Shown here: piece after piece, positions 1 to 64,000 of the stretch
Layout: each line of letters begins with the position of its first letter
How positions within the stretch are numbered: position 1 is the first letter of the stretch
From: an uncultured Planctomycetales bacterium
GTDB lineage: Bacteria; Omnitrophota; Gorgyraeia; Zapsychrales; JAHFFX01
Direction: 5' to 3'
Assembly (NCBI GenBank): GCA_964612665.1
Contig: CAZTCI010000004.1
Span: forward strand, 78,376 to 142,375
Length of the DNA: 64,000 nt
Program-made: the position numbers and the translations under genes
Notes under the pieces: generated by a model
What the model saw: the letters and a program-made list of their open reading frames with translations, nothing else
What the model was told of the DNA's origin: nothing
The model's database searches: none

Positions 1-1080
1 CCGAATAAAATCAACGGATTTTTTTTCCAGGACCGCACTGCTGTAAAAATCATAATCCCCAAAATAACCGCACCGCAACAAACTGATAAAGAAAATAAAG
101 AAGTCGCCTGTGGAACTGACCGCTCGACGTGTAAATCAATTGGGAAAAGCATGAGCCCAAAATAAGTCGTTAAGACGCGGAAAAACGTCAGCAGGCGAAT
201 ATGAAAATTCAAAGTAAAATCAGTGTCTTCGTTATAGAAATTAAATGTATTTACGAAATTTAAAACAGTCGCTCGTAAAATAAGATAAACAATCGCTGTA
301 AAAGCGAAGGGCGCCAACCGATTTGCCAGATTTATTAAGTCCTTCTTACTAAAATAAAATTTACCGGTGCTTGGCGGCTTTTTCTTCTGTGCTTTACTGG
401 CTTTGGTTAAAGCTTCTTTTGACTCATGATCTTTTAGCCATAACAATCCTTCGATCAAGATTACATATCCGGGCATCATAAAGGCGGTTTCCTTGCTCAT
501 TAATGCCAAAAGAAATGTAAGCAAAGATAAACAGTAAAATGTAAATTGTGGACCCGGCGAAAGCGATTGACGGGACCGGACATAAAAAATTAATCCCAGT
601 AAAATAAAAAAACAGGCCAAAGGATCGCTGATCGCGTTAGCATAGACAACCGCTTCCGTATGGATGGGATGGACCAGAAAAAATAAAGCGGTCAAAAATG
701 CGAGCCGGCGGTTGGTGAAAAGAAGATTGATCAAAAAATATAAAAGCACACTATCAGCGCTGTGAACCAGGATACTGGTTAAATGATAACCGAGCGGCCA
801 GGCCTTCCACAGATGCCATTGAAGTGAAAACAGTGACAGCAAAATCGGGCGCCAATAATTGCTTAAAAGCGAATTTCCAGCAATGACGTTTTCGCTAAAA
901 TATTTAGGCCAATACTGCCAGTCCTGAATGTATCTGTTTTTTAAAATAAAATCGTCGTCATCCCAGAACATCTGATTGTGAAGAGAATTGATGTAAATTA
1001 AAAAGCCGATTGTAAAAAGCAAGATAACGATGAGGCTGGTGGTAAAATTTTTATTTTGATTAAGGCGCAAAAATTTCATA
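1..1080 (-). CDS. Membrane glycosyltransferase, GT39/PMT_2-like (partial; C-terminus lies beyond the window start)
   Basis: Reverse-complement translation from the ATG at 1080..1078 gives MKFLRLNQNKNFTTSLIVILLFTIGFLIYINSLHNQMFWDDDDFILKN..., followed by many hydrophobic helices. The YxNSLxNxFVWDD N-terminal motif is typical of bacterial PMT/ArnT-like family-39 glycosyltransferases. The ORF runs off the window, which is why it is absent from the ORF track. Confidence 0.45.
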
Positions 1081-1328
1081 GTTTAGGTAATTTAGCAGAT
1101 TTCATTGTTATTCGAAAGTGAAGACTCAAATTTTCTATAAAAGTCAGGGCATAATCTCGCCAAGTTGGTAACACGATGGTTTTTACTGCTAAAAAGTTTT
1201 CTGAGAATTGAATATCAAATTTTGAAATCTGTGTTATAAAAGAGATGTGATTAATTGATTTTGATAATTCCGTTAAAGTGATATAAGTTGTAGATATCCG
1301 CGGTTGAACGCGTTGAAGTTATAGAGAT

Positions 1329-1910
1329 TTGAAAATGAAAAGAACGGTGGTTTTTTATCTGGTTTTTTATTTTGGCCTTTCCGTAATTTTCAGTAGTTGT
1401 GACCAGGTGTATCGAGTCCTTCAAAAAGAAGGCGCGGAAGAAAAAGATTTAGTTGGCGAACTTTTGCCTTTCGAGCCTAATCCTACCGTCCAGAAAATTC
1501 AAAGATTACTTAAGTTATATGGTTATGCGCCCGGGCCTGTCGATGGCAAGATGGGCACGAATACGCGTAATGCTGTCGCTCAATTTCAGCAGGACAATAA
1601 TTTAACGGTTAACCGGTTTGTCGACCAAGAGACATGGGCCTGCCTTAATCGTTTTGCCGCAAAAAGTCTCGTGCAAGACGGGCAGGTCAATACCGTGGCT
1701 GTACAAGCCGCCTTGCGTAAAGCGGGTTTAAATCCCGGGGGCATTGACGGCCGGTGGGGGAAACAAACGCAGAACGCTTTAGTTATGTTTCAAAAGTCGC
1801 ATAACCTTCATCCCGACGGGAGAATTGGTTATAAAACTTTAAACCAATTGATGGCGTATCTGCCTGAGCCAGAGGCTTCAAACTCTGGTGAGGCGGTGGC
1901 GGCACAATAG
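1329..1910 (+). CDS. Peptidoglycan-binding domain protein (2x PG_binding_1), probable lipoprotein
   Basis: 193 aa. Signal peptide ending FSSC (lipobox-like). Two repeats of the L(K/M)xYGYxPGxxDGxxGxxTxxAxxxFQ motif characteristic of the PG_binding_1 domain. Confidence 0.6.
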   Translation: MKMKRTVVFYLVFYFGLSVIFSSCDQVYRVLQKEGAEEKDLVGELLPFEPNPTVQKIQRLLKLYGYAPGPVDGKMGTNTRNAVAQFQQDNNLTVNRFVDQETWACLNRFAAKSLVQDGQVNTVAVQAALRKAGLNPGGIDGRWGKQTQNALVMFQKSHNLHPDGRIGYKTLNQLMAYLPEPEASNSGEAVAAQ

Positions 1911-1941
1911 TGATTAAGGGAAACAAATTTTGGGAAAATGA

Positions 1942-1968
1942 TTGTAAGAAAAAAAATGATGATATAAT
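1942..1968 (+). promoter_or_regulatory. Putative sigma70 promoter for sucCD with extended -10 (TGaTATAAT)
   Basis: TGATATAAT at 1960..1968, and TTGTAA about 15 nt upstream. It lies about 125 nt upstream of the sucC ATG. Confidence 0.3.
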
Positions 1969-1975
1969 GGGCCGA

Positions 1976-2084
1976 TTTCGTGGTTCGCTTTTTCGTTGTT
2001 CGAGGAATTCGTTTTTTTAGGTCTATAAAAATAAAAGAAAGAATTCTACGATTGACGCATAATCCTCATAACCACGAACGACGA
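1976..2084. repeat. MITE/REP-like palindromic intergenic repeat, copy A (5' UTR of sucC)
   Basis: Contains TCGTTGTTCGAGGAATTCGTT and ends in ACCACGAACGACGAT, the inverted complement of its 5' arm TCGTGGTTCG. It matches 20 of 21 nt plus the terminal arm of the second copy at 49298..49383. Confidence 0.55.
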
Positions 2085-2092
2085 TAAAACAA

Positions 2093-3223
2093 ATGAAAAT
2101 TCATGAATATCAAGCTGCAGACATTTTTCGTCAAGCCGGATTACCGGTGCCGGGCGGCCGAGTGGCTGTGACGCTCGCTGAGGCACAAGCTGTTGTCAAA
2201 GAGGTTGGCTTTCCGGTTGTTTTAAAATCTCAAGTGCTGGTCGGCGGGCGGGGCAAGGCCGGTGGCATTAAGATTGCCAAGAACGATCAAGAGCTTGAAA
2301 AGAATTTCAATGAGCTTAAGAAATTAGTTATTAAAGAATATCCAGTTGAAAAGATTCTCGTTGTCCGCGCGCTTGATATCAAAAAGGAATTTTACGTCGC
2401 GGTCACGATCGACAACATTAAAGGTGATGTCGTCATTATTGCCAGCGCCGAGGGCGGCGTTGATATTGAAGAAACCGCCAAGAAAAGTCCTGAAAAGATT
2501 CAAAAATTTTATCTGCAAGGCCAAAAAGATATTGACCTTTCCCGTTGGCCGTCTTTCATTAAAGCTGTCTTCCATGATCCTTCCCTTCAAGAGCCCGGTA
2601 CAAAAATTTTAAAGACCTTAATCGATGTTTTTTATAAAAACGATTGTTCGCTCGCCGAAATTAATCCGCTTGTTATCGACGGACAAGGAAAAATCTGGGC
2701 GGCGGACGCGAAGATTAATTTTGATGACAATGCTCTTTTTCGTCATGCAGAACTTCCTGGCTTACGAGATATGAAATATGAAGATCACGACGAGATTGAG
2801 GCTAAGCAGAATGATTTGAGTTTTGTCAAAATGGACGGGAATGTAGGTTGTATTGTCAACGGCGCCGGGCTTGCGATGGCGACGATGGATATTATTAAAT
2901 TAACCGGCGGCGATCCGGCGAACTTTTTAGATGTTGGCGGAAGTTCGAATCCGAAGAAAGTTTTGAATGCGTTAAGAATAATTTTACGGAATAAAAAAGT
3001 GAAATCTATTTTAATAAATATCTTCGGCGGAATTACCCGTTGCGATGATATTGCGTTAGGGATTTTGGAAGCTAAAAAAGAATTGGGTTCGCCCATTCCG
3101 CTCGTCGTGCGTTTGACCGGAACAAATGAAAAGGAAGCCAAAGATATTTTAGCCAAAAGTGGAATGAATACGTTCTCGACGATGCGTGAGGCTGTGAGTA
3201 AAGCGGTTGAATTGGCGAGATGA
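2093..3223 (+). CDS. sucC: Succinyl-CoA synthetase beta subunit (ADP-forming)
   Basis: 376 aa. MKIHEYQAADIF...VLKSQVLVGGRGKAGG aligns with the SucC N-terminal ATP-grasp region, and ...NGAGLAMATMDIIKLTGGDPANFLDVGG with the CoA-ligase domain. Confidence 0.93.
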   Translation: MKIHEYQAADIFRQAGLPVPGGRVAVTLAEAQAVVKEVGFPVVLKSQVLVGGRGKAGGIKIAKNDQELEKNFNELKKLVIKEYPVEKILVVRALDIKKEFYVAVTIDNIKGDVVIIASAEGGVDIEETAKKSPEKIQKFYLQGQKDIDLSRWPSFIKAVFHDPSLQEPGTKILKTLIDVFYKNDCSLAEINPLVIDGQGKIWAADAKINFDDNALFRHAELPGLRDMKYEDHDEIEAKQNDLSFVKMDGNVGCIVNGAGLAMATMDIIKLTGGDPANFLDVGGSSNPKKVLNALRIILRNKKVKSILINIFGGITRCDDIALGILEAKKELGSPIPLVVRLTGTNEKEAKDILAKSGMNTFSTMREAVSKAVELAR

Positions 3224-3370
3224 TTTACATGGGATGTAGGACGTTAGCACGTTGGACGTTCCCAGCGGTTTACGCCGGATTTAATATATGAACCACGAAA
3301 GTATTTTAGTGAAGATTGAAACGTTCTACATCCTACGTGCTCACGTCCTACGTAATAAGGATTTATACGA

Positions 3371-4240
3371 ATGAGTATTTTAATCGACGAAAATACACGA
3401 CTGTTAGTTCAAGGCATCACTGGACGCGACGGGTCATTTCATGCTCAGAAGATGCTTGAATATGGAACGAAGGTTGTGGCTGGCGTGACGCCGGGTAAAG
3501 GCGGTCAGGATGTCGGCGGGATTCTGGTTTTTAATTCCGTTAGTGAAGCCAAAAATAAAACGCAGGCCAACACCGCGGTCATTTATGTGCCGGCCAAATT
3601 TGCCAAGGATGCGATGTTGGAAGATTTGGCGGCGGGGATTGAGTTGATTATTTGTATCACGGAAGGCATTCCGGTTTTAGATATGGTTGAAGTTAAAAAA
3701 GCGATGGCGAAAACCAAAAGCCGTTTGATTGGACCGAATTGTCCGGGACTTATTTCTCCCGGGAAAAGTAAAGTTGGGATTATGCCTGGGCATATTCACA
3801 AGGCCGGGAACGTCGGTGTGATTTCGCGTAGCGGAACGTTGACCTATGAGGTGGTTTATAATTTGACAACGAATGGGATTGGACAATCCAGTTGCGTGGG
3901 ATTAGGCGGTGACCCCATTATTGGAACGCGGTTTGTTGATGTACTGGATCTTTTTATGCGGGACGCGGAGACAAAAGCGATTGTGATGGTCGGTGAGATC
4001 GGCGGCGAAGATGAGCAGATTGCGGCGCAATTTATAAAAAGTAAAGTGACTAAACCGGTTGTTGGTTTTATCGCCGGAAAAACAGCGCCTAAAGGCAAAC
4101 GTATGGGGCATGCCGGGGCGATTATTTCATCGGCAGATACTTCGGCGGAAAGTAAAGTTAAGGTGTTAAGAGATGCCGGTGTAACGGTTGTTGATTTTCC
4201 GGATGAAATTCCGCGGATTATTGCGCAGAAATTGAAATAA
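3371..4240 (+). CDS. sucD: Succinyl-CoA synthetase alpha subunit
   Basis: 289 aa. [24 protein letters not shown]...GVTPGKGG... is the canonical SucD CoA-binding N-terminus, and the catalytic His region GHAGAII is present. Confidence 0.93.
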
Positions 4241-4263
4241 AAATTTTGAAGTAAAAACAACGA

Positions 4264-4318
4264 GGGCTGGGCTGCCCGACATTTAGGAACGCGTGGCAGC
4301 CCAGCCCTTCGCTTTTTC
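4264..4318 (+). terminator. Rho-independent terminator after sucD
   Basis: GGGCTGGGCTGCC...GGCAGCCCAGCCC is a perfect 13-bp stem, followed by TTCGCTTTTTCTT. Confidence 0.7.
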
Positions 4319-4419
4319 TTCCTAAATTATGTATTGACCAGCCAACCAGAATGCCGTATGCTTTGCAACATGTGAGCATTGAAATAAGTTCACGCCTCTT
4401 TAACCTTTAAAAAGGCGCG

Positions 4420-5520
4420 TTGATGCGAAGAATTAAAAACGTTTTTCTATCCGCTATCCACCAGAATGCCGGCAAAACCACCATTGCCTTAGGCTTATAC
4501 AAAATTTTTAAAGACCGAAAACTTAAAGCCGCTTTTATGAAACCCGTCGGGCAAAAAGTGGTTAAAGTCAAAGACAAACAGGTTGATAAGGATTCCTATC
4601 TGATTGGAGAAGTTTATCATTGCTGGCAGCGTTTTAGAGAGATGAGCCCTATTACGCTTGAACGCGGATTTACCGAAAAATATATTTTCCATCCTGAAAA
4701 AGACCATTTGCGTTTGGAAATTGAAAAGGCCTTTAACCGCCTCAGCCGCGGGCAGGACGCTATTATAGTGGAAGGGACCGGTCATGCCGGCGTCGGCGCC
4801 GTCATTGATTTTTCAAATGCCGATGTCGCGCGGCTTTTAGGTTCGAAGGTCATTATTATTTCAGAAGGCGGCATCGGAAAAAGTATCGATGAAATCATTT
4901 TAAATAAAGCGCTGTTTGATTTAAATAACGTAGAAATCCTTGGTGTCATCATCAATAAAGTCCTGCCCGAAAAGTACCGCAAGATAAAAACCACTCTTGA
5001 ACAAGGATTAAAAAATAAAGGGATCCGGCTTTTGGGCATCATTCCGGTTGATCCGGTTTTAAAATCCCCGACGGTACGCCAGGTTATGAATCAAGCCGGT
5101 CTGGGACTTTTGTGTGGTAAAGAAAATTTAGATACGCATATCAATCATACGATCGTCGCAGCCATGGAACCGCAAAATATGATTACGCATTTAAGAGACG
5201 GCGCGCTCGTTATTACCTCTGGTGACCGTATTGACAATATGCTGGTTTCCATTAGCGCTCATCTCATTAGCCGCGGGACAAAATTTAATATCGCTGGCAT
5301 TATTTTAACCGGAGGCATGGTTCCTGACATTAAGATCATTGATCTTTTGAAAAAGAGCCGGATTTCCGTTTTGCTGTCTCCCCATGATACGTATACCGTG
5401 GCGGGAAAGATTGAATCTTTAGTTTGTAAAATTGAAAAGACCGACAAAGATAAAATCGCGCAAGCCACGCGTTTAGTCAGGAAATACGTGGATATCGAGA
5501 CGATTATCAAAAATTTATAA
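4420..5520 (+). CDS. Phosphotransacetylase N-terminal-like protein (AAA_26 P-loop-like plus DRTGG domain), lacking the PTA_PTB catalytic domain
   Basis: 366 aa. The N-terminal ...SAIHQNAGKTTIALGL is BioD/CobQ-like. ...GALVITSGDRIDNMLVSISAHL matches the DRTGG motif of the N-terminal regulatory half of long-form Pta (E. coli LLVTSADRPDVLVAA). No acetyltransferase domain follows. The start codon is TTG or ATG at 4420/4423. Confidence 0.55.
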   Translation: MMRRIKNVFLSAIHQNAGKTTIALGLYKIFKDRKLKAAFMKPVGQKVVKVKDKQVDKDSYLIGEVYHCWQRFREMSPITLERGFTEKYIFHPEKDHLRLEIEKAFNRLSRGQDAIIVEGTGHAGVGAVIDFSNADVARLLGSKVIIISEGGIGKSIDEIILNKALFDLNNVEILGVIINKVLPEKYRKIKTTLEQGLKNKGIRLLGIIPVDPVLKSPTVRQVMNQAGLGLLCGKENLDTHINHTIVAAMEPQNMITHLRDGALVITSGDRIDNMLVSISAHLISRGTKFNIAGIILTGGMVPDIKIIDLLKKSRISVLLSPHDTYTVAGKIESLVCKIEKTDKDKIAQATRLVRKYVDIETIIKNL

Positions 5521-5527
5521 CAACGAG

Positions 5528-6727
5528 ATGTCCAAGACGTCACAACAATCTATCTGGATTATCGATGCGCTGCGAACCGCAATTGCTCGTCCCGGACAGA
5601 GCCTGAATAATTTTTCGGCGGCGCAATTAAGCGCTGTTGTTATCCGTGATATTTTAAGCCGTAGCCGTATTTCTTTTAAGCTTGTTGAACAGTGTATTGT
5701 GGGAAATGCCGTCAGCGCCGGGACTGGACAGAATATCGCCCGCCAAGCAGCGGTGATCGCCGGGCTTCCTGATACTGTTCCTTCTTTTAGCGTCAATCAT
5801 GTTTGCGGTTCAGCCATGCAGGCGGTGATTTTGGCATCGCAATCTATTTTAGCGGGAGATCATAATTGCGTTATCGCCGGTGGCACCGAAAGTGCTTCAT
5901 TCAGTCCCTATCTTGAATTTAATAATAGAATGACAACTCAGGGTTCTTCAGTGATTGATGCAGGAGTTTTGGGACGCGTAGAAAGTTTGATTCACGACGG
6001 ATTATTTTGCCAATTGACGCGTATGCATATGGGCCAGCTCGCAGAATATCTTAGTCGGAAATTTGATATCAGCCGCAGCGTGCAGGATAAATTTGCGTTG
6101 GACAGCCACCGCAAGGCCTGCGCCGCGCAACAGGCCGGTAAATTCCGTGATGAAATTGTTCCTGTAAACATTTTACCGTATCAAGCATTTGACCGTGATG
6201 AACGGCCGCGGCGCAATATCGATGTATTAAAGTTAGGTGATTTACCGGCGGCGTTTCAAAAAAATGGAACCGTGACGGCCGGAAATTCATCGCCGCCTTC
6301 TGACGGCGCTTGCAATTTGATTATTGCTTCCAACGATTTTGTAAAGAAGTACCGGATAACGCCCAAGGCTAAAATTCTCGGTTATAGTTCAATCGCCGTG
6401 CCGCCTCAAGAAGTTTTTACCGCCGGCGTTACCGCTGTGAAAGTTTGTTTGAAGAAATGCGGGTTAAGGTTTAAAGATATTGATTTGTTTGAAATCGGAG
6501 AGGCGTTTGCGACGCAGGTGATTTACACGCGCGATCACTTAAAAATTCCGGATAACCAGATGAATGTTTGGGGCGGGGATATTGCTTTAGGTCATCCTTT
6601 GGGCGCGGCGGGCGGACGGATTTTAGTGACATTGATTCATGCTCTTCGCGATGCCAAGAAAAATATTGGTCTGGCGTGTGTTTGTCTCGGCGGAGGTGGC
6701 GCGTTGGCGATCGTCGTGGAAATTTAA
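5528..6727 (+). CDS. Acetyl-CoA C-acetyltransferase (thiolase family)
   Basis: 399 aa. ...NHVCGSAMQAVILASQSILAGDHNCVIAGGTESAS... is the thiolase N-terminal active-site Cys region, and the C-terminal ...CVCLGGGGALAIVVEI is the thiolase signature. Confidence 0.85.
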   Translation: MSKTSQQSIWIIDALRTAIARPGQSLNNFSAAQLSAVVIRDILSRSRISFKLVEQCIVGNAVSAGTGQNIARQAAVIAGLPDTVPSFSVNHVCGSAMQAVILASQSILAGDHNCVIAGGTESASFSPYLEFNNRMTTQGSSVIDAGVLGRVESLIHDGLFCQLTRMHMGQLAEYLSRKFDISRSVQDKFALDSHRKACAAQQAGKFRDEIVPVNILPYQAFDRDERPRRNIDVLKLGDLPAAFQKNGTVTAGNSSPPSDGACNLIIASNDFVKKYRITPKAKILGYSSIAVPPQEVFTAGVTAVKVCLKKCGLRFKDIDLFEIGEAFATQVIYTRDHLKIPDNQMNVWGGDIALGHPLGAAGGRILVTLIHALRDAKKNIGLACVCLGGGGALAIVVEI

Positions 6728-6740
6728 GTGAATAAAGAAC

Positions 6741-6785
6741 GCGGGCGGCCCTGTACCAGACTCGGTACAGGGCCGCCCAGCGCAA
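6741..6785 (+). terminator. Rho-independent terminator after the thiolase gene
   Basis: GGGCGGCCCTGTACC-agactc-GGTACAGGGCCGCCC is a perfect 15-bp stem. Confidence 0.6.
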
Positions 6786-6812
6786 TTAATCAAAGGATTT
6801 GAAAAAATTTAT

Positions 6813-8054
6813 ATGACTAAAACCTTACCTTCGAGAGAAAAAAATAAAAAATTAAAGATTTCGCAAAATGAAGAACTGAAAATTTTGCGCACCATCGTCG
6901 ATATCACCAGTTCGGAGCTCGATTTGAATTTGATATTAAAAGAAGTCGTCAAGGTTGTCACCCAATTTACATCAGCGGATTCAGTCTTTATTTACCTCTA
7001 CGATAGTAAAAAAGAACATTTGGTGTTAATGGCTTCTAAAATTCCACATGACAAAATTCTTGGCAAAATTAATTTAAAAGCAGGCGAAGGGATTACCGGA
7101 TGGGTGGCTCAAGAAAATCGTCCCGTCGCCATCAAAAAGAACGCCTACAAAGATTCTCGCTTTAAAAGTTTTTATGTTCTCCCCGAAGATAAATATGAAG
7201 CTTTTCTTTCCGTTCCTATTGAATATAAGGCCAATACGATTGGCGTCATCAATGTTCAACATCGCCGGCCACATGAATATGCGACTGGCACGGTGAATTT
7301 AATTCAAACAATTGCCAAACAAGTCGGCGGTGTCATTGAAAACGCGCGTTTGTTTGAATTTACGAAACAAAAAGCCGCTCAGTTCGACAGTTTAATTAAA
7401 GTCAGTCATTCCATCAGCTCTGAGCATTATTTAGATGAGATCTTGGATCTCATTGTGGTTGTCACGGCGGAGATGTTAAATTCTAAGATTTGTTCGATCA
7501 TGCTGCTGGATGACAAAGGCGAAGAGCTTGTCATGAAGGCAACGCAGTCTTTGAGCAAAGACTATAAAACAAAACCAAACGTCAAAGTTGAAAAGAGTTT
7601 AAGTGGAGAAGTGATCAAATCTAAAAAACCGATTTCCGTTTATGATGTCCGTCAGGAAGAAAGATATTACTATCGTGATTTAGCCATTAAAGAAGAATTG
7701 ACGTCGATGTTGTCAGTGCCGATGATTCTTAAAGAAAAAGCGATTGGTATCATTAATGTCTATACAAAAACGCCGCATCATTTCAGCCAAGAAGAGATTG
7801 ATGTTCTGCAGATTGTCGCTAACCAAGCGGCGGTTGCAGTTGAGAATACCAAACTCATGCAAGAAGCCATGAAAGCTAAAGAAGCGCTTGAAACCAGGAA
7901 AATTATCGAACGCGCCAAAGGCATTCTGATGCGGATGAATAATTTATCCGAAGACGCCGCTTATAAACTCATTCATAAAAAAAGCATGGATTCTTGCCGT
8001 TCCATGAAGGAAATTGCCGAGTCGATTATTTTGATGTCTGAACTTCAAAAGTAA
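6813..8054 (+). CDS. GAF-GAF-ANTAR RNA-binding antitermination regulator
   Basis: 413 aa. Two GAF-like segments (...KAGEGITGWVAQENRPV..., ...KSLSGEVIKSKKPISVYD...). The C-terminal ETRKIIERAKGILMRMNNLSEDAAYKLIHKKSMDSCRSMKEIAESIIL matches the ANTAR consensus (ERAKGiLM...s..eAy..l...Sm). Confidence 0.8.
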   Translation: MTKTLPSREKNKKLKISQNEELKILRTIVDITSSELDLNLILKEVVKVVTQFTSADSVFIYLYDSKKEHLVLMASKIPHDKILGKINLKAGEGITGWVAQENRPVAIKKNAYKDSRFKSFYVLPEDKYEAFLSVPIEYKANTIGVINVQHRRPHEYATGTVNLIQTIAKQVGGVIENARLFEFTKQKAAQFDSLIKVSHSISSEHYLDEILDLIVVVTAEMLNSKICSIMLLDDKGEELVMKATQSLSKDYKTKPNVKVEKSLSGEVIKSKKPISVYDVRQEERYYYRDLAIKEELTSMLSVPMILKEKAIGIINVYTKTPHHFSQEEIDVLQIVANQAAVAVENTKLMQEAMKAKEALETRKIIERAKGILMRMNNLSEDAAYKLIHKKSMDSCRSMKEIAESIILMSELQK

Positions 8055-8068
8055 TTTGAGATTCTATA

Positions 8069-8097
8069 AATCGGCGCTTGACAATAAGCAAAGAAAA
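8069..8097 (+). promoter_or_regulatory. sigma70-type promoter P1 (TTGACA-N17-TATACT)
   Basis: TTGACA at 8069..8074, a 17-nt spacer, and TATACT at 8092..8097. The arrangement is near-identical to P2 at 8709..8737. Confidence 0.6.
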
Positions 8098-8143
8098 GAT
8101 ATACTTAAGTTGTTATTAAGGTCAATGAAGACCGAAGCAAGGT

Positions 8144-8197
8144 CAGGGCAAGGATGTCCGACGAGGTTTTGAAGCAGTAACCAAGTCGGATTTTTTT
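8144..8197 (+). terminator. Leader 1: conserved box CAGGGCAAGGATGTCCGAC plus intrinsic terminator (candidate ANTAR target)
   Basis: Stem TCCGAC(GAGGTT)...(AACCAA)GTCGGA followed by TTTTTTT at 8191..8197. The 19-nt box at 8144..8162 recurs at 8797..8815. Confidence 0.6.
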
Positions 8198-8226
8198 ATG
8201 TTGTAGAGCAGTTAAATAAGTTTTAA

Positions 8227-8281
8227 GGGCAAAGACGTCCTCTTTTAAAAAGCAAAGGTGCTTTTAAAAGGGGATTTTTTT
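8227..8281 (+). terminator. Second intrinsic terminator in leader 1, preceded by a third GGGCAAAG-CGTCC box
   Basis: AAGGGCAAAGACGTCC, then hairpin CCTCTTTTAAAA-agcaaaggtgc-TTTTAAAAGGGG, then ATTTTTTT. Confidence 0.5.
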
Positions 8282-8330
8282 ATGCCAAAACGGTTAAGGA
8301 AAACCAACAAAACGCGAAAGGAGAGATCTT

Positions 8331-8474
8331 ATGAGACAACAAAACTTTGTTAGAGCATCTCACCGAATGTTAATCAAAAAAATGCGTGATTATGGAATTC
8401 ATTCCTCTAATCGGTTGATAATTTCCTCGAAAGAAGGGGCTTTTGGGAAAGGAGGAAACAAACGATGTCATTAG
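8331..8474 (+). CDS. Hypothetical small protein (47 aa) with strong SD (AAAGGAGAG)
   Basis: ORF MRQQNFVRASHRMLIKKMRDYGIHSSNRLIISSKEGAFGKGGNKRCH, read directly from the sequence. The RBS is 7 nt upstream. It is not in the ORF track because it is under 60 aa. Confidence 0.25.
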   Translation: MRQQNFVRASHRMLIKKMRDYGIHSSNRLIISSKEGAFGKGGNKRCH

Positions 8475-8671
8475 ACCACTCGATCGTGTCGGCTACCGAC
8501 ATATTTATGGTAGAAAAGTCAGTTATTGAAGCGGCGGCTTATAAAATGAGTACTCTTAATAATAGAGTTGATCCTTTGATTGCAGAAAATTTGAGCGAGC
8601 TTCAAGATGGCAGTAGGAGTAAAAACCTCGATATATTAAGTACTTCGAACGAAAAGTTAAAACGATTTTAA
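8465..8671 (+). CDS. Hypothetical small protein (68 aa) with strong SD (GGAAAGGAGG)
   Basis: ORF from the track. The GGAAAGGAGGA RBS sits 8 nt before the ATG. The ORF lies between terminator-gated leader 1 and promoter P2. No recognisable domain. Confidence 0.3.
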   Translation: MSLDHSIVSATDIFMVEKSVIEAAAYKMSTLNNRVDPLIAENLSELQDGSRSKNLDILSTSNEKLKRF

Positions 8672-8708
8672 TTTTAGCTCGACGGAACTTATGGCTCTTA
8701 AAAAAAAC

Positions 8709-8737
8709 TTGACAAAGAAATAGCAGGCTTATATACT
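8709..8737 (+). promoter_or_regulatory. sigma70-type promoter P2 (TTGACA-N17-TATACT), a duplicate of P1
   Basis: TTGACA at 8709..8714, a 17-nt spacer, and TATACT at 8732..8737. Confidence 0.6.
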
Positions 8738-8796
8738 TTGGGCAATTTTAAAGGCATTGATGTCTTTAAAAATTTCTGGAATCGAATAATCAGGAA

Positions 8797-8849
8797 CAGG
8801 GCAAAGGTGTCCGACTTATATCCGTTTTGCGGATGGGGTCGGATTTTTT
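8797..8849 (+). terminator. Leader 2: conserved box CAGGGCAAAGGTGTCCGAC plus intrinsic terminator upstream of amtB (candidate ANTAR target)
   Basis: Stem TCCGAC...GTCGGA with an inner ATCCG/CGGAT stem, followed by TTTTTT at 8844..8849. The box matches 18 of 19 nt of the leader-1 box. Confidence 0.6.
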
Positions 8850-8963
8850 ATTTTTAGCCCTAAAGAGGGCTTAAGATTATTCCAGACGCGCGGATGGGGC
8901 GGTGAAGTCCTCTTTAGGTTTCAAATAAAAAGCGTAATCGTATTTACAAAGGGAGGATAAGTC

Positions 8964-10196
8964 ATGGATCAGATTAATAGCGGAGATACAGCATGGGTTT
9001 TGGCGTCATCAGCGCTGGTTTTGCTTATGACACCGGGGTTGGCTTTCTTTTATGGAGGCATGGTTAGAAGGAAGAATGTTTTAAGTATTTTAATGCAGTG
9101 TTTTACAGTTATTTGCATTGTTAGTTTGCAATGGGTTTTGTTTGGATACAGCCTGGCTTTTGGGCCGGGCAATGCTTTTATTGGAGGTTTACAGTGGTTT
9201 GGATTAAATGGCGTCGGGCTTGATCCTTACGCAGATTATTCAGCTACGATTCCTCATCAAGCTTTTATGATTTTCCAGGCGATGTTTGCGGTTATTACGC
9301 CTGCTTTGATCCTTGGCTCTTTTGCCGAAAGAATGAAATTCTCAGCTTTTATTCTCTTCATTCTTTTGTGGGCAACTTTTGTTTATGACCCGATCTGCCA
9401 TATGGTTTGGGCGGTTGGCGGCTTAGTCAGAAACTGGGGCGCGCTTGATTTCGCCGGCGGAACGGTCGTTCATATTAATGCCGGTATCGCTGGTTTATGC
9501 ACCGCTTTACTTCTTGGCAAGAGATTAGGTTATGAAAATAGATCTTTCGCGATTCACAATCTTCCCTGGACGGTATTAGGCGCTGGTTTATTGTGGTTCG
9601 GCTGGTTTGGGTTTAATGCCGGAAGTGCTTTGGCTGCGAATGGATTGGCCGCGAGTGCTTTTGTTGTGACCAATACGGCAACGGCAGCAGCAGGTTTGAG
9701 CTGGGCTCTTCTGGAATGGAAATTTAATGGAAAGCCTACGATGTTAGGGATGGTCAGCGGTGCGGTCGCAGGTTTGGTTGCTATTACACCGGCCTCTGGC
9801 TATGTGAATGTTATGGGATCAATTGTGATCGGTCTTTTGGTCAGCGTTTTCTGCTACATCGCAGTCCTTTTGAAAGCCAAATTTGGCTATGATGACTCAT
9901 TGGATGCGTTTGGTGTCCACTGCATCGGCGGGATTTGGGGAGCTATTGCAACAGGCTTCTTTGCCACCAAAACTATTAATTCCGGCGGTGGAGACGGTTT
10001 ATTTTTCGGTAATCCCGCGCAGGTTCTTGTTCAGGTAAAGGCGGTTCTCGTGACTATTATCTATTCTTTTGTGGTCACGGCTATTATCTTTAGGATAGTG
10101 GACATGATTGTTGGTGTGAGAGTAACTTCTGAAGACGAAGTTTTGGGTCTAGATCTTACTCAGCATCATGAACGCGCATATACAATTTTAGAATAG
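8964..10196 (+). CDS. amtB: Ammonium transporter
   Basis: 410 aa. Multi-TM protein. ...AWVLASSALVLLMTPGLAFFYGGMVRRKN... and ...DFAGGTVVHINAGIAGL... are Amt/MEP signatures. Confidence 0.9.
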   Translation: MDQINSGDTAWVLASSALVLLMTPGLAFFYGGMVRRKNVLSILMQCFTVICIVSLQWVLFGYSLAFGPGNAFIGGLQWFGLNGVGLDPYADYSATIPHQAFMIFQAMFAVITPALILGSFAERMKFSAFILFILLWATFVYDPICHMVWAVGGLVRNWGALDFAGGTVVHINAGIAGLCTALLLGKRLGYENRSFAIHNLPWTVLGAGLLWFGWFGFNAGSALAANGLAASAFVVTNTATAAAGLSWALLEWKFNGKPTMLGMVSGAVAGLVAITPASGYVNVMGSIVIGLLVSVFCYIAVLLKAKFGYDDSLDAFGVHCIGGIWGAIATGFFATKTINSGGGDGLFFGNPAQVLVQVKAVLVTIIYSFVVTAIIFRIVDMIVGVRVTSEDEVLGLDLTQHHERAYTILE

Positions 10197-10242
10197 TTTT
10201 GCATTTAAAATTGATTCCGATGAGGACTAAGGAGGAATATAA

Positions 10243-10584
10243 ATGAAATTAATTATGGCTATTATCCAACCGCATAGATTGGAAGAAGTGAAAAAAGCTT
10301 TATATGAAGCTGATGTGAACTTAATTACTGTCAGTGAAGTTTTAGGTCATGGCCGGCAAAAAGGTGTCGACGAATTTTATCGTGGCACTAAAGAAAGCGG
10401 CAATCTTTTAAGAAAAATTCAGTTAGAGATTGCGGTTAATGAAAATTTTGTCGAACCAACGATTAAAGCCATCATCAAAGGTGCACGGACTGGAAAAATC
10501 GGGGATGGAAAAATATTTGTTCTCGATTTGCCGCGGTGTATCCGCATCCGTACCGGCGATGAAGGGTCGCAGGCGATAGGTTAA
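10243..10584 (+). CDS. glnK: Nitrogen regulatory protein P-II
   Basis: 113 aa. [41 protein letters not shown]...FYRG... is the P-II fold with a T-loop Tyr. Its position immediately after amtB is typical of glnK. Confidence 0.88.
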
Positions 10585-10588
10585 AAGA

Positions 10589-10641
10589 CCAGTGGGCGCC
10601 CCGCATTCGCCGATCAAAGGCTAGGCGGGGCGCCCGTGGTT
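10589..10641 (+). terminator. Rho-independent terminator after glnK
   Basis: GTGGGCGCCCCGC...GCGGGGCGCCCGTGG hairpin, followed by TTTCATTT. Confidence 0.55.
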
Positions 10642-10754
10642 TCATTTGACGCCATTCCCAACCTCTGTTACAATCCTTTACAAAATTTTAGACACATAAA
10701 TGTTTTCCGATTTTTATCAACACCAAAATTTTAAATCAAAAAGGAGACAATTTC

Positions 10755-12941
10755 ATGGCTCAACAACGCGAAGGTGCCCGCAGGCAAGTCGTTCAAGATT
10801 CCGTCGAGAATCAGAAGACTTTGCTGCAAGAACTTTTAAATGAAGGAAAACAAAACGGTAATGGCGCTGGATTGTCTGAATTTTACGGCAAAGACGTCTT
10901 TAGTTTAAAGACCATGCGCAATTACCTTTCAGAAAAAGCTTACAACTCATTAGTTTCAACCATCCAACAAGGTGGCAAACTTGACCCGAACATCGCCGAT
11001 GAAGTCGCTGACGCGATGAAGACCTGGGCTGTTTCAAAAGGCGCCACCCACTTTACACATTGGTTTCAACCACTCACCGGCACGACCGCCGAAAAACACG
11101 ATTCGTTCATTTCCCCGGACGGCGAAGGCGGAGTTCTCTTAAAATTTTCAGGCAAAGAACTTATCCAAGGCGAACCCGACGCCTCGAGTTTCCCTTCAGG
11201 CGGCTTAAGAGCTACCTTTGAAGCGAGAGGTTATACGGCTTGGGATCCAACGAGCCCTGCTTTTATTAAAGAAGGTCCTGAAGGCGCCACCCTTTGTATT
11301 CCGACGGTATTCTGCGGTTACAACGGCGAAGCGTTAGACAAAAAGACACCGTTGTTGCGTTCGATGGCTGCGTTATCCAAGCAAGTTTGCCGTCTGGCGA
11401 CATTGTTTGGTATTGATACTAAAGGAAAACGCGCTTACGCGACACTCGGACCGGAACAAGAATATTTTTTAATCGATAAAGCTCATTACGAAGCGCGTCT
11501 GGATTTAGTCCAAACCGGCCGCACGCTTTTCGGCCGCAAACCTGCCAAACATCAGCAGCAAGAAGATCATTATTTTGGCGCGATCAAACCGCGCGTTATT
11601 GCTTTTATGGAAGATTTGGATCGAACGTTATGGCGATTATCCATTCCAGCCAAAACACGGCATAACGAAGTAGCTCCTGCCCAATATGAAATTGCTCCAG
11701 TTTTCGAAGAGTTAAATTTAGCCGTCGATCACAATATGATTGCGATGGAAATCATGCGTCAAACCGCTGATAAACATGGTTTTGTTTGTTTGCTTCATGA
11801 AAAACCGTTTGCCGGCGTTAATGGTTCCGGAAAACACAACAACTGGGCCATCGTTGGTCCCGACGGGAAAAATTGGTTGTATCCTGGCAAAACGCCGCAT
11901 GACAACGCTAAATTCTTAACCATCCTTTGCGCGGTTATTAAAGGTGTTGATACTTACGCTGGTTTGTTGCGTGCAACCGTTGCGACCGCCGGCAACGATC
12001 ATCGCCTCGGAGCTAACGAAGCGCCGCCGGCGATTGTTTCCATCTTTTTAGGCGACCAACTTTATGACATCATTGAACAAATTGAAAAAGGCGGCGCTAA
12101 AAGTTCTAAAGAAGGCGGCACCATCCACATTGGTGTCGATTCTTTACCCGTCCTTCCACGTGATGCAACCGATCGTAACAGAACATCACCTTTCGCTTTT
12201 ACCGGTGCTAAATTCGAATTCCGCGCGGTTGGTTCCAACATGAATCCGTCGGGCCCGAATGTAGTTCTAAACACAATCGTCGCCGAGGCGTTGGATGAAA
12301 TCTGTACGGAATTAGAAGCCGCCGTTAAAGCCAAAAAGGATTTCAATTCGGCTTTACAAAAAGTTCTTCAAGATACTATTAAAAAACACAAGCGCGTTCT
12401 TTATAATGGTGATAATTATATTGATCAGTGGCATGCCGAAGCGAAGAAGCGCGGGCTTCCGAATATGAAGTCAACGCCCGAATCGCTGCAAGTTCTTAAA
12501 GAGGAAAAGAACATCCGTGTTTTCGAAAAGCACGGTGTCTTGAGCCGCAAAGAACTGGCTTCGCGTTTTGAAATTTATAAGCATGCTTACGAAACGATCA
12601 TTCAGCTGGAAGGCAGCTGTGCGTCAACTGTTGCGCGCACCGAAATTCTTCCGGGTGCGATAGCTTTCCAAAGAGAACTCGCGGAAACAATTAAAATCGT
12701 CGGCGCCGCCGGCAAAACAACCGGAGCTAAAAAACTTCTTAAAGAAGTTTCCGGCTTGATTGATGAAGCCTTGGCCGCTTGTGATAGTTTGGACACAGCC
12801 TTGGCGAAACATGATTCAGCCAAGACCAATGCGGCGATGGCTAAACTTCGCGCCGCCATCGACAGTTTAGAGGCGTTGGTTCCGGCAGAAAAATGGCCGC
12901 TTCCGTCGTACGCAGAGATGTTACTCATGAATGCCGAGTAA
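10755..12941 (+). CDS. glnN: Glutamine synthetase type III
   Basis: 728 aa, the GSIII size class. A catalytic glutamine-synthetase domain sits in the middle (...[11 protein letters not shown]...). The RBS is AAAAGGAGA. Confidence 0.85.
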
Positions 12942-12996
12942 AAATTGAAACAAGGGGCTTCGTGAGAATAACCGCCCCTGTTAGAATAGAAATTAA

Positions 12997-13030
12997 AGCC
13001 CAGGGGTTGAAACACACCCCTGGGCTTTTT
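12997..13030 (+). terminator. Rho-independent terminator after glnN
   Basis: AGCCCAGGGGT-tgaaacac-ACCCCTGGGCT followed by TTTT. Confidence 0.65.
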
Positions 13031-13204
13031 AATGAGCGCATTATTTGCCATCGAGATTACGAACTTTTATCTCGATGGCAAATAGAAGCGCGAATTAACC
13101 CCCGTAAAAGATAGGTTGTTAATTCACGCTTTTTACGGGGTGTTCGACGCCCAAAGAGCAGATTGTTTTTAGTCTAACAAGTGAGGTTATGGAGCGAGCA
13201 TTAA

Positions 13205-13912
13205 ATGATTTTAATTGCGAAGCACATAGATATCGAAGGTCCGGGAACGTTCGGAGATTTTTTAAAAGAACGTAAACTTCCCTTTACGATCGTTGAACTT
13301 GGTTCCAGCGAGAAATTACCAAGAGATCTGAAAGAAATTCAAGCCGTTGTTGTCTTAGGCGGTCCAATGAATGTTTATGAAGAAGATAAATATCCTTTTT
13401 TAAAAGAAGAAAACCGTTTTATTCAAAACGTTGTTCAAGAGGAAATTCCTTATCTCGGCATTTGTTTGGGTTCTCAGTTGTTGGCCAAGGCCTGCGGTGC
13501 GCCGGTCGTTAAGTCGCCGGTCAAAGAAGTCGGCTGGTATAAAATCCGTTTAACGCCCGACGGCAAAAAAGATCTTTTCCTCAAAGGGTTCGATCCTAAG
13601 ATTGATATTTATCACTGGCACGAAGACATGTTTCAAATTCCGTCAAACGGCGTTTTGTTAGCCACAAGTGACGGCTGTCCGCATCAAACCTTTCGCGTCG
13701 GCAAAAACGCCTACGGCATTCAGTTTCATATTGAAGTGACGGACAAAAGTATTAAGGAATGGTCCGATGAGTACTGCCAAAAAGATCTGCCGGGCCGGCA
13801 GGAACAACGTGCCGCAATGCTTGAAGGTTACGCAAAAAACAAAGAAGCGTTTCGCAAACAAGCGTTTCAAATTTATAATAATTTCTTAGAGCTTATAAGG
13901 AAAGAAAAATGA
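13205..13912 (+). CDS. Class-I glutamine amidotransferase (GMP-synthase-like GATase1)
   Basis: 235 aa. ...PYLGICLGSQLLAKACGA... has the catalytic Cys, and ...YGIQFHIEV... the His/Glu pair of the GATase1 triad. Confidence 0.7.
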   Translation: MILIAKHIDIEGPGTFGDFLKERKLPFTIVELGSSEKLPRDLKEIQAVVVLGGPMNVYEEDKYPFLKEENRFIQNVVQEEIPYLGICLGSQLLAKACGAPVVKSPVKEVGWYKIRLTPDGKKDLFLKGFDPKIDIYHWHEDMFQIPSNGVLLATSDGCPHQTFRVGKNAYGIQFHIEVTDKSIKEWSDEYCQKDLPGRQEQRAAMLEGYAKNKEAFRKQAFQIYNNFLELIRKEK

Positions 13913-15615
13913 TTGGAGTCGGATTAATGCGTCTCGCCCTTGCTCAAATTAATCTTACCGTCGGAGATTTGCTTGGTAATCAAGCGAAGATTATTGAGTC
14001 GATTGCTCAGGCACGGCTGAAGGAAGCGGATGTTGTCGTTTTTCCGGAAATGGCCGTAGCCGGTTATCCGCCGGAAGATCTTTTATATAAGGAACATTTC
14101 ATTCGCGACAACCTCCGCGCCTTGCAAAAAATAATTGCCCAAACTCAGAATATAACCGCGATTGTTGGTTTTGTTGACCACGATAAAAATAAAAATTTGT
14201 ACAACGCGGCGGCTGTTATTTCAAACGGTCAATTAAAAGATGTTGTCCACAAACGAGACCTTCCAAATTACGGTGTCTTCGATGAGAAAAGATATTTTGT
14301 GGCAGGAAAAAGTGCGGGTTTATATAATATTAATGGTCACAGCGTCGGGATTAGTATTTGCGAAGATATTTGGAAAGGCGATGGATTATCCGTTGCGCAA
14401 GCCAAAGCGGGCGCCAAGATTTTGATTAACATTTCAAGTTCCCCTTACTATGAAGGTAAAATTCGCGTCCGTGAAAAAATGTTAAAAGCGCGCGCGTGTG
14501 AGACAAAAGCTTTTATTGCTTATGTGAATTTGGTCGGCGGGCAAGATGAATTGGTTTTCGACAGCGGGAGTTTTGTTTTTAATCCAAAAGGAAAAATCCT
14601 GGCGCGGGCCAAACAGTTTGAGGAAGAATTGTTGGTATGTGACGTAAAACTTCCCGCGAATAAGATTTCTAAAAAATTTATTAAAGTCAGTGCCCCAAAG
14701 TTAGTTCATAAAAAAATTAAGATTGAAAACGTTTTGGCGCCTCTTCTCGAACCGGTTGCCGAAGTTTATCAAGCTTTGGTTGTTGGGACGCGCGATTATG
14801 TTCAAAAGAATGGATTCAAAAAAGTTTTGATCGGCTTAAGCGGCGGCATTGATTCTTCGCTGGTTGCGGCCATCGCTTGTGATGCGCTGGGACGGGAGAA
14901 TGTCGTCGGAGTTACAATGCCTTCGCGGTATTCTTCTCAAGAAACACTGGCCGATGCGAAAATTTTGGCGAAGAATTTAGGAATCCGCTGTATCGAAGTA
15001 CCAATAGAAGATATTTTGAAATCTTATTTCGGGACTTTAAGCAAAGAATTCGCCGGCCTCGCGCCTAATATTGCCGAGGAAAATATTCAGGCGCGAATCC
15101 GTGGGAATATTCTTATGGCATTCTCCAATAAATTCGGCTGGCTGGTCTTGACGACGGGCAACAAAAGTGAAATGGCGGTCGGTTATTGCACATTGTATGG
15201 CGACATGGCGGGCGGATTTGCCGTTATTAAGGATGTTCCCAAAATAAAGGTTTATGAGTTATGTTCGTATAGAAATAAAAAAGCCGGCAGACTGCTTATT
15301 CCGCAAAGTGTTTTTGACCGGGCTCCGACAGCTGAATTGCGTGAGAATCAAAAAGATGAAGATTCCTTACCACCTTATAAAGAATTAGATCCGATATTGC
15401 AGAGTTATGTAGAGAAACGAGAGGATCTCTCTAAAATACTTAAACATTATAAGAACTGCGAATGGGTCAAAGACACAATCCGCCGGGTTAATAGCAGCGA
15501 ATATAAGCGCCGCCAGGCGCCGCCCGGTGTTAAAATATCCGCGAGGGCGTTTGGAAAGGATTGGCGGTTGCCGATTACAAACAAATATAAGGAATTTTAT
15601 TCTGCTTCGCCCTAG
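13909..15615 (+). CDS. nadE: Glutamine-dependent NAD+ synthetase (nitrilase domain plus NAD synthetase)
   Basis: 568 aa. The N-terminal CN-hydrolase is ...VVVFPEMAVAGYPPEDL...ICEDIW.... The C-terminal PP-loop is GLSGGIDSSLVAA. Confidence 0.88.
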   Translation: MIGVGLMRLALAQINLTVGDLLGNQAKIIESIAQARLKEADVVVFPEMAVAGYPPEDLLYKEHFIRDNLRALQKIIAQTQNITAIVGFVDHDKNKNLYNAAAVISNGQLKDVVHKRDLPNYGVFDEKRYFVAGKSAGLYNINGHSVGISICEDIWKGDGLSVAQAKAGAKILINISSSPYYEGKIRVREKMLKARACETKAFIAYVNLVGGQDELVFDSGSFVFNPKGKILARAKQFEEELLVCDVKLPANKISKKFIKVSAPKLVHKKIKIENVLAPLLEPVAEVYQALVVGTRDYVQKNGFKKVLIGLSGGIDSSLVAAIACDALGRENVVGVTMPSRYSSQETLADAKILAKNLGIRCIEVPIEDILKSYFGTLSKEFAGLAPNIAEENIQARIRGNILMAFSNKFGWLVLTTGNKSEMAVGYCTLYGDMAGGFAVIKDVPKIKVYELCSYRNKKAGRLLIPQSVFDRAPTAELRENQKDEDSLPPYKELDPILQSYVEKREDLSKILKHYKNCEWVKDTIRRVNSSEYKRRQAPPGVKISARAFGKDWRLPITNKYKEFYSASP

Positions 15616-15782
15616 ACAATATAGATGGTATGGCTTCGCAGCAATTGTTTCTTCAATCAATATTGCTTCAAAGAAGAATAATTTGCATATTTTAAAAAAG
15701 ACGTTAAAATGTTTACTCCAATTGAGGATACAAAATTTTCCATCTCGATTTTGGGACGAAAATGACGAGGAGATAAGTTTCA

Positions 15783-18700
15783 ATGGCTTCATTTTATCCA
15801 CCTAAACAAGGACTTTATGATCCGCAGTTTGAACACGACAGTTGCGGGGTGGGTTTTATTGTTAACATCAAAGGTCATAAAAGTCATGCCATTGTCCGTA
15901 ATGGCATCCAAATTCTTGAAAATTTAACGCACCGCGGCGCTTGCGGTTGTGACCCAGAGACCGGCGACGGCGCTGGGATCATGATGCAGATGCCGGATGC
16001 TTTTTTTAGAAAAGAATGTTCCAAATTAAATATCAGCCTGCCCGCCGAAGGTGAATATGGCTGCGGTATCGTCTTTCTTCCGCCGAGTCTTGAAGACCGC
16101 AATATTATGGAAAGATGGACCGAGCATCTTATTCATGAAGAAGGTCAAAAGTTTTTAGGCTGGCGTGATGTTCCAAATGATCCTACCAAAATCGGGCGCG
16201 TCGCCCGAAGCGTTAAGCCCGCCTTTAAACAATTGTTTATCGGCCGCGGCGCTAACACTAAACCTGAAGATTTCGAACGAAAATTGTACGTCATTCGCAA
16301 ACGACTTTACAACAAAGTTCAAGCTTCCACGTTAAATCAACGCAATTACTATTATTTTTGCAGTCTCTCCAGCAAAACGCTCGTCTATAAAGGTCAGTTG
16401 ATGAGTGAACAGCTCGACCGTTTCTTTCCTGACTTGTCTGAACCGGCGATGACCTCAGCCCTGGCCATGGTGCATTCACGTTATAGTACAAATACTTTTC
16501 CGTCCTGGTCACTGGCACATCCTTATCGTGTTATTGCGCATAATGGTGAAATTAATACGCTGCGCGGCAACATCAATTGGATGCATGCGCGTGAAATGCA
16601 ATTTATTTCCGATGTTTGGAAAGATGATATCAAAAAGATTCTGCCGATCGTTGTTCCACATGGAAGCGACACGGCCACATTTGATAATGTGATTGAAATG
16701 CTTATCCTAAGTGGACGCTCTTTGCCTCACGCGATGATGATGATGATTCCCGAAGCTTGGAGTGGACATGAAAGTATGCCGGCTGAGAAAAAAAATTTTT
16801 ATGAATATCATTCCTGCTTTATGGAACCGTGGGACGGCCCAGCATCCATTGCTTTTACTGACGGACGTTATATGGGTGCCGTGTTGGACCGCAACGGCCT
16901 GCGACCTTCACGTTATACGATCACTAAAGATGATATGGTGATTATGGCTTCCGAAACCGGTGTTCTGCCCGTACCGCCTGAAAATGTTGTTAAAAAAGGC
17001 CGCCTGGAACCAGGCAAAATGTTTTTAATCGATACGCAAGAAGGCCGCATCATTGATGACAAAGAATTAAAATATGCTTATGCCACGCGCCAACCGTACG
17101 GAAAATGGCTTAAAGATAATTTAATTGAAATCAATTCCTTACCTGAACCAAAAAAAGTTCAAGGCCTAAACGAAAAAACGCTTTTGCTTCGTCAAAAAGC
17201 TTTTGGCTACACTTTGGAAGATTTAAAACTTCTTTTGACTCCGATGGCGATCGACGGCGAAGAAGCGACGGGTTCCATGGGCGCGGATACGCCGCTTGCG
17301 GTTTTAAGTTATCGGCCGCAGCCGCTTTTTAATTATTTCAAACAATTGTTTGCGCAGGTCACCAATCCGCCCGTCGATGCCATCCGCGAAGAAGTCATTA
17401 TGGCCGAAGATGTAATGGTTGGTCCAGAGCAAAATCTTTTGCAAGAAACGCCCGAACATTGCCGGCGGCTTCGACTGCATCATCCGGTCATCACCAATGT
17501 CGAGCTCGAAAAAATCCGTCATGTCCGTAAAAATGGCCTTAAGTCTAAAACTCTCACCATGCTGTTCAACAAAGATGAAGGTTTAAAAGGTTTGGAAACA
17601 GCCCTCGATCGCCTTTTTGCGAATGCTGATGAAGCCATTGAAAAAGGTTATTCGCTTTTGATTTTATCCGACCGCGATGTGGATCAAGATTCTGTTCCCA
17701 TGCCGTCTTTGCTTGCGTGTTCCGCACTGCATCATCATTTGATCCGTCGGGGAACGCGCACTAAAGTCAGTATTATTTTGGAAACCGGTGAAGCCCGCGA
17801 GATGCATCATTTTGCGGTTTTGATTGGCTACGGCGCCAACGCGATCAATCCTTATTTGGCTTTTGAAACAATTGAAGCTGAAATTCTTAAAGGGCATTTT
17901 CCTAAAGAATTAACTTATACTCAGGCTGAAAAGAATTTTATTAAATCCACCCGCAAAGGGCTTTTCAAAATTATTTCTAAGATGGGGATTTCAACGATCC
18001 AATCTTATTGCGGCGCGCAAATTTTTGAAGCCGTCGGGCTTGGCGATGAAGTGATTGATAAATATTTTACGGCGACACCTTCACGGATTGGCGGCGTCGG
18101 CATTGAAACACTGGCCGAAGAAATGATCAAACGCCACGACCAGGCTTTTCCAAGATTTCAGACCGACGGAAAAATGCTCGAGCAAGGCGGCGAATACGCC
18201 TGGCGTCGCGACGGAGAACATCATCAATACAATCCGCAAACAATTGCGCTCTTGCAGCACGCCGTGCGCACGGGCGATTATCCGCTTTTTAAGAAATACG
18301 CTGAATTAATCAACAGTCAAAATACTAATCTCGCGAATATCCGCGGTTTGCTTAAATTTAAAAAAGGAAACCCAATTCCTATTGATGAAGTTGAATCAAC
18401 GTCAGAAATCGTCAAACGTTTTGCGACGGGCGCGATGAGTTATGGTTCTATTTCCAAAGAAACCCACGAAACGCTCGCGATTGCGATGAACCGGCTCGGC
18501 GGTTTCTCTAATACTGGTGAAGGCGGCGAAGATCCGGCCCGATTCAAAAAAGATCCCAACGGCGATTGGCGCCGCAGCCGCATTAAACAAGTTGCACAGG
18601 GACGTTTTGGTGTGACGATTGAGTATTTAGTTAACGCCGATCAACTTCAAATTAAAATGGCGCAGGGCGCCAAACCCGGCGAGGGCGGACAGCTTCCGGG

Positions 18701-20321
18701 ACATAAAGTCAGTCCAGAAATCGCTAAGACCCGGTATACAACGCCGGGTGTTGGATTAATTTCTCCGCCGCCGCATCACGATATTTATTCCATTGAAGAT
18801 TTGGCGCAGCTTATTCACGATTTGAAAAATGCAAACCCGCGCGCTGATGTGAGCGTGAAGCTCGTGTCTGAAGTCGGCGTCGGAACAGTTGCCGCCGGCG
18901 TTTCTAAAGGAAAATCCGACCACGTTTTAATTAGCGGTTTTGAAGGTGGGACAGGTGCGTCTCCACAAACATCAATCAAACACGCCGGGCTTCCGATGGA
19001 ATTAGGAATCGCTGAGACACAGCAAGTTTTAGTCATGAATGATTTACGCGGACGGATCCGAGTTCAGACCGACGGGCAATTGAAAACCGGACGCGATGTG
19101 GTGATTGCGGCGATGCTGGGCGCTGATGAATTTGGTTTTTCAACAATTGCGCTGGTGTCTCTGGGCTGTATTCTTTTACGCAAGTGTCATTTGAACACGT
19201 GTTCCGTCGGTGTGGCAACGCAGGATCCTGAGTTGCGCAAGAAATTCGCGGGTAAGCCGGATTATGTTGTGAATCTTTTTACGTTTATCGCTCAAGAATG
19301 CCGTGAAATCATGGCCGAGCTTGGTTTTAAAAAATTTGATGAGTTGGTTGGCCGGGTCGATATGTTGGAAACTCAAGAAGTCATCACACATTGGAAAGCC
19401 AAGGGTTTGGACTTAACTAACATTTTGCACCGGCCGGATGTTCCGCCAGAGGTTGCAATTCGTCATGTGGGAAGACAGGACCATGGTTTGGAAAAGGCAC
19501 TCGACAATCGTTTGATTCAATTAAGTGAAGATGCGATTGAACATCAAAAGCCGGTTGAGTTTGATGTTGAGATTCGTAATACGTGCCGCACCGTTGGGAC
19601 AATGCTTAGCTCTGAAATCGCACGGCGCTATGGTTTAAAAGGTTTGCCAGACAATACAATTCAAATCAAATTTGAAGGTTCCGCGGGCCAGAGCTTCGGC
19701 GCTTTTCTGGCGCACGGCATCACGTTGACGCTCGAGGGCGATGCCAACGATTACGTCGGCAAAGGTTTGTCCGGCGGGCGGATCATTGTGTATCCGTCTA
19801 AGAAGGCGACTTTTATTCCCGAACAAAATATTTTAGTGGGGAATGTTGTTTTATACGGCGCGATCTCTGGTGAAGTTTTTTTTAGAGGATTAGCCGGCGA
19901 ACGTTTTGCGGTGCGTAATAGCGGCGCCAAAGCGGTTGTCGAAGGTGTGGGCGATCATGGTTGTGAATATATGACTGGCGGATGCGTTGTTGTCTTAGGT
20001 CCGACGGGCCGTAACTTCGCAGCCGGAATGAGTGGTGGCATTGCGTATATTTGGGACCGCGATAAAAAATTTGTTGACCTTTGTAATAAAGGAATGGTTG
20101 ATCTCGTCCCTGTCGAAGATGCCGAAGACATTAAAGAACTGAAAACTTTAATTGAAAAGCACGCCGAGTTCACCGGCAGCACGGTCGCCAAGGGCGTCCT
20201 GGGCTTGTGGTCAAGCACCTTGCCGCAGTTTGTGAAGGTTTATCCGAAGGATTACCGTCGGGTGCTGGAAGAAGCGGCGAAAATTAAGCAGGAACCAACG
20301 TATTCCAAAGTGGTTCAATGA
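15783..20321 (+). CDS. gltB: Glutamate synthase large subunit
   Basis: 1512 aa. The N-terminal [11 protein letters not shown] Ntn-amidotransferase Cys1 is present, together with FMN-binding, Fe-S and C-terminal GXGXG beta-helix regions. Confidence 0.95.
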
Positions 20322-20557
20322 GCCCAACTGTTTTCAGGTATAAGAAATATCGGTTTTTCTTTTTTTCGCGAGAAGAAAAGAGGATGCATATTCACATTAC
20401 CTGTCCTGATGGTGAAGCAAAATTTTGGTTGGAACCGCTGGTGACCTTAGATTGTTACTGGGGATTGGATACAAAGCAGATAAAAGAATGTCAAAAGATT
20501 ATAGAGGAACATAAACATGAAATTGCGAAATCATGGAAGAAGCATTTCCAAAATTGA
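20318..20557 (+). CDS. DUF4160 family protein
   Basis: 79 aa. ...[35 protein letters not shown]... matches the DUF4160 signature (Fx[20 protein letters not shown]). The ATG overlaps the gltB stop (ATGA). Confidence 0.65.
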
Positions 20558-20777
20558 AGTTTTAAATATTTCCGAACATGGATTTTGGATTTGTGTTCAA
20601 GGCAAGGAACATTTTCTTCCATTTCAAGAATTTCCTTGGTTTAAGCAAGCAACTTTGAGTCAGATACAAGACGTCGAGCTATTACATAGACATCATCTCC
20701 ATTGGCCGGCATTGGATATCGATTTGGAGTTGGAGTCTTTAAGTAATCTTGAGAAATATTCTTTGGTTGCACGTTGA
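20517..20777 (+). CDS. DUF2442 family protein
   Basis: 86 aa. ...GKEHFLPFQEFPWFKQATLSQIQDVELLHRHHLHWPALDIDLELESL... matches the DUF2442 signature (PWF..A...Q..N.EL..g.GLHWP.LD.DLS). It overlaps the DUF4160 gene by 41 nt. Confidence 0.6.
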   Translation: MKLRNHGRSISKIEVLNISEHGFWICVQGKEHFLPFQEFPWFKQATLSQIQDVELLHRHHLHWPALDIDLELESLSNLEKYSLVAR

Positions 20778-20801
20778 TTTAAGGTTAAGGATTGAAAGAT
20801 T

Positions 20802-22241
20802 ATGGGTGACATCAAAGGTTTCATGAAATACACGCGGCAGGATTTTAAGAAAGAGCCTGTCGGCGAGCGTTTAAAACATTGGAAAGAATTTACGAAGTTT
20901 CTTCCTGAGGAGGAATTAAGAAAACAGGGCGGGCGTTGCATGGATTGCGGCGTGCCGTTTTGCCAGTCGGGATGTCCCATTGGAAATATTATTCCGGATT
21001 GGAATGATTTGGTTTTTAACAACCGCTGGCAGGAAGCAATCGACCGTCTTCATAAGACAAATAATTTTCCTGAATTTACCGGGCGCGTTTGTCCGGCGCC
21101 GTGTGAGAACGCCTGTGTGCTTGCCATCAATCAACCCGCCGTTACGATTAAAAATATCGAAGTCAGTATCATTGAAAAAGCTTATGAAGAAGGCTGGATC
21201 AAACCCGAACCGCCGAAAGAACGCACCGATTACACCGTTGCCGTCGTCGGCTCTGGCCCGGCGGGACTTGCCTGCGCGGATCAATTAAATAAATTAGGAC
21301 ATAAAGTTACGGTTTATGAAAAGAACGAAGTCATCGGCGGGCTTTTAACGCTTGGCATTCCGGATTTCAAATTGGAAAAATCCGTTGTCGAACGCCGAAT
21401 CAAACGCATGCATCAGGAAGGTGTAAAATTTAAAACTGGTGTGCATGTCGGTGTTGATGTTTCCGCCAAGGAATTAAAAGAAAAATATGATGTGCTAGTT
21501 TTATGCGGCGGTGCGGAACAGCCGCGTGAACTGCCGATTCCCGGACGCGATCTCGAAGGAGTTTATCAGGCGATGTTTTTCTTGCCGCAACAAAACCGGC
21601 GAGGTTTGGGCCAAACGATTGATCCGAAAATCAGCGTGACCGCCAAAGGCAAACGCGTCGTCATTTTAGGCGGCGGCGATACAGGTTCTGACTGTTTAGG
21701 AACTTCCAACCGTCAGGGCGCGGTTTGGGTGAAACAATTCGAACTTCTTCCTGAACCTCCTAAAGAAAGACCCGCAGATAATCCCTGGCCGCAATGGGCG
21801 TTTATTCACCGGACTTCAACATCTCATGAAGAAGGTGTTGACCGTGATTATAGTATTCTGACAAAAAGTTTTAGCGGCCACGACGGGAAATTAAAAAAAA
21901 TGCATGGTGTGCGTTTATCATTTGGTGACAAAGATCCCAAGACCGGCCAGCGGCCGATGAAAGAAATTCCGGGATCGGAATTTGAATTTGAAGTTGATAT
22001 GGTTTTGCTTGCGATGGGTTTTACCGGCCCGGTTAAAAAAGGAATGATTGAAGAATTGGGTCTGGAATTGGACGCGCGTGGCAACATTAAAAATGACCGC
22101 AACAAAATGACTAATGTGCCGGGTGTTTTTACCGCCGGTGACATGGCCCGCGGCCAGTCGCTGGTTGTTTGGGCGATTAATGAAGGACGCAACGCCGCCG
22201 AGGGTGTTCATCAATACTTGATGAACAAAGCAACTGTTTAA
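20802..22241 (+). CDS. gltD: Glutamate synthase small subunit (NADPH-dependent)
   Basis: 479 aa. A Cys-rich N-terminus (CMDCGVPFCQSGCP...CPAPCENAC) and Rossmann motifs (VAVVGSGPAG, VVILGGGDTG). Confidence 0.9.
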   Translation: MGDIKGFMKYTRQDFKKEPVGERLKHWKEFTKFLPEEELRKQGGRCMDCGVPFCQSGCPIGNIIPDWNDLVFNNRWQEAIDRLHKTNNFPEFTGRVCPAPCENACVLAINQPAVTIKNIEVSIIEKAYEEGWIKPEPPKERTDYTVAVVGSGPAGLACADQLNKLGHKVTVYEKNEVIGGLLTLGIPDFKLEKSVVERRIKRMHQEGVKFKTGVHVGVDVSAKELKEKYDVLVLCGGAEQPRELPIPGRDLEGVYQAMFFLPQQNRRGLGQTIDPKISVTAKGKRVVILGGGDTGSDCLGTSNRQGAVWVKQFELLPEPPKERPADNPWPQWAFIHRTSTSHEEGVDRDYSILTKSFSGHDGKLKKMHGVRLSFGDKDPKTGQRPMKEIPGSEFEFEVDMVLLAMGFTGPVKKGMIEELGLELDARGNIKNDRNKMTNVPGVFTAGDMARGQSLVVWAINEGRNAAEGVHQYLMNKATV

Positions 22242-22825
22242 TGAGTGCATTACGATCCAAAGGCGTCATCACAATCGGCTGGTTGATTGTTATTTTGGCG
22301 GCCCTGCAGATTCAACAAAGTTTTGATTACCACAATCTTCTTAAAATTTACAAAACATTGTATCGCCCATTTTGGGGGCCGATTTTTTATTTCGTGACGG
22401 TTTTTCTTCTGTTCATTGAATTGATATTAGGTTGGAATATCTTATGTCTTAAAGAATGGGCGAGAAAAGGTGTTCTTATTCTCATCGGATTTTACATCGT
22501 CATGACTTTTTCGATGTCTTTGACGGTCGATAAGAATTACCTTCAATATATTCAAGGAACATTTCTTCAACTCGAAGAGTTATCTCAGCGTTTAAATATC
22601 CGATGGGAAAAACACGCGGCGGTTTCCAATACCGCGAGTCCAGTTTATCAAGAAGAAAGACGCGTTTATAATCAAACAAGAACTTTAAGTAATTTATTTT
22701 TGTGGTTTAATATAGGTGTAATTGTTCTTAAATTTTTTGTGTGGTATGTGGCAGCCGTCATCTTCTTTTTGCATCCCAGGGTCAAGGCTCAGTTTCAGCG
22801 TGCGCGTAAATTTGAACATCAATAG
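22241..22825 (+). CDS. Hypothetical integral membrane protein (about 4 TM)
   Basis: 194 aa, hydrophobic helices, no recognisable motif. Confidence 0.4.
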   Translation: MSALRSKGVITIGWLIVILAALQIQQSFDYHNLLKIYKTLYRPFWGPIFYFVTVFLLFIELILGWNILCLKEWARKGVLILIGFYIVMTFSMSLTVDKNYLQYIQGTFLQLEELSQRLNIRWEKHAAVSNTASPVYQEERRVYNQTRTLSNLFLWFNIGVIVLKFFVWYVAAVIFFLHPRVKAQFQRARKFEHQ

Positions 22826-22852
22826 AATTATTTTAGAGAAAGCGGGGAAAAA

Positions 22853-23449
22853 ATGAAAAGAGTCATCGTTTTACTTTTAACGACAATGATTGTGGGATGC
22901 GGTTCTCAAAAAGAAACACAGCAGCAAAGTACCGGTTCCGACGCGACGCAAGCCGCCGCCCCCGCTCAATCGGCTTCCGCCCCTTCGAATGACGCCTTGC
23001 GTGGGCAAAAAGAAGCATTACTTAAAGAAGGCATGGATCTTTTAAATAAAGCGGATGTTCCTGAGGCGGTCAAAACTTTTGTCGCATTGATTAAACTCGA
23101 TCCGCGCGATTCACGCGGCTACATGATATTAGCTGAGACGTATATTCGTATGCAGCGTTATGACGAGGCAAATTCCGTCTTAGAGGCATTAATAAAAGTT
23201 GACCCGCAAAATGCCATGGCGTATTATTTAAAAGGGATGGCTTATGGATTCAATCACAAGCTTCCCGAGGGTATTGACGCTGCCGAAAAGAGTATGGCAT
23301 TATTTAAAGAGAAGCGCGATAAAGCCAATTTTGAAAAGGCCGCCGCTTTGATGCAAGGGCTTAGAGAATTGTCCGATCAAAAACCAGCAAATGCAGCTTC
23401 AACAGTTAAACCGCAAGATATCGTGGCCCCGGCGACGAAAACAGAATAA
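22853..23449 (+). CDS. TPR-repeat lipoprotein
   Basis: 198 aa. Signal peptide with lipobox IVGCGS. TPR-like repeats (...RGYMILAETYIRMQRYDEANSVLEALIKVDPQNAMAYYLKGMAY...). Confidence 0.55.
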   Translation: MKRVIVLLLTTMIVGCGSQKETQQQSTGSDATQAAAPAQSASAPSNDALRGQKEALLKEGMDLLNKADVPEAVKTFVALIKLDPRDSRGYMILAETYIRMQRYDEANSVLEALIKVDPQNAMAYYLKGMAYGFNHKLPEGIDAAEKSMALFKEKRDKANFEKAAALMQGLRELSDQKPANAASTVKPQDIVAPATKTE

Positions 23450-23479
23450 GTTTTCATAAAAATTAGGAATGGATATTTT

Positions 23480-24187
23480 ATGAGCAAAAAAATTTTAGCA
23501 GCTTTATTCTTTTCCCTGGGAGTTTTAAGCGGGACGCCTTTGATAAGTTTGAGCCAAGCAGAGGATTCGGTTGCTTCTCAAGTCGAAGCCTTAGAAGCTC
23601 AAAAAACAAAAGCACGTGAAGATTACAGTCAGCAGAAAAAAGATTTAGACAATCAGTTCAAGGAAAAGATGAAAGATTTAAAAGACACGCCTTCCGACCG
23701 TGTCCGCCGGAGAGAACTGATGCAGGAAATGAATAAGAAAGACCGTGAGCTTTTTAAAGCTTACAAAATTAATATGATGTCTTTGGAAGAAGCCAAACAA
23801 AATTTGATCCATCCCCAAAGTGCCGAAGAGAGAAGAAAAGAGCAAATGGCCCCGCCGGCTGCGCCTCAGATGGCCGTACCTATCAATGATCTCAATTTAA
23901 AGTTGCAACAGCAAAATCAGGGCGGATTAGCCATTCCACCTAATACAGCTCCGACAGACTCGTCTACGCCGCCAAATATACTTAATCCAAATAATATTAC
24001 TTATAATCCCAACCCTTATAATCCCGGGAATCCTACGCCCGTCCAGCAAGATGGGATTATCGACTTTAGTAATATCAAACCACCCTCCGAAATTCCAACG
24101 TTGCCCAGCGCCAATCCTCAGCAGTCTAAAATGTCTTCCAAAGATAAGGGTATCGGCGTTTCACATACGCAGACGCTCCATCCTTAA
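23480..24187 (+). CDS. Secreted coiled-coil / Pro-Asn-rich low-complexity protein
   Basis: 235 aa. Signal peptide, a charged coiled-coil N-half, and a P/N/Q-rich C-half. Confidence 0.4.
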   Translation: MSKKILAALFFSLGVLSGTPLISLSQAEDSVASQVEALEAQKTKAREDYSQQKKDLDNQFKEKMKDLKDTPSDRVRRRELMQEMNKKDRELFKAYKINMMSLEEAKQNLIHPQSAEERRKEQMAPPAAPQMAVPINDLNLKLQQQNQGGLAIPPNTAPTDSSTPPNILNPNNITYNPNPYNPGNPTPVQQDGIIDFSNIKPPSEIPTLPSANPQQSKMSSKDKGIGVSHTQTLHP

Positions 24188-24217
24188 AGTTGTTTTAAGA
24201 AGTTTGGCCTATTCTTT

Positions 24218-25213
24218 ATGAAAACAGGAATATATATCTTAGTTTTGATGTTATTTTTCTGTCCGGTGTTGAGTTTTGCTGCTCAGAATCCGAGTGATAA
24301 TACTAAGGAATTATTAGCACCGATTCCATCCGATGGTTTAAACCGACGCTATGAACAATTTTATGCCAAAGCGGAAGCTGCCATGAATCAGCGTCACTAT
24401 AAAGAGGCGGATTTTTGGCTGGCGCGTTATGTGGGTGAGATTGCCCTGGATTCCCGTCGGGAGAAAAATATTGAAGACCTCTATCCTCTTTTTAAAAAAC
24501 ATCCAGCCTCCCATCCGACATCTACTATGCCCGGTCAATATCATCCAGATTTTGTACGCTGGTTTGTTTTTGGCAGTTATGCGATGTGGGGTGTTTCAGA
24601 AGATTTGGTTGATGCTGAAAATTTCAAATTCGAAATTGGACGTGCGACATCCGGAAAGTTTTTCGCCCAGGTCTGGGCGTCTCCTTATCTTGAAGGATGG
24701 TTGATGCTGCAAAAGAAAAAAATAGCGACTTCACTTTTGGTCCTCGGAAGTTCTAAGACGACACCTTATCTGGTGACCGGATGTTTAAACGAATCCAATG
24801 AAGCAGAACAGACCTTTAAAGAACTCCCGCTTGATATTAAAGGATACGCTTTGCAATATCTTTGGCCTTTGGAGTTTTATGATTTGGATAATGATGGAGT
24901 CCCCGAAGTTTGGGTGCGTTATAATTACACATCACCGACGGGATTTACTCAGGAGCTGGCGATTTATAAAATAAAAGAAGAGGGCCCGGTTCTGTTTAAG
25001 AAATTTACCGGCCGCGAACAAGGTATCGCGCGGCATTTAAAAGGAAACACGATTGAAGTCGCCGCAGGCATTCCTCCTAAAAATGGTGATGCTGAACAAG
25101 AACATTTTGAAACTTGGGTGTATCGGGATGGTGAATTTAAGAAAATTACCGAATGGAATGTCCCGCAGGTGATCAGCACGGACGCTTGGCGGCCGTATTA
25201 TCTAGACGATTAA
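24218..25213 (+). CDS. Secreted hypothetical protein
   Basis: 331 aa. Signal peptide (LSFAAQ), no recognisable domain. Confidence 0.4.
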   Translation: MKTGIYILVLMLFFCPVLSFAAQNPSDNTKELLAPIPSDGLNRRYEQFYAKAEAAMNQRHYKEADFWLARYVGEIALDSRREKNIEDLYPLFKKHPASHPTSTMPGQYHPDFVRWFVFGSYAMWGVSEDLVDAENFKFEIGRATSGKFFAQVWASPYLEGWLMLQKKKIATSLLVLGSSKTTPYLVTGCLNESNEAEQTFKELPLDIKGYALQYLWPLEFYDLDNDGVPEVWVRYNYTSPTGFTQELAIYKIKEEGPVLFKKFTGREQGIARHLKGNTIEVAAGIPPKNGDAEQEHFETWVYRDGEFKKITEWNVPQVISTDAWRPYYLDD

Positions 25214-25280
25214 ATAGAATTACGGCCTTTTACTTGTCTTGAAAAGCTATTGAAGGTAAAATACAAAAAATTATGAGAGA

Positions 25281-25310
25281 CGGCCCAACGGGCCGTCTGT
25301 ACCGTAAATA
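25281..25310 (+). terminator. Hairpin (terminator or attenuator) between the hypothetical gene and gspE
   Basis: AGACGGCC-caac-GGGCCGTCT perfect stem, followed by a T-rich tract. Confidence 0.45.
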
Positions 25311-25319
25311 TTTTATTTT

Positions 25320-27002
25320 ATGAAAACAAAATTAGGTCAATTGCTGATTAAAAGCAATGTCATAACCCAGGAACAGCTGGAGATTGCTCTTCGCGAACAG
25401 AAACAGACCGAGCTTTTAGGCGAGACCTTAATGCGTTTGGGATTTGTCGACGAAGAAGATATGATCCTGCCGCTCTTGGCCGAGCAAATCGGTGTTGATT
25501 ACGTTAATTTAAAAAAGCTTTTGATCAATCCTGAAGCCGTTAAACGAATCCCTGCCAAAGTCGCCTACTACTACAAAATCATGCCGGTTGAATTTAAGGA
25601 CAATGTTTTGACGATTGCGCTGCGCAATCCGCTTGATATCCAAGTCATCGACGGTGTCGCCCAAGCTTCGAGTTCAAAAGTTAAAATCATTCTGGCTTCC
25701 GAAAAAGACATTCGCGACAGTTTGCGTAAATATTATGGCGTTGGCGCGGAAACCATCGAACAGATCATGGACAGCACGGATGGTCCGCGCAAGACAGCGT
25801 CTAACACGGCCGCCGTTGAAGAAGTCGGATCGGAAGCGTCCATCAGCAAGTTCGTTAATCAAATATTGATTGAAGCTTATCAGCAGCGGGCGACTGATAT
25901 CCATATTGAACCTTATGAGAATGAACTTTCGATCCGCTACCGCGTCGACGGAATCTTGTATGACGCGAATGTTCCACCAAACATTAAATATTTTCGCGAC
26001 GCGATTAATTCTCGTATCAAAATTTTATCTAACCTTAATATTGCTGAAAAACGTCTGCCGCAGGACGGGCGGTTTAAACTGCGGATCAATGACATTGATT
26101 TGGACTTGCGCGTTTCTTTTGTGCCGACGCAATTTGGTGAAAGTGTCGTTATCCGTATTTTAAGTTCCCGCAAACTGCTTAGTCTTGAAGAATTGGGCCT
26201 GCCATCGGATGATTTGCATTTGCTGGATGATCTTATTAAAAAACCGCACGGGATTATTTTGGTGACCGGCCCGACGGGAAGTGGTAAAACAACGACACTC
26301 TACGCGTGTCTTTCGCGGATCAATAAAAGCGATCGCAAAATTATTACAATCGAAGATCCGATCGAATATCAAATCAAAGGCATCACGCAAACGCAAGTTA
26401 ATCCAATTATTGGTTACAGTTTTGCTAACGGCCTGCGGTCTTTGTTGCGCCACGATCCGGATATCATGATGGTCGGTGAAATCCGTGATGTGGAGACCGC
26501 GGAAATCACCATCCAAGTGGCTTTAACCGGGCATTTGGTTTTCTCGACGCTGCACACTAATGATGCGGCCAGCGGTATCACGCGTCTTTTGGACATGGGC
26601 ATTGAGGCATTTTTGATCGCGAGTTCTGTTGAATGTTTTGTTGCCCAGCGTTTGATTCGCTTAATTTGTCAAAAGTGTAAAGCGCCGGACAAAGGCGCGT
26701 CGGATATTATTAAAGATTTTGGTTTAACCACTGAAGAATCCCGCCAAGTTACGATTTATAAAGGCGACGGGTGTGAGGCGTGTCAGTTTACCGGATTTTT
26801 GGGCCGTCAGGGTATTTATGAATTTTTGATTGTGAACGACGCCATCCGTGAATTAATCATGGCCCGCGCCACTGCCGGGCAAATCCGCAATAAAGCCATC
26901 CAAAACGGCATGCGCACGTTGCGCCAAGATGGATGGATTCGCGTCAAACAAGGACTGACGACGCCCAGTGAAGTGATGCGTGTGACGCAAGAAGAATTTT
27001 AG
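25320..27002 (+). CDS. gspE: Type II secretion / type IV pilus assembly ATPase (GspE/PilB family)
   Basis: 560 aa. N-terminal T2SSE_N-like domain. Walker A GPTGSGKTT. Asp box, His box and tetracysteine motif (CQKC...CEAC). Confidence 0.9.
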   Translation: MKTKLGQLLIKSNVITQEQLEIALREQKQTELLGETLMRLGFVDEEDMILPLLAEQIGVDYVNLKKLLINPEAVKRIPAKVAYYYKIMPVEFKDNVLTIALRNPLDIQVIDGVAQASSSKVKIILASEKDIRDSLRKYYGVGAETIEQIMDSTDGPRKTASNTAAVEEVGSEASISKFVNQILIEAYQQRATDIHIEPYENELSIRYRVDGILYDANVPPNIKYFRDAINSRIKILSNLNIAEKRLPQDGRFKLRINDIDLDLRVSFVPTQFGESVVIRILSSRKLLSLEELGLPSDDLHLLDDLIKKPHGIILVTGPTGSGKTTTLYACLSRINKSDRKIITIEDPIEYQIKGITQTQVNPIIGYSFANGLRSLLRHDPDIMMVGEIRDVETAEITIQVALTGHLVFSTLHTNDAASGITRLLDMGIEAFLIASSVECFVAQRLIRLICQKCKAPDKGASDIIKDFGLTTEESRQVTIYKGDGCEACQFTGFLGRQGIYEFLIVNDAIRELIMARATAGQIRNKAIQNGMRTLRQDGWIRVKQGLTTPSEVMRVTQEEF

Positions 27003-27023
27003 TAAAATTTCCAATGACCAAGA

Positions 27024-27123
27024 TGCAATTACCAAACAATATTCAAATTCTAATTTTCAATATCCAAACACAATGTTCGGTTTGGTAATTGAGAATTGTA
27101 AATTGGAATTTGTTTGGTAATTG
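27024..27123. promoter_or_regulatory. Cluster of inverted and direct repeats (GTTTGGTAATTG / CAATTACCAAAC) between gspE and gspF
   Basis: GCAATTACCAAAC at 27025..27037 is the perfect inverted complement of GTTTGGTAATTG at 27080..27091, which is repeated directly at 27111..27123. CCAAACA also recurs at 27065..27071. Confidence 0.4.
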
Positions 27124-27152
27124 GAAATTGTTTATTGGCCATTCGACGAATA

Positions 27153-28382
27153 ATGCCCAAATTTACCTACCGAGCGAAACAGGGTCCTGGTCAAGTGATC
27201 GCCGGGACAGTTGAGGCGGACACGTTAGATAGTGCCGTCCGCCAGGTCACTCAAATGGGGTATTTTCCCCTCGATGTGATTGAGGCGGGAGAATCTTCTA
27301 AGTCCAATTTTGTCCAAGCGCCGAAACCGGTTTGGATTTTCCGCCGTAAAATTACCGTAAACCAAGTCGCTATTTTTACGCGCCAAATTTTTGTTTTGGT
27401 TGATTCCGGCGTGCCGATTTTAAAGACACTCAAAACTATTTTAAATCAAACGATCAGTCCGGCTTTTAAAAAAATTGTCCAAGATCTTTACACCTTTATT
27501 GAAGACGGCGGCACTTTATCCGACGGGCTGGCGCTTCATCCGGATGTGTTTTCGAAATTATATGTGAATATGGTCAAAGCGGGTGAGTTAAGCGGCCAGC
27601 TGCCGCGGATATTAAACCGTCTGGCGGATTTTATAGAACGCGAAGAACGTTCGCGTACACAGATTAAAACGAGTTTGTATTATCCAATCTTTGTCGCCGT
27701 CGTTGGTGTGGCCGCTGTTTTTATTATTATGACGTTTGTTATTCCTAAGTTAAGCGGTATGTTTGAAGAATCCAATACGCAATTACCTTTGCCGACGAGA
27801 ATCCTAATGGGTATCAGTGATATTTGCGTTCACTTCTGGTGGCTGGGTTTGATTTTGGTAGGCGCTGGATTATTAAGTTTTCGTCAGTTCAATAGTTCTA
27901 TTCAAGGCAAAAAGAAAATCGATGGGATTAAACTTAGGATACCGGTTTTAAGTAATTTAATCCGCGAGATTGAGCTCGCCCGTTTCGCCCGCACACTCGG
28001 CACATTGATTCAAAGTGGTGTGGTTATTGTAACGGCCTTGGAAGCAGTGGTTGAAGTTTTAGATAATGAAGTTTTAAGAGAAAATGTGCGCGAAGCGGCC
28101 CGTGAAGTTAAAAATGGGGCCAGCTTAACCAACGCCTTGGCCAAAAGCAGTTATTTTCCAGAAGCGGCGTTAAGTATTATCGCCGTCGGGGAAGAGTCCG
28201 GGCATCTCGATAAGGGATTGCATAATCTGGCAGATTCATATGAACGGCAGTCAGAAACTACATTAAAGACAATCATTTCATTGTTTGGTCCATCTATGAT
28301 TTTAATCATTGGATTGATTGTGGCTTTTATCGTCATTGCCATGGCCTTACCTATTTTGCAAATGAATCTTTTGGTCCAGTAA
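27153..28382 (+). CDS. gspF: Type II secretion / T4P platform protein (GspF/PilC family)
   Basis: About 409 aa from the ATG at 27153 (the ORF-track start at 27114 is TTG). Two T2SSF domains and 3 TM. Confidence 0.85.
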   Translation: MPKFTYRAKQGPGQVIAGTVEADTLDSAVRQVTQMGYFPLDVIEAGESSKSNFVQAPKPVWIFRRKITVNQVAIFTRQIFVLVDSGVPILKTLKTILNQTISPAFKKIVQDLYTFIEDGGTLSDGLALHPDVFSKLYVNMVKAGELSGQLPRILNRLADFIEREERSRTQIKTSLYYPIFVAVVGVAAVFIIMTFVIPKLSGMFEESNTQLPLPTRILMGISDICVHFWWLGLILVGAGLLSFRQFNSSIQGKKKIDGIKLRIPVLSNLIREIELARFARTLGTLIQSGVVIVTALEAVVEVLDNEVLRENVREAAREVKNGASLTNALAKSSYFPEAALSIIAVGEESGHLDKGLHNLADSYERQSETTLKTIISLFGPSMILIIGLIVAFIVIAMALPILQMNLLVQ

Positions 28383-28434
28383 TAAAGATTTTAATCAGCT
28401 ATTTGAGAAAGTTTCTATAAAAAGGAGAGCAAGC

Positions 28435-28896
28435 ATGCGTAAGTGGGACAAAAAGGGTTTTACTTTTATTGAAATTATGACGGTTGTTATCATTTTAGGA
28501 ATTCTCGTCGCCATTGTGGCGCCGCGTTTTTTCGGCCGGGCGGATCAAGCCCGCATTACGGCTGCCAAGGCTGACATCGAAACGAATCTATCCACCGCTC
28601 TTGAGATGTACCAGCTTGACAACCGGCATTTTCCGTCGACGGATCAGGGGCTTCGCGCTTTGATGGACAAACCCAGCGGCGCTCCTGATACTCCCAACTG
28701 GAACGGTCCATACCTTAAACGCAAAAAACTTCCCAAAGATCCATGGGGCAAAGATTACGTTTATGTGTCTCCGGGCGTGCATAACACCAAAGAATACGAT
28801 TTGTCTTCGCTGGGACCGGATGGCGTTGAGAGTGCTGACGATATTACTAATTGGGAAGGTGAAACGGCGGCGACTCAAGATAATAATGTGAAGTAA
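28435..28896 (+). CDS. gspG: Major pseudopilin GspG
   Basis: 153 aa. Prepilin motif KKGFTFIEIMTVVIILGILVAIV. ...ITAAKADIETNLSTALEMYQLDNRHFPST... is the GspG signature. Confidence 0.85.
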   Translation: MRKWDKKGFTFIEIMTVVIILGILVAIVAPRFFGRADQARITAAKADIETNLSTALEMYQLDNRHFPSTDQGLRALMDKPSGAPDTPNWNGPYLKRKKLPKDPWGKDYVYVSPGVHNTKEYDLSSLGPDGVESADDITNWEGETAATQDNNVK

Positions 28897-28964
28897 ATTC
28901 GAAAATATTATTTAAGAATCGGTTCGAATTTTGAAAATTAGTTCAATCTATATTGATCGTAATA

Positions 28965-29501
28965 ATGAACAATGCTCGACGGGCTTTTACATTTATTGAA
29001 CTTCTTATTGTCATGGCCTTAATCGGCATAATAACCGGTTTGGCCGTGGTCAATTTTGGCCGAAACTACGAGCAGCTGGAATTACAGCAGACCGCGAAAG
29101 ATCTCACCTATTTAATGCGTTACGCAAAAATGCTGGCGGTCACTCACCAAAAAGAATATCAATTGATCCTTGATACAACTCAACATCAATACTGGATAAC
29201 AGAAGATTTACCGGTAAATCCGTCGGATAATTCAAATCAAACATCACAAACGCCGTCTGCGCCGTCGGAACATCCTGCTGAATACTGGCAACGCGTCCAG
29301 AAGATTCCTATTGAACTTAAAGTCAAAGCCGACAAGACATCCGCCGTCTTTCATACTAACGGCGCGATTGACGAAATTAGTATTTATCTGTGCCGAGAAA
29401 AGCAATGTCTTATTGCCACGACTCAAACTTCGGGAAATTCCGTCGAGACTTTTCCGGCCGAACTGCCCAAAGAGTTGGAAGATGCCGCCAAAGATGAATA
29501 A
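28965..29501 (+). CDS. Minor pseudopilin (GspH-like)
   Basis: N-terminal MNNARRAFTFIELLIVMALIGIITGLAV is a class-III prepilin signal with Ala at -1. The ATG at 28965 is in frame within the track ORF, which starts at a TTG at 28953. Confidence 0.65.
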   Translation: MNNARRAFTFIELLIVMALIGIITGLAVVNFGRNYEQLELQQTAKDLTYLMRYAKMLAVTHQKEYQLILDTTQHQYWITEDLPVNPSDNSNQTSQTPSAPSEHPAEYWQRVQKIPIELKVKADKTSAVFHTNGAIDEISIYLCREKQCLIATTQTSGNSVETFPAELPKELEDAAKDE

Positions 29502-29910
29502 AAGAATTTTCATAAATCGAAAAACGATTTTTCAAAAAAAATCCGGTTCTATTTTATTGGAGGCTTTGCTGGCGACCGTTATTTTGGGTTCGTGCGTGAC
29601 GGTCATTATGCAGTCGCTCATTTCCGGCAGTCGAGCCATTCAGTACAGCAGCTTTTTTCTCACAACTGATTTGGCCTTGCAAAATAGAATGGAATATTTG
29701 TTTAAAAAAGGATTAGATGACGACACCCAAAACCAAATCACTCAAAGCGACGACACGAGTAAGTATGAGTTTGAAGAGCATAAAGTTTATCCCGACGATC
29801 CACAAGATTTCTTGAAAGAAGTGGCGCTCAAGGTCGATTGGCAAGATAATGGGCAAGAAAGAAACAATACGGTCACAAGCTGGATTTATGATGTTCCGCA
29901 ATCGAAATAA
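29494..29910 (+). CDS. Minor pseudopilin (GspI-like)
   Basis: MNKRIFINRKTIFQKKSGSILLEALLATVILGS is a prepilin-type N-terminus. The in-frame ATG at 29494 overlaps the stop of the previous gene (ATGAATAA). The upstream part of the track ORF (from 29311) is an artefactual extension. Confidence 0.6.
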   Translation: MNKRIFINRKTIFQKKSGSILLEALLATVILGSCVTVIMQSLISGSRAIQYSSFFLTTDLALQNRMEYLFKKGLDDDTQNQITQSDDTSKYEFEEHKVYPDDPQDFLKEVALKVDWQDNGQERNNTVTSWIYDVPQSK

Positions 29911-30643
29911 AAATTCAGATAAAATAAGTCTTCGAAATGTTCGAAGCGCTTTTACGTTGATCGAACTTATTTTGGGTTTAATCATTGTGTCCGTTTTAGG
30001 GGTGTCGGTGTTTACGGCTTTTTTCACGGCGATCAAAATGCAAACGAAGACCGAAAATCTCGGACGCTTTTATGGTGAAGGGCGTTTTGCGATCAACCGG
30101 ATGGCGGACGAGATTGAAAATATGATTTTTTATACGCCTAAAGATCCTAAACAAAATTTTTTATCGAGCACAGACGATCATTTGACTCTTCTTGAAAACG
30201 GCGCCGACGGACTTAAGGTCATCAGGTATTATATCGGCCAACCTGATTATGGAAAGATTGTTAAGACAACGATGGGCCAGGTTTTTTCGTCCATGCCGCA
30301 ATCGATTGTTGTTCAATCGTCCGAGGGACAAAAAGCCTACGCGCTCATCCGTGAAGAAACACCCCTTGTCGATTATTGGCAAAATCAACCTCACGAAAAC
30401 GCAAAAACTCAAATTGTAACAAACCAGATTGCTTCTCAAGACAGCCTGCGTTTTTCTTATGCTTATTCTCCGCCAAAAGAGAGTAAGAAAAAAGGATATG
30501 AATGGAAGGACAGCTGGGACAAAGATGCTCTGCCGGCGGGCGTGCGTATCCAACTTGAATGCGCTCAGCCGAATCAAGGCGGTTCTTCGCTTGTTTTAAC
30601 TAAAGAAGTATATTGGCCTACGGTCGATGATGCCTCGCCGTAA
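29888..30643 (+). CDS. Minor pseudopilin (GspJ-like)
   Basis: MMFRNRNKNSDKISLRNVRSAFTLIELILGLIIVSV is a prepilin-type N-terminus with Ala at -1. The size is GspJ-like. Confidence 0.6.
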   Translation: MMFRNRNKNSDKISLRNVRSAFTLIELILGLIIVSVLGVSVFTAFFTAIKMQTKTENLGRFYGEGRFAINRMADEIENMIFYTPKDPKQNFLSSTDDHLTLLENGADGLKVIRYYIGQPDYGKIVKTTMGQVFSSMPQSIVVQSSEGQKAYALIREETPLVDYWQNQPHENAKTQIVTNQIASQDSLRFSYAYSPPKESKKKGYEWKDSWDKDALPAGVRIQLECAQPNQGGSSLVLTKEVYWPTVDDASP

Positions 30644-31784
30644 TTCGAAGCAAACGGAAATTAACTTACCCATGATTTTTGCGGATAGGTTCTTTTTTAA
30701 AAAAAATAAAATACAGAATAATTCCGGCGTGATTTTAATAACGGTTTTGTGGATCCTTGTCATTTTGTCTTTAATTGCGTTTGGGGTGAGCCGGATGACA
30801 CGCATGGAACTTTCGATGGCGCGTTATTATCATGAACGCACCCAAGCCAGATATTTAGCGTGGGCGGGGATTCATTGGGCGATTCGGGAAATTAAAAAAG
30901 ATTCTGAAGACGCGCAGAGCAATCAGTTTGATTCGTTAGTGCAATGCGGCATTAAATTGGATAAAGACCAAACGCTCAAAGACATTTTTCAAAAAAATTC
31001 TTTAGGTGAAGGATATTTTAAGATAAGCTATGAAGAACCTTCGGCTGCAAAGGGTTCTCCGGAAATTTTGGGTTTCAGCGACGAGGAGCGGAAGCTTAAC
31101 CTGAATGCGGTGACCCAAGAAACTTATCCGATTTTAGCCAACTTGATCAGCAGTTTAAATGTTGATGGCCTTGATGAAACAAAAGCGACCCAGATTGCGG
31201 CTTCGGTGGTTGATTGGATCGACACTGACGATCAAATCACACAAACGACCCTGGGCGCTGAAGACGACTTTTATCAGCATTTAACTAAACCCTATCATTG
31301 CAAAAATGCGCCGTTTGATAGCCTGGAAGAACTTCTTTTGGTTAAAGGCATGACCACGGAAATTTTTAACAAGCTGAAAGATTATGTGACCATTTTTCCC
31401 CGCCTGCCAGCCCAAGGGCTTTTAATTAACCTGGATACAGCCTCAGCGCCGGTTATTTTTGCCTTAGCCAAAAGTTATAGCGGTGCCCAAACGAATACAA
31501 CATCTGACGATGCCAGAAACCTCGCCCAAAAAATCATAGTGTACCGTTCCGGAGACGACCAAATCCCGATGACTCAGGACGATCATTTAGTTGACATGAA
31601 CAGCATCGGACTAAATGAAAAAGAAAAAGTCATTTTTCTCGGCATGGCTAAAAACGTTACTAAAGTTTCGCATTTTATCCGCGTTCGTTGTCAGGGGTTT
31701 TGGCAGGATTCGTCTGTCGGTTCGACGATTGAAGCCGTCATTGACCGTGAGCGGTTAAAGATTGTTTATTGGAAAAAAGAATAG
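30627..31784 (+). CDS. gspK: Minor pseudopilin GspK
   Basis: ...SGVILITVLWILVILSLIAFGVS... followed by a large periplasmic T2SSK-like domain. The start is uncertain (30627 or the ATG at 30672). Confidence 0.7.
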   Translation: MMPRRNSKQTEINLPMIFADRFFFKKNKIQNNSGVILITVLWILVILSLIAFGVSRMTRMELSMARYYHERTQARYLAWAGIHWAIREIKKDSEDAQSNQFDSLVQCGIKLDKDQTLKDIFQKNSLGEGYFKISYEEPSAAKGSPEILGFSDEERKLNLNAVTQETYPILANLISSLNVDGLDETKATQIAASVVDWIDTDDQITQTTLGAEDDFYQHLTKPYHCKNAPFDSLEELLLVKGMTTEIFNKLKDYVTIFPRLPAQGLLINLDTASAPVIFALAKSYSGAQTNTTSDDARNLAQKIIVYRSGDDQIPMTQDDHLVDMNSIGLNEKEKVIFLGMAKNVTKVSHFIRVRCQGFWQDSSVGSTIEAVIDRERLKIVYWKKE

Positions 31785-31791
31785 ATCCATT

Positions 31792-33255
31792 ATGAAGAAA
31801 GACATCATAACAACGCTTGAAATCAGCGATTCCTGGTTAAAGCTCGGTCAGCTTAATGTTGGCGGACGCGGGAACCCGGTTATTACTGTCTTAGGTTTCA
31901 AGAATATTGAAGGAATGAACGACCAGGATATTGGCCGATCTTTGTCACAACTGCTCGCCGAGAAAAAGACAAAATTATCTCAGTTGATTTTGATCATTCC
32001 CCGTCGGCAAGCCATGCTCACTCATTTTCAACTGCCTTCCATTCAAGATCAAGAGATCAATCAAATGGTCGGGATGCAAATTATTAACAGTGTGCCCTAC
32101 GGGCCTGAAGACATCGTTTACGATTATATAATTTTGGAAAAAAATCCTTCTGGTTACAGCAAAGTCCTGGCCATGGCGCTGCATCGTGATCTTGTGGGAC
32201 GATACTTGAGGATTTTAGAAAAATTCGGCGCGCACCCTAAGCGCATTACTTTAAGTTCATTGGGATGCCATCAATGGTATTTGTACCAAAAATCTAAATC
32301 ATCTCAGCTTAAGTTGGGCGCTGTTCTTGTTATGAATGTAGACGAGAAATATTGTGACTTGTGTTTCATAAACCAAGATAAATTGATTTTTTCCCGTGAA
32401 ATCAGTTTTAATCTTAAGGACTGGGACCGCCCAGAACCGTCCGATACTTTTTTAAATCATTTTTTAAATCAAATGAGTTTGACCGTTTCAAATTACAAAC
32501 GGTCCAATATGGGAGTTGAATTGTCCAACATCTTGTTAGTGAGCGCTGATCCTAAGGCGGGGACGCTCGCTGAACAACTTGGTCATGAATATAATCTGCC
32601 GGTGGCGGTGATTAATCCGCTGGATAATATTACTTTAACCAAAAATTTTGTTGTGCCTGAGGTGGTTTCGCATCAAGGGGTTTCCTTAACGGCTTTGTTA
32701 GGGCCATTGGTTTATCCGTCGGGTGACAAGATCAATTTATTTCCAAAGGAACTGAAAGCCAACCGCCAGGCCCAGCAAAAAAAGAAAGAATGGTTAACGA
32801 CCGCCGTTTTAGGCGCGTTAGCGTTTATATTATTGACGCTCAGTTTTGGCGTTAAGAATTTTGAGGAGAAAAGAAATGTTTCGGTGATTAATCAAGAAAG
32901 ACAGCATATCAAAAAAGATTTAAAACTAGCGCAGGATAAATTAAAAAATTTGGAACTGATCAAAAAATATGTGCAGGAAACGCCCCGGGTCATTAATATT
33001 CTTTATGAAATTTACACGGTTGTACCCGAAGGGATGACGCTTAATCTTTTGGACTTAGATAATAAAGGTATCCTGACATTAGACGGCTATTTTCCAGCCG
33101 GGATGAGCGTGAATGATCTGCAGGAAAGCCTGGTTCACTTGCCGCGGTTTAAGAATGTCACGCTTAAATATGCCAACAAAGAAAATTCTCCGTCGGGTGA
33201 ACTCACGCATTTTAATATTACCTGCGAATTGAATCCGGAAAAAGAAGGGCATTGA
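31792..33255 (+). CDS. GspL / PilM-PilN-like inner-membrane assembly protein
   Basis: About 487 aa. A cytoplasmic actin-like N-domain, a single TM (WLTTAVLGALAFILLTLSFGV) and a periplasmic C-domain. Its position between gspK and gspM-like supports the call. ATG at 31792. Confidence 0.55.
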   Translation: MKKDIITTLEISDSWLKLGQLNVGGRGNPVITVLGFKNIEGMNDQDIGRSLSQLLAEKKTKLSQLILIIPRRQAMLTHFQLPSIQDQEINQMVGMQIINSVPYGPEDIVYDYIILEKNPSGYSKVLAMALHRDLVGRYLRILEKFGAHPKRITLSSLGCHQWYLYQKSKSSQLKLGAVLVMNVDEKYCDLCFINQDKLIFSREISFNLKDWDRPEPSDTFLNHFLNQMSLTVSNYKRSNMGVELSNILLVSADPKAGTLAEQLGHEYNLPVAVINPLDNITLTKNFVVPEVVSHQGVSLTALLGPLVYPSGDKINLFPKELKANRQAQQKKKEWLTTAVLGALAFILLTLSFGVKNFEEKRNVSVINQERQHIKKDLKLAQDKLKNLELIKKYVQETPRVINILYEIYTVVPEGMTLNLLDLDNKGILTLDGYFPAGMSVNDLQESLVHLPRFKNVTLKYANKENSPSGELTHFNITCELNPEKEGH

Positions 33256-33256
33256 T

Positions 33257-33790
33257 ATGTTAACAAACTTAAGCCCGCGCGACAAAAACAGCCTGATTAT
33301 TTGTATCTTGGCGATTTTGGTGGGTGTCTATTATTTTGGTGTGATTCAGCCGCTTAAAGGCAGCCAAACAGCTTTAGAAGAACAGCGCAGCGCTGCACAG
33401 AAGAAATTCAAGAAAGAAAAAAGTTTAATTCAGGAAAGCCAGCAAATGGCCGTTGCCTATGAATCCTATTTGCCGCTGTTTAATCAGGATTTTTCCAATC
33501 CCGAGCAGATGTCAGCCATCGTCGCTGAAATTGAATCTGTAGCCGCGCAGATTAATCTGCGTTTTTCCGAAATCAAACCCGGGAAAGTCCGAAAGGAAGA
33601 TTCTTATAACATTTTTTCGGTTAGTCTTTCCACAGAAGGCCGGTTCGAGGATATGGCCCACTTTCTGTATTTGTTGCAAAGCAAACCACATTTGTTTCAG
33701 GTAGAAGATCTGCATATGGAAAAAAATGGCCAGGCATTCTTGAAAACCGAACTCGTCGTCAGCCGTTTATTCATTCCGCAGTCTAATTAA
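33257..33790 (+). CDS. GspM / PilO-like protein
   Basis: 177 aa. N-terminal TM (LIICILAILVGVYYFGV), then coiled coil. Called by gene order. Confidence 0.5.
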   Translation: MLTNLSPRDKNSLIICILAILVGVYYFGVIQPLKGSQTALEEQRSAAQKKFKKEKSLIQESQQMAVAYESYLPLFNQDFSNPEQMSAIVAEIESVAAQINLRFSEIKPGKVRKEDSYNIFSVSLSTEGRFEDMAHFLYLLQSKPHLFQVEDLHMEKNGQAFLKTELVVSRLFIPQSN

Positions 33791-33903
33791 TCATCTTGAA
33801 ACGTCGGAATTGCCAAAAATTTTTAATTAATGGTTTTCTACTAAAATTTGTGTGATAAAATGACCACAATACATTCATCTTTGAAGAAATTTAGGGGCTT
33901 TTC

Positions 33904-34446
33904 ATGAATCCAAAAAAATTAGGAGGAATGTCCCGTAATTTACTATTGGCTCCCTGGAGTGGTGTTACCTTTGATTCGCAGTTTTTGTCGCGGTTGAATC
34001 TGTTGTTGAAGTTGTCGGTTTTTTTGTTGAGTGTGTATGTTATTTATAGTTATAGTGTAGCTATCAAAAGGACGCCGAAAATTCCTGCCACCGAAACTAT
34101 TAATCAAACAGTTTTGACTCTGAGATTAGAAGAAAAATCCTACGATTTTTACGCACAGACCATTGGCAAGCGGGATATTTTTAATCTAGCGCCGCCGGCG
34201 GCAAGCGTTCCGGCGGTTCAGGTCAGTGTCGAACAAAAACAGCAGGCTGTTGAATTTGTCCGCAATTTAAAGCTCGTCGGCATTGTGCTCGATAAAACCC
34301 CCTTGGCTATTATTGAAAATCTTCAGACACAAGACACTATATTTTTGAATAAAGGCGGCAAACTTGGCGATGCGGTTTTAGAAGATATTCAGGAAGATAA
34401 AATTGTCATGAAATATAAAGGACAACGCATTGAAATTGTTCCATAA
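33904..34446 (+). CDS. GspC / PilP-like protein
   Basis: 180 aa. TM, then a beta-rich C-domain (...LKLVGIVLDKTPLAIIEN...). It lies immediately upstream of the secretin. Confidence 0.4.
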   Translation: MNPKKLGGMSRNLLLAPWSGVTFDSQFLSRLNLLLKLSVFLLSVYVIYSYSVAIKRTPKIPATETINQTVLTLRLEEKSYDFYAQTIGKRDIFNLAPPAASVPAVQVSVEQKQQAVEFVRNLKLVGIVLDKTPLAIIENLQTQDTIFLNKGGKLGDAVLEDIQEDKIVMKYKGQRIEIVP

Positions 34447-36517
34447 ATTCAGAATGAAGCACCTTCTTGAAGCCTTAGCAGGTTTCAATGAGGAACAGTG
34501 GGATAAGGGCCAATCATTTTTATTAACCTGGGGGATGATTTTTATTTGCCTGACGGTTACGGTTGTCCATGTATTGAAGGTCTATGCAATCGATGACACA
34601 ACGCAGGCTGTAAAAAAAGCCTTAGATATCTACGCCAAAAAGCAAGTCACAAAACCCGTCAAGGTAGCCCAAGCACCCACTGATCAGCAATCCAACGCTA
34701 CTAATAGTGCTAATACGAGCAATCAACCTCAGGCGAACCAGCCAGTACCAGAACCTCCTTTACCCGCACCGACGCCAACGCCTACACCGACGCCCGCTGC
34801 TGAACCAGTTTATAATCAACCTCCCGAAAATAATATGCCGTCTCCTTCCCCCGGCGGGGAAGGTTATAACAATTTTAATAATTATAATTCGTCTGCTTCT
34901 AACCCCGCGCCTTCAGGTCCGGGAAAAGCGAACATTATTTTTAAGGATGAAAATAAAACCAAATCTTCAGAAGAAGAAACTCCGCCGGTCGATAATACTA
35001 AGCCGATCATGATCGATCTTTTAGAATTAAAAAACATGGACATCATTGATGTCCTTAAGTTGATTTCTCAAAAAAGCGGTTTGAATATTGTCGCCGGCCG
35101 TGATGTTTCTGGGCGTGTGAACCTTTATTTAAAAGATGTGGAGGTCCGGGACGCTTTGAGAATTATCGCCGAAAGTAATAATTTAGGTTTTGCCGAGGAG
35201 GATGGCGTTATCAAGGTCATGACCCAAAGGGATTTTCAGATGAAGTATGGTGTTAATTTTGGGGAGAAACTGCAGACCAAAACGATTCAGCTGGTTAATG
35301 TTGACACGTTAGAAATCGCGACGGTGCTTAACCAGATGAAAAGTATCATGGGCCGGGTCATTCCTGAAAAGAATTCGAATTCCATTGTCATCATCGATCT
35401 GCCGGACAAAATCAAAGAGCTAACCGGATTCTTAAAGCGCGTTGATACCCCGCGCAAGACCGAGGTTTTCACACTCAATCATGCAACCGCCGAAGAAGTT
35501 GCCAAAAAGTTGCCTGATGTTTTAACTAAAAATGTCGGCAAAGTGGAAGTCGATGTCCGGTTGAATAAACTTTTGATTACTGATCTCGCTGAGAAAATGC
35601 CTTTGATTGAAAAATTCATTGAAGCGGTCGATGGTAAACAAAAGGAAGTTTTGATTGAAGCCAAGATTGTTCAAGTTGTTTTAAGTGATGAATATAAATT
35701 AGGTGTGGACTGGGAAGCGATTGTGCGCAACTATCATTCGCTAGATTTAAAAAGCAGCTTTAGTGTTTTGGATCCGTCGGACAAAAGAGGTAAAGTCAGC
35801 ATCGGTACTTTAGACAGCGACGCTTACACGGCGCTGGTCGAAGCGTTAAAGACAATTGGTACAACCAATCTCCTGTCCAGTCCGCGGATCACCGTTGTCA
35901 ATAATAAGGAAGCCAAGATTTTGGTTGGTTCAACGGAGCCCTATATTACAAGTACAACGATCACGCCTTCTGCCGGTCCGACGACAACGTCCGAAAGTGT
36001 TAACTTCATTGAAGTCGGGGTTAAACTTTACGTGACCCCGACTATTCATAACGATGGATTTATTACCATGCAGATTAAGCCGGAAGTGAGTTCCGTAACG
36101 AGTACCGTTAAGACAAGTAATAACAATACCATTCCCGTTGTTGAAACTTCTCAGGCTGAAACTACGGTCATCATTCGTGACGGGAGCACAATTGTTATCG
36201 GCGGTTTGATAAAAGATGAAAAGATTAAATCGACGAGAAAAATTCCCGGGCTTGGCGATATTCCACTTTTGGGTTCTGTTTTCCGCAGTCAAGATGATAC
36301 AAAAACAAAAACTGAGCTTGTTATTTTTCTAACGCCACGGCTTATCACCGGTGATCATAATGAAGATAATCCGTCGATGGAAGATGAAAGCAGCGACAAA
36401 GTGAGCATGACTGACAAGCATGATGCTTTGAGTGATTTTGTATACACAAAAGATTATCTCGATGCCGGTGAACGCCAGGCCCGTCCTGAAGATTTTACCC
36501 CGTCCCGTTCCAATTAA
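34430..36517 (+). CDS. gspD: Secretin (GspD/PilQ family) with a Pro/Thr-rich linker
   Basis: The C-terminal ...VIIRDGSTIVIGGLIKDEKIKSTRKIPGLGDIPLLGSVFRSQDDTKTKTELVIFLTPRLI is the secretin signature. N-domains (...DVLKLISQKSGLNIVAG...) are present. A low-complexity PTPTPTPTP linker follows the N-terminus. The true start may lie downstream of 34430. Confidence 0.88.
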   Translation: MKLFHKFRMKHLLEALAGFNEEQWDKGQSFLLTWGMIFICLTVTVVHVLKVYAIDDTTQAVKKALDIYAKKQVTKPVKVAQAPTDQQSNATNSANTSNQPQANQPVPEPPLPAPTPTPTPTPAAEPVYNQPPENNMPSPSPGGEGYNNFNNYNSSASNPAPSGPGKANIIFKDENKTKSSEEETPPVDNTKPIMIDLLELKNMDIIDVLKLISQKSGLNIVAGRDVSGRVNLYLKDVEVRDALRIIAESNNLGFAEEDGVIKVMTQRDFQMKYGVNFGEKLQTKTIQLVNVDTLEIATVLNQMKSIMGRVIPEKNSNSIVIIDLPDKIKELTGFLKRVDTPRKTEVFTLNHATAEEVAKKLPDVLTKNVGKVEVDVRLNKLLITDLAEKMPLIEKFIEAVDGKQKEVLIEAKIVQVVLSDEYKLGVDWEAIVRNYHSLDLKSSFSVLDPSDKRGKVSIGTLDSDAYTALVEALKTIGTTNLLSSPRITVVNNKEAKILVGSTEPYITSTTITPSAGPTTTSESVNFIEVGVKLYVTPTIHNDGFITMQIKPEVSSVTSTVKTSNNNTIPVVETSQAETTVIIRDGSTIVIGGLIKDEKIKSTRKIPGLGDIPLLGSVFRSQDDTKTKTELVIFLTPRLITGDHNEDNPSMEDESSDKVSMTDKHDALSDFVYTKDYLDAGERQARPEDFTPSRSN

Positions 36518-36521
36518 TAAA

Positions 36522-37535
36522 TCAATCGTCGTCTTTATCCGGAAGATTATAGATAGACCAAATCAGCCGGTGGTCTGATACGGCTTTTTTGGCGCGCGTA
36601 TCATCATTGCCAAAAAGCGTTTCATCGAACCGGTTCACGCCGGATTTCCCGGAATATTCATGAAGATACTGACGCTCAAACCAAAAATTGTCGTAGAGAC
36701 TTGTGTCGGTGACCGTTGTTTTCTCCGGCGGGCGGATAAGGTAGGTCATAGAGGGAAGTGATCTTAAAGATTTGAATCCAATATCATCAGGCGGGAGATT
36801 GAAGTCGCCTAATAAAATGACATCATGTTCGTGAGGATTTTGTTTAAGAATATTTTGGTAAACTTCGGTGAGTGCCGCGGCCTCTGGACGGCGGTTTGCC
36901 TTGTTTTTTCCATACAACAGATGAATCGTCAAAAGAGTAAAATCAAAATTACCGGCGCGAAACGTCGCGTAAAAAGGTTCGCGGATAAATTGGTGAAGCG
37001 TATCCGGGTATAATTCGCCTTTTATGGCCACGCTGACCTTGTTCTGCCGGTATAAAAAAGCGTAGAGTTCAGGACTGTGCGCCAGATGATGGCTGATTTC
37101 GTAGTTATAGTTGTATCCCATCTTTTTTAGAATATCGACGGTGCGTTGGAGCACTTCAGGGTCGCGTAGTTCCTGAATCGCGATGATGTCGTAATTTTTC
37201 AGGACTTTCGCAATGTCGTCCAGCTCATCATCGCTGCGGCTTTTGTTAGAAAAGATCCGGATATTAAACGAGGCGATGGAAAGTTGACGTGCGATGTCTG
37301 GTGGAAGCTGCGGTTGAGAAACTTTTTGAGGTAATGTTGGTGACGTGGAAGGTGCTGGTGTTTCAATAGAGGGTGTTGAAGGAGTTGTTTGAGGCGATTG
37401 AGAAAGTTGTGATTGTGCAACATGATAAATGAGAAAGGCAATACCGCCCAGCAAAATAACGAGCAGAAGGAAGTTAAGAAAACCGTTGCCTCGGTTTTGT
37501 AGTCGCCGTCGGGGAATTCTGTATTTTGGGGTCAT
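36522..37535 (-). CDS. Secreted or membrane-anchored endonuclease/exonuclease/phosphatase (EEP) family protein
   Basis: 337 aa. N-terminal TM (FLNFLLLVILLGGIAFLIY), a Ser/Thr/Pro linker, then ...SIASFNIRIFSNK...DIIAIQELRD... and ...LLGDFNL...SDHRLIW, which are EEP catalytic motifs. Confidence 0.8.
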   Translation of the reverse strand: MTPKYRIPRRRLQNRGNGFLNFLLLVILLGGIAFLIYHVAQSQLSQSPQTTPSTPSIETPAPSTSPTLPQKVSQPQLPPDIARQLSIASFNIRIFSNKSRSDDELDDIAKVLKNYDIIAIQELRDPEVLQRTVDILKKMGYNYNYEISHHLAHSPELYAFLYRQNKVSVAIKGELYPDTLHQFIREPFYATFRAGNFDFTLLTIHLLYGKNKANRRPEAAALTEVYQNILKQNPHEHDVILLGDFNLPPDDIGFKSLRSLPSMTYLIRPPEKTTVTDTSLYDNFWFERQYLHEYSGKSGVNRFDETLFGNDDTRAKKAVSDHRLIWSIYNLPDKDDD

Positions 37536-37564
37536 AAATTTTCTAAACTCTAAAAATACTTAAG

Positions 37565-37586
37565 GCCGGGCACAGCGTGACCGCGC
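37565..37586. repeat. 22-nt exact repeat GCCGGGCACAGCGTGACCGCGC, copy 1 (intergenic, upstream of the EEP gene)
   Basis: Identical to 41575..41596 inside the anti-sigma/vWA CDS. A 16/17 near-copy lies at 38261..38277. Confidence 0.8.
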
Positions 37587-37696
37587 AGTTTTTTTAATTG
37601 AATTGAGCTTTACTTCAAAAGATGAGATTTTCAGAAGAGACGTTATTATAACATACGGGAAAAATTTTGAAGATGGTTTAGGTGAATGAGCGAGGG

Positions 37697-37745
37697 CGGC
37701 GCCTCAGCGTAAATTCACAGGCGCCGCCCGCATTTTTATTAGCTT
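37697..37745 (+). terminator. Orphan terminator-like hairpin in the divergent intergenic region
   Basis: GGGCGGCGCC-(17 nt)-GGCGCCGCCC followed by GCATTTTTATT. There is no upstream + strand CDS. Confidence 0.4.
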
Positions 37746-37867
37746 GAACTTCTCATTATATTTACAAAAGTCAATAATGAGCTATCGAACATTTACCTTG
37801 TTCTCAAATTGTATTACAGGTAGAATAACGGCGTTTTTATTCAAACCAAAATTTATGAAAAATTAAA

Positions 37868-38767
37868 ATGATTTCAATCTCAACAGCGTGGAATTATAAA
37901 CCAGAGATTAAAGCCCGCGAACTCCTTGGCCAAATCAAGGACGTTGGCGCGGATGCCGTCGAGCTTGGTTATAAATTGACGGTTCCGCAGGTCGAAGAGT
38001 TAATCCCTCTTTTAAAAGAATTTAAGTTGAAAGTTTCAAGCATCCATAATTTTTGCCCCCTTCCTAATGATTCGCCCTCACCTCGTCATCCTTCCAATCA
38101 TTACCGTTTATCCGCTTTAGATGAGTCCGAACGCCGTAAAGCCGTTGAATGGACGAAACGCGCCGTTGATACCGCTGTCCGTACCAATGGCCGAGTTGTT
38201 GTTATTCATGCTGGAACGATCGAAGTTGATCATGATCCGACGGAAATTCTGCGTAATTTTAAGGCTGGGCACAGCGACGATCAAAAATTTACCGCCATCC
38301 GGGACCGCATGCTTCAAGAACGCGAAGAAAAAAAACACCACTTTGTTGACGCCGTTAAGAAAAGTTTGGATGAAGTGATCGCCTATGCGGCGCCCGAGAA
38401 AATTCTTATCGGACTTGAGACCCGTTATTATCCGACGGAAATTCCCAATTTCCAAGAGATCGGCCACTTTCTCAATATCTTCGGTCCTGATGTCATGGGT
38501 TTCTGGCATGATGTTGGTCATGGTGAAGTTAATGTCCGGCTTGGACTTGTCAAACACCACCAAGATTACTTCGACCGTTATCAAAACCGGTTGATCGGCA
38601 TGCACATCCATGGGGTTAAAGGCATCAAAGACCATCAAGCGCCGTTTACCGGCGATTTTGATTTGACCCCGTTCCTTCCTTATATGAAAAATATTATTAA
38701 AGTCATTGAATCCCACAGTAGCGCTACAGCTGGTGAGTTGAAAGCAGCTATTCAACGATTGAAGTAA
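37868..38767 (+). CDS. Sugar phosphate isomerase/epimerase (xylose-isomerase-like TIM barrel)
   Basis: 299 aa. ...VELGY..., ...VVVIHAGT..., ...IGLETRYYP..., ...WHDVGHGEV..., ...GMHIHG... are typical AP_endonuc_2 / xylose isomerase-like motifs. Confidence 0.7.
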   Translation: MISISTAWNYKPEIKARELLGQIKDVGADAVELGYKLTVPQVEELIPLLKEFKLKVSSIHNFCPLPNDSPSPRHPSNHYRLSALDESERRKAVEWTKRAVDTAVRTNGRVVVIHAGTIEVDHDPTEILRNFKAGHSDDQKFTAIRDRMLQEREEKKHHFVDAVKKSLDEVIAYAAPEKILIGLETRYYPTEIPNFQEIGHFLNIFGPDVMGFWHDVGHGEVNVRLGLVKHHQDYFDRYQNRLIGMHIHGVKGIKDHQAPFTGDFDLTPFLPYMKNIIKVIESHSSATAGELKAAIQRLK

Positions 38768-38970
38768 CTGAACGTATCCTTATAAATATAACGAACTAGC
38801 GTAGTTTGTAGTAGTTTGCAGGACCGTTTCCTTTTATCTCTTTGGGTATTATGAGGTTTTGATGGAAGTGTACCCTTTAAAAGAGAATAGAAATTCAGGA
38901 TCGATTTAAGAATAAATTCTTACGTTCCTCTGTAACTTGTTGCAAACGTAGAGCTCACAAGGAAACGTTC

Positions 38971-39021
38971 CTGGTAACTTCTGGTAACTTCCTTGTAACT
39001 TTTTTGAGTGCCCTGCGTTTA
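38971..39021 (+). promoter_or_regulatory. Putative ECF-type promoter with a triple GTAACTT repeat (-35 GTAAC-N17-CGT -10)
   Basis: CTGGTAACTT is duplicated exactly in tandem (38971..38990) and followed by CCTTGTAACTT. The last AAC is 17 nt upstream of CGTTTA at 39016, which resembles the ECF GGAAC-N16/17-CGT consensus. Confidence 0.4.
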
Positions 39022-39062
39022 AATGAGTGAGAGAGGGCAGATTTTTTAAGAAGACAACGCGA

Positions 39063-39644
39063 ATGGACAAGCCGGACGACGAATTAGTTCAAGAATATCT
39101 AAAGGGCACTGACGAGGCATTAGCCATGATTTTTCATCGTTATAAAAATCCGCTTTTTAATTATGCGCTCCGGATCCTAGGCAACCGCGCCGACGCCGAA
39201 GATACCTTAAGCGATGTCTTTCTTGTCCTTTTTGAGAAAAAATACCAGCCCGCAGCCAACGCTAAATTCTCTACCTGGCTTTATACCGTGACCCGCAACA
39301 GTTGCATCGACAAAATACGCAAAAGAAAAAAGTTTGTCGCGATGTGGTTCACCAACGAAGAAACCCGCGAACTCAAACCGCTTGAAATGCCCGCTTGTGA
39401 AAATCCGCCGGGCGAAACGCTTCAAAAAGAAGAAACCGCACGTTATATTCGCCGGGCACTCAACAAACTTCCCTTCTTACAAAAAGAAGCCTTGGTCTTA
39501 CGTGAATATCAGCAGTTGAGTTACGAAGAAATTGCCCAAGTGCTCAACTGTTCCCTTGAAAAAGTAAAGATTTTGATTTTCCGCGCCCGCAAAGCGCTTA
39601 AAGAAAATATTCCATCCTTTATTTTAAAGGAGGAAACTCCATGA
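39063..39644 (+). CDS. ECF-family RNA polymerase sigma-70 factor
   Basis: About 193 aa from the ATG at 39063 (the track start at 39027 is GTG). Region 2 is ...FNYALRILGNRADAEDTLSDVFLV.... Region 4 is ...LREYQQLSYEEIAQVLNCSLEKVKILIFRARKAL. Confidence 0.8.
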   Translation: MDKPDDELVQEYLKGTDEALAMIFHRYKNPLFNYALRILGNRADAEDTLSDVFLVLFEKKYQPAANAKFSTWLYTVTRNSCIDKIRKRKKFVAMWFTNEETRELKPLEMPACENPPGETLQKEETARYIRRALNKLPFLQKEALVLREYQQLSYEEIAQVLNCSLEKVKILIFRARKALKENIPSFILKEETP

Positions 39645-41986
39645 CCGATCATATCAAAATGCAGGAATTAATTTCCGCCTGGCTCGACGGAGAAGTGACG
39701 CCTTCTGAACGCGCCGAGGTTGAACAACATATCAAAGAATGTCCGGCTTGCGCCAAACTCGCCCAAGAATGGCGCACGCTTTCGTCTTCTCTTAAAAAAT
39801 GGCCTGATGAAGTTCTCTCTCCGGATCTTGAACAGAAAATTCAACAACGTTTGCGACATCCAAAATCTAAGGAGGAGAGTATGGAAACTCAAAAATTAGT
39901 CGGAATTGCTTTGACGATATGTATTGTGATTGCGTGCCTTCTTCATCGAAACGACACGTATACTCAATTATCTCTCGGAAGTCGTATTCGAACCGTCAGT
40001 TCTGAAGAATTAAGAAGACAAGAATTAAAAAGATATAGTCAGGCAAAGCAGGAACCATATTATATACAATTGCACTCGACGGATGACCGAAACAAAAAGA
40101 CGGAACCCACGCAGTTGGCGCAATTACAGGATTCGAAAGATTATTTAAGCGAGCGTGGGTATATTTTGGTGCCAGAGAAAGAAAAGAAAGCTGGAAATGA
40201 GCCGCAAGCAGTCATGAATGCTGGATTTAAAGCATTTCCAGACCGAGAAACATTAGCAAAAAGTGCTGTTAGTTCAAAGTTTCGAAATGATCTCAGTGAT
40301 CAGTTTTCACCGGGTAATACCGGGGCTGTTAAAACAGCCAGGCTGGCGCAAGGAAAAGTCGATATGTATGAGCCCTATTACTTGCAAAGTAATTATAAAG
40401 TTTCGAGGACGAAAGAATTGAAGCAAAAGGGGAACGAAAATTCTCCTGCTTCATCGATAGCTGAGTCTGAGGCCGTGTTATTTGCGCAAACACCGCCGAT
40501 GGATTTGAAAGATAATTATGGAGTTTATGGATATGAGCAGCAATTGACCGCTAATACAGAACAGTATGATCAGTTAAATGAGAATCAATTCAAACTAGCG
40601 CTTGATGAACCGCTGTCGACTTTTTCGATCGATGTAGATACGGCGTCTTATGCGAACATCCGTCGATTTATTAACAACGGTCAGCTCCCGCCGAAAGATG
40701 CGGTCCGCATTGAAGAGATGATCAATTATTTTAAATATGATTATCCACAGCCAAACCAGGAAGTTCCATTTACAGTGACGACAGAAGCGGCCGTGTGTCC
40801 GTGGAATAAGAAACATATTCTGGCGCTGATTGGATTGCAAGGCAAAAACATTGACACTAAACAACTGCCGCCGAGCAATCTGGTTTTCTTGATTGATGTT
40901 TCTGGTTCGATGGATGAGCCAAACAAGTTACCGCTGTTAAAGTCATCCTTCAAATTGTTAGTGAAACAACTTCGCCCAGAAGATCACGTGGCGATCGTTG
41001 TTTACGCCGGCAATGCGGGTTTGGTTTTGGAGACAACGCCCGGAAACGAACAAGCAAGAATCAATAACGCGATTGATAATCTTCAAGCGGGTGGTTCAAC
41101 GGCAGGCGGAGCTGGCATCCAGCTGGCTTATAAAATTGCAAAGGATAATTTTATCGCTTCCGGAAATAATCGAGTCATCTTAGCTACCGACGGAGATTTT
41201 AACGTCGGCGTTTCGAGTGACGATGAATTGGTTAAACTGATTGAAGAGAAACGCGATCAAGGGATTTTTTTAACTGTCTTAGGATTTGGTACCGGAAATT
41301 ATAAAGACAGCAAGATGGAAAAGCTCGCCGACAAAGGTAACGGCAATTATGCTTACATCGATAACATTCTGGAAGGCGAAAAAGTTTTTGTGCAGGAGTT
41401 GAGTTCAACACTTTTGACAATCGCCAAGGATGTTAAAATTCAAATTGAATTTAATCCCGGCCAAGTCAAAGCTTACCGGCTGATTGGTTATGAAAACCGT
41501 ATGCTGGCTAAAGAAGATTTTAACGATGACCGTAAAGACGCTGGTGAAATCGGCGCCGGGCACAGCGTGACCGCGCTTTATGAAATTGTCCCAGCGGATT
41601 CCGATGAAAACTTTAACAGCGTCGATCCTCTGAAGTATCAAAAGTCAGCGGAAACCTCGCCAAAACCGACGATCACGCCAAGCGATGATTGGATGACAGT
41701 GAAACTCCGTTATAAAGAACCGCAGGAGCAAACGAGCAAATTGCTGACTGAAGTTGTTTCAAAAAAGAAAGTTCAGTCAGATATCCGGTCAAATAATTTG
41801 AACTTTGCCTCTGCCGTTGCAGAGTTTGGGCTGCTCTTGCGTGATTCGTCCTATAAAGGAGAAGCCAATTATTCCGCCGTTCTGGAACGCGGCCAACATT
41901 CTGTCGGAGCTGATCCGCAGGGATACCGGGCAGAGTTTTTAAAGTTGGTCAAGATGGCGCAGATGTTAGGGGAGGGCGGTCAATAA
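39641..41986 (+). CDS. Anti-sigma factor (zf-HC2) fused to a periplasmic von Willebrand factor A domain and a DUF3520-like C-terminal region
   Basis: 781 aa. Its start overlaps the sigma stop (ATGA). The N-terminal ...LISAWLDGEVTPSERAEVEQHIKECPACAKL... is a zinc-finger anti-sigma motif. A TM helix follows (LVGIALTICIVIACLL). ...NLVFLIDVSGSMDEPNKLPLLKSS... is a vWA MIDAS motif. The C-terminus is YfbK-like. Confidence 0.75.
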   Translation: MTDHIKMQELISAWLDGEVTPSERAEVEQHIKECPACAKLAQEWRTLSSSLKKWPDEVLSPDLEQKIQQRLRHPKSKEESMETQKLVGIALTICIVIACLLHRNDTYTQLSLGSRIRTVSSEELRRQELKRYSQAKQEPYYIQLHSTDDRNKKTEPTQLAQLQDSKDYLSERGYILVPEKEKKAGNEPQAVMNAGFKAFPDRETLAKSAVSSKFRNDLSDQFSPGNTGAVKTARLAQGKVDMYEPYYLQSNYKVSRTKELKQKGNENSPASSIAESEAVLFAQTPPMDLKDNYGVYGYEQQLTANTEQYDQLNENQFKLALDEPLSTFSIDVDTASYANIRRFINNGQLPPKDAVRIEEMINYFKYDYPQPNQEVPFTVTTEAAVCPWNKKHILALIGLQGKNIDTKQLPPSNLVFLIDVSGSMDEPNKLPLLKSSFKLLVKQLRPEDHVAIVVYAGNAGLVLETTPGNEQARINNAIDNLQAGGSTAGGAGIQLAYKIAKDNFIASGNNRVILATDGDFNVGVSSDDELVKLIEEKRDQGIFLTVLGFGTGNYKDSKMEKLADKGNGNYAYIDNILEGEKVFVQELSSTLLTIAKDVKIQIEFNPGQVKAYRLIGYENRMLAKEDFNDDRKDAGEIGAGHSVTALYEIVPADSDENFNSVDPLKYQKSAETSPKPTITPSDDWMTVKLRYKEPQEQTSKLLTEVVSKKKVQSDIRSNNLNFASAVAEFGLLLRDSSYKGEANYSAVLERGQHSVGADPQGYRAEFLKLVKMAQMLGEGGQ
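41575..41596. repeat. 22-nt exact repeat, copy 2 (inside the anti-sigma/vWA CDS, encoding ...AGHSVTAL...)
   Basis: Identical to 37565..37586. Confidence 0.8.
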
Positions 41987-41994
41987 GTTACACC

Positions 41995-42050
41995 GGGCGC
42001 CCCGCGGCAATAACGGATAAACGACGCGGGGCGCCCAGCGTTGTTTTATC
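41995..42050 (+). terminator. Rho-independent terminator after the vWA gene
   Basis: CCGGGCGCCCCGCG-(loop)-CGCGGGGCGCCCAG. It uses the same GGGCGCCCCGC arms as the glnK terminator. Confidence 0.5.
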
Positions 42051-42303
42051 CAATCATTTATTCCCCAGATTGTCTTTTACTTCCACTCAAACACTCATCC
42101 ATACTCATTTCTTATCTTGAAAAATCCAACTGGCACAGGTATAGTACTGTCTTTGTTGAGCATTACTGACCTTTTCTCTGCCAAAAATAAGGTTGTTCTA
42201 TCATTCTCAGGGAGAAAAAGGCCTAGTACTAGACTTTTGCAATGCAAAAGTCAGTAACTCCAGCGCCAAACATCAAGTGATAGTAATATAGAAGTAGAAC
42301 CTC

Positions 42304-43824
42304 ATGATTACCAATCCGTATCTCCTTATTGGACTACCATGTCTTTCAGCTTTTTTGTTTTATTTAGGATTTCCTAATTTCATTAATATTTTTGGGTTTG
42401 AGTGGCTGGCTTGGTTTTGTTTGATCCCACTCTTTTTTAGTCTCGACGGGCAACCTTTGAAAGAGCGTCTTAAAATCGGCGCTCTTTTTTCTTTTATCGC
42501 GTTTTGTCTTTTGGTCAATTGGCTTTTACCCTACAACATCTTTGGTTATTTTGCTTTTGTCATCGCTCTTTCGATTGGGCCGATCTTTTTTGCGGTTTTT
42601 TTCCCTTGTCCTTGGCCGAGTAAACTAATCAACCTCATTTATGTCCCCGCCCTCTGGGTTGCAACCGAATTTTTACGCACAATTCTTCTTGGTGGATTTT
42701 CCTGGTCTTTTGGCCACTCACAGGCTTTTCAAACCAATATCATTCAATTGGCCGATATCACGGGTGCTTATGGTCTGTCATTTATTTTGGTCTGGATCAA
42801 TTATTGTCTTTTCATGATTCTTAAAGAGCCGGATGACCGTTATGTATATGGGGCTGGCTGCCTTTTGGTCATTATCGTGTTATGGCTTTACGCTTATTTT
42901 TCGCCAGCGGTTAATTTGTCTTCAAAGTCTGAACCGATTTTTTATGAAATCGCGACCATTCAGCCCAACATTTCTCCGACGGAAAAATGGGACCCGCAAA
43001 GGATTAACGAGGTCATTAATAAGCACATTCATTTGACCCAAAAATCGCTTAAAAACCGTGAGCCTGATATTGTGGTTTGGCCGGAGACTGCGATTCCGGA
43101 TGATTTTATTCGTAATCCCCGGATGCGTGACAAAGTCACTCAGATTGCGACCCAAGTCAAATCGCATCTTTTAATCGGCGCTGCTTTATTTGAAAATGAA
43201 CGGGATTACAATAGCGTTGTCTTTCTCAACGGCCGCGGTGCGGTTCTGGATATTTACCGCAAAAAATATTTAATTCCATTCAGTGAATATCTGCCGCTCA
43301 AACAATATTTTTCTTTCTTGCGGGAAGTTTTTAATTTTAATATTTACGATTTTTATCCCGGACAAAGTGTTGGCGTTTTTACGATTCATAAGAAATGGGA
43401 CAAGGATTATCAGGAACAAAAATTTGGCGTGGCTTTATGTTCTGAGGGCGGCTATCCGGTTTTGTTCCGGCAGCTCGTCGCGCAGGGAAGTGGTTTTATT
43501 ATTTTAATGTTAAACGATGCGTGGTTTCCGAGTAAATCCGCCATGATTCTGCACGCGCAAAATGAAATCATGCGTTCGGTTGAAAATCATGTGCCTATCG
43601 TGCGTGCCGCTAATTCCGGATGGTCGTGTTCTATTGATGAATTTGGGCGGGTTAAAGGTAACGCGTTACAGCGTCCGGAACTTATGACTTCAGGATTTTA
43701 TCTTTCGCATGTCGCGCCGAACCAGCAAAAAACTTTTTACACAAAATTTGGTGATATATTTTCTGTGTTTTGTTTGCTTTTTGTTATAATGACCGCAGCG
43801 CCGAAAATAAAAAATTTTTTATAA
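42304..43824 (+). CDS. lnt: Apolipoprotein N-acyltransferase
   Basis: 506 aa. Multi-TM N-domain plus a CN-hydrolase domain (...DIVVWPETAIP..., ...VALCSEGGYP...). Confidence 0.8.
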   Translation: MITNPYLLIGLPCLSAFLFYLGFPNFINIFGFEWLAWFCLIPLFFSLDGQPLKERLKIGALFSFIAFCLLVNWLLPYNIFGYFAFVIALSIGPIFFAVFFPCPWPSKLINLIYVPALWVATEFLRTILLGGFSWSFGHSQAFQTNIIQLADITGAYGLSFILVWINYCLFMILKEPDDRYVYGAGCLLVIIVLWLYAYFSPAVNLSSKSEPIFYEIATIQPNISPTEKWDPQRINEVINKHIHLTQKSLKNREPDIVVWPETAIPDDFIRNPRMRDKVTQIATQVKSHLLIGAALFENERDYNSVVFLNGRGAVLDIYRKKYLIPFSEYLPLKQYFSFLREVFNFNIYDFYPGQSVGVFTIHKKWDKDYQEQKFGVALCSEGGYPVLFRQLVAQGSGFIILMLNDAWFPSKSAMILHAQNEIMRSVENHVPIVRAANSGWSCSIDEFGRVKGNALQRPELMTSGFYLSHVAPNQQKTFYTKFGDIFSVFCLLFVIMTAAPKIKNFL

Positions 43825-43841
43825 AGAAAGATTTGAAGATC

Positions 43842-44933
43842 ATGCGTTGGACGGCCAGAGTCAGCTTATATTTTTCCGTCATAATTTCTTTTATTTTTTT
43901 AATCCTTCCTAACGCCTTTGGCGCTGGTGCCGTTGCCCAGCGCAAACAGGCCATCCAGCAGCGGCAAAAAGCTGTCGAAGAACAAATCATCAAACAGCGC
44001 GTCGCCGCCGAGCAGCAAGCTTTCGCCGAACGTCAAGCCGCCATCCAGAAACGTGTCATGGAAGAGCGCGCGATGGCTGAAGCGATCGCGCGGAAAAAAA
44101 TGATGATTCAACAACAGCAGCAAGCGATTGCTCAAGCGATTGCGCAAAAACGCGCGCAAGAACAAATGGCCTTTGAGGCCGCGAAAGCACTGAAACAGCG
44201 TCAAGCCGCCGCGCAAGGTCAGGCGGTTGCCGAAGTGGTTCAAGAGAAACGCTCCGCCGAACAAAAGGCTTTCCAAACGGCAGCAGCCCGCAAGGCTCAG
44301 TATGTGGCTCAACAACAAGCTCAACTCCAAGCAAACGCCGTCGGGCAGGCTGTTGCACAAAAACGAGCGCAGGAACAAATGTTAGCGGCGCGCGTACTTG
44401 GTACGCGCAATCAAATGGCGCAGGATAAACTTGCCGAGGAACAAGCGATTGTCGCCCAGCAAGGTGTTTTAGTCTCCGGAGCTCGTCACAAAGTTGGGCA
44501 AGAAATCGGTCAATTGGCGATGGCGGGTCAGGCTCAACAAGCTCAACAGCAGGCGGCCCAGCATTCCGGCGAGGTGGCGCAGGTCGCTAATATTGAAGAT
44601 GTTTGGCAAACGATGGAAACTTCCAGCCGCGCGTGGCCTCTGATGATCGACGCAGATGCCAAGGCGCTTACGGTCGCTTACTTCATAAAACGTTATCAGC
44701 AGCAAGGCATCACGATGCATAAAGACCCCATGGTTTACGTCGGGATGATCGACGGCATGTTCCAGCAAAGTCCGGATATGATCAATGAACCTTTTGAAAA
44801 AGTTTTACAAATGGCGGCGATTATCGAATACGATTTCGAAAACGGCGCCGATAAAGATATGATGGCCAAAAAAATTCTAGGCGACAAAGCCTTCGCAGCG
44901 AATAAACAGCGGCTGGCGGCGGAGAAAAAATAG
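43842..44933 (+). CDS. Secreted Gln/Ala-rich tandem-repeat protein
   Basis: About 363 aa from the ATG at 43842. Signal/TM, then degenerate repeats (AIAQKRAQEQM x2, AEQ[QK]AF x3), then a non-repetitive C-terminal domain. Confidence 0.45.
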   Translation: MRWTARVSLYFSVIISFIFLILPNAFGAGAVAQRKQAIQQRQKAVEEQIIKQRVAAEQQAFAERQAAIQKRVMEERAMAEAIARKKMMIQQQQQAIAQAIAQKRAQEQMAFEAAKALKQRQAAAQGQAVAEVVQEKRSAEQKAFQTAAARKAQYVAQQQAQLQANAVGQAVAQKRAQEQMLAARVLGTRNQMAQDKLAEEQAIVAQQGVLVSGARHKVGQEIGQLAMAGQAQQAQQQAAQHSGEVAQVANIEDVWQTMETSSRAWPLMIDADAKALTVAYFIKRYQQQGITMHKDPMVYVGMIDGMFQQSPDMINEPFEKVLQMAAIIEYDFENGADKDMMAKKILGDKAFAANKQRLAAEKK

Positions 44934-44988
44934 AACAAATTTTTAGTAAAAGTTGAAATGAATTCACTGTCTTTTTCTTATCTGTTTT

Positions 44989-46482
44989 ATGAAACCTTCC
45001 TACATTCTCGCCATTGATCAAGGCACGACGGGTTCAAGGGCTATTTTGTTTGACAGCAAGGGCTGTATCGTAACTAGTGCCTATCAAGAATTCAAACAAT
45101 ACTTTCCTAAACCTGGCTGGGTTGAACATGACGCCGAGGAGATCTGGCAGTCGTGTGCCAACGTCATTGCTAAAGCCATCAAGCAGTCTAAAATTCATTC
45201 CACTCAAATCGCTGCAATCGGCATTACCAATCAACGTGAAACGACTGTTGTCTGGGACCGGAAAATTTCCAAGCCCGTTTACAACGCGATTGTCTGGCAA
45301 TGTCGACGGACAGCCGCGATGTGCCAGGAGAAAAATTTAAAACAGCATGAGAAAACGATCCGCCACAAAACTGGATTGGTCTTGGATGCTTATTTTTCCG
45401 GGACCAAAATTAAATGGCTTTTGGACAATGTTAAAGGTTTAAAAAAGAAAGCTCAGCGCGGGGAAGGGTGTTTCGGCACAATCGACAGCTGGCTGATTTG
45501 GAAATTGACCGGCGGGAAAAGCCATGTCACGGATATGACAAACGCTTCGCGTACGATGGTTTTTAATATCCGGACTTTAAAGTGGGATGAGGAGCTTTTA
45601 AAAATTTTAAATATTCCGTCGGGAATCTTGCCCAAAGTCCAAGAGTCGGGATCGATTTTTGGACATACGGCCAAGGGTGTTGCTGGTTTGTCGTCGGGGA
45701 TTCCGATTGCGGCGGTGATGGGCGACCAACAGGCGGCGCTTTACGGGCAGGCCTGTTGGTCGCCCGGTACAATCAAGAATACCTACGGCACGGGTTGTTT
45801 TTTAGTTTTAAACACCGGAAAGAATTTGGGCGTTTCCAAAAATGGATTGTTGTCCACGATTGCTTGCGATCAATCGGGCCGGCCGGTTTATGCGCTTGAA
45901 GGTTCCATTTTCATCGCAGGTGCGGTCATTCAATGGCTGCGCGATCAATTGAATGTTATCGAACGTTCGTCGGATTCTGAAAGTTTTATTAAAGATTTAA
46001 AAAGTACCGACGGAGTTTACTTCATTCCTGCCTTTACTGGTTTGGGCGCGCCTTATTGGAATTCTCAAGCCCGCGGGATGATCTGCGGTTTGACCCGAGG
46101 CACATCCAAACGTCATATTGTGCGGGCGGCGCTTGAAGCGATTGCGTATCAAACGAAAGATGTTTTTGATTTAATGAAAAAAGATTCTGGTTTAAAAATT
46201 ACGACGTTGAAAGTCGACGGCGGGGCTTGCCAGAATAATTTCTTGATGCAATTTCAGGCGGATCTTTTAAACTGCTGTCTTGTCCGGCCGAAGCTGATCG
46301 AATCAACCGCAACGGGTGTCGCGTATCTTGCCGGATTAAAGGTAGGTTTGTGGCGGTCTCAAGATCTACAAAAGTTTTACGCTGTTCAGCGGAAATTTTT
46401 GCCGTCGATGTCAGAGACCGAGCAGAAATACCTGTATCAAGGCTGGCAGCGTGCCGTACAAATGACGTTAGCTGCATGTTAA
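44989..46482 (+). CDS. glpK: Glycerol kinase
   Basis: 497 aa. MKPSYILAIDQGTTGSRAILFD... is the FGGY kinase N-terminus, and the C-terminal FGGY domain is present. Confidence 0.92.
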   Translation: MKPSYILAIDQGTTGSRAILFDSKGCIVTSAYQEFKQYFPKPGWVEHDAEEIWQSCANVIAKAIKQSKIHSTQIAAIGITNQRETTVVWDRKISKPVYNAIVWQCRRTAAMCQEKNLKQHEKTIRHKTGLVLDAYFSGTKIKWLLDNVKGLKKKAQRGEGCFGTIDSWLIWKLTGGKSHVTDMTNASRTMVFNIRTLKWDEELLKILNIPSGILPKVQESGSIFGHTAKGVAGLSSGIPIAAVMGDQQAALYGQACWSPGTIKNTYGTGCFLVLNTGKNLGVSKNGLLSTIACDQSGRPVYALEGSIFIAGAVIQWLRDQLNVIERSSDSESFIKDLKSTDGVYFIPAFTGLGAPYWNSQARGMICGLTRGTSKRHIVRAALEAIAYQTKDVFDLMKKDSGLKITTLKVDGGACQNNFLMQFQADLLNCCLVRPKLIESTATGVAYLAGLKVGLWRSQDLQKFYAVQRKFLPSMSETEQKYLYQGWQRAVQMTLAAC

Positions 46483-47999
46483 GAGACATTGAAAAACTTT
46501 CTCAAGGCGAATACGACCTTGTTGTCATCGGCGGTGGTATTAATGGCGCGGCGATCGCCCATAAAGCGGCGGCCAGACGCTGGCGGGTCGCGCTTCTGGA
46601 AAAAAATGATTTCGCCAGCGGCACTTCAAGCAAATCCACCAAATTAATCCACGGCGGCATCCGGTATCTTGAAAATTTCGAATTTGACCTCGTCCGTGAA
46701 TCCCTCAAAGAACGTTCTATTCAGTTTCAAAGCGTCCCGCATTTGGTTAAGCCAATGCCATTTGTTGTTCCCGTTTATAAAGGCGATAAGCGTCCGTTAT
46801 GGATGATGTCGTTCGGCGTGTGGCTCTATGATTTTTTAGCAGGACGATACAAAATTGGAGAACATAAACGTTTGTCCAAGGAAGAGATCATGAGTCTCGA
46901 GCCCGCCATTGATCATCAAAATCTCGTCGGGGGTGTTATGTATTTTGACGCGCAGATGGATGACGCGCGGCTGTGTTTGGAAAATGTTTTAAGCGCCGCG
47001 CAAAAAGGCGCGCAGGTCGCCAATTATGTTGAGGTCAAAGAATTCATTAAAGAAAACGGCCGCGCTGTCGGCATTAAGGCAATTGACCGCCTGGCCCAGA
47101 AATCTTTTCAGATAAAAGCCAAAAAGTTTGTCTGCACCGTCGGGCCATGGACGAACGAGGTTTTAAAAAATGATCATCCTTCCGCGCCGCCTAAAATCCG
47201 GCTGACCAAAGGCGTTCACATTGTTTATGAAGGCGAGCTCACCCAACATGCTTTGTTATTGACGACGAAAAAGGATAGCCGCGTATTTTTTATTATTCCA
47301 TGGATGGGAAATTCTCTCATAGGCACAACCGATACCGATTACCGCGAAAGTCCTGATCAGGTCGTGGCTGAAGAAAGCGATATCGAATATTTATTAACCG
47401 AAACGCAGCGCGTTTTTCCGGGGATCAGTTTATCCCTCGATAAGGTCATCACAACGTTTGCCGGATTACGGCCGCTCGTTGTCGGAGAGGGATCGCCGTC
47501 GAATTTGTCGCGCAAGCATTTGATTTTTGAGAATTATTCGGGCGTGGCGTTTGTGATCGGCGGGAAATATACGACCTATCGTAAGATTGCCGAAGATTGT
47601 GTTGCGAAAATCGCCGCCGGGCTGGCCCCGCGAAAACGTGACATGGCCAGCCCCGCGTCGGAAACGTCCTACCCTCTCTACGGCAGCGGCTCAATCGAAG
47701 AAAACGCCGAATCCCTCGCCGAGCAATACGGTTTGCCCGTTACGAGCGTAGAATATTTAATGGACATCTACGGCACTCGTTATAAGGATATATTGACTTT
47801 AACGCTCAATCGGCCGGATTTTAAAAAAACGATTTGCACCTGTTCTCCGGCGATCGCCGCCCAAATCGTTTATTCCATTGAAGTCGAAATGGCCCGCACA
47901 TCGGACGATATTCTAACCCGGCGGCTAGGCTTAACGTATGTAGGCTGCAAAAAAGGAGACTGCCAGAAAGCGGTAGAAAGTTTTCTGGCGACGATATAA
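46476..47999 (+). CDS. glpD: FAD-dependent glycerol-3-phosphate dehydrogenase
   Basis: ...YDLVVIGGGINGAAIAHKAAARRWRVALLEKNDFASGTSSKSTKLIHGGIRYLE... is the GlpA/GlpD N-terminal FAD-binding signature. The ATG at 46476 overlaps the glpK stop (ATGTTAA); the track start at 46350 is an extension. Confidence 0.85.
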   Translation: MLRDIEKLSQGEYDLVVIGGGINGAAIAHKAAARRWRVALLEKNDFASGTSSKSTKLIHGGIRYLENFEFDLVRESLKERSIQFQSVPHLVKPMPFVVPVYKGDKRPLWMMSFGVWLYDFLAGRYKIGEHKRLSKEEIMSLEPAIDHQNLVGGVMYFDAQMDDARLCLENVLSAAQKGAQVANYVEVKEFIKENGRAVGIKAIDRLAQKSFQIKAKKFVCTVGPWTNEVLKNDHPSAPPKIRLTKGVHIVYEGELTQHALLLTTKKDSRVFFIIPWMGNSLIGTTDTDYRESPDQVVAEESDIEYLLTETQRVFPGISLSLDKVITTFAGLRPLVVGEGSPSNLSRKHLIFENYSGVAFVIGGKYTTYRKIAEDCVAKIAAGLAPRKRDMASPASETSYPLYGSGSIEENAESLAEQYGLPVTSVEYLMDIYGTRYKDILTLTLNRPDFKKTICTCSPAIAAQIVYSIEVEMARTSDDILTRRLGLTYVGCKKGDCQKAVESFLATI

Positions 48000-48009
48000 A
48001 TTTGCGAGG

Positions 48010-48050
48010 TTACCCATCCACACCCCGGAGGTGTAGATGGGGTAAGTTTA
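48010..48050 (+). terminator. Rho-independent terminator after glpD
   Basis: TTACCCATC-CACACC-ccgg-AGGTGTAG-ATGGGGTAA followed by GTTTATT. Confidence 0.5.
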
Positions 48051-48195
48051 TTGGCCTGGGGTTGACAAAATTGAACCTAATGCTATAGTGTCTAGGGCTT
48101 GGAAATGTAGTCCAAGTCTCGTCGTGATCAATCAATTCCCGAACAACATTTAGTCATCCCTTTCGCTTAAAGATTTTAAGCGGAATCAGTTTTAC

Positions 48196-49290
48196 ATGCA
48201 TAAGGCTATTTTATATCTCGACGACGGTTCAAGTTTCGTCGGCCAATCTCTGGCCACAACCGGCGAAACGACGGGAGAAGTTGTCTTTAATACCGCGATG
48301 AGCGGTTATCAAGAAGTCTTGACCGATCCTTCCTACGCCGGACAAATTGTAGTCATGACCTACCCTTTGATCGGCAATTATGGCGTTAATAAAAAAGACG
48401 TCGAATCCAACAAAATTTATCTGCGTGGCTTCATAGTCAAAGAGTTCTGCCGGTATCATTCCAATTTCCGCGCCACCCAAAGTTTAATCGATTATTTAAA
48501 TGATAATAAAATCCTCGCTGTTGAAGGCATCGATACCCGTGCGTTAACCAGACGTTTACGTTTGACCGGCGCCATGAAAGGTATTATCTCGACGGAGAAT
48601 CTCGATCCCAAATCTCTGGCGAAGAAACTGAAAAATGCGCCGGACATGGTCGGCTGGGATTTGGTCAAAGATGTCACGACCCGCGAAAAATATGTTTGGC
48701 CCGTCGAAGGCAAGAAACTTTTTACCGTCGCGGCGATTGATTGCGGCATCAAATTCAATATCCTGCGCATTCTAGCCAAGCTTGGCTGCGAAGTTCATGT
48801 CTTTCCGGCCCAATCCACCATTCAAGACATCATGGATATCAAACCCGACGGGCTTTTCATCTCAAACGGCCCGGGTGATCCGGCGGTTGTCACTTATGTG
48901 ATTAAACTTGTTCAGGATTCGTTAGGAAAACTTCCAACATTCGGCATTTGTTTAGGGAATCAAATCGTCGGCCTTGCGCTCGGCGGTCAAACTTATAAAT
49001 TAAAATTCGGCCACCACGGCGCGAACCATCCGGTTAAAGATTTTGAAAACAGCAAGATCGGCATCACTTCACAGAACCACGGCTTTTGCGTTGACCCAAA
49101 GACGCTTAATCAAAATGACGTCGAGGTTATTCACCGTAATTTGAATGATCAAACCGTCGAAGGCTTGAAGCACAAACGATTTCCACTATTTTCAATTCAG
49201 TATCATCCAGAGGCAGCCCCAGGCCCGCAGGATGCGCAGTATTTGTTTTGGGAATTTATTCGGATGATGGAAGAGTTTCGTCGAAAGTAA
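48196..49290 (+). CDS. carA: Carbamoyl-phosphate synthase small (glutamine amidotransferase) subunit
   Basis: 364 aa. CPSase small-chain N-domain (...GEVVFNTAMSGYQEVLTDPSYAGQIVV...) and GATase (...FGICLGNQI...HHG...). Confidence 0.92.
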   Translation: MHKAILYLDDGSSFVGQSLATTGETTGEVVFNTAMSGYQEVLTDPSYAGQIVVMTYPLIGNYGVNKKDVESNKIYLRGFIVKEFCRYHSNFRATQSLIDYLNDNKILAVEGIDTRALTRRLRLTGAMKGIISTENLDPKSLAKKLKNAPDMVGWDLVKDVTTREKYVWPVEGKKLFTVAAIDCGIKFNILRILAKLGCEVHVFPAQSTIQDIMDIKPDGLFISNGPGDPAVVTYVIKLVQDSLGKLPTFGICLGNQIVGLALGGQTYKLKFGHHGANHPVKDFENSKIGITSQNHGFCVDPKTLNQNDVEVIHRNLNDQTVEGLKHKRFPLFSIQYHPEAAPGPQDAQYLFWEFIRMMEEFRRK

Positions 49291-49297
49291 AATATAT

Positions 49298-49383
49298 TGT
49301 CGTTCGTTTATTCGTCGTTCGAGGAATTCGTTCCTTAAATTAAAAGGACGATTTCCCCGAACGACGAACGACGAACCAAACGA
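49298..49383. repeat. MITE/REP-like palindromic intergenic repeat, copy B (between carA and carB)
   Basis: TCGTTCGTTTATTCGTCGTTCGAGGAATTCGTT...CGAACGACGAACGACGAAC. The terminal inverted arms (CGTCGTTCG / CGAACGACG) and the GAGGAATTCGTT core are shared with copy A. Confidence 0.55.
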
Positions 49384-49385
49384 AC

Positions 49386-52300
49386 ATGCCTAAAAGAACT
49401 GACATAAAGAAAATCTTACTCATAGGTTCCGGCCCGATTGTCATCGGCCAAGCCTGCGAATTCGATTACTCAGGAACGCAAGCCTGTAAAGCGCTGCGCG
49501 AGGAAGGGTTTGAAATTGTTTTAGTGAATTCGAATCCTGCGACGATCATGACGGATCCCGAGCTTGCGGATCATACTTACGTTGAACCGCTCACGCTGGA
49601 GTTTGTTGAAAAGATAATTGAAAAAGAACGCCCCGACGCGATTTTGCCGACGCTCGGCGGCCAGACCGCGCTTAATTTAGCGATGAAGCTTTTTGAAGCA
49701 GGTGTTCTTAAAAAGTACAACGTCAAAATGATTGGTGCGGATTACCAAGTGATCAAGAAAGCCGAGGACCGTTCGTGCTTTAAGGAAGCGGTATTGAAAG
49801 TTGGGTTGAGTGTTCCCAAAAGCGCTTTTGCTCATTCTCTCGACGAGGCACGCAAGGCCGCGAAGAAAATCGGGTTTCCTTTAATTATCCGTCCGAGTTT
49901 TACATTAGGCGGCACCGGCGGCGGGATCGCGCAGGACATGGAAGATCTTGAACGCATAGCGTCGCTTGGTATCGAATCGAGCATGATTCATGAAGTTCTT
50001 ATTGAAGAATCGATCGAAGGGTGGAAAGAATATGAACTTGAAGTCATGCGCGATTGCAAAGACAACGTCGTGATTGTGTGCTCGATTGAAAATTTAGACC
50101 CGATGGGCGTTCATACCGGCGACAGTATTACCGTTGCGCCGGCGCAAACATTGACGGACCGCGAATATCAGGAGATGCGCAATGCCGCGTTGAAGTTGAT
50201 CCGCGAAATTGGCGTTGAGACCGGCGGTTCTAATATTCAATTTGCCGTCAATCCTCGAGATGGACGAATGGTTGTGATTGAAATGAATCCGCGCGTCTCG
50301 CGTTCCTCGGCGCTGGCAAGTAAAGCGACGGGCTTTCCGATTGCGAAATTCGCCGCTAAACTGGCGGTTGGTTATTCGCTCGATGAGATTCAAAATGATA
50401 TTACGAAAGAAACACCCGCTTCCTTTGAGCCTACGATCGATTATTGTGTTGTCAAAGCGCCGCGCTTTACGTTTGAAAAATTTCCGGAAGCCAAAGATAT
50501 CCTGGGCGTTTCGATGAAATCCGTCGGAGAAACCATGGCGATCGGCCGCACGTTTAAAGAAGCTTTGCAAAAAGCCCTGCGCGGTCTTGAGATTGGGCAT
50601 ATTGGATTGGATAACAAACTCGACTTTCGCACAATTCCTGACGACAAAATTCAGCTTCGCCTGGCCCAGCCGAATGCGTCACGGATTTTTTACATCAAAT
50701 ACGCGCTTCAAAAAGGCATGACACTTGAAAGAATTTGTGAAATTACCAAAATTGATCCCTGGTTTATCGCCCACATCAAACAGATTTTGGATTTTGAAAA
50801 TGAATTGATTGTAACTTTTCAGAAAGAAAAGAAATTATCTGCCGAAATACTTCGCAAAGCCAAAGAATATGGGTTCAGCGACGGGCAATTGGCGCAGATT
50901 ATGGGAAAGAAAGAAACCGAAGTCAGGGAACTGCGGAAAAAATCAGGAATCAAAGCGACGTTTAAGCTGGTTGATACTTGCGCGGCGGAGTTTGAAGCGT
51001 ACACGCCTTATTATTATTCGACGTACGAAACCGAAGATGAAGCGATATTGAAAGATGAGGAGTTGACGAAGCGGGCCGCCGCTTCGCGCAAAAAGATTAT
51101 GATCCTAGGCGGCGGCCCAAACCGGATCGGCCAGGGCATCGAGTTCGATTATTGCTGCTGCCACGCGTCTTTCGCGCTTAAGGAAATGGGATTCGAAACG
51201 ATCATGGTCAATTCCAATCCTGAAACCGTTTCAACCGATTACGACACCTCCGACCGTTTGTATTTCGAGCCGCTCACCTTTGAAGATGTGATGAACATTA
51301 TCGACGTGGAAAAGCCAAACGGCGTTATCGTTCAATTCGGCGGACAAACCCCGCTTAATCTGGCCCGCCGGTTACATCAAGCCGGCGTTCCAATTATCGG
51401 CACCAGCGTCGATGCGATTGACACGGCTGAAAACCGCGAACTTTTCGCACGGTTGATTCAGCAATTGGGTTTGTTACAGCCGGACAATGGTTCGGCAACG
51501 TCCGTCGATGAAGTTGTTCAAATCGCGAACCGGATCGGTTATCCGGTTTTGGCGCGGCCCTCGTATGTTTTAGGCGGCCGCGCGATGCGCATCGTTTACG
51601 ACAAAGAATCGCTGCTGTCTTTTATTGAAGAAGCCAAAGAAGTTTCTGCCGGGCATCCGGTTTTGATTGATAAATTCGTCGAGGACGCGCTGGAAGCGGA
51701 TGTAGATGCGATTTGCGACGGGCAGGAAACTTATGTCGCCGGTATCATGGAACATATTGAAAACGCCGGCATTCATTCGGGTGATTCGGCGTGCGTCTTG
51801 CCGCCGCACACGCTCAGCGAAAATCTCATTGATCAAATTAAAAAGCAAACCTGTTTGATTGCCCAGCGCTTGAAGGTCGTCGGACTTTTAAATATTCAAT
51901 TTGCGATTAAGGGAAGCAAGATTTATGTTTTGGAAGTGAATCCGCGCGCTTCGCGGACCTCGCCTTTTGTCAGCAAAGCGACCGGAATTCCACTCGCCAA
52001 AATTGCCGCGCAGATCATGGCTGGCAAAAAGCTCCGCGATTTTAAGCTGGATGAGATTCAGCCGCTTGAACATGTTTCGGTTAAAGAATCGGTTTTACCT
52101 TTCTCTAGATTTTCCGGTGTCGACATTGTGTTAGGACCGGAAATGAAATCAACCGGAGAAGTGATGGGCATTGCCATGAATTTTGGCGAAGCCTTTGCGA
52201 AATCCCAGTGGGCCGCTGGACAAGCCCTTCCTCGACGAGGTAAAATATTTATAAGCGTCAACGACAACGACAAAAGACACGTTGCTTTTTTGGCCAAACG

Positions 52301-52673
52301 CTTAAAAGATTTAAAGTTTGCTCTTGTTTCAACACGCGGGACAGCTAAAGTATTGCAGTCCAACGGCGTCAAAGTTGAAATGGTGGATAAGCACGGTGAA
52401 GGCCGCAACAATCTGTTGACATTGATCCAAAAAAATGAGATAAACTTGATCATCAACACACCTTCAGGAAAAAAAAGCCAATCCGACATGCGAGCAATCC
52501 GTGCCGCAGCCATCTTACATAACGTTCCATGTATAACAACCTTGCAAGGCGCCGAAGCCGCCGTCAACGGCATTGAGGCCAGCCTTGAGAATGAATTTAC
52601 GGTACAGTCGTTGCAAGAGTATTATAAGCAGAGAATTGGTAAAGGAATTTTAACAGCCAATTCTAATGCCTAA
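49386..52673 (+). CDS. carB: Carbamoyl-phosphate synthase large subunit
   Basis: 1095 aa. Duplicated ATP-grasp halves ([25 protein letters not shown]..., [22 protein letters not shown]...) and an MGS-like C-domain. Confidence 0.95.
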
Positions 52674-52720
52674 AAGTTATAGCTAAAAAGCACGAAATCC
52701 GAAACCCTAAATAAAATCGA

Positions 52721-52760
52721 GATTCTAAATTCCGAACTAAGCGTTTGGAATTAGAATTTT
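52721..52760 (+). terminator. Hairpin after carB (probable terminator)
   Basis: TTCTAAATTCCGAAC-taagc-GTTTGGAATTAGAA followed by TTTT. Confidence 0.4.
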
Positions 52761-52803
52761 AAATTTTAAAGCTCGTTAAAACGTTTTAAAGAAAGGCTTC
52801 AAA

Positions 52804-54183
52804 ATGTGTGGAATCGTCGGTGTTTCAAATCATAAAGAAGCGGCGAAAATTGCGTTTCTGGGACTCTATGCGCTTCAGCACCGCGGGGAAGAAGCCGCCG
52901 GCATCGCTTCTTACGACGGGAAAGACGTGCATATCATTAAATCTCCCGGCCTTGTTGATGAAGCCTTTGATGAAAAAGCTTTAACTGAACTTAAAGGAAC
53001 CGTCGCGATCGGTCATTCCCGTTATTCCACGACGGGCTCAAGCAATATCAAAAATATCCAACCATTTCTCGCGATGCACAAATCCAAACCGCTTGTCGTC
53101 GCTCACAACGGCAATCTCACCAACACGGAATATCTTTACAAAAAATTAGAAGAAGAAGGCGCCATCTTTCAAACATCGATGGATTCCGAAATCATTGTTC
53201 ACCTTTTGGCCCGCACGAAAAACGGCGATATGAAAGAGTGGTTTATCAAAGTCTTGTCTCAGCTGGAAGGCGCGTTTTCGCTGGTTTTACTCGTCGGAGA
53301 TACGATTGTCGGCGTGAGAGACCCGCATGGGTTCCGGCCGCTTTGTTTGGGGAAGCTTGATGATGGCTATATTTTGGCGTCGGAAACCTGCGCGCTTGAT
53401 TTGGTCAAGGCCGAATTTATCCGCGAAATCGCACCCGGCGAAATTATTTTGATCAAGGGCAATAAGACAGATTCGTTTTCGCTCCCGCCAGCGCGCAAGG
53501 CCGCCTGTATTTTTGAAAACGTTTATTTCGCCCGGCCTGACAGCAATATTTTTAACGATAATGTCTATCAAGTGCGCAAACGTTTGGGCGCGCAGCTGGC
53601 CAAAGAACATCCGGTCAAAGGCGCGGATTTTGTCATGGCGATCCCTGATTCGGGAACGTACGCTGCGGCGGGTTATGCGCAGGAATTGAAATTGCCGCTT
53701 GAGGTGGGCATGATCCGCAACCATTATATCGGCCGGACGTTTATTCAGCCGTCACAATTCATGCGCGATTTTCGCGTGCGTGTTAAACTTAATCCGATTA
53801 GCAGTGTTTTAAAAGGAAAGAAGGTCATTGTCGTCGAGGATTCGATTGTCCGCGGAACAACCAGCCGCAGCCGCGTGGAAGAGTTAAGAAATGCCGGCGC
53901 CAAAGAAATTCATATGCGCATCAGCTGTCCGCCGATCCGTTTCCCTTGTTTTTACGGCATTGATTTTCCCAGCCGCAGTGAATTGATTGCGGCCAACAAA
54001 TCCGTTGAAGAAATCGCAAAGTTTATTCAAGTTGATTCACTGGAATATCTGAGTTTGGAAGGGATGTTGAGTGTGGTTAAGAATTCAAAGGATTTTTGCC
54101 ATGCGTGTTTTAGCGGCGATTATCCGGTCAAAATAGCGACGACGCAGGGGAAGTACTTGTTAGAGGGAGTAAAGTCTGATTGA
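52804..54183 (+). CDS. purF: Amidophosphoribosyltransferase
   Basis: 459 aa. MCGIVGV is the Ntn Cys1, and the PRTase domain follows (...VIVVEDSIVRGTT...). Confidence 0.93.
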   Translation: MCGIVGVSNHKEAAKIAFLGLYALQHRGEEAAGIASYDGKDVHIIKSPGLVDEAFDEKALTELKGTVAIGHSRYSTTGSSNIKNIQPFLAMHKSKPLVVAHNGNLTNTEYLYKKLEEEGAIFQTSMDSEIIVHLLARTKNGDMKEWFIKVLSQLEGAFSLVLLVGDTIVGVRDPHGFRPLCLGKLDDGYILASETCALDLVKAEFIREIAPGEIILIKGNKTDSFSLPPARKAACIFENVYFARPDSNIFNDNVYQVRKRLGAQLAKEHPVKGADFVMAIPDSGTYAAAGYAQELKLPLEVGMIRNHYIGRTFIQPSQFMRDFRVRVKLNPISSVLKGKKVIVVEDSIVRGTTSRSRVEELRNAGAKEIHMRISCPPIRFPCFYGIDFPSRSELIAANKSVEEIAKFIQVDSLEYLSLEGMLSVVKNSKDFCHACFSGDYPVKIATTQGKYLLEGVKSD

Positions 54184-54596
54184 AAGTAAGAATTTTAATA
54201 GGCATTCTTATTAGTATTTTTATTATTAGCATAGTTTTCATTTATTTATGCACGTGGGGAATTAAAGAGCATGAGAAAAGAGTTGCGAGTTGGCCTATTG
54301 TTAATAGTCAAATTATTAAGGTAGGAATGAGAGAAGAATTTCGCGGAGGAGTAAGTTCTACAAGGCCTGCTGCACAAAAATTTGATATCTGTTTTTCTGG
54401 TAAGATTGATTATGAATATGTATTAGAACAGAAGAAATTTGTGGGTAATCAATTTATTGACCATTGTTTTGAACCGTGGATGAAAAATCGGATGAAAAGA
54501 TTTGAAGAGAATTTTCAGAATGGAAAACAAATAAAAATTCATTACAATCCTTTTAACCCCAAAGAATCTCTTTTGGATCTAGGTGAGAATGAGTAA
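54180..54596 (+). CDS. Small membrane protein (DUF3592-like), TTG start overlapping the purF stop
   Basis: 138 aa. N-terminal TM (ILIGILISIFIISIVFIYLC), then W..V.S.I... and Y.YVLEQKKFVG, which resembles the DUF3592 pattern. The start codon is TTG at 54180. Confidence 0.4.
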   Translation: MKVRILIGILISIFIISIVFIYLCTWGIKEHEKRVASWPIVNSQIIKVGMREEFRGGVSSTRPAAQKFDICFSGKIDYEYVLEQKKFVGNQFIDHCFEPWMKNRMKRFEENFQNGKQIKIHYNPFNPKESLLDLGENE

Positions 54597-56271
54597 ATTT
54601 ATTTTTATAACCGGTGGTGTCGTTTCGAGTTTAGGAAAAGGTATTGCTGCCGCTTCGATAGGCAAACTTCTGGAAGCGCGCGGTTTGACCACGACGATCA
54701 TCAAGTGCGATCCTTACCTTAATGTCGATCCTGGAACGATGAATCCTTATCAGCACGGTGAAGTTTATGTCACGAGCGACGGTGCGGAAACGGATTTAGA
54801 TCTCGGACACTATGAACGTTTCACCAACGCCCAGATCAGCCAGGACAACAATATCACGACGGGAAAAATTTATTATTCGGTTATTATGAAAGAACGCCGC
54901 GGTGATTATCTGGGCAAAACGGTTCAAATCATTCCACACATTACCGATGAAATAAAGAAAAGTATCCGTAAAGTCGCCAAAGACCGCGATGTTGATGTGG
55001 CGATCGTTGAAATTGGTGGAACCGTCGGTGATATCGAAAGCTTACCTTTCTTGGAATCTATCCGCCAAATGCGTTGGGAAGTAGGGCAAGGATATGCGAT
55101 CAATATTCACGTGACACTTTTACCTTATATTCGTTCAGCAGGAGAACAAAAAACCAAGCCGACTCAACACAGCGTTGGGCGTTTGCGTGAAATTGGAATC
55201 CAGCCGGACATTTTACTTTGCCGCACCGAAAAACATATTTCCAAAGAAGAACGCGAGAAGATTGCGCTTTTTTGTAACGTCGATAAAGAAGCGGTCATTG
55301 AAGCCTGCGATGTTAAACACATTTACGAAGTGCCGCTGTGGTTTAAAAAAGAAGGGCTTGATGATTTGATTTTGAAACGGCTCAATATTAAAAGTGAAGA
55401 GCGTGATCTTAAAGATTGGGAACAGAATGTGGTGAACCGTTTGCGGAATCCCCAGAAGGAAGCGACAATCGCCGTCGTCGGGAAATATATCGCGCTGCCG
55501 GATGCGTATAAATCCATTTATGAAGCTTTGGTTCATGGAGGCATTGCCAATAATGTCCGCGTGAATGTCATTAAAGTAGATTCGGAAGATTTGACCCGCG
55601 ATAACGCGAAAAGAACGTTGGCTGGTGTGCATGGTATCTTGGTGCCAGGCGGATTTGGCGCGCGCGGCATTCAAGGTAAAATCGAAGCCGTTCGTTTCGC
55701 CCGTGAAAATAAGATTCCTTTTTTGGGAATTTGTTTAGGAATGCAGATCGCGACAATTGAATTTGCCCGTCACGTCTGCGGGCTTAAAGATGCTAACTCG
55801 ACGGAGTTTGACAAAGAAACCCATGATCCAGTGATCAGTCTTTTGGAAGAACAAAAGAATGTCAAAGAGATGGGTGCAAGCATGCGTTTGGGCTCTTTTG
55901 CTTGTCATCTGGCGAAAGATTCGAACAGTCTTCAAGCGTATAAAAAAGATCAGATCACTGAACGTCATCGTCACCGTTATGAATTCAACAACGCTTACCG
56001 CGATGTTTTTGAAAAACAAGGGATTCTTTTTGCGGGCATTTATACGCAGAAGGATTTGGTCGAAATCATTGAGCTTAAAAACCATCCATGGTTTGTTGCC
56101 TGCCAATTCCATCCAGAATTCCAGTCCAAACCGGACCGGGCGCATCCATTGTTCCGCAATTTTATAAAAGCCGCCCTTAGTCATCAGCCGAATCCTGCCG
56201 CGGTCCGCTCATTGCCTTCCAAAGAAAGACCATTAAAAAATAAAAAAGCAATTCAATCGAATTCGGTTTGA
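54589..56271 (+). CDS. pyrG: CTP synthase
   Basis: MSKFIFITGGVVSSLGKGIAAASIG... is the canonical PyrG N-terminus, with a C-terminal GATase (...GICLGMQ...). The ATG is at 54589; the track start at 54583 is GTG. Confidence 0.93.
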   Translation: MSKFIFITGGVVSSLGKGIAAASIGKLLEARGLTTTIIKCDPYLNVDPGTMNPYQHGEVYVTSDGAETDLDLGHYERFTNAQISQDNNITTGKIYYSVIMKERRGDYLGKTVQIIPHITDEIKKSIRKVAKDRDVDVAIVEIGGTVGDIESLPFLESIRQMRWEVGQGYAINIHVTLLPYIRSAGEQKTKPTQHSVGRLREIGIQPDILLCRTEKHISKEEREKIALFCNVDKEAVIEACDVKHIYEVPLWFKKEGLDDLILKRLNIKSEERDLKDWEQNVVNRLRNPQKEATIAVVGKYIALPDAYKSIYEALVHGGIANNVRVNVIKVDSEDLTRDNAKRTLAGVHGILVPGGFGARGIQGKIEAVRFARENKIPFLGICLGMQIATIEFARHVCGLKDANSTEFDKETHDPVISLLEEQKNVKEMGASMRLGSFACHLAKDSNSLQAYKKDQITERHRHRYEFNNAYRDVFEKQGILFAGIYTQKDLVEIIELKNHPWFVACQFHPEFQSKPDRAHPLFRNFIKAALSHQPNPAAVRSLPSKERPLKNKKAIQSNSV

Positions 56272-56430
56272 ACTAAAAATATGACGCTAAACCAAAATTG
56301 CAATTTGAGGTTTTCCGTATATAATTGTTTTCTACGCTTTCATACTTTCGTGTGAAAGCTTCGAAGCACCAAGGTCTCAAGAATTTGTATATGTTTGTAG
56401 CTTCGTAGGAGCTAGCTGCTGCGAAGCAGA

Positions 56431-56512
56431 GCGCGGGTGGCGGAATTGGTATACGCGCACGTTTGAGGGGCGTGTGGGGCAACCCGTGAGAGTTCAATTC
56501 TCTCCCCGCGCA
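56431..56512 (+). tRNA. tRNA-Leu (anticodon GAG), type II with long variable arm
   Basis: Manual fold. Acceptor GCGCGGG/CCCGCGC plus discriminator A. D-arm GCGG-AATTGGTAT-ACGC, nearly identical to the E. coli tRNA-Leu D-arm. Anticodon stem CACGT/GCGTG with loop TTGAGGG. Variable arm GGGGCAACCC. T-arm GAGAG-TTCAATT-CTCTC. CCA is not encoded. Confidence 0.8.
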
Positions 56513-56581
56513 TTTAAAATTTTATTTATTCCAAGCATTTGACCCTTATTCAAGCAGTTTTAATGGAAAGATTCCTTTCTT

Positions 56582-57280
56582 ATGACTGCCAACAAACCTC
56601 GAACCAGACTCATTTCTACGTTTAAACAAAGCGCTGTTTTTTATTTAAAGAATATTTTTTCTTTTATCATATTAGCCGCTTGGAGCGTTGTTCCGTTTTC
56701 CATTTTGCTTGTTATCATTTTTTATTTGGGACTGACTCAAAGGCAAGTAACTTTCTTATCGAATCTTTTATCTTCTTGGATTTATTGCCTGCTTTTGTTT
56801 TGGTTGCACTTTACCCTTATTAAATGGTGTGAAGTTAAATGGCGCGACGAAAAACCTCAAGTTTTAACCGCATATGCGCAAGGATTGACGGAGATTTTGA
56901 CTTTTTCATGGCGGTTTTCGATTCCTTTTATTTTGTTTTATTTGTTCGTTGTTGTCCTTCCTTTTTTGGGAGGGCCAGTTTTATATAATATTCCTTTGGC
57001 AGCGGCTTTGTTATATTATTACCTTTCTCCCTCGAGATTGAATCCATCTAAAAGAGAATTTGCAGCGTTTGCGGCGATTTTGATTTTCTTCATGAGCGGT
57101 ATTGCTTCCTTGGTTGACCCGTTTTCAGAGTGGGCTTACTCTGATATGTTATTTTTGGGTGATGTTTTGCCTGCCGTATTCCACGTTATGGTGTTTAATC
57201 TAGGTATGGTTATTTTAGGTTTCTTTCCGGCTGTTGTATTTTTTATATTAGCGAACAATCTAAAAAGACAGGAAGCGTAA
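56582..57280 (+). CDS. Hypothetical integral membrane protein (about 6 TM)
   Basis: 232 aa, highly hydrophobic, no recognisable motif. Confidence 0.4.
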   Translation: MTANKPRTRLISTFKQSAVFYLKNIFSFIILAAWSVVPFSILLVIIFYLGLTQRQVTFLSNLLSSWIYCLLLFWLHFTLIKWCEVKWRDEKPQVLTAYAQGLTEILTFSWRFSIPFILFYLFVVVLPFLGGPVLYNIPLAAALLYYYLSPSRLNPSKREFAAFAAILIFFMSGIASLVDPFSEWAYSDMLFLGDVLPAVFHVMVFNLGMVILGFFPAVVFFILANNLKRQEA

Positions 57281-57987
57281 TGCCTAGATTATCAGTTAGC
57301 GCCAGTATTCTTTGCGCTGATTTTACCCGATTGGGAGAAGAGATTAGGAAGACAGAAGAAGCCGGTGCAGACATGATTCACGTCGATGTAATGGACGGGC
57401 ATTTTGTTCCCAACATTACAATCGGTCCGGTGATTGTAAATGCTATCCGGCCGTTAACCCGTTTGCCGATTGAGGCGCATTTGATGATTGAGAATCCGGG
57501 TAACTATATTGAAGCGTTTGCTGAAGCGGGCACCGATATTATTTCTGTTCATGCAGAATGTTATGGAACCCGGCGGGCTTCATCCAGATTGCCTGGGCAG
57601 TTTCCTAAAGAAATTGATGAAATTGATCCGGCGTTGGTGCGTAAGGATATTTCAAAGATTAAAAGCCTCGGCCGGAGAATTTTTTTGACGATAAATCCTG
57701 GAACGCCGATGTGTTTGCAACCGGTTTTAAAAGATATCGACGGCATTTTAATTATGTCGGTTAATCCGGGCTTTGCCAAACAAGCCTTTATGCCGGAAGT
57801 ATTGGATAAGATAAGAGAATTACGGAAGATTTATTCAGGTGATATTTCCATCGACGGCGGCATCAACGATAAAACAGCACCCCAAGCGGTTAAAGCGGGC
57901 GCTAATATTTTGGTAACGGCCAGTTACTTTTACGGCGCTAAAGACCGCGCACAGGTGGTTAAGATTTTAAAAGCCCCGGCCGTCTAA
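57280..57987 (+). CDS. rpe: Ribulose-phosphate 3-epimerase
   Basis: 235 aa. ...SASILCADFTRLGEEIRKTEEAGADMIHVDVMDGHFVPNITIGP... is the canonical Rpe N-terminus with metal-binding His/Asp. Confidence 0.88.
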   Translation: MPRLSVSASILCADFTRLGEEIRKTEEAGADMIHVDVMDGHFVPNITIGPVIVNAIRPLTRLPIEAHLMIENPGNYIEAFAEAGTDIISVHAECYGTRRASSRLPGQFPKEIDEIDPALVRKDISKIKSLGRRIFLTINPGTPMCLQPVLKDIDGILIMSVNPGFAKQAFMPEVLDKIRELRKIYSGDISIDGGINDKTAPQAVKAGANILVTASYFYGAKDRAQVVKILKAPAV

Positions 57988-58073
57988 AGGTCTTTTAGGA
58001 TTCCTGCGTTGCCAAAGTTGTTTAAGGCGTGGTATATTTAAAGCGTAGAGACAAATACTCTTATCATTTTTCC

Positions 58074-58289
58074 ATGAAAAGAAAATTTCGAACTCAATAT
58101 CTTTCATCTCATCGGGCACAAACGGCCATTGAATACATGCTGCTTTTATTGATTGTGACTTTGGTCGTCTTGTCGGGGATTAAAAATTTATTGCCTAGAA
58201 CCCAGAAAGCCTCTGAAATTTTCTATAACAATGCGACTATTGCGATTTATGGTAAACCGCCAGAGATTTTACAGGCGGTAGGTCCGTAA
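58074..58289 (+). CDS. Flp/Fap-type (class III signal) pilin-like small protein
   Basis: About 71 aa from the ATG at 58074. The basic leader ...SSHRA is followed by QTAIEYMLLLLIVTLVVLSGI, which resembles the Flp-pilin G/A-xTAIEY-hydrophobic motif. Confidence 0.4.
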   Translation: MKRKFRTQYLSSHRAQTAIEYMLLLLIVTLVVLSGIKNLLPRTQKASEIFYNNATIAIYGKPPEILQAVGP

Positions 58290-58310
58290 AGTTTTTGTAG
58301 TAGACTTATA

Positions 58311-58347
58311 AAAACCCCCTGGATCCTATTTGGTTCCAGGGGGTTTT
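58311..58347. terminator. Bidirectional terminator between the convergent Flp-like gene and the GGDEF operon
   Basis: AAAAACCCCCTGGA-tcctatttggt-TCCAGGGGGTTTTAT, with A/T runs on both sides. Confidence 0.65.
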
Positions 58348-58352
58348 ATATC

Positions 58353-59285
58353 TTAATTTGTTTTGCGCTGATCACGGACGAAATTGCTTTTTTCTGAACT
58401 TTTAGCATATTTCTTAAGCTCAGCGCCAATTTCACTGATCTGTGCCACATGCGTAATTTTGTGGGTCGCGCTGCTAACAACACCAATGGAAATAGAAAGA
58501 AGGCTGGTTCTAATTTCATGGCCTTGACGGTCTTTGCCTAAAATGTAACCGTTTTTGCGGTCTTCCTCGTTATAAAATCCTGGAGCAATTTTATCAAAAT
58601 TTTGAATGATCGCTTGAGAGACGTTATCAACCTTATCATCGTCGGTAATAAATACAAAATCATCGCCGCCTATGTGTCCTAAGAAACCATCGGGTCCGCC
58701 GTGTGCACGAACAGCCTCAATTAAAATACGTCCCGTCGCCCGAATCACTTCATCACCTTTCTCAAAGCCATACTTATCATTGTAGATTTTAAATTTATCC
58801 AAGTCGGCGTATCCGACGGCAAAGACTTGTTTTCTTTCGATCCGTTGTAGTAATTCTTCCATAATGGAAGTGTTGCCCGGAAGACGCGTTAAGGGATTCG
58901 CATCGAGACTTCGAATCGTCCGCCGCAGAATCATACGAATACGCGCTAAAAGTTCTTCGGGTTCAAAGGGTTTGACCAGATAATCGTCGGCGCCGGCATC
59001 AATTCCGCCGACCATGTCTTTAACTTCACCTTTTCCGGTCAGCATGATGACGGGGATGTGTTGCAGCAAAATATCTTTTTTCAGCGTCTGGCAAAATTCA
59101 CGGCCGTTCATGACCGGCATCATGTAATCGGTGATGATAAGGTCAGGATTTTTTTGGTTGACCAGCTGTAATCCTTCCTTGCCGTTATTGGCCTGATAGA
59201 CCTCGTAATGTTCAGACAGTGTAAGCTGAAGAACATCCAAAATATCCGGATCGTCGTCGACTGTTAGAATTCTTTCTCGGTGCAT
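58353..59285 (-). CDS. Response regulator with a GGDEF-family output domain (non-canonical GGDDF motif)
   Basis: 310 aa. The REC domain is ...ILTVDDDPDILDVL...PDLIITDYMMPVMNG.... The GGDEF fold is ...YADLDKFKIYNDKYGFEKGDEVI...GHIGGDDFVFI.... The signature reads GGDDF, and no RxxD I-site lies upstream of it. Confidence 0.75.
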   Translation of the reverse strand: MHRERILTVDDDPDILDVLQLTLSEHYEVYQANNGKEGLQLVNQKNPDLIITDYMMPVMNGREFCQTLKKDILLQHIPVIMLTGKGEVKDMVGGIDAGADDYLVKPFEPEELLARIRMILRRTIRSLDANPLTRLPGNTSIMEELLQRIERKQVFAVGYADLDKFKIYNDKYGFEKGDEVIRATGRILIEAVRAHGGPDGFLGHIGGDDFVFITDDDKVDNVSQAIIQNFDKIAPGFYNEEDRKNGYILGKDRQGHEIRTSLLSISIGVVSSATHKITHVAQISEIGAELKKYAKSSEKSNFVRDQRKTN

Positions 59286-59328
59286 AAATTAATCCTCGCT
59301 GTCTAATGAATCATTTTTAAACAAAGGC

Positions 59329-60846
59329 TTAAGCTTTTGGAGCCACAGGGATCGTAAAATAAAAAGTGGTTCCTTGATTTACTTTGCTGGTTACCCAAAT
59401 TTTTCCACGGTGAGCTTCAACGATATTTTTGACCAACGAAAGTCCAAGGCCGGTGCCTTTAACATTTTGATTGATTTCATTTTCAACGCGGTAGAATTCA
59501 TCAAAAAGTTTTGGCAGATCTTCTTCTTTAATGCCGATTCCTGTATCGCTCACCGAAAATAACACCATCTCATCTTTATCAGGGCTGGCCGTGATTGTAA
59601 TAGTGCCGTTTTGCGGTGTAAATTTGATAGCGTTTCCGACGAGATTTATTAAGACCCGTTCGATTTGCTGGGCATCGACCAGAATTTCGGGCGTTTGGCC
59701 AGCGACTTCGGTTTTTAGTTGGATCATTTTGTCGCGCATCTGCGGTGTTAAAAGATCGCGCACATTGTCGATAAGTCCCACCACATTCTGTTTGCTGAAT
59801 TTCATTTCGACCCGTCCTGCTTCAATCCGGGCGATATCCAAAAGGTCATTAATCATTTTAACTAGGTTGTCCGAATGTTTGTTGATTTTTTCTAGACGTT
59901 CTTTGACCGGTAATGGGATTTCGCCCATTTTTCCGCTTATCAAAATAGAAGCGTAACCTTTAATCGAAGTTAGAGGCGTGCGCAGCTCATGCGAGACAGC
60001 GGAAATGAAGTCTGATTTCATTTTGCTTGTTCTTTGGACTTTTTCGAGTGCGGCAGCCAGTTCTTTTGTGCGGTCTTGTACTTTGGACTCAAGTTCTTGA
60101 CGGGAACGGTAAACTTGTTCAAAAAGTTTGGCGTTTTCCATCGCCTGGCTGATTTGGTCTGCCAAAATGGATAAAAGTTCTTCGTCACCTTGAGTGATGG
60201 TTGAACCGTCCGCGTGATTCCCGACGAAGACAAAACCAATAACACCCTCTTGGGCTAAAATGGGCGCGACGACAAAATGTTCGCTATTAAAAATTTGAAG
60301 AATTTTTTGTTTGCGCGGCACCGGCGCAGCCGCCGATGAAAACGTTGCGCCTTCTTTAAGGAAGCCCGCGAAAGTTGTGTCTTTATCAATTTGGGAAAGG
60401 ACAAAAAGGACTTCTTCTTTGGTGAAACCGGATTCAATCCGGCAATGGCTTTTCTTATAAGCATCGAACATGATAATGAGAATTTTTTCAAAACCCAACT
60501 CAGCGACGAGTGTTTGGCTTAAGCGTTTGAATATTTCTTCCGGGTCGAGGGTGGTGCTGATTAACCGTGAGGTTTTTTGGAGGGCATTAAGACCGTTTAA
60601 ACGTTTGTCGAGTTCTTCTTGCGCGCGGTTAAGTTCAAGATCGGTTTTGACAATGAGTTTGGCCTGTTCATCAAGTTCATCAAATGATTTCTTAATTTGG
60701 CTAAATGATAGTTCAAGTTGTTTGATGTTCTCCATTTTCCAGATTAAAAGAAACGAAAGAAAGCCAATAGCAAAGAAAAAGAATAAAACAGAGATGTTAA
60801 GGTAGATAGGGTCAAGCTGTTTAACTAATTGAGCAAACGCGTCCAT
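59329..60846 (-). CDS. Sensor histidine kinase with GAF domain
   Basis: 505 aa. N-terminal TM, a GAF-like region, HisKA (...SHELRTPLTSIKGY...) and HATPase_c (...DTGIGI...GTGLGLSLVK...). Confidence 0.85.
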   Translation of the reverse strand: MDAFAQLVKQLDPIYLNISVLFFFFAIGFLSFLLIWKMENIKQLELSFSQIKKSFDELDEQAKLIVKTDLELNRAQEELDKRLNGLNALQKTSRLISTTLDPEEIFKRLSQTLVAELGFEKILIIMFDAYKKSHCRIESGFTKEEVLFVLSQIDKDTTFAGFLKEGATFSSAAAPVPRKQKILQIFNSEHFVVAPILAQEGVIGFVFVGNHADGSTITQGDEELLSILADQISQAMENAKLFEQVYRSRQELESKVQDRTKELAAALEKVQRTSKMKSDFISAVSHELRTPLTSIKGYASILISGKMGEIPLPVKERLEKINKHSDNLVKMINDLLDIARIEAGRVEMKFSKQNVVGLIDNVRDLLTPQMRDKMIQLKTEVAGQTPEILVDAQQIERVLINLVGNAIKFTPQNGTITITASPDKDEMVLFSVSDTGIGIKEEDLPKLFDEFYRVENEINQNVKGTGLGLSLVKNIVEAHRGKIWVTSKVNQGTTFYFTIPVAPKA

Positions 60847-60850
60847 ATCC

Positions 60851-62047
60851 TTATCCTATGGCGAGTAGAGTAATCGTTTCGTTTTGCAACCGGAGGTTAC
60901 GGCTGGATGTTCCCCCGACGGCGGGCAGAGGAGCGATTTCACCATAGGTGTACATGCCGAATAAAGGAACGTTATCTCCCAAGATTTTTTTGATGCCCAA
61001 GATCTCTTTAAAGGCGTCACGGCCCATCAATTTATAACGGGCGAGCGATTCAAAAATCAAAACAAATTTCGGCGTTTTGCCTTTCATTGACTTTTGAATC
61101 GTCAGCGCGGCGTCCATGGCAGCTTGCTTACAAGATTCCTTATTGCCCAGCATTAAATGCACGCGTGAGCCTTGAGGAACTTCACCCTGACATACAATAC
61201 TCCCGTCTTCTAAGATGTCAATAGCATTCCGTAACAAAAATTGTTTTTCCTCCTCGAGATATATGCCTAAAGGATAAAAAACCGTCATGGGATTAAGCCG
61301 TTGCGTGCGCAGGTTAAAAGCTTCCTGTCCGAAAAATTCTTCATAAATGCTGTAGGCATTTTTACCATCGATTGTACGAATGAAAGGGCCATCGCTTTGA
61401 TCAATCATGCGCGGTTTTCCCAAAGGTCGCCATCCGTGCTGACAGGCGATGGCGACCGTAATATGCCCGCCGATCAATAACCCGACGGCACCATAGTTAA
61501 TCGGTTTATTACTATAGTATTGATAAGTCCTTTGAAACCGCAAATAATCACTTGTTCCCGCAGCAACAATAGGGAAAAGAGTGCCCAATGTTTCTTTAAA
61601 ACCATTGATGATAGGGTCGATGTTATTAATCAACCCGTCGGAAAGACAGATAAAAACTTGGCGAGGTTGGGGGCTCATATAATCAGCCAAAGTGCCTTTG
61701 GCTAAAAGACTGCCGTTTTGCCGGAAATCAAGTTTGGTCAAGTTATTTAACCCGCTTGTAGCAAAATGTAATTCGTCGGAGTTAATGGCCAAGATACCTA
61801 TACCGCGCATTTCAATGCCTTGAGACAAAATAAGCCCCGCGGTGCTGCCGCCGATCATGCGGGTGGGATGATCCAGCGTTTCGTTAATGGTCGTTAAAAC
61901 TTCCGGTGAATTATAATGGGGAGTGTGGAAAACAATCGCTAGGTCGACGGATTGTCGAACCGTTTCTTTAGCCTGATGCGCCGCTTCCCAAGCGGCCTTG
62001 GCGGGATTAGGGTTTTGGCTGAAACCGATACCAATGTACGTGGGCAC
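60851..62047 (-). CDS. FIST-domain sensory protein
   Basis: 398 aa. MPTYIGIGFSQNPNPAKAAWEAAHQA... is the typical FIST_N start, and a FIST_C region is present. First gene of the minus-strand operon. Confidence 0.65.
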   Translation of the reverse strand: MPTYIGIGFSQNPNPAKAAWEAAHQAKETVRQSVDLAIVFHTPHYNSPEVLTTINETLDHPTRMIGGSTAGLILSQGIEMRGIGILAINSDELHFATSGLNNLTKLDFRQNGSLLAKGTLADYMSPQPRQVFICLSDGLINNIDPIINGFKETLGTLFPIVAAGTSDYLRFQRTYQYYSNKPINYGAVGLLIGGHITVAIACQHGWRPLGKPRMIDQSDGPFIRTIDGKNAYSIYEEFFGQEAFNLRTQRLNPMTVFYPLGIYLEEEKQFLLRNAIDILEDGSIVCQGEVPQGSRVHLMLGNKESCKQAAMDAALTIQKSMKGKTPKFVLIFESLARYKLMGRDAFKEILGIKKILGDNVPLFGMYTYGEIAPLPAVGGTSSRNLRLQNETITLLAIG

Positions 62048-62309
62048 GTTTTACAAACTCCGTCGATGATTAAGCATAACATTACAAGTCTTAGGCGCAG
62101 CTTTCCAAGGTGAGGACAAGAAAATCCTTAAGATTTTTAAACATAAATAATATACATGATTTTTTTAAGCGAGTGAGAAGATTTGAAGGAAAGTTTTGGA
62201 GGTTGCTATAGCGGAGAAGATGTTTATGAAGGATCCCAACTCCTATTTTACTTCACGGCAGACATATTTCTGCGAAGCGGCCACATGAAAATATGACCGC
62301 GAAGCAGAA

Positions 62310-62384
62310 TAGCCCTAGCCGGATTTGAACCGGCGTTTTCTGCCTGAGAAGCAGACGTCCTGGACCAGGCTAGACGATGGGGCC
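62310..62384 (-). tRNA. tRNA-Glu (anticodon CUC)
   Basis: Manual fold of the reverse complement: GGCCCCA-TC-GTC-TAGCCTGGTCCAG-GAC-G-TCTGC-TTCTCAG-GCAGA-AAAC-GCCGG-TTCAAAT-CCGGC-TAGGGCT-A. The D- and T-arms are close to E. coli tRNA-Glu. The acceptor stem has one C6:A67 mismatch and a G1:U72 pair. Confidence 0.65.
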
Positions 62385-62716
62385 GCATAAAGTCATTTTA
62401 TGACCACGCGGCTTTAGCCGACGTGGCTCGTAGCTCATAGGTTTTTGGAATTGCGATGAGCTTGAATTGAAAGCTAAAAAAGAATAACATAATCGCCTTC
62501 GAGGTCAATAAAAAATTCTTTAAGCGAAGTGCTTACATGAGAGTGTGTCTTGCTTGTTTTGATAACACCGCAAAATTTAAAAATACTTGAATCTATTCTA
62601 AAAAAAGATCCGTAATCCTGAAGTTTAAATCTTTTTTAATCATTCAGCCAAACGAACCACCCTTCTGGTATACTTAAACCCTACCTATAAACAGACGTAC
62701 AATTCTTTACACCACA

Positions 62717-63850
62717 ATGTTCCAAGACAATTTCAAATTAGGCATCACCAAAGGCGGGCAGCTCGGCAAAATGCTTATCCAGGCTGCGATGGATTTTGAT
62801 CCAGCAATTCATATTCTCGACGATGATCCAGAATGTCCCTGCCGCAATTTCTGCACGTCTTTTACATCCGGCAATCCGCTTAATTTTGAAGTGCTTTATC
62901 AGTTCGGCAAAAAAGTCGATCTGCTCACGCTCGAAATCGAACATGTCAATGCTGAAGCCCTCGAACGTTTGAAACAAGAAAGCATTGCTGTTTATCCGGA
63001 TCCTTCCATAATCAAGATCGTCCAAGACAAAGGTGTTCAAAAGAAATTTTACGCCGAGCACGGCATTCCTACCGCTGAATTTCAATTGATTGAAGGTAAG
63101 AAAGAAATTTTAAACCATTCAAACCTTTTGCCAGCTGTTCAAAAAACGCGCAGGGCTGGTTACGACGGGAAAGGTGTATATAAAATTAATTCGGCGAAGG
63201 ATATGGGTGGTGCTTTTGATGAGCCAAGTGTTTTGGAAAAAAAAGTTCCTTTTGAAAAAGAGATTTCAGTCATTGTCACCCGCAGCCGCAGCGGCGAGCT
63301 CGCTGTCTTTCCAGTTATTGAACTGATGTTTCACCCTCAGAAGAATCTGGTTGAATTTTTATTCTCGCCTGCTAAGATCACAAATGAAGTTCAAGAAAAG
63401 GCGAAATCCATTGCCTGCCAGATTGCGACACAGTTGGCAATGGTGGGAGTCCTGGCTGTTGAAATGTTCGTTTTGGCCGACGGGCAAGTATTAGTAAACG
63501 AAATCGCTCCACGGCCGCACAACAGTGGTCACCATACGATCGAAGCAAATGTAACCTCGCAGTTTGAGCAACACCTTCGCGCGATCGTCGGCTTTCCGTT
63601 AGGCGACCCTTCGATGATCAAGCCTGCCGTTATGGTCAATCTTTTAGGTGAGGATGGTTTTAGCGGGCCTGTGGTTTATGAAGGGATCGAAACTATTTTA
63701 AAAGAGCCTGGCGTTTACGTTCATCTTTATGGCAAAAAGCTAACCAAACCTTATCGCAAGATGGGACATATTACCGTCGTGGCGGATACTTTGGAAGAAG
63801 CCTTAGGCAAAGCGAGGCGCATTCAAACAATAGTTAAGGTGAAGGCATGA
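62717..63850 (+). CDS. purK: N5-carboxyaminoimidazole ribonucleotide synthase
   Basis: 377 aa, ATP-grasp. ...[13 protein letters not shown]... is the PurK N-terminus. ...[18 protein letters not shown]... is the PurK signature. Confidence 0.88.
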
Positions 63851-64000
63851 AAATAAAACCATTGGTCGGCATCATCATGGGAAGCCGTTCGGATTTAGAA
63901 ATTATGTCGGAAGCAGGGGAAGTTCTTAAAGAATTAGGTGTCGCTTATGAAATAACCATCGTCTCTGCGCATCGAACGCCCAAACGGATGTTTGAATATG
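63847..64000 (+). CDS. purE: N5-CAIR mutase (partial, runs off the window end)
   Basis: [51 protein letters not shown] is the canonical PurE N-terminus. Its start overlaps the purK stop (ATGA). Confidence 0.85.

Follow-up and report, generated by a model that had tools for sequence, protein, structure and literature searches.

A predicted ANTAR-type transcription-attenuation system for nitrogen assimilation in an uncultivated Omnitrophota bacterium

Results

A GAF-GAF-ANTAR regulator, two leaders and amtB-glnK

We analysed a 64 kb stretch of DNA (the window) from an uncultivated Omnitrophota bacterium. The locus contains the following features, all of which lie on the forward (+) strand.

6813..8054, +: one-component regulator GAF-GAF-ANTAR, 413 aa (Pfam profile matches)
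8078..8105, +: promoter 1, TTGACA-N16-TATACT, 11/12 consensus positions
8120..8133, +: unit 1 P1 hairpin GGUC-AAUGAA-GACC, A1/G4 hexaloop (structural scan, truncated-leader fold)
8146..8159, +: unit 1 P2 hairpin (box) GGGC-AAGGAU-GUCC (pattern, fold, structural scan)
8157..8197, +: terminator 1, UCCGAC...GUCGGA plus U7; hairpin 8157-8190, U-run 8191-8197 (folding)
8226..8241, +: unit 3 box hairpin AGGGC-AAAGAC-GUCCU (pattern, structural scan; conserved in alignment A2)
8237..8281, +: terminator 3, CCUCUUUUAAAAAGC-AAAGGU-GCUUUUAAAAGGGG plus U7; hairpin 8237-8274, U-run 8275-8281 (folding)
8248-8265, +: unit 3 second hairpin, i.e., the apex of terminator 3, loop AAAGGU, A1/G4 (structural scan)
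8322..8474, +: orphan small ORF, 50 aa, strong Shine-Dalgarno, behind leader 1
8465..8671, +: orphan small ORF, 68 aa, strong Shine-Dalgarno, behind leader 1
8709..8737, +: promoter 2, TTGACA-N17-TATACT with an A-tract upstream, 11/12 consensus positions; conserved
8746..8771, +: unit 2 P1 hairpin UUUUAAAGGC-AUUGAU-GUCUUUAAAA (fold, structural scan)
8799..8812, +: unit 2 P2 hairpin (box) GGGC-AAAGGU-GUCC (pattern, fold, structural scan)
8810..8849, +: terminator 2, UCCGAC...GUCGGA plus U6; hairpin 8810-8843, U-run 8844-8849 (folding)
8896..8959, +: possible degenerate fourth unit with a GGGGC-GGUGAA-GUCCU hairpin at 8896-8911 (repeat family D1; tentative)
8964..10196, +: amtB (Pfam Ammonium_transp, 8.6e-130)
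10243..10584, +: glnK/P-II (Pfam P-II, 3.2e-26)

The regulator ORF returned two Pfam GAF_2 matches (4e-40) and an ANTAR match (PF03861, aa 355-406) of 74.0 bits against a cut-off of 27.3, which bears out the domain order proposed in a first-pass annotation of this DNA. No Pfam match to Response_reg was found in the regulator, the N-terminal 345 residues being made up of the two GAF domains, nor was there a Pfam match to NIT. Amongst solved structures, the ANTAR part matched 6wsh (EutV), 1s8n (Rv1626) and 4akk (NasR) at 1e-9 to 1e-7, with the alignment to 4akk limited to that part. All four residues through which EutV contacts the hexaloop, i.e., R142, K149, E160 and Y164 (PMC8934654), were kept in the alignment as R362, K369, E380 and Y384, the first three of which were invariant in the 19 homologues compared. 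As an ANTAR protein, the regulator would be expected to dimerise and to bind RNA in a signal-dependent manner. At E<=1e-20 we retrieved 5489 homologues, and every one of the best 120 of these was at least 72% identical and of unchanged architecture.

Promoters 1 and 2 were the top sigma-70 matches within positions 6000-16000. Promoter 1 begins 24 nt past the end of the regulator gene, and its predicted transcription start (~8112) lies 8 nt ahead of unit 1 P1, with the box motif downstream of the start. The sigma-70 pair described previously was thus recovered at 8709 with its 17 nt spacer, whereas the other promoter lies at 8078 rather than 8069 and has a spacer of 16 nt, not 17. The two promoters had also been called almost identical and their units duplicated; however, the promoters share little beyond their hexamers, and likeness between the units is confined to functional elements, namely a 28 nt box region with 79% identity and the 3' arm of the terminator, GTCGGATTTTTT. 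A true duplication was therefore rejected.

The 909-bp stretch between the regulator and amtB, previously taken as non-coding, contains two overlapping small ORFs with strong ribosome-binding sites (Shine-Dalgarno GGAG/GGAGG before each). Neither had a Pfam match, a tblastn match in 80 related loci or a match to a DUF2934 profile built from relatives, and the 68-aa product matched itself alone in a large protein database. In eight relatives the same slot holds a DUF2934 gene. Further downstream, glnN lacks an ANTAR motif and is served by a separate promoter (10646-10674), and hence only amtB-glnK lies clearly under the second leader, rather than amtB-glnK-glnN as first proposed. No nif genes were seen here.

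Box hairpins and intrinsic terminators form alternative folds

In the window the box GGGCAANNNNGTCC is present at three sites only (8146, 8227 and 8799), always on the + strand; shuffled sequences gave an expectation of 0.11, and none of 100 shuffles contained three. Each copy forms a hairpin, GGGC-ANNGNN-GUCC, whose hexaloop carries the A1 and G4 of the ANTAR signature and whose 3' arm also provides the opening 3-4 nt of an intrinsic terminator's 5' arm. The first-pass annotation had recognised the three copies and, for two of them, the position of the 3' end within the terminator, but not the box's own hairpin or its partners. A terminator hairpin follows all three boxes, as it had stated, in each case with a U-run. 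Its suggestion that folding might reveal an antiterminator also proved correct, the box being a 4-5 bp A1/G4 hairpin that uses the basal 3-4 nt of each terminator. By structural scan, a second A1/G4 hairpin accompanies the box in each unit, in keeping with a dual hexaloop, and pairs of such hairpins followed by a U-run were confined in the window to 8120-8159, 8226-8265 and 8746-8812.

Units 1 and 2 have the canonical layout P1-P2-terminator, in which the partner hairpin lies upstream of the box. In both, the initial 3 nt of the terminator stem come from the P2 3' arm GUCC (UCC in the 5' arm of terminator 1), and by folding the two structures are mutually exclusive. In unit 3 the box is instead the leading member of a terminator-apex ('type B') pair, its partner being the apex of terminator 3. 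This arrangement departs from the published overlap rule: it is the leading hairpin that overlaps the base of the terminator, and the following one coincides with the apex. The two hairpins are separated by linkers of 12 nt (unit 1), 27 nt (unit 2) and 6 nt (unit 3).

Truncated leaders folded into the two hairpins and full leaders into the terminator. Unit 1 gave -20.4 kcal/mol for the terminator and -18.3 kcal/mol with both hexaloop hairpins enforced; the terminator and antiterminator values were -16.3 and -14.8 kcal/mol for unit 3 and -30.3 and -29.5 kcal/mol for unit 2, i.e., gaps of 0.8-2.1 kcal/mol across the three units.

No further motif copies were found within the window before glnN, the GATase gene, nadE or gltB by pattern or structural scan; the first-pass annotation had named gltB and nadE as places to search for additional targets. 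Amongst curated Rfam families, only two tRNAs reached the gathering score in the window, and the best match in 8055-8965 at a permissive threshold was RF02663, a minus-strand match that scored 20.1 bits where 54 are required.

The leader elements are conserved in related Omnitrophota

The comparison set comprised 80 regulator loci from Omnitrophota species genomes; because these were picked via the regulator, co-occurrence of box and regulator was tested mostly one-way. Loci were scanned by pattern plus folding, with strand and background controls and a terminator threshold of -9 kcal/mol or better, an approach that is more transparent than a covariance model when the hairpins are small and the linker varies (4-46 nt). 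The 80 loci held 102 box copies, 100 of them on the regulator's strand as against ~1.6 expected per strand. The strict pattern placed the motif in 55/80 loci, and most copies overlapped terminators upstream of amtB-glnK, glnN, glnA or nirBD. About 36-42 of the 80 loci have the amtB-glnK pair downstream of the regulator, usually behind ANTAR-type leaders. At the third stem pair of the box, 64 copies had G.U, 23 had A-U and 7 had G-C; a G.U pair is possible only in RNA of that strand.

Together with the three copies in the window, 77 box copies from relatives made up 80 units in which the 3' arm opens a terminator of -9 kcal/mol or better followed by a U-run. A partner hexaloop was found upstream in 30 of these units (background 4.2%, p 6e-21) and in the terminator apex in 17 (background 1.8%, p 5e-14); under the strict rule it was absent from 36 of the 80. 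In L001 and L002, the closest relatives amongst the species genomes, no motif adjoined the regulator.

In the orthologous amtB leader of seven species, the A-tract, TTGACA, TATAYT, P1, P2 and terminator were all kept; the -35 TTGACA was invariant, as was TATA-T within the -10 TATAYT, and the A-tract was largely conserved. P1 and P2 were paired in 100% of cells, compared with 37-70% when the partner was slid. Three pairs of P1 had changed on both sides, the P2 stem was invariant, and the linker ranged from 12 to 46 nt. In the type B alignment 92.9% of cells were paired, a level that 0/500 shuffles reached, and covariation was seen in the apex stem of terminator 3. The box and its partner are kept in related genomes with compensatory changes, whereas absence from orthologous leaders would have spoken against the annotation's reading. 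Within the aligned leaders G4 of the loop was invariant, position 1 was G in some P1 loops (e.g., in L056 and L066), and some loops in relatives were 7-8 nt long.

A metagenome scan with GGGCANNGANGTCCTCTT, which matched at least 120 stretches, served as a negative control and not as a definition of the regulon. Of the 120 matches listed, only six showed a terminator-like fold behind the box, and chance probably accounts for 118, which had neither the regulator nor nitrogen genes nearby. The two real ones (L093 and L157) have the regulator and glnN or amtB(-P-II) adjoining the box. Although tiny as a reverse test, this means that amongst the 120 listed matches the regulator adjoins only the two with nitrogen-assimilation genes.

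Discussion

The computed domains, RNA structures, mutual exclusivity of folds, conservation with covariation and link to nitrogen genes argue strongly that nitrogen assimilation at this locus is governed by ANTAR-type transcription attenuation, a reading that we hold with high confidence. Features that weigh against it are the 27 nt linker of unit 2, the 36 units with no partner hexaloop under the strict rule, the loops with G at position 1 or with 7-8 nt, the terminator-apex arrangement of unit 3, and the lack of a motif beside the regulator in L001 and L002. Most likely, an RNA-binding protein in this bacterium overrides three stop signals and thereby switches ammonium-uptake genes on. Earlier work had already predicted ANTAR RNAs ahead of genes for P-II, ammonium transporters and glutamine synthetase (PMC3369931).

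The RNA mechanism is of a known ANTAR kind and closest to that of GnfR from Geobacter sulfurreducens, which binds CAGGCAANGGCGCC ahead of the terminators of amtB and glnK (Ueki and Lovley 2010, PMC2995071). In the GnfK/GnfR system an ANTAR protein relieves premature termination in nitrogen-gene leaders including those of amtB and glnK, as proposed here, and the GnfR site overlaps the terminator and is nearly the same box as our CAGGGCAA(A)GGNGUCC, so that the comparison drawn in the first-pass annotation is apt. However, GnfR is a receiver-ANTAR response regulator that is phosphorylated by the kinase GnfK, is itself expressed from RpoN/GnfM-dependent promoters (PMC2995071) and mainly serves nif genes, in contrast to the one-component protein without a receiver domain and the sigma-70-type promoters of a locus in which no nif genes were seen. 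The regulator is therefore GnfR-like at the RNA level and outside the REC-ANTAR class.

The leaders also share with those of EutV/EutW in Enterococcus faecalis (Ramesh 2012, PMC3369931; Walshe 2022, PMC8934654) two small A1/G4 hairpins, a terminator-proximal hairpin mutually exclusive with the intrinsic terminator, tandem attenuators in one locus and, on the protein side, the RNA-contact residues R, K, E and Y. EutV differs from the present regulator in being a response regulator, and it serves ethanolamine use. In the E. faecalis eut leaders the linker is 5-12 nt, and 3 or 14 nt abolish induction (PMC3369931); this rule, derived from EutV alone, contrasts with the 12-46 nt of the amtB leaders here. 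Moreover, box and terminator overlap by just 3-4 nt here, unlike in the EutV leaders, and a terminator apex as second hexaloop, as in unit 3, is absent from the EutV model. Two one-component ANTAR proteins have been characterised (PMC7496416), namely NasR of Klebsiella (NIT-ANTAR), which controls nitrate assimilation by leader antitermination, and PAL (PAS-LOV-ANTAR). In both, sensor and ANTAR output share one polypeptide, as they do here, but the sensors are NIT and PAS-LOV, respectively, in place of the tandem GAF. No characterised GAF-ANTAR protein is reported in PMC3369931, PMC7496416 or was found by literature search. What is new is the uncharacterised tandem-GAF sensor together with the terminator-apex layout.

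We infer the following course of protein-RNA binding and antitermination in vivo. Two strong, constitutive-looking sigma-70 promoters would each feed one short leader. By default the slightly more stable terminator would form, and transcripts would stop at the U-tracts 8191-8197, 8275-8281 and 8844-8849. When switched on, the active GAF-GAF-ANTAR protein would bind the A1/G4 hexaloops of the box hairpin and its partner, i.e., the upstream hairpin in units 1 and 2 and the terminator apex in unit 3. With the box hairpin held closed, the G-C-rich basal pairs by the U-tract would be lost, and RNA polymerase could read through from leader 1 into the small ORFs and from leader 2 into amtB-glnK.

The tandem GAF module would most likely report nitrogen status. 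Amongst solved structures, GAF1 comes closest to the GAF domain of PtsP/EI-Ntr (3ci6, 6e-20; also 3trc, 9e-14), which binds glutamine and reports nitrogen status (PMC4848567), and ptsP adjoins the regulator in four relatives. GAF1 is homologous to the PtsP domain and may share its ligand, although the output of EI-Ntr is a phosphotransferase and that of the regulator here an RNA-binding domain. Sensing of 2-oxoglutarate is a conjecture, and glutamine is at least as likely a signal. Either glutamine would turn RNA binding off or 2-oxoglutarate would turn it on; read-through would therefore occur under nitrogen limitation.

With the same RNA mechanism, the input might instead be a protein partner, such as GlnK/P-II or a PTS-Ntr component, that binds or modifies the regulator, for which AmiC acting on AmiR and NasS acting on NasT are precedents. 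We think this unlikely. The glnK gene lies within the regulated operon and, being itself a target, would complete a feedback circuit; in the four relatives L057, L067, L071 and L073 the regulator is directly followed by ptsP, and a subclass of ANTAR proteins is known whose pseudo-receiver domains are under partner control (PMC7496416). However, both GAF domains are complete and very strongly conserved (79% mean column identity across species), which fits a ligand pocket, GAF1 resembles a known glutamine-binding GAF domain, and no partner gene is consistently adjacent.

It is very improbable that the regulator acts mainly on translation, with hexaloop binding freeing or blocking ribosome-binding sites and the terminators serving as ordinary operon boundaries. 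Ribosome-binding-site control has been described for mycobacterial ANTAR RNAs, and the box-like hairpin of the possible fourth unit is followed by an anti-Shine-Dalgarno, GUCCUCUUU in its 3' flank, that pairs with the amtB Shine-Dalgarno AAAGGGAGGAU (8949-8959) in the MFE fold (z -2.8 for 8906-8966). The loop of this hairpin lacks A1, however, and neither a fourth box nor the Shine-Dalgarno pairing was found upstream of amtB in relatives. Furthermore, the terminators lie 40-100 nt past the promoters, within the leaders and not at operon ends, and in 80/80 units counted the box 3' arm provides the first terminator nucleotides ahead of a U-run. Least credible of all is control of the attenuators by a riboswitch or another RNA-binding factor, or a box that is a DNA operator: ANTAR protein-leader binding is a prediction and the box at the DNA level is an imperfect inverted repeat, but no Rfam family reached its gathering score and the best match was on the wrong strand, the hairpins are too small for a ligand pocket, paired A1/G4 hexaloops match the signature published for ANTAR targets (PMC3369931), the motif lies downstream of the predicted transcription start, and the dominant G.U stem pair and 100:2 strand bias point to RNA, for which reason the operator reading was rejected.

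Beyond attenuation by the ANTAR protein at this locus, a broader reading is possible, and we hold it tentatively: tandem-GAF ANTAR proteins may form a phylum-wide Omnitrophota nitrogen switch that senses glutamine or 2-oxoglutarate directly through the EI-Ntr-like GAF and uses both canonical and terminator-apex layouts, perhaps with a translational layer at amtB. In the apparently undescribed terminator-apex layout, the antiterminator would need only to take the bottom three G-C pairs.

The mechanism in itself is already known. GAF-ANTAR proteins are a large class, catalogued and functionally uncharacterised, and through this locus and its relatives a member gains a predicted RNA target, a predicted regulon (amtB-glnK, glnN, glnA and nirBD) and a ligand hypothesis. 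For ANTAR target searches, hexaloop spacing and order appear more flexible than EutV-derived rules, as indicated by the terminator-apex layout and linkers of up to 46 nt. We know of no cultured representative of the Omnitrophota. Nitrogen uptake in this phylum is predicted to be controlled after transcription initiation from constitutive-looking promoters, and the regulator, being >70% identical across many species, is probably central to Omnitrophota physiology.

Promoters and hairpin pairs between the regulator and amtB

The gene of the GAF-GAF-ANTAR regulator lies upstream of a set of nitrogen-assimilation genes, and the 909 bp gap between the regulator and amtB contains three leader elements, i.e., units 1 (8120-8197) and 3 (8226-8281), which together make up leader 1, and unit 2 (8746-8849). 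The features are as follows.

6813..8054, + strand: regulator (413 aa; by Pfam, GAF twice and ANTAR at the C-terminus)
8078-8105: promoter 1, TTGACA-N16-TATACT
8120-8133: unit 1, first hairpin GGUC-AAUGAA-GACC; linker of 12 nt; second hairpin is the box
8226-8241: unit 3, first hairpin is the box; linker of 6 nt; second hairpin AAAAGC-AAAGGU-GCUUUU (8248-8265) is the apex of terminator 3
8709-8737: promoter 2, TTGACA-N17-TATACT
8746-8771: unit 2, first hairpin UUUUAAAGGC-AUUGAU-GUCUUUAAAA; linker of 27 nt; second hairpin is the box
8964..10196: amtB, downstream of the regulator
10243..10584: glnK/P-II, downstream of the regulator
10755..12941: glnN, type III glutamine synthetase, downstream of the regulator
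After glnN: glutamine amidotransferase (GATase) gene, nadE, gltB and a gltD-like gene

No other site in the region matches sigma-70 as well as these two promoters, both of which fall within the gap. Promoter 2 agrees with the first-pass annotation, which had placed promoter 1 at 8069 with an N17 spacer; we found it at 8078 with N16. The gap had also been called non-coding, which is not clearly so: following the tandem attenuators of leader 1 are two small ORFs that overlap (8322-8671; 50 and 68 aa), each behind a strong Shine-Dalgarno sequence. Neither has a homologue in Pfam or in the 80 related loci, and the protein database returned for the 68-aa ORF only the ORF itself; eight relatives have a conserved DUF2934 protein of 71 aa in this place.

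The 64 kb contain three copies of GGGCAANNNNGTCC, at 8146, 8227 and 8799 and each on the + strand, as compared with 0.11 expected from shuffles, and the three boxes reported earlier are thus real and beyond chance. Downstream of each copy in the window come a hairpin and 6-7 consecutive U. The box itself forms a hairpin with the stem GGGC/GUCC, including a G.U pair, and its loops (AAGGAU, AAAGAC, AAAGGU) have A at position 1 and G at position 4 (A1/G4), the published mark of ANTAR-binding hairpins (PMC3369931; PMC8934654). By structural scan, each box was shown to have a partner hairpin that had been overlooked, and within the window A1/G4 hexaloop pairs with a U-run were found only at these units. 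The first hairpin (P1) of units 1 and 2 starts a few nt from the predicted transcription start, and the box is the second (P2). Unit 3 has what we term the type B layout, in which the terminator apex is the second hexaloop. The units, previously described as duplicated, are not true duplicates.

No Rfam family covers the leader element. The best sub-threshold hit, RF02663 (GmglnB1 5' UTR family) at 8219-8277, reached 20 bits where 54 are required (E 0.58), on the wrong (minus) strand, and was rejected. A further A1/G4 hexaloop hairpin, GGUU-AAGGAA-AACC, is present at 8292-8305, 26 nt past the terminator 3 hairpin; it is without its own terminator and adjoins a short direct repeat (CAAAACGGTTAAGGA / CAAAACGCGAAAGGA).

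Conservation of the leaders in relatives

For comparison, 80 regulator loci were fetched from Omnitrophota species genomes and searched with the pattern GG[GA]CA..G..G[TC]CC. The box was found 102 times, with 100 copies on the regulator's strand, almost all downstream of the regulator, where approximately 1.6 per strand were expected. The third stem pair was mostly G.U (64 copies; A-U in 23, G-C in 7, a mismatch in 6), which argues that the site is the RNA of that strand and not a DNA site. With terminators defined as hairpins of at most -9 kcal/mol that lead into a U-run, we identified 80 units (77 box copies in relatives and the three in the window) in which the 3' arm of the box opens such a structure. 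An upstream A1/G4 partner hexaloop was present in 30 of the 80 units (background 4.2%; p 6e-21) and a terminator-apex partner in 17 (background 1.8%; p 5e-14), with 36 having no strict partner hexaloop. Some boxes in relatives have loops of 7-8 nt (GGGC-AAAGAUU-GUCC, GGGCATTGATAAGTCC) or G at loop position 1, e.g., at L201 7225-7530 and in the leaders of loci L040, L044, L045, L046 and L029, so that a strict A1/G4 hexaloop search under-counts targets. As a control, box-pattern matches in metagenomes were considered: among the 120 listed, nearly all lacked a terminator, and just two were accompanied by nitrogen-assimilation genes (glnN; amtB-P-II), both of which adjoin the regulator.

In orthologous amtB leaders aligned from seven species, the upstream A-tract, an invariant TTGACA and TATAYT were all kept. 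P1 has the form (C/U)UAAAGGC-NNNGNN-GUCUUUAG and P2 the form GGGC-ANNGNN-GUCC; the linker between them varies from 12 to 46 nt, and the terminator is present with variable sequence. P1 and P2 pairing was found in 100% of alignment cells, compared with 37-70% in slid controls, and three P1 pairs were altered on both sides. The type B element, in which the box abuts a hexaloop-apex terminator, was recovered independently by BLASTN in seven relatives. Its alignment of 12 sequences had 92.9% of cells paired, a value reached by none of 500 shuffles, and the apex stem exhibited compensatory changes.

Alternative folds of the leaders

In folding predictions, the two hairpins formed in truncated leaders and the terminator in full-length ones, the UCC of the box 3' arm being taken up into the terminator stem. 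Enforcing the hexaloop hairpins was least costly in unit 2 (0.8 kcal/mol), followed by unit 3 (1.5) and unit 1 (2.1), and left a hairpin that stops 3 unpaired nt before the U-tract. The exclusivity of antiterminator and terminator, for which a fold check had been proposed, was thereby upheld, with alternative folds 0.8-2.1 kcal/mol apart. In these models the switch is finely poised, and a modest energy of protein binding would suffice to flip it. In the full-length leader 1 fold, GACC of the P1 3' arm (region 8130-8144) pairs with the downstream GGUC at 8141-8144 and P1 is not formed; this pairing is a possible third alternative structure.

Past terminator 2 lies a degenerate fourth box hairpin, GGGGC-GGUGAA-GUCCU (8896-8911), with G and not A at loop position 1. 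In the MFE fold (z -2.8 for 8906-8966), the stretch on its 3' side, GUCCUCUUU, is base-paired with the Shine-Dalgarno of amtB, AAAGGGAGGAU, the whole feature spanning 8896-8959. The fourth box may add a translational level to the switch; upstream of amtB in relatives, neither the box nor the pairing was found. In 11 relatives (L025 5764-5970, L027, L029, L032, L040, L043 and others), a small conserved ORF whose product is hydrophobic at the C-terminus, and which the window lacks, ends just before the amtB Shine-Dalgarno.

Genes behind the motif

The second unit was said to precede amtB-glnK-glnN. This holds for amtB-glnK, but glnN is preceded by a promoter of its own (TTGACG-N17-TACAAT, with TG extending the -10) and lacks the motif, as do the GATase, nadE, gltB and gltD-like genes downstream in the window. 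Between glnK and this promoter lies a hairpin rich in G+C (GGGCGCCCCGC...GCGGGGCGCCC) whose U-run is weak; hairpin and promoter together span 10590-10674.

In relatives, the motif was found upstream of amtB-glnK, glnN, glnA, the 71-aa DUF2934 protein and a Gcw_chp porin-like protein, and about 36-42 of the 80 loci have the amtB-glnK pair downstream of the regulator. In L203, the closest syntenic relative (regulator 85% identical), the motif lies upstream of nirB-nirD and a nitrate-transporter-like gene, not amtB, and the tandem of the window is mirrored, with a type B-like unit coming after a canonical one. A restriction-modification pair (N6_N4_Mtase and RE_EcoO109I) is inserted between the regulator and the leaders of this locus (7256-9446).

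The regulator and its possible signal

A database search returned 5489 regulator homologues at E<=1e-20, the best 120 of which are all at least 72% identical and share the same architecture. On alignment of the ANTAR domain with those of EutV, Rv1626 and NasR, R362, K369, E380 and Y384 of the regulator correspond to EutV R142, K149, E160 and Y164, which grip the flipped-out G4 and the loop backbone (PMC8934654). Among solved structures, GAF1 has its closest relative in the PtsP/EI-Ntr GAF domain (3ci6, 6e-20); the EI-Ntr GAF domain binds glutamine (PMC4848567). Moreover, ptsP (EI-Ntr, with GAF and PEP-utilising domains) is the gene immediately after the regulator in four relatives (L057, at 5272-7578, L067, L071 and L073), and its GAF is approximately 32% identical to that of the regulator. 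Given this kinship and gene order, it is plausible that the ligand is a nitrogen-status molecule, i.e., glutamine, or 2-oxoglutarate as first proposed. The main alternative is that P-II or PTS-Ntr proteins, and not a small ligand, control the regulator.

The regulator is often preceded by the carbon-metabolism genes sucC and sucD and those for an AAA_26-DRTGG protein and a thiolase (window 1329-6727; L203, L004, L021, L036, L056, L065). The gap between the thiolase and regulator genes has a hairpin without a U-run, hence the regulator may be co-transcribed with these genes.

Comparison with known ANTAR systems

ANTAR RNAs were predicted in 2012 before P-II, ammonium transporter and glutamine synthetase genes of many bacteria (PMC3369931), and Geobacter GnfR binds CAGGCAANGGCGCC, nearly identical to the box here, and relieves premature termination (PMC2995071). 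The RNA mechanism is therefore of a known kind; the earlier parallel with GnfR was apt as to the box, its list of Geobacter targets being imprecise. NasR (NIT) and PAL (PAS-LOV) are the only characterised one-component ANTAR proteins (PMC7496416), whereas here the sensor part of a one-component protein is a tandem GAF, and our literature search found no description of a GAF-ANTAR regulator of nitrogen genes. Type B differs from known ANTAR systems in taking its second hexaloop from the terminator apex and, whereas EutV requires a linker of 5-12 nt, the linkers here are long and variable. Taken together, the predicted structures support a model of ANTAR antitermination in these leaders. While the RNA mechanism was already known, the tandem-GAF input and the terminator-apex layout appear to be new.

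Follow-up and report, generated by a model that had tools for sequence, protein, structure and literature searches.

The window, i.e., the whole 64-kb stretch of DNA that was analysed, contains a gltB-gltD operon on the + strand in which two small overlapping ORFs separate the genes for the large and the small subunit of glutamate synthase. The gltB gene (15783..20321) encodes the large subunit of 1512 aa with the Pfam domains GATase_2, Glu_syn_central, Glu_synthase and GXGXG, and the C-terminal tail of GltB is of normal length and alignable to relatives as far as ...KQE. In the sequence, the TGA stop codon of gltB and the ATG of ORF1 share an ATGA stop-start overlap (20318..20321). ORF1 (20318..20557; PF13711 match) is predicted to encode a DhiT-like toxin of 79 aa with a DUF4160 domain, and ORF2 (20517..20777; PF10387 match) a DhiA-like antitoxin of 86 aa with a DUF2442 domain; according to the ORF coordinates, 41 nt are dual-coding (20517..20557). 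The Shine-Dalgarno (SD) sequence of ORF2, AGAGGAA (20503..20509), is located within conserved Glu-Glu codons of ORF1, and the end of its GAGG core lies 9 nt upstream of the ORF2 ATG. A spacer of 24 nt (20778..20801) with the gltD SD AAGGA (20787..20791) follows ORF2. This SD lies 10 nt 5′ of the ATG of gltD (20802..22241), which encodes the small subunit of 479 aa with the Pfam domains Fer4_20 and Pyr_redox_2. The ORF coordinates, the ATGA overlap and the 41-nt overlap given in an earlier sequence-only reading of this DNA were all correct.

The surroundings of gltBD form a nitrogen-assimilation supercluster with a GAF-ANTAR regulator, amtB, P-II, a type III glutamine synthetase (GSIII), a glutamine amidotransferase (GATase), nadE, gltB and gltD. 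By tblastn, no second copy of the DUF4160/DUF2442 pair was found within the window, and no Rfam regulatory RNAs were found near the locus. Look-ups of the exact sequences of the 79-aa ORF1 product and of GltD gave no record.

The distance between the gltB stop codon and gltD was 480 nt rather than 0–30 nt. The pair was present in none of 58 related gltB-gltD loci, 44 of which showed a gltB-gltD gap of at most 30 nt, and in close relatives this gap ranged from −1 to 23 nt (L005, L007, L008, and L009). The closest insert-free genome was only 82% identical in GltD. The closest relative, L006, contained an unrelated gene encoding a retropepsin-like protease at the same gltB-gltD site. An alignment (A1) showed the spacer between ORF2 and gltD to be similar to the native gltB-gltD spacer of relatives (window, TAAGGATTGAAAGATTATG; L007, TAAGGAGTTCGTAAAGCAGATG). 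The gltBD-embedded pair was limited to one species-level lineage. Judged from these comparisons, the pair is an insertion and not a lineage-wide accessory of glutamate synthase, in line with the inserted cassette that had been proposed. GC content, which had been suggested as a further check, was reduced across the pair (0.365 vs. 0.439 for the window), so that the pair ranks among the 2.6% of 460-nt windows with the lowest GC, with a deviation of z ~ −2.2 for ORF1 and for ORF2.

This lower GC content would also be expected from a chimeric assembly joining a foreign toxin-antitoxin cassette into the operon. However, the gltB-insert-gltD junctions were 100% identical in four contigs (L001–L004) that had been assembled independently, from four sequencing runs, as well as in the source contig, and both junctions were in-frame and seamless. 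The insert is therefore no assembly artefact, and the chance of a chimera is close to nil. When direct repeats were sought on both sides of the window insert, the best score was 12, which only equals the 95th percentile of the null, and thus no integration scar is seen at the insert. As candidates for a short target duplication, TTAAGG, present twice at 20779..20790, and TGA on both sides of the insert were considered and rejected, being too short to tell from chance. No relevant report of toxin-antitoxin modules within gltBD operons was found in a literature search.

Both family assignments of the sequence-only reading were confirmed by Pfam searches, with E-values of about 1e-13 and scores far above the cut-offs. 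ORF1 matched DUF4160 (PF13711) with an E-value of 1.3e-13 and 51.4 bits (cut-off 23), covering positions 2–65 of the 65-position profile, and ORF2 matched DUF2442 (PF10387) with an E-value of 6.8e-14 and 52.3 bits (cut-off 23.9). In the family alignment, the motifs singled out earlier as hallmarks of the two ORFs fell in invariant columns; ORF1 had kept 23/23 invariant residues and ORF2 10/10, and the nearly invariant P82 of ORF2 was replaced by Ser. The ORF1 product has more than 7000 homologues, some at 65–80% identity in at least six named groups at phylum or class level. In public gene calls, ORF1 is shortened to 57 aa by use of an internal ATG at 20384. Since the best homologues among the matches listed were nearly all of 79 aa and residues 3–22 include invariant positions, the sequence comparison identifies the ATG of the ATGA overlap, and not the one at 20384, as the real start. 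With a 57-aa toxin in the public annotation, automatic toxin-antitoxin surveys would misread the locus.

The AlphaFold2 (AF2) model of the ORF1 product (pLDDT 86.6) consisted of five strands and two helices, and no fold match was found for it in the PDB. The ORF2 model resembled PDB entry 3k8r, a structural-genomics DUF2442-like structure (probability 0.99, TM 0.58). When both proteins were searched by sequence against PDB chains, nothing was obtained below an E-value of 0.4. According to the AF2 models, the 41-nt overlap codes for the C-terminal helix of the ORF1 product and for a low-confidence N-terminal tail of the ORF2 product.

The pair had been described as a cassette of unknown function, sometimes regarded as toxin-antitoxin-like. 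This description is outdated, as members of the family were tested experimentally as toxin-antitoxin systems (PMC8198452; PMC12724237). DUF4160/DUF2442 pairs constitute the DhiTA type II family, and in Dickeya dadantii 3937 DhiT proved toxic and was neutralised by DhiA, and the promoter was under autoregulation, with repression of about 50% by the antitoxin and of 70–99% by the complex (PMC8198452). Like DhiTA of Dickeya, the window pair is an overlapping bicistron with a DUF4160 toxin and a DUF2442 antitoxin in the unusual toxin-first order; in contrast to the window pair, which is promoterless, fused to gltB by ATGA and overlapping by 41 nt, the Dickeya genes have their own promoter and overlap by a few nt (PMC8198452). 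A 'Persistence-Enhancing Module' on a Thermus thermophilus plasmid shows the same domain pair and gene order (DUF4160, 87 aa; DUF2442, 92 aa) and improved plasmid persistence, and no transformants were obtained with a plasmid from which the second ORF (DUF2442) was missing, which fits with a toxin-first, antitoxin-second logic (PMC12724237). This module is plasmid-borne and encodes longer proteins, whereas the window copy is chromosomal and located within an operon (PMC12724237). The likeness to the tested Dickeya and Thermus proteins consists of the shared Pfam domain pair and gene order, and the Thermus proteins were not picked up by tblastn at an E-value of 1e-5 in the plasmid collection. 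By analogy with the family, the ORF1 product is presumably toxic and presumably neutralised by the ORF2 product. DUF4160 also occurs as an effector domain (NsnC) in the Menshen antiphage system, from whose nsnABC context single-domain DUF4160/DUF2442 pairs are set apart (PMC12065111). Membership of Menshen was rejected for ORF1, which encodes a 79-aa single-domain protein between gltB and the DUF2442 gene and does not lie in an NsnC/nsnABC locus.

Stand-alone relatives of the same subfamily were found in metagenome loci (L064–L148), in which ORF1 was 56–76% identical to that of the window. These share with the window copy an ATGAGY start, a 79-aa toxin, an internal SD, the 41-nt overlap and an antitoxin of about 86 aa. 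ATGAGY is the conserved family start, and in the window the TGA of gltB sits within it. The DUF2442 gene was located 3′ of the DUF4160 gene in 85/85 related loci, and the overlap was exactly 41 nt in 67 of the 85 and 38–50 nt in the remainder. Thus, this overlap is a hallmark of the family rather than a local peculiarity. An SD-like motif was present at the position of the ORF2 SD in 77/86 loci and before ORF1 in 13/72, with 59/72 lacking the latter. In 32 of 73 unique loci, a sigma-70 promoter was detected that agreed with the consensus at 9 or more of 12 positions and whose −10 box ended 5–8 nt 5′ of the start codon (match rate at random anchor positions, 1.4%). The stand-alone relatives often carry a strong promoter close to TTGACA-17-TATAcT 5–8 nt 5′ of the ATG, from which a leaderless toxin mRNA is predicted, and they are often flanked by duplications of host sequence, in contrast to the window copy, which has neither. 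Of 78 related cassettes, 24 lie between duplicated ends of the host gene next to them. No relative of the cassette was found in phage records and only four plasmids carried one; the nearest enterobacterial plasmid homologues, from Pantoea, were 39% identical over residues 24–77.

Related cassettes adjoin guaA, folP, trpG, glmM, rpoD, ftsI, groEL, ispD, and others. The location of the pair inside a core operon had been called unusual. As regards the neighbours, this did not hold, since housekeeping genes are the usual habitat of the cassette, whereas the loss of the promoter and the ATGA fusion are indeed uncommon, with trpG as the one other real case. In that lineage (L127/L130/L132), the pair would likewise be coupled to the upstream gene, and the order in L130 is trpE, trpG, a TTGA overlap, the pair, 14 nt and the next gene, making it an independent analogue of the window copy. 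A preference of the cassette for glutamine-amidotransferase genes (gltB, guaA, trpG, gltD-like) was considered and rejected, since the guaA cases turned out to belong to one lineage and the others to be diverse when 55 upstream neighbours were surveyed with Pfam.

As the ORFs lie between gltB and gltD and overlap translationally with gltB, they could be taken to encode accessory subunits or an assembly factor for glutamate synthase that are specific to the lineage. Against this, the pair is missing from all of the related gltB-gltD loci, the same cassette is found beside the many other genes named above, L006 has an unrelated gene at the site and the family is experimentally toxin-antitoxin. 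These observations effectively refute such a role, which we regard as highly improbable. The housekeeping genes upstream of the cassettes are diverse, which speaks against a functional tie of the cassettes to glutamate synthase; nothing was found that supports a role there, and the pair is not a component of this enzyme.

Type II systems typically have their own autoregulated promoter upstream of the toxin-antitoxin genes. In Escherichia coli, the mazEF module is located directly 3′ of the housekeeping gene relA and in the same orientation, as the pair is relative to gltB; unlike the window pair, mazEF has its own autoregulated promoter, is antitoxin-first and does not separate the genes for two subunits of the same enzyme. 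The window pair resembles DhiTA in having a single-domain DUF4160 gene first and a DUF2442 gene second in an overlapping toxin-first unit, but not in having its own promoter upstream of the toxin. The best match to a sigma-70 promoter anchored at the start of ORF1 was 6 of 12, and the DNA upstream of ORF1 codes for GltB. On the + strand, no promoter-like site was found in 18658..21121 using the sigma-70 consensus, which may not be that of Omnitrophota, so that a promoter in the 3′ end of gltB is possible. No consensus SD motif precedes ORF1 in the window. Thus, the window copy probably lacks its own promoter and is expressed as part of the host operon, and the translation of ORF1 is therefore probably coupled to the termination of gltB, with ORF2 probably translated from the internal SD. 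Because neither a promoter-like nor a convincing terminator-like site was found between gltB and gltD, the earlier suggestion that gltD depends on read-through transcription of the pair is plausible. Translational coupling does not extend from the pair to gltD, which has its own SD (AAGGA).

The lack of both a promoter and a consensus SD motif before ORF1, the Pro82Ser replacement at a nearly invariant position of the antitoxin and the missing full-length ORF1 in public annotation would also agree with a silenced or decaying passenger that became promoterless when it was inserted, is hardly expressed and is too recent to have decayed. However, both reading frames are intact with all invariant residues kept, and the SD inside ORF1 has been retained, as has the overlap of exactly 41 nt. 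Besides, the insert would not be transcriptionally silent if gltD is expressed, because it lies inside the transcribed operon. A decaying passenger is thus considered unlikely.

Rather, we consider it probable (roughly 0.7) that the pair is an intact, selfish toxin-antitoxin cassette of the DhiTA type which was acquired horizontally, is located between gltB and gltD, and is expressed from the host operon. The cassette would have been acquired by an Omnitrophota-like lineage and would have landed exactly between the stop codon of gltB and the ribosome-binding site of gltD. Its own promoter appears to be absent, and the operator sequences that mediate autoregulation in Dickeya are presumably absent too, so the pair may be transcribed solely within the gltB-gltD mRNA. 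Since no consensus SD precedes ORF1, the toxin would be made by ribosomes that terminate gltB at the ATGA and then reinitiate. The antitoxin would be translated independently from the GAGG SD in the Glu-Glu codons of the toxin gene, which could keep it in excess. The retained SD would serve gltD, whose transcription would have to cross the 460-nt insert. Most likely, the module acts as a selfish element of addiction or defence that copes with the gltBD site and is in turn tolerated there.

A domesticated switch, in which the module has been co-opted to link growth arrest or persistence to nitrogen status, seems doubtful. Co-option to nitrogen status is conceivable because the toxin would be made only with translation of gltB and the antitoxin presumably has a short life; once the nitrogen-assimilation cluster is shut off, antitoxin would no longer be resupplied and the toxin would be set free. 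The location within the nitrogen-assimilation supercluster, the loss of the cassette's own promoter/operator region together with the ATGA fusion to gltB, and the intactness of both ORFs are consistent with this. However, the arrangement is restricted to a single species-level lineage, related cassettes adjoin many unrelated housekeeping genes, and the apparent excess of glutamine-amidotransferase neighbours reduces to one guaA lineage plus trpG. Compared to the selfish cassette favoured here, it is also rather improbable that cassettes of this subfamily are mobile units of about 0.65 kb with host-gene homology arms, of which the window copy would be a streamlined, possibly domesticated end-state. 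Such a unit would contain a leaderless-mRNA promoter, the toxin and the antitoxin, and, for its spread between genomes, would take along the 3′ end of a conserved housekeeping gene from the host it leaves as a transferable homology arm; it would integrate by recombination of the Campbell type or by homology-facilitated illegitimate recombination. No description of leaderless toxin mRNAs, the 41-nt overlap or duplicated host-gene ends was found in the searched literature mentioning DUF4160/DUF2442, and, if confirmed, their combination would be new on the movement of DhiTA systems.

The window copy is a promoterless variant of a known family, a curious case but no novel type of system. It is an example of a small toxin-antitoxin cassette lodging freely in a core metabolic operon of a compact genome, and of one that stays intact without its own promoter or its operator sequences. 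If the mobility reading is true, synthesis of the toxin would be slaved to the translation of GltB, and growth control would be coupled to nitrogen assimilation. The locus also offers a natural test case for whether a type II system keeps working when the host operon dictates its expression, and for stop-start coupling as a possible determinant of the toxin:antitoxin ratio.

The pair of small genes between gltB and gltD is best described as a variant of a known toxin-antitoxin family that lacks a promoter of its own and is embedded in an operon. Both gltB (15783..20321, + strand) and gltD (20802..22241, + strand) showed the domain content typical of glutamate synthase subunits. ORF1 (20318..20557, + strand, 79 aa) shares the sequence ATGA, which holds the gltB TGA and its own ATG, with the end of gltB, and ORF2 (20517..20777, + strand, 86 aa) has 41 nt in common with ORF1 and is followed by 24 nt before the gltD start. 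In Pfam, ORF1 matched the whole DUF4160 profile (E 1.3e-13, 51 bits) and ORF2 matched DUF2442 (E 6.8e-14, 52 bits), both at about twice the curated cut-off. The coordinates, the ATGA, the overlap and the family assignments were thus all as claimed in a sequence-only reading of this DNA. The window sequence with both junctions was present at 100% identity in four other contigs, assembled separately from four sequencing runs. The observation is therefore real, exactly as described, and the agreement of the four independent assemblies rules out that the insert is a chimera made in assembly.

Public gene calls (NCBI and Logan; the four contigs L001-L004) begin ORF1 at an internal ATG (20384, Met23) and give a product of 57 aa, from which two conserved N-terminal strands are missing. 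Since the best matches listed among the more than 7000 ORF1 homologues are nearly all 79 aa, and since residues 3-22 contain the invariant positions P3, T4, Y11, R12, F13, F15, F16, S17, E19, E20 and R22, the true start is the one at the ATGA.

The function of such pairs, regarded as unknown in the sequence-only reading, has been shown for dhiTA of Dickeya dadantii 3937, a DUF4160/DUF2442 pair that acts as a toxin-antitoxin system. The first gene product, DhiT (DUF4160), inhibits growth in Dickeya and E. coli, and this effect is abolished by co-expressed DhiA (DUF2442); the two genes are co-transcribed, and their promoter is repressed by about 50% by the antitoxin and by 70-99% by the complex (PMC8198452). 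In Thermus thermophilus, a DUF4160/DUF2442 pair raised plasmid persistence, and a plasmid without the second ORF gave no transformants (PMC12724237). DUF4160 is also found as an effector domain in the Menshen antiphage system, and according to the authors most DUF4160 proteins are single-domain and followed by DUF2442 (PMC12065111). All residues invariant in the subfamily were kept in the window (23/23 in ORF1 and 10/10 in ORF2), the sole notable deviation of ORF2 being a Ser at the nearly invariant Pro82. With invariant residues kept, frames intact and translation signals preserved, the pair is unlikely to be a silent, decaying remnant.

GltD was used to scan one genome of each species, which gave 59 loci. 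The nearest were from Omnitrophota-type MAGs (67-82% GltD identity), which places the window in or near Omnitrophota. By tblastn, no DUF4160 or DUF2442 relative was found beside gltBD at any of these relatives' loci, and in 44 of the 58 loci that have gltB as well as gltD, at most 30 nt lay between the stop of the former and the start of the latter, with some overlaps. The pair is thus an insertion and not a lineage-wide feature. Its absence from the gltBD loci of relatives, together with the promiscuous contexts of related cassettes, effectively excludes that it is a glutamate synthase accessory. Because junction alignment showed a GltB tail of normal length and a 24-nt spacer before gltD that resembles, SD (Shine-Dalgarno) motif included, the native spacer of the related locus L007, the foreign segment amounts essentially to the two ORFs alone (about 460 nt). 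A local GC deviation was also found: the insert had a GC content of 0.365 compared to 0.439 for the window, within the lowest 2.6% of 460-nt windows (z about -2.2 for ORF1 and for ORF2). As some of the native small genes are just as rich in AT, this is no more than modest support for a foreign origin.

The relative nearest to the window, L006 (GltD 82% identical), contained a different small gene at its gltB-gltD junction (5404..6000), which encodes a 139-aa retropepsin-like aspartyl protease (PF13975/PF13650) unrelated to the pair. This gene was flanked by GC-rich hairpins, with a long terminator-like inverted repeat right before gltD. In the clade of the window, small accessory genes seem to have landed repeatedly at this junction, which looks permissive for them. 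The slot after gltD is another variable place in the operon, since a 194-aa ORF without a Pfam match (22241..22825, GC 0.37, 1-nt overlap with gltD) and its 46% identical homologue follow gltD in the window and in L006, respectively, and are absent from L005, L007 and L008, where gltD is followed directly by a TPR protein. Elsewhere in the window, a very AT-rich ORF (54180..54596, GC 0.31, up to 138 aa, weak DUF3592 match) was detected between purF (52804..54183) and pyrG (54583..56271), with overlaps of 4 nt and 14 nt as listed and an uncertain start codon. This genome may therefore hold another case of a small gene lodged between core genes.

Comparison of 85 loci with ORF1 relatives (56-76% identity) showed DUF4160 followed by DUF2442 in all of them. 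The overlap was exactly 41 nt in 67 loci and 38-50 nt in the rest; it is characteristic of the subfamily and no peculiarity of the window. Nearly all toxin genes begin with ATGAGY, and therefore the TGA that ends gltB belongs to the cassette's own conserved start. A sigma-70 promoter (at least 9 of 12 positions) ending 5-8 nt, mostly 6, before the start codon was found in 32 of 73 non-redundant loci, compared to 1.4% when the same scan was anchored at random positions; the typical form in the 60 nt upstream of the DUF4160 starts (L064-L148) was TTGACA-17-TATAcT. As SD-like motifs of any kind preceded the toxin gene in only 13 of 72 loci, this promoter geometry would imply a leaderless toxin mRNA. 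The antitoxin start was preceded by an SD-like motif in 77 of 86 loci, namely GAGG, contributed by the toxin gene's conserved Glu-Glu codons. Inverted repeats of locus-specific sequence, which may be operators, bracketed several cassette promoters, such as GAGAAAT...ATTTCTC (L112) and CGAAAT...ATTTCG (L093).

The window copy contains the internal SD (AGAGGAA, 20503..20509) and the 41-nt overlap. The best sigma-70 match anchored at the ORF1 start reached only 6 of 12 positions, and general scans detected no promoter-like sites on the + strand at 18658-21121 and no convincing terminator within the insert. The pair would be transcribed only within the gltB-gltD message. As both a 5′ end and a consensus SD motif are missing from the toxin gene, the toxin would be translated by ribosomes that end gltB at ATGA and then reinitiate, and the antitoxin independently from its own SD. 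Since gltD retains an SD (AAGGA, 10 nt upstream of the ATG) from which it would be translated, its dependence on the pair is predicted to be transcriptional only; of the earlier claim that gltD is expressed through the pair, read-through transcription is retained as plausible and translational coupling is not. Whereas the dhiTA promoter of Dickeya is autoregulated, the window copy has no promoter, and its autoregulatory operators were presumably lost along with the promoter region. This loss is what chiefly sets the locus apart from canonical type II modules. The operon belongs to a long co-oriented nitrogen-assimilation cluster (6813..22241) encoding a GAF-ANTAR regulator, an ammonium transporter (amtB), P-II, type III glutamine synthetase, a class-I glutamine amidotransferase, NAD synthase (nadE), gltB and gltD, on the + strand that holds 44 of 48 ORFs in the compiled list. 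The module is therefore probably expressed according to nitrogen status; that it acts as a domesticated growth switch linked to nitrogen is an unsupported possibility.

The position of the window cassette is only partly unusual. Related cassettes were habitually located just downstream of, or between, housekeeping genes in the same orientation (for example guaA, a gltD-like oxidoreductase gene, folP, glmM, rpoD, ftsI, groEL, ispD, hemE and msrB), mostly with their own promoter. The sequence-only reading was right on family and insertion but, besides its outdated view of function, overstated the oddity of the context, as housekeeping neighbours are habitual and the 41-nt overlap is standard. 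Among related cassettes, a stop-start fusion to the upstream gene was found in one other lineage (L127/L130/L132), with the order trpE, trpG, TTGA overlap, pair, 14 nt, UPF0047 gene and, further on, an MNT/HEPN pair. In L130 this nucleotidyltransferase/HEPN toxin-antitoxin pair (4036..4766) follows the trpG-coupled pair at a distance of about 0.6 kb, and small toxin-antitoxin cassettes thus cluster after trpEG in that genome. Other apparent -4 overlaps with an upstream gene involved spurious high-GC ORFs, and a seeming preference for glutamine-amidotransferase genes was lost on a survey of 55 upstream neighbours.

No flanking repeats were detected at the window insert, where the score of 12 only reached the null 95th percentile. 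In 24 of 78 related loci, promoter and pair were bracketed by direct repeats of local host sequence (21-209 nt, 69-95% identical), in many cases taken from the 3′ end of the housekeeping gene upstream, including L112, L120, L115 and L105/L111 (guaA), L076 (gltD-like gene), L139 (folP), L097, L116 and L134. The two 136-nt copies of the guaA 3′ end in L112 (2709..2844 and 3496..3631) differ at 8 positions in 7 codons, all synonymous, and end with an identical stop. In L076 the copies differ in 5 codons, all synonymous, and the differences in L139, L116 and L120 were synonymous or conservative. Because a dead copy that decays at random should gather mainly non-synonymous changes, the copies most likely stem from two functional alleles, the donor's and the recipient's. 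For the family, though not the window, this limited sample suggests that a cassette may travel with the gene end of its previous host and integrate by homologous recombination, which could be of Campbell type or homology-facilitated illegitimate recombination. In L081 the repeats reflect nothing more than tandem duplication of the cassette. As for the window copy, it may descend from an integration of this kind and have been trimmed since, or it may have arisen by another route.

Automated toxin-antitoxin surveys may mis-size the DUF4160/DUF2442 family where the true start overlaps the upstream gene. The family-wide features, promoter geometry and host-gene repeats, are more interesting leads than the window locus itself.

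Follow-up and report, generated by a model that had tools for sequence, protein, structure and literature searches.

Can a GGDEF domain that carries Asp instead of Glu in the fourth position of its signature motif still synthesize c-di-GMP? This question is raised by a response regulator encoded in a stretch of 64,000 nucleotides (the window in the following) from an uncultured Omnitrophota lineage. [G/A/S]G[D/E]E[F/Y] is the accepted rule for the active site (PMC8835794), and the GGDDF of the regulator departs from it in position 4. The original prediction, made from the sequence alone, correctly held the fourth-position Glu to be catalytic (PMC8835794) and left two options, namely an inactive or receptor-type domain and an unusual active variant.

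The operon and its flanks

The regulator is encoded by the last of three tightly packed minus-strand genes (FIST, histidine kinase, REC-GGDDF regulator; Table 1), each preceded by a ribosome-binding site. The gaps are only 4 nt (FIST/kinase, the kinase ATG lying 4 nt past the FIST stop codon) and 43 nt (kinase/regulator). ORF coordinates and Pfam matches bear out the predicted three-gene operon, with exactly the predicted coordinates, and its domain calls.

Beyond the regulator gene lies a hairpin whose 13-bp stem is rich in G+C and is bordered by a run of A and a run of T; its folding energies are −28.1 kcal/mol (z = −4.5) and −27.6 kcal/mol (z = −5.7). It was first spotted by eye and then confirmed by folding; a promoter and terminator consensus scan, with counts not above those in shuffled sequence, missed it since the loop exceeds 8 nt. 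The same scan gave a promoter-like site at 58009–58038 near the small ORF. An Rfam search of the region and of the whole window returned only two tRNAs and no c-di-GMP riboswitch, and no PilZ gene was seen within the 64-kb window.

The convergent small ORF had been called an orphan Flp-like pilin. The ORF is real, convergent and conserved, with homologues in loci L001 (weak Flp_Fap match), L003, L047 and L049, and its N-terminus (QTAIEY and a hydrophobic stretch; the sequence RAQTAIEYMLLLLIV is present) is class-III/Flp-like. Pilins of this type have a G/A-xxxxEY processing motif in front of a hydrophobic helix. The pilin call, however, stays below threshold (22.9 bits against Class_IIIsignal, cut-off 23.7). 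Tad genes were not found within the window, and a tie of the ORF to surface behaviour is conjecture.

Table 1. Features of the FIST–kinase–REC-GGDDF locus (positions in the window)
Feature	Position	Strand	Basis or remark
Convergent small ORF, 71 aa from ATG at 58074	58074..58289	+	Conserved neighbour in closer Omnitrophota relatives
Bidirectional intrinsic-terminator hairpin	58311..58347	both directions	Between regulator and convergent small ORF; sequence and folding
Response regulator REC-GGDDF, 310 aa	58353..59285	-	ORF, Pfam, fold match
GGDDF-type GGDEF domain, aa 126-308	58362..58910	-	Exhaustive search, conservation, model
GGDDF active-site motif, aa 206-210; invariant H204 before motif	58656..58670	-	Translation, invariance; HIGGDDF encoded at 58656-58676
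REC domain, aa 6-117	58935..59270	-	Pfam, 3e-30
Membrane-anchored histidine kinase, 505 aa	59329..60846	-	ORF, Pfam, hydrophobic segment
Soluble sensor protein with FIST_N + FIST_C, 398 aa, GTG start	60851..62047	-	ORF, Pfam
tRNA-Glu(CUC)	62310..62384	-	Same strand, 262 nt upstream of FIST gene; bounds operon 5' region

FIST protein and histidine kinase

The FIST protein matches Pfam FIST (4.7e-34) and FIST_C (1.3e-24), and no hydrophobic segment was found in it. The kinase has one transmembrane helix (aa ~17–37), a coiled region, a GAF domain (aa 100–237, ~1e-7), a HisKA domain (aa 276–344, 1.2e-18) with H286 in the H-box SHELRTP, and a HATPase_c domain (aa 391–502, 3.5e-33), and qualifies as a HisKA-type sensor kinase.

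FIST proteins had been regarded as largely uncharacterized, which is outdated: FIST proteins of the NosP type have been documented to control kinases and c-di-GMP regulators encoded in the same cistron, and FIST–kinase–c-di-GMP-regulator operons as such are already known. Both NosP–NahK–NarR from Legionella pneumophila (lpg0279-0278-0277) and NosRPK from Burkholderia pseudomallei comprise a stand-alone FIST_N/FIST_C protein whose gene is co-transcribed with those of a histidine kinase and of a REC regulator with an output related to c-di-GMP. In these systems kinase autophosphorylation is under the control of the FIST protein, and the ligand of NosP is heme/NO. In the window, too, a stand-alone FIST_N + FIST_C protein is co-cistronic with a histidine kinase, an arrangement that is kept at other loci, and by analogy it is proposed to be an accessory sensor of this kinase. 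It should be noted, however, that the protein scores only 47.4 bits (E 1.4e-12, full length) against the NCBIfam NosP model (NF041558), far under the equivalog cut-off of 450, and that the kinase has a transmembrane anchor and a GAF domain. The output also differs, being a lone GGDDF cyclase domain rather than GGDEF-EAL or a degenerate HD-GYP, as does the host, an uncultured Omnitrophota lineage. No sequence in the PDB matched the FIST protein.

Domains and fold of the regulator

The REC domain of the regulator (Response_reg) has an intact quintet of D10 and D11 (acidic pocket), D53 (phospho-acceptor), T83 and K105, each at least 97% conserved in 120 orthologue clusters (D10, D11 and D53 in all 120). 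The second domain matches Pfam GGDEF (PF00990) with 1.3e-14 and 54.7 bits (cut-off 23.8), at profile positions 5–116 of 161 only, which leaves about the last third of the domain without a match. The AF2 model of the whole regulator (pLDDT 88) has WspR, DgcR and PleD as top Foldseek matches, and that of the GGDDF domain (pLDDT 92.6) shows the canonical GGDEF topology (α0-β1-α1-α2-β2-β3-α3-hairpin-β4-α4-β5). When PDB sequences were searched with the domain, the best match was 6EIB (2.5e-7, half the domain covered), and no member of the GGDDF clade described below was found among them.

With WspR (3BRE), DgcR (6ZXB) and PleD (1W25) the regulator has in common the order REC, helical linker, GGDEF, and it presumably also shares their activation by phosphorylation-driven dimerization. 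It differs from all three in that the sequence similarity is confined to the first half of the domain, in the GGDDF instead of GG(D/E)EF, in the lack of an RxxD I-site and in a longer hairpin region. The regulator, predicted to be PleD-like, contains a single REC and therefore resembles WspR and DgcR more than the REC-REC protein PleD.

There is next to no probability that the motif call is an artefact, the true GG(D/E)EF lying elsewhere or the domain having another nucleotide-cyclase or Cas10-palm fold. Cas10 palm domains do carry GGDD, and one clade representative has a weak match to Cas10-Cmr2_palm2 (3e-5). However, HMMER sets GGDDF directly on the GGEEF of PleD, the domain holds no second G-G-acidic-acidic-aromatic motif, and the top 50 matches that Foldseek found in the PDB for the domain model are without exception GGDEF domains (TM up to 0.81). 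A Cas10-type GGDD palm and a misplaced motif are refuted by the alignment and the fold matches.

The active site compared with PleD

The HMMER alignment to PleD, which had been suggested as a check, confirms the GGDDF motif and the missing I-site, and pairs D161 with D327 (metal-binding), K166 with K332 (P-loop Lys), N169 with N335 and D178 with D344 (both guanine-binding) and D208 with E370 (acidic residue in motif position 3), so that equivalents of these five PleD residues are retained. The position of PleD E371 is occupied by Asp (D209) and that of R366, an Arg two residues ahead of GG, apparently by H204. Where PleD has the I-site RAID, the regulator has RAHG (aa 193–196) and four extra residues, hence no RxxD; this site, five residues before the motif, is common in diguanylate cyclases but not obligatory. 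In the C-terminal half, mapped on PleD by way of the anchors SISIG and YxAK, K295 appears to be the counterpart of K442 (kept) and S300 to replace R446, K442 and R446 being the phosphate-contacting residues of helix α4. The metal-binding and guanine-binding residues are retained, E371 of PleD is replaced, and R366 and R446 appear to be replaced. In canonical enzymes R366 and R446 contact substrate phosphates or the active site, and their replacement counts against an active domain.

A GGDDF sub-clade in many phyla

An exhaustive search with the GGDDF domain yielded 826 representative clusters at E<1e-30 from many phyla. The best 150 of the 826 match the whole domain, about 145 of them with GGDD[FY] and 142 with the preceding His. 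We operationally define the GGDDF sub-clade by GH[IV]GGDD[FY], equivalents of R253, K291, K295 and S300, a C-terminal D-R-R and a full-length match (~183 aa). The regulator is a member, with DQR at the C-terminus where the consensus is DRR. RxxD is absent from 138 of 143 clade representatives. The fusion partners are signalling domains (REC, HAMP, EAL, CBS), with EAL in 16 of 101 representatives.

The combination of EAL/CBS with GGDDF is present among the clade representatives, and EAL-CBS-GGDDF proteins, for example Bordetella DdpB (BB2957), the Streptomyces EAL-GGDDF protein and Pseudomonas aeruginosa PA3258, can be likened to the clade by motif and architecture. They have the motif in common with the regulator but differ in domain context, and their activity is unreported or negative: no activity of DdpB (GGDDF/ESL) has been reported, and PA3258 (GGDDF-EAL) has no cyclase phenotype (PMC8835794). 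A literature search for an earlier description of the clade (GGDEF-related, IGGDDF, VGGDDF, GGDDY) gave nothing relevant.

Activity has been shown for a single GGDDF enzyme, GSU1937 from Geobacter sulfurreducens (PMC8835794). Its GGDDF domain makes cGAMP and c-di-GMP in vivo, and mutation to GADDF abolishes this; c-di-GMP was made in E. coli and cGAMP in its host. The domain was active in just one of four artificial fusions, with an activity below that of GacA (PMC8835794). In our searches the G. sulfurreducens TM-HAMP-GGDDF protein P0445 aligned without gaps to aa 126–308 of the regulator with 42% identity over 183 residues. Identified by homology search and elimination rather than by accession, P0445 fits GSU1937. 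Like the regulator it has GH[IV]GGDDF, R253, K291, K295, S300 and the C-terminal RR signature, and no I-site. In contrast to the regulator, its input is TM-HAMP instead of REC, it is not linked to a FIST protein or kinase, and its base-specificity site is Ser, which leads to cGAMP, where the regulator has Asp.

This last difference bears on the product. Hypr specificity needs Ser at the position of PleD D344 or GacA S348 (PMC8835794), and position 178 is Asp in the regulator and in 120 of 120 orthologue clusters; a Hypr cGAMP synthase was rejected on this ground. That the domain is an active cyclase with a main product other than c-di-GMP (cGAMP, c-di-AMP, a linear dinucleotide or another nucleotide) is very unlikely. 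Such a product would agree with the cGAMP made by the sole characterized relative in its host, with the variation of the base-specificity site among clade representatives (Asp in 87, Ser in 7 and Asn in 7, Ser and Asn in TM-HAMP members only) and with the clade-specific invariant basic residues R253, K291 and R307 and the His in place of PleD R366. But the canonical guanine pair N169/D178 is present in the regulator and in all 120 clusters, in E. coli the GSU1937 domain yielded c-di-GMP as well, and the EAL domain to which some clade members are fused acts on c-di-GMP.

Conservation in Omnitrophota

In Omnitrophota GGDDF is invariant in 120 of 120 orthologue clusters, and so is each of H204, D161, K166, N169, D178, R253, K291, K295, S300 and R307. 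Between Omnitrophota loci the regulators are 69–73% identical, as compared to 76–77% for PyrG, 59–63% for Rpe, 54–62% for the kinase and 42–49% for the FIST protein. By these identities the regulator is about as conserved as CTP synthase, and GGDDF is, as judged from sequence conservation, a product of purifying selection and not of decay. The triad is also kept together: FIST, kinase and REC-GGDDF recur together in most Omnitrophota loci with enough flanking sequence and also in Planctomycetia loci.

Of the two options left by the original prediction, the unusual active variant is favoured over the inactive or receptor-type domain by the invariant motif and residues and by the 42%-identical active Geobacter domain. 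A catalytically dead domain, with a GTP- or protein-binding output through which phospho-REC would control a partner protein, is unlikely. In its favour, the motif breaks the accepted rule, PA3258 is without cyclase phenotype and other degenerate GGDEF domains (CC3396) are GTP sensors (PMC8835794). Furthermore, the equivalents of PleD R366 and R446 appear to be lost, in its second half the domain departs from the sequences in Pfam and the PDB, and fusions to EAL or CBS, in which it could well play a regulatory part, are numerous in the clade. Yet D161, D208, D209, the Lys of the P-loop and K295 do not vary between phyla, and a pure binding domain would need none of them; the GGDDF domain of GSU1937 is active and is inactivated by mutation of the motif; there is no I-site that could bind c-di-GMP; and the regulator is without any other output domain. 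The GGDDF domain is therefore probably an active c-di-GMP synthase rather than a broken one.

We consider a more far-reaching view quite unlikely. According to it, the clade would be a separate, ancient and structurally unsolved GGDEF subfamily with a rebuilt centre, no feedback site and possibly a different chemistry or product, in which Asp, Ser or Asn at position 178 sets the nucleotide specificity; its FIST-controlled Omnitrophota version would then belong to the core regulators of the phylum, with a conservation as strong as that of CTP synthase.

Proposed signalling pathway

The three proteins likely form a two-component module with an accessory sensor, in which signals pass from FIST and GAF via the kinase to a REC~P dimer that makes c-di-GMP without product inhibition. 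By analogy with NosP–NahK/NosK, the soluble FIST protein with its small ligand would modulate autophosphorylation of the co-translated, membrane-bound kinase at H286, to which the GAF domain of the kinase itself would add input. The kinase would phosphorylate D53 of the regulator, as suggested by the intact REC quintet and the linkage of the genes in one operon. Phospho-REC would then dimerize via its α4-β5-α5 face, and the short linker would join two GGDDF domains, as in WspR and DgcR, which could condense two GTP to c-di-GMP. GTP is the predicted substrate because N169/D178 is the canonical guanine base-recognition pair, and the output should not be product-inhibited because there is no RxxD I-site. 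The fourth-position Asp may be a lineage-wide substitute for the catalytic-base Glu in a remodelled but functional active site; the remodelling relative to PleD would comprise R366 to His, E371 to Asp and R446 to Ser, with R253, K291 and R307 as new invariant residues.

Meaning of the GGDDF motif

Genome annotation and c-di-GMP censuses usually score domains without GG(D/E)EF as degenerate or inactive. GGDDF is, however, a constant mark of protein clusters that number in the hundreds and come from many phyla, and the GGDDF domain is here the sole output of an operon whose genes, housekeeping genes aside, rank among the best conserved of an uncultured phylum. Calling such proteins dead would therefore miss real synthases of c-di-GMP or related cyclic dinucleotides. 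For the question of how an Asp base and a rebuilt phosphate site work, the compact, soluble REC-GGDDF protein is a better subject than the membrane protein GSU1937. And with this locus the FIST–kinase–c-di-GMP circuit reaches beyond Proteobacteria.

Operon structure and gene neighborhood

The signaling operon of the window is real and well conserved. Its three minus-strand open reading frames have coordinates identical to those of the original prediction, and Pfam matches bear out the domains then assigned to all three products: a FIST protein, a GAF-HisKA-HATPase kinase with a single N-terminal hydrophobic segment and the H-box SHELRTP, and a REC-GGDEF regulator. The intergenic gaps are 4 and 43 nt, and each gene is preceded by a Shine-Dalgarno sequence.

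Features of the operon and of other loci in the window
Feature	Position	Strand	Remarks
FIST gene	60851-62047	-	398 aa; Pfam FIST 4.7e-34, FIST_C 1.3e-24
Kinase gene	59329-60846	-	505 aa; Pfam GAF ~1e-7, HisKA 1.2e-18, HATPase_c 3.5e-33
Regulator gene	58353-59285	-	310 aa; Pfam Response_reg 3e-30, GGDEF 1.3e-14
HIGGDDF coding sequence	58656-58676	-	from translation of the regulator
Bidirectional terminator hairpin	58311-58347		strong; operon end
tRNA-Glu(CUC)	62310-62384	-	262 nt upstream of the operon, same strand
Promoter-like site	62508-62481		near tRNA-Glu(CUC)
Convergent small ORF	58074 (start, most likely)		71 aa
rpe and REC-GGDDF genes	57280-59285		rpe convergent and downstream
tRNA-Leu(GAG)	56431-56512	+	downstream of pyrG
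Nitrogen-assimilation block	6813-22241	+	GAF-GAF-ANTAR regulator, ammonium transporter, PII, type III glutamine synthetase, GATase, NAD synthase, glutamate synthase large and small subunits
T2SS/type-IV-pilus-like cluster	25320-36517	+	T2SSE ATPase with MshEN N-domain, T2SSF, T2SSG pseudopilin, N_methyl minor pilins, T2SSK, PilM/N, PilO, T2SSC, secretin
Exo_endo_phos gene	36522-37535	-	
ECF-type sigma factor, then zf-HC2/vWF_A/VWA/YfbK_C protein	39027-41986	+	likely anti-sigma pair
ORFs of 194-387 aa	22241-22825, 23480-24187, 24218-25213, 29849-30643, 43770-44933	+	no Pfam match at 1e-5

Other Omnitrophota contigs keep the order of the genes for FIST, GAF kinase, and REC-GGDDF, for a convergent small QTAxEY protein, and of rpe, pyrG, purF, and carB. 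Among GTDB loci, the FIST-kinase-REC-GGDDF triad is found in most of those from Omnitrophota with sufficiently long flanks; the kinase was detected without FIST in the Omnitrophota loci L036 and L042. Two Planctomycetia loci and one locus from an unclassified bacterium have the triad as well, and it is absent within 3 kb of the REC-GGDDF genes in loci from Actinomycetota, Chloroflexota, and Clostridia. The convergent small ORF of the window has a Class_IIIsignal score just under the threshold, and no Tad/Flp machinery was found in the 64 kb.

A neighborhood of rpe and REC-GGDDF recurs in two phyla: in the Actinomycetota loci L060 (1946-3534) and L076 (1973-3552) rpe lies directly upstream on the same strand, and in Omnitrophota it has the arrangement listed in the table. 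Almost all genes of the window are on the plus strand, the exceptions being the operon with its tRNA-Glu, the Exo_endo_phos gene, and three short ORFs (73-88 aa) that have no Pfam assignment.

Conservation of the regulator

A homology search with the regulator yielded more than 7,800 matches, of which the best 120 are proteins of about 310 aa with 71-80% identity, those with a name coming from Candidatus Omnitrophota. When these were re-aligned, GGDD and H204 were kept in 120/120 orthologue clusters, as was each of D161, K166, N169, D170, D178, R253, K291, K295, S300, and R307 and, in the REC domain, of D10, D11, and D53; for T83 and K105 the conservation is 97% or higher. In comparisons among three Omnitrophota loci, the regulators share 69-73% identity, and the values for the same loci are 76-77% for PyrG, 59-63% for Rpe, 54-62% for the kinase, and 42-49% for the FIST protein. 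A domain in decay would not stay about as conserved as CTP synthase, and GGDDF is a conserved signature.

Active-site residues and fold

The HMMER alignment to PleD upholds the prediction that the regulator has GGDDF instead of GG(D/E)EF and is without an RxxD I-site: GGDDF pairs with GGEEF of PleD (D208 with E370, D209 with E371), and the position of the RAID I-site is occupied by RAHG, followed by a four-residue insertion. In the same alignment D161 corresponds to PleD D327, K166 to K332, N169 to N335, and D178 to D344. For the C-terminal half, K295 presumably corresponds to PleD K442, with S300 in place of R446 and H204 in place of R366; the PleD numbering that we assumed here agrees with the published D327, N335, D344, R359, D362, K442, and R446. 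From this mapping it follows that the metal-binding and guanine-binding set is intact. Three active-site residues appear to have been replaced together across the whole clade, and R253, K291, and R307, which are new invariant basic residues, could conceivably compensate for the lost arginines.

In the AlphaFold2 models (pLDDT 88 for the whole regulator and 92.6 for the GGDDF domain) the topology is that of a canonical GGDEF domain, except that the hairpin is slightly longer. Foldseek ranks WspR, DgcR, and PleD highest for the whole regulator, and with the domain alone 50/50 of the best matches are GGDEF domains (TM up to 0.81), with no Cas10 or class III cyclase among them. The original prediction had named two findings that would refute it, misplacement of the motif and a fold other than GGDEF; both are contradicted, by the PleD alignment and by the Foldseek matches. 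That the GGDDF call is an alignment artefact is thus refuted, with next to no probability left to it.

The GGDDF sub-clade

An exhaustive search with amino acids 126-310 of the regulator against 1.84 billion cluster representatives gave 19,941 matches at E<1e-3, 3,092 at E<1e-10, and 826 at E<1e-30. The best 150 of the 826 nearly all cover almost the whole domain with 40-60% identity; about 145 of them have GGDD[FY] and 142 have a His two residues N-terminal of the motif. Invariant in 100 representatives are D161, F165, K166, D170, G177, H204, G206, G207, D208, R253, and K295, and at least 90% conserved are N169, D209, F210, Y238, K291, S300, and R307. The domain is fused to REC in 59 of 101 aligned clade proteins, to EAL in 16, to HAMP in 13, and to CBS in 6. 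GTDB species genomes contain more than 600 motif-pattern matches (a lower bound), and among the matches listed are proteins from Omnitrophota, Nitrospirota, Desulfobacterota, Planctomycetota, Actinomycetota, Chloroflexota, Clostridia, Spirochaetales, and others. A PDB sequence search with the domain returned no solved clade member, the best match (E = 2.5e-7) covering the first half only.

P0428 from Geobacter metallireducens GS-15 bears the database name 'nucleotide cyclase, HAMP and GGDEF-related domain-containing', and therefore an annotator had already noticed the departure from standard GGDEF. In a TM-HAMP-GGDDF subgroup (P0141, P0177, P0207, P0212, P0214, P0216, and P0218), of which no characterized member is known, the base-specificity position is Asn, in contrast to the Asp or Hypr Ser of other clade members.

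Probable catalytic activity and predicted product

A GGDDF domain can be active. In vivo, cGAMP levels depend in part on GSU1937 from G. sulfurreducens, a TM-HAMP protein that combines the Hypr Ser with a GGDDF motif; when its GGDDF domain was joined to the GacA receiver, the fusion produced both cGAMP and c-di-GMP in E. coli, and changing the motif to GADDF abolished activity (PMC8835794). The authors consider GSU1937 to be the first active GGDDF enzyme and mention "many homologues within Deltaproteobacteria" (PMC8835794). Among the aligned clade members, Ser or Asn at position 178 occurs without exception in TM-HAMP proteins, and proteins of this type are encoded in Geobacter and Desulfuromonadales genomes. 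A profile search found P0445 from G. sulfurreducens (436 aa), which has two TM segments, HAMP, the specificity-site Ser, and GGDDF and which by elimination is GSU1937, because, GacA aside, only GSU1937 has the Hypr Ser (PMC8835794). P0445 aligns with amino acids 126-308 of the regulator with 0 gaps (42% identity, E = 7e-45), so that the window domain is homologous over its full length to a GGDDF domain of demonstrated activity.

At the specificity site the window regulator has Asp where GSU1937 has Ser, and therefore GTP is the predicted substrate and c-di-GMP the predicted product; that the domain makes a different nucleotide product is quite improbable. Somewhat less improbable, although still unlikely, is that the domain is inactive and has a GTP-binding or adaptor role, as would be expected from the active-site motif rule and from PA3258, but the catalytic acids are invariant and GSU1937 is active.

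The FIST protein and the proposed circuit

NosP proteins are FIST_N/FIST_C proteins that bind heme and NO. The kinases under their control are co-cistronic with them, and the outputs of the corresponding regulators are related to c-di-GMP, as in Legionella lpg0279-78-77 (NosP–NahK–NarR, with GGDEF-EAL output) and in NosRPK from Burkholderia pseudomallei. The window FIST protein differs from the NosP proteins in being a distant homologue over the full length, and at 47 bits versus the equivalog cut-off of 450 it was rejected as NosP proper. By analogy, it may work like an accessory sensor of the NosP type.

In the best-supported reading, the FIST and GAF inputs would set the activity of the kinase, which would phosphorylate D53 of the regulator; the phosphorylated REC domain would dimerize, and the two GGDDF domains would make c-di-GMP without product inhibition. 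We consider this circuit to be probable: the domains, the operon structure, the conservation, the fold, and the homology to an active GGDDF domain are observed, and every biochemical step is inferred from them. Both a FIST–kinase–c-di-GMP regulator circuit and a GGDDF-type GGDEF cyclase are already known kinds.

A possible effector for the output of the operon is the T2SSE/MshEN ATPase, whose N-terminus KLGQLLIKSNVITQEQLEIALREQ resembles the MshEN motif of 24 aa that binds c-di-GMP, apart from R->K and G->N exchanges. Of the five ORFs without a Pfam match, three immediately precede the T2SS-like cluster.

Two aspects are modestly surprising. Omnitrophota keep a GGDDF regulator, apparently a FIST-controlled one, at housekeeping-level conservation, and GGDDF marks a broad clade, structurally unsolved and almost unstudied, in which the active site has apparently been rebuilt.
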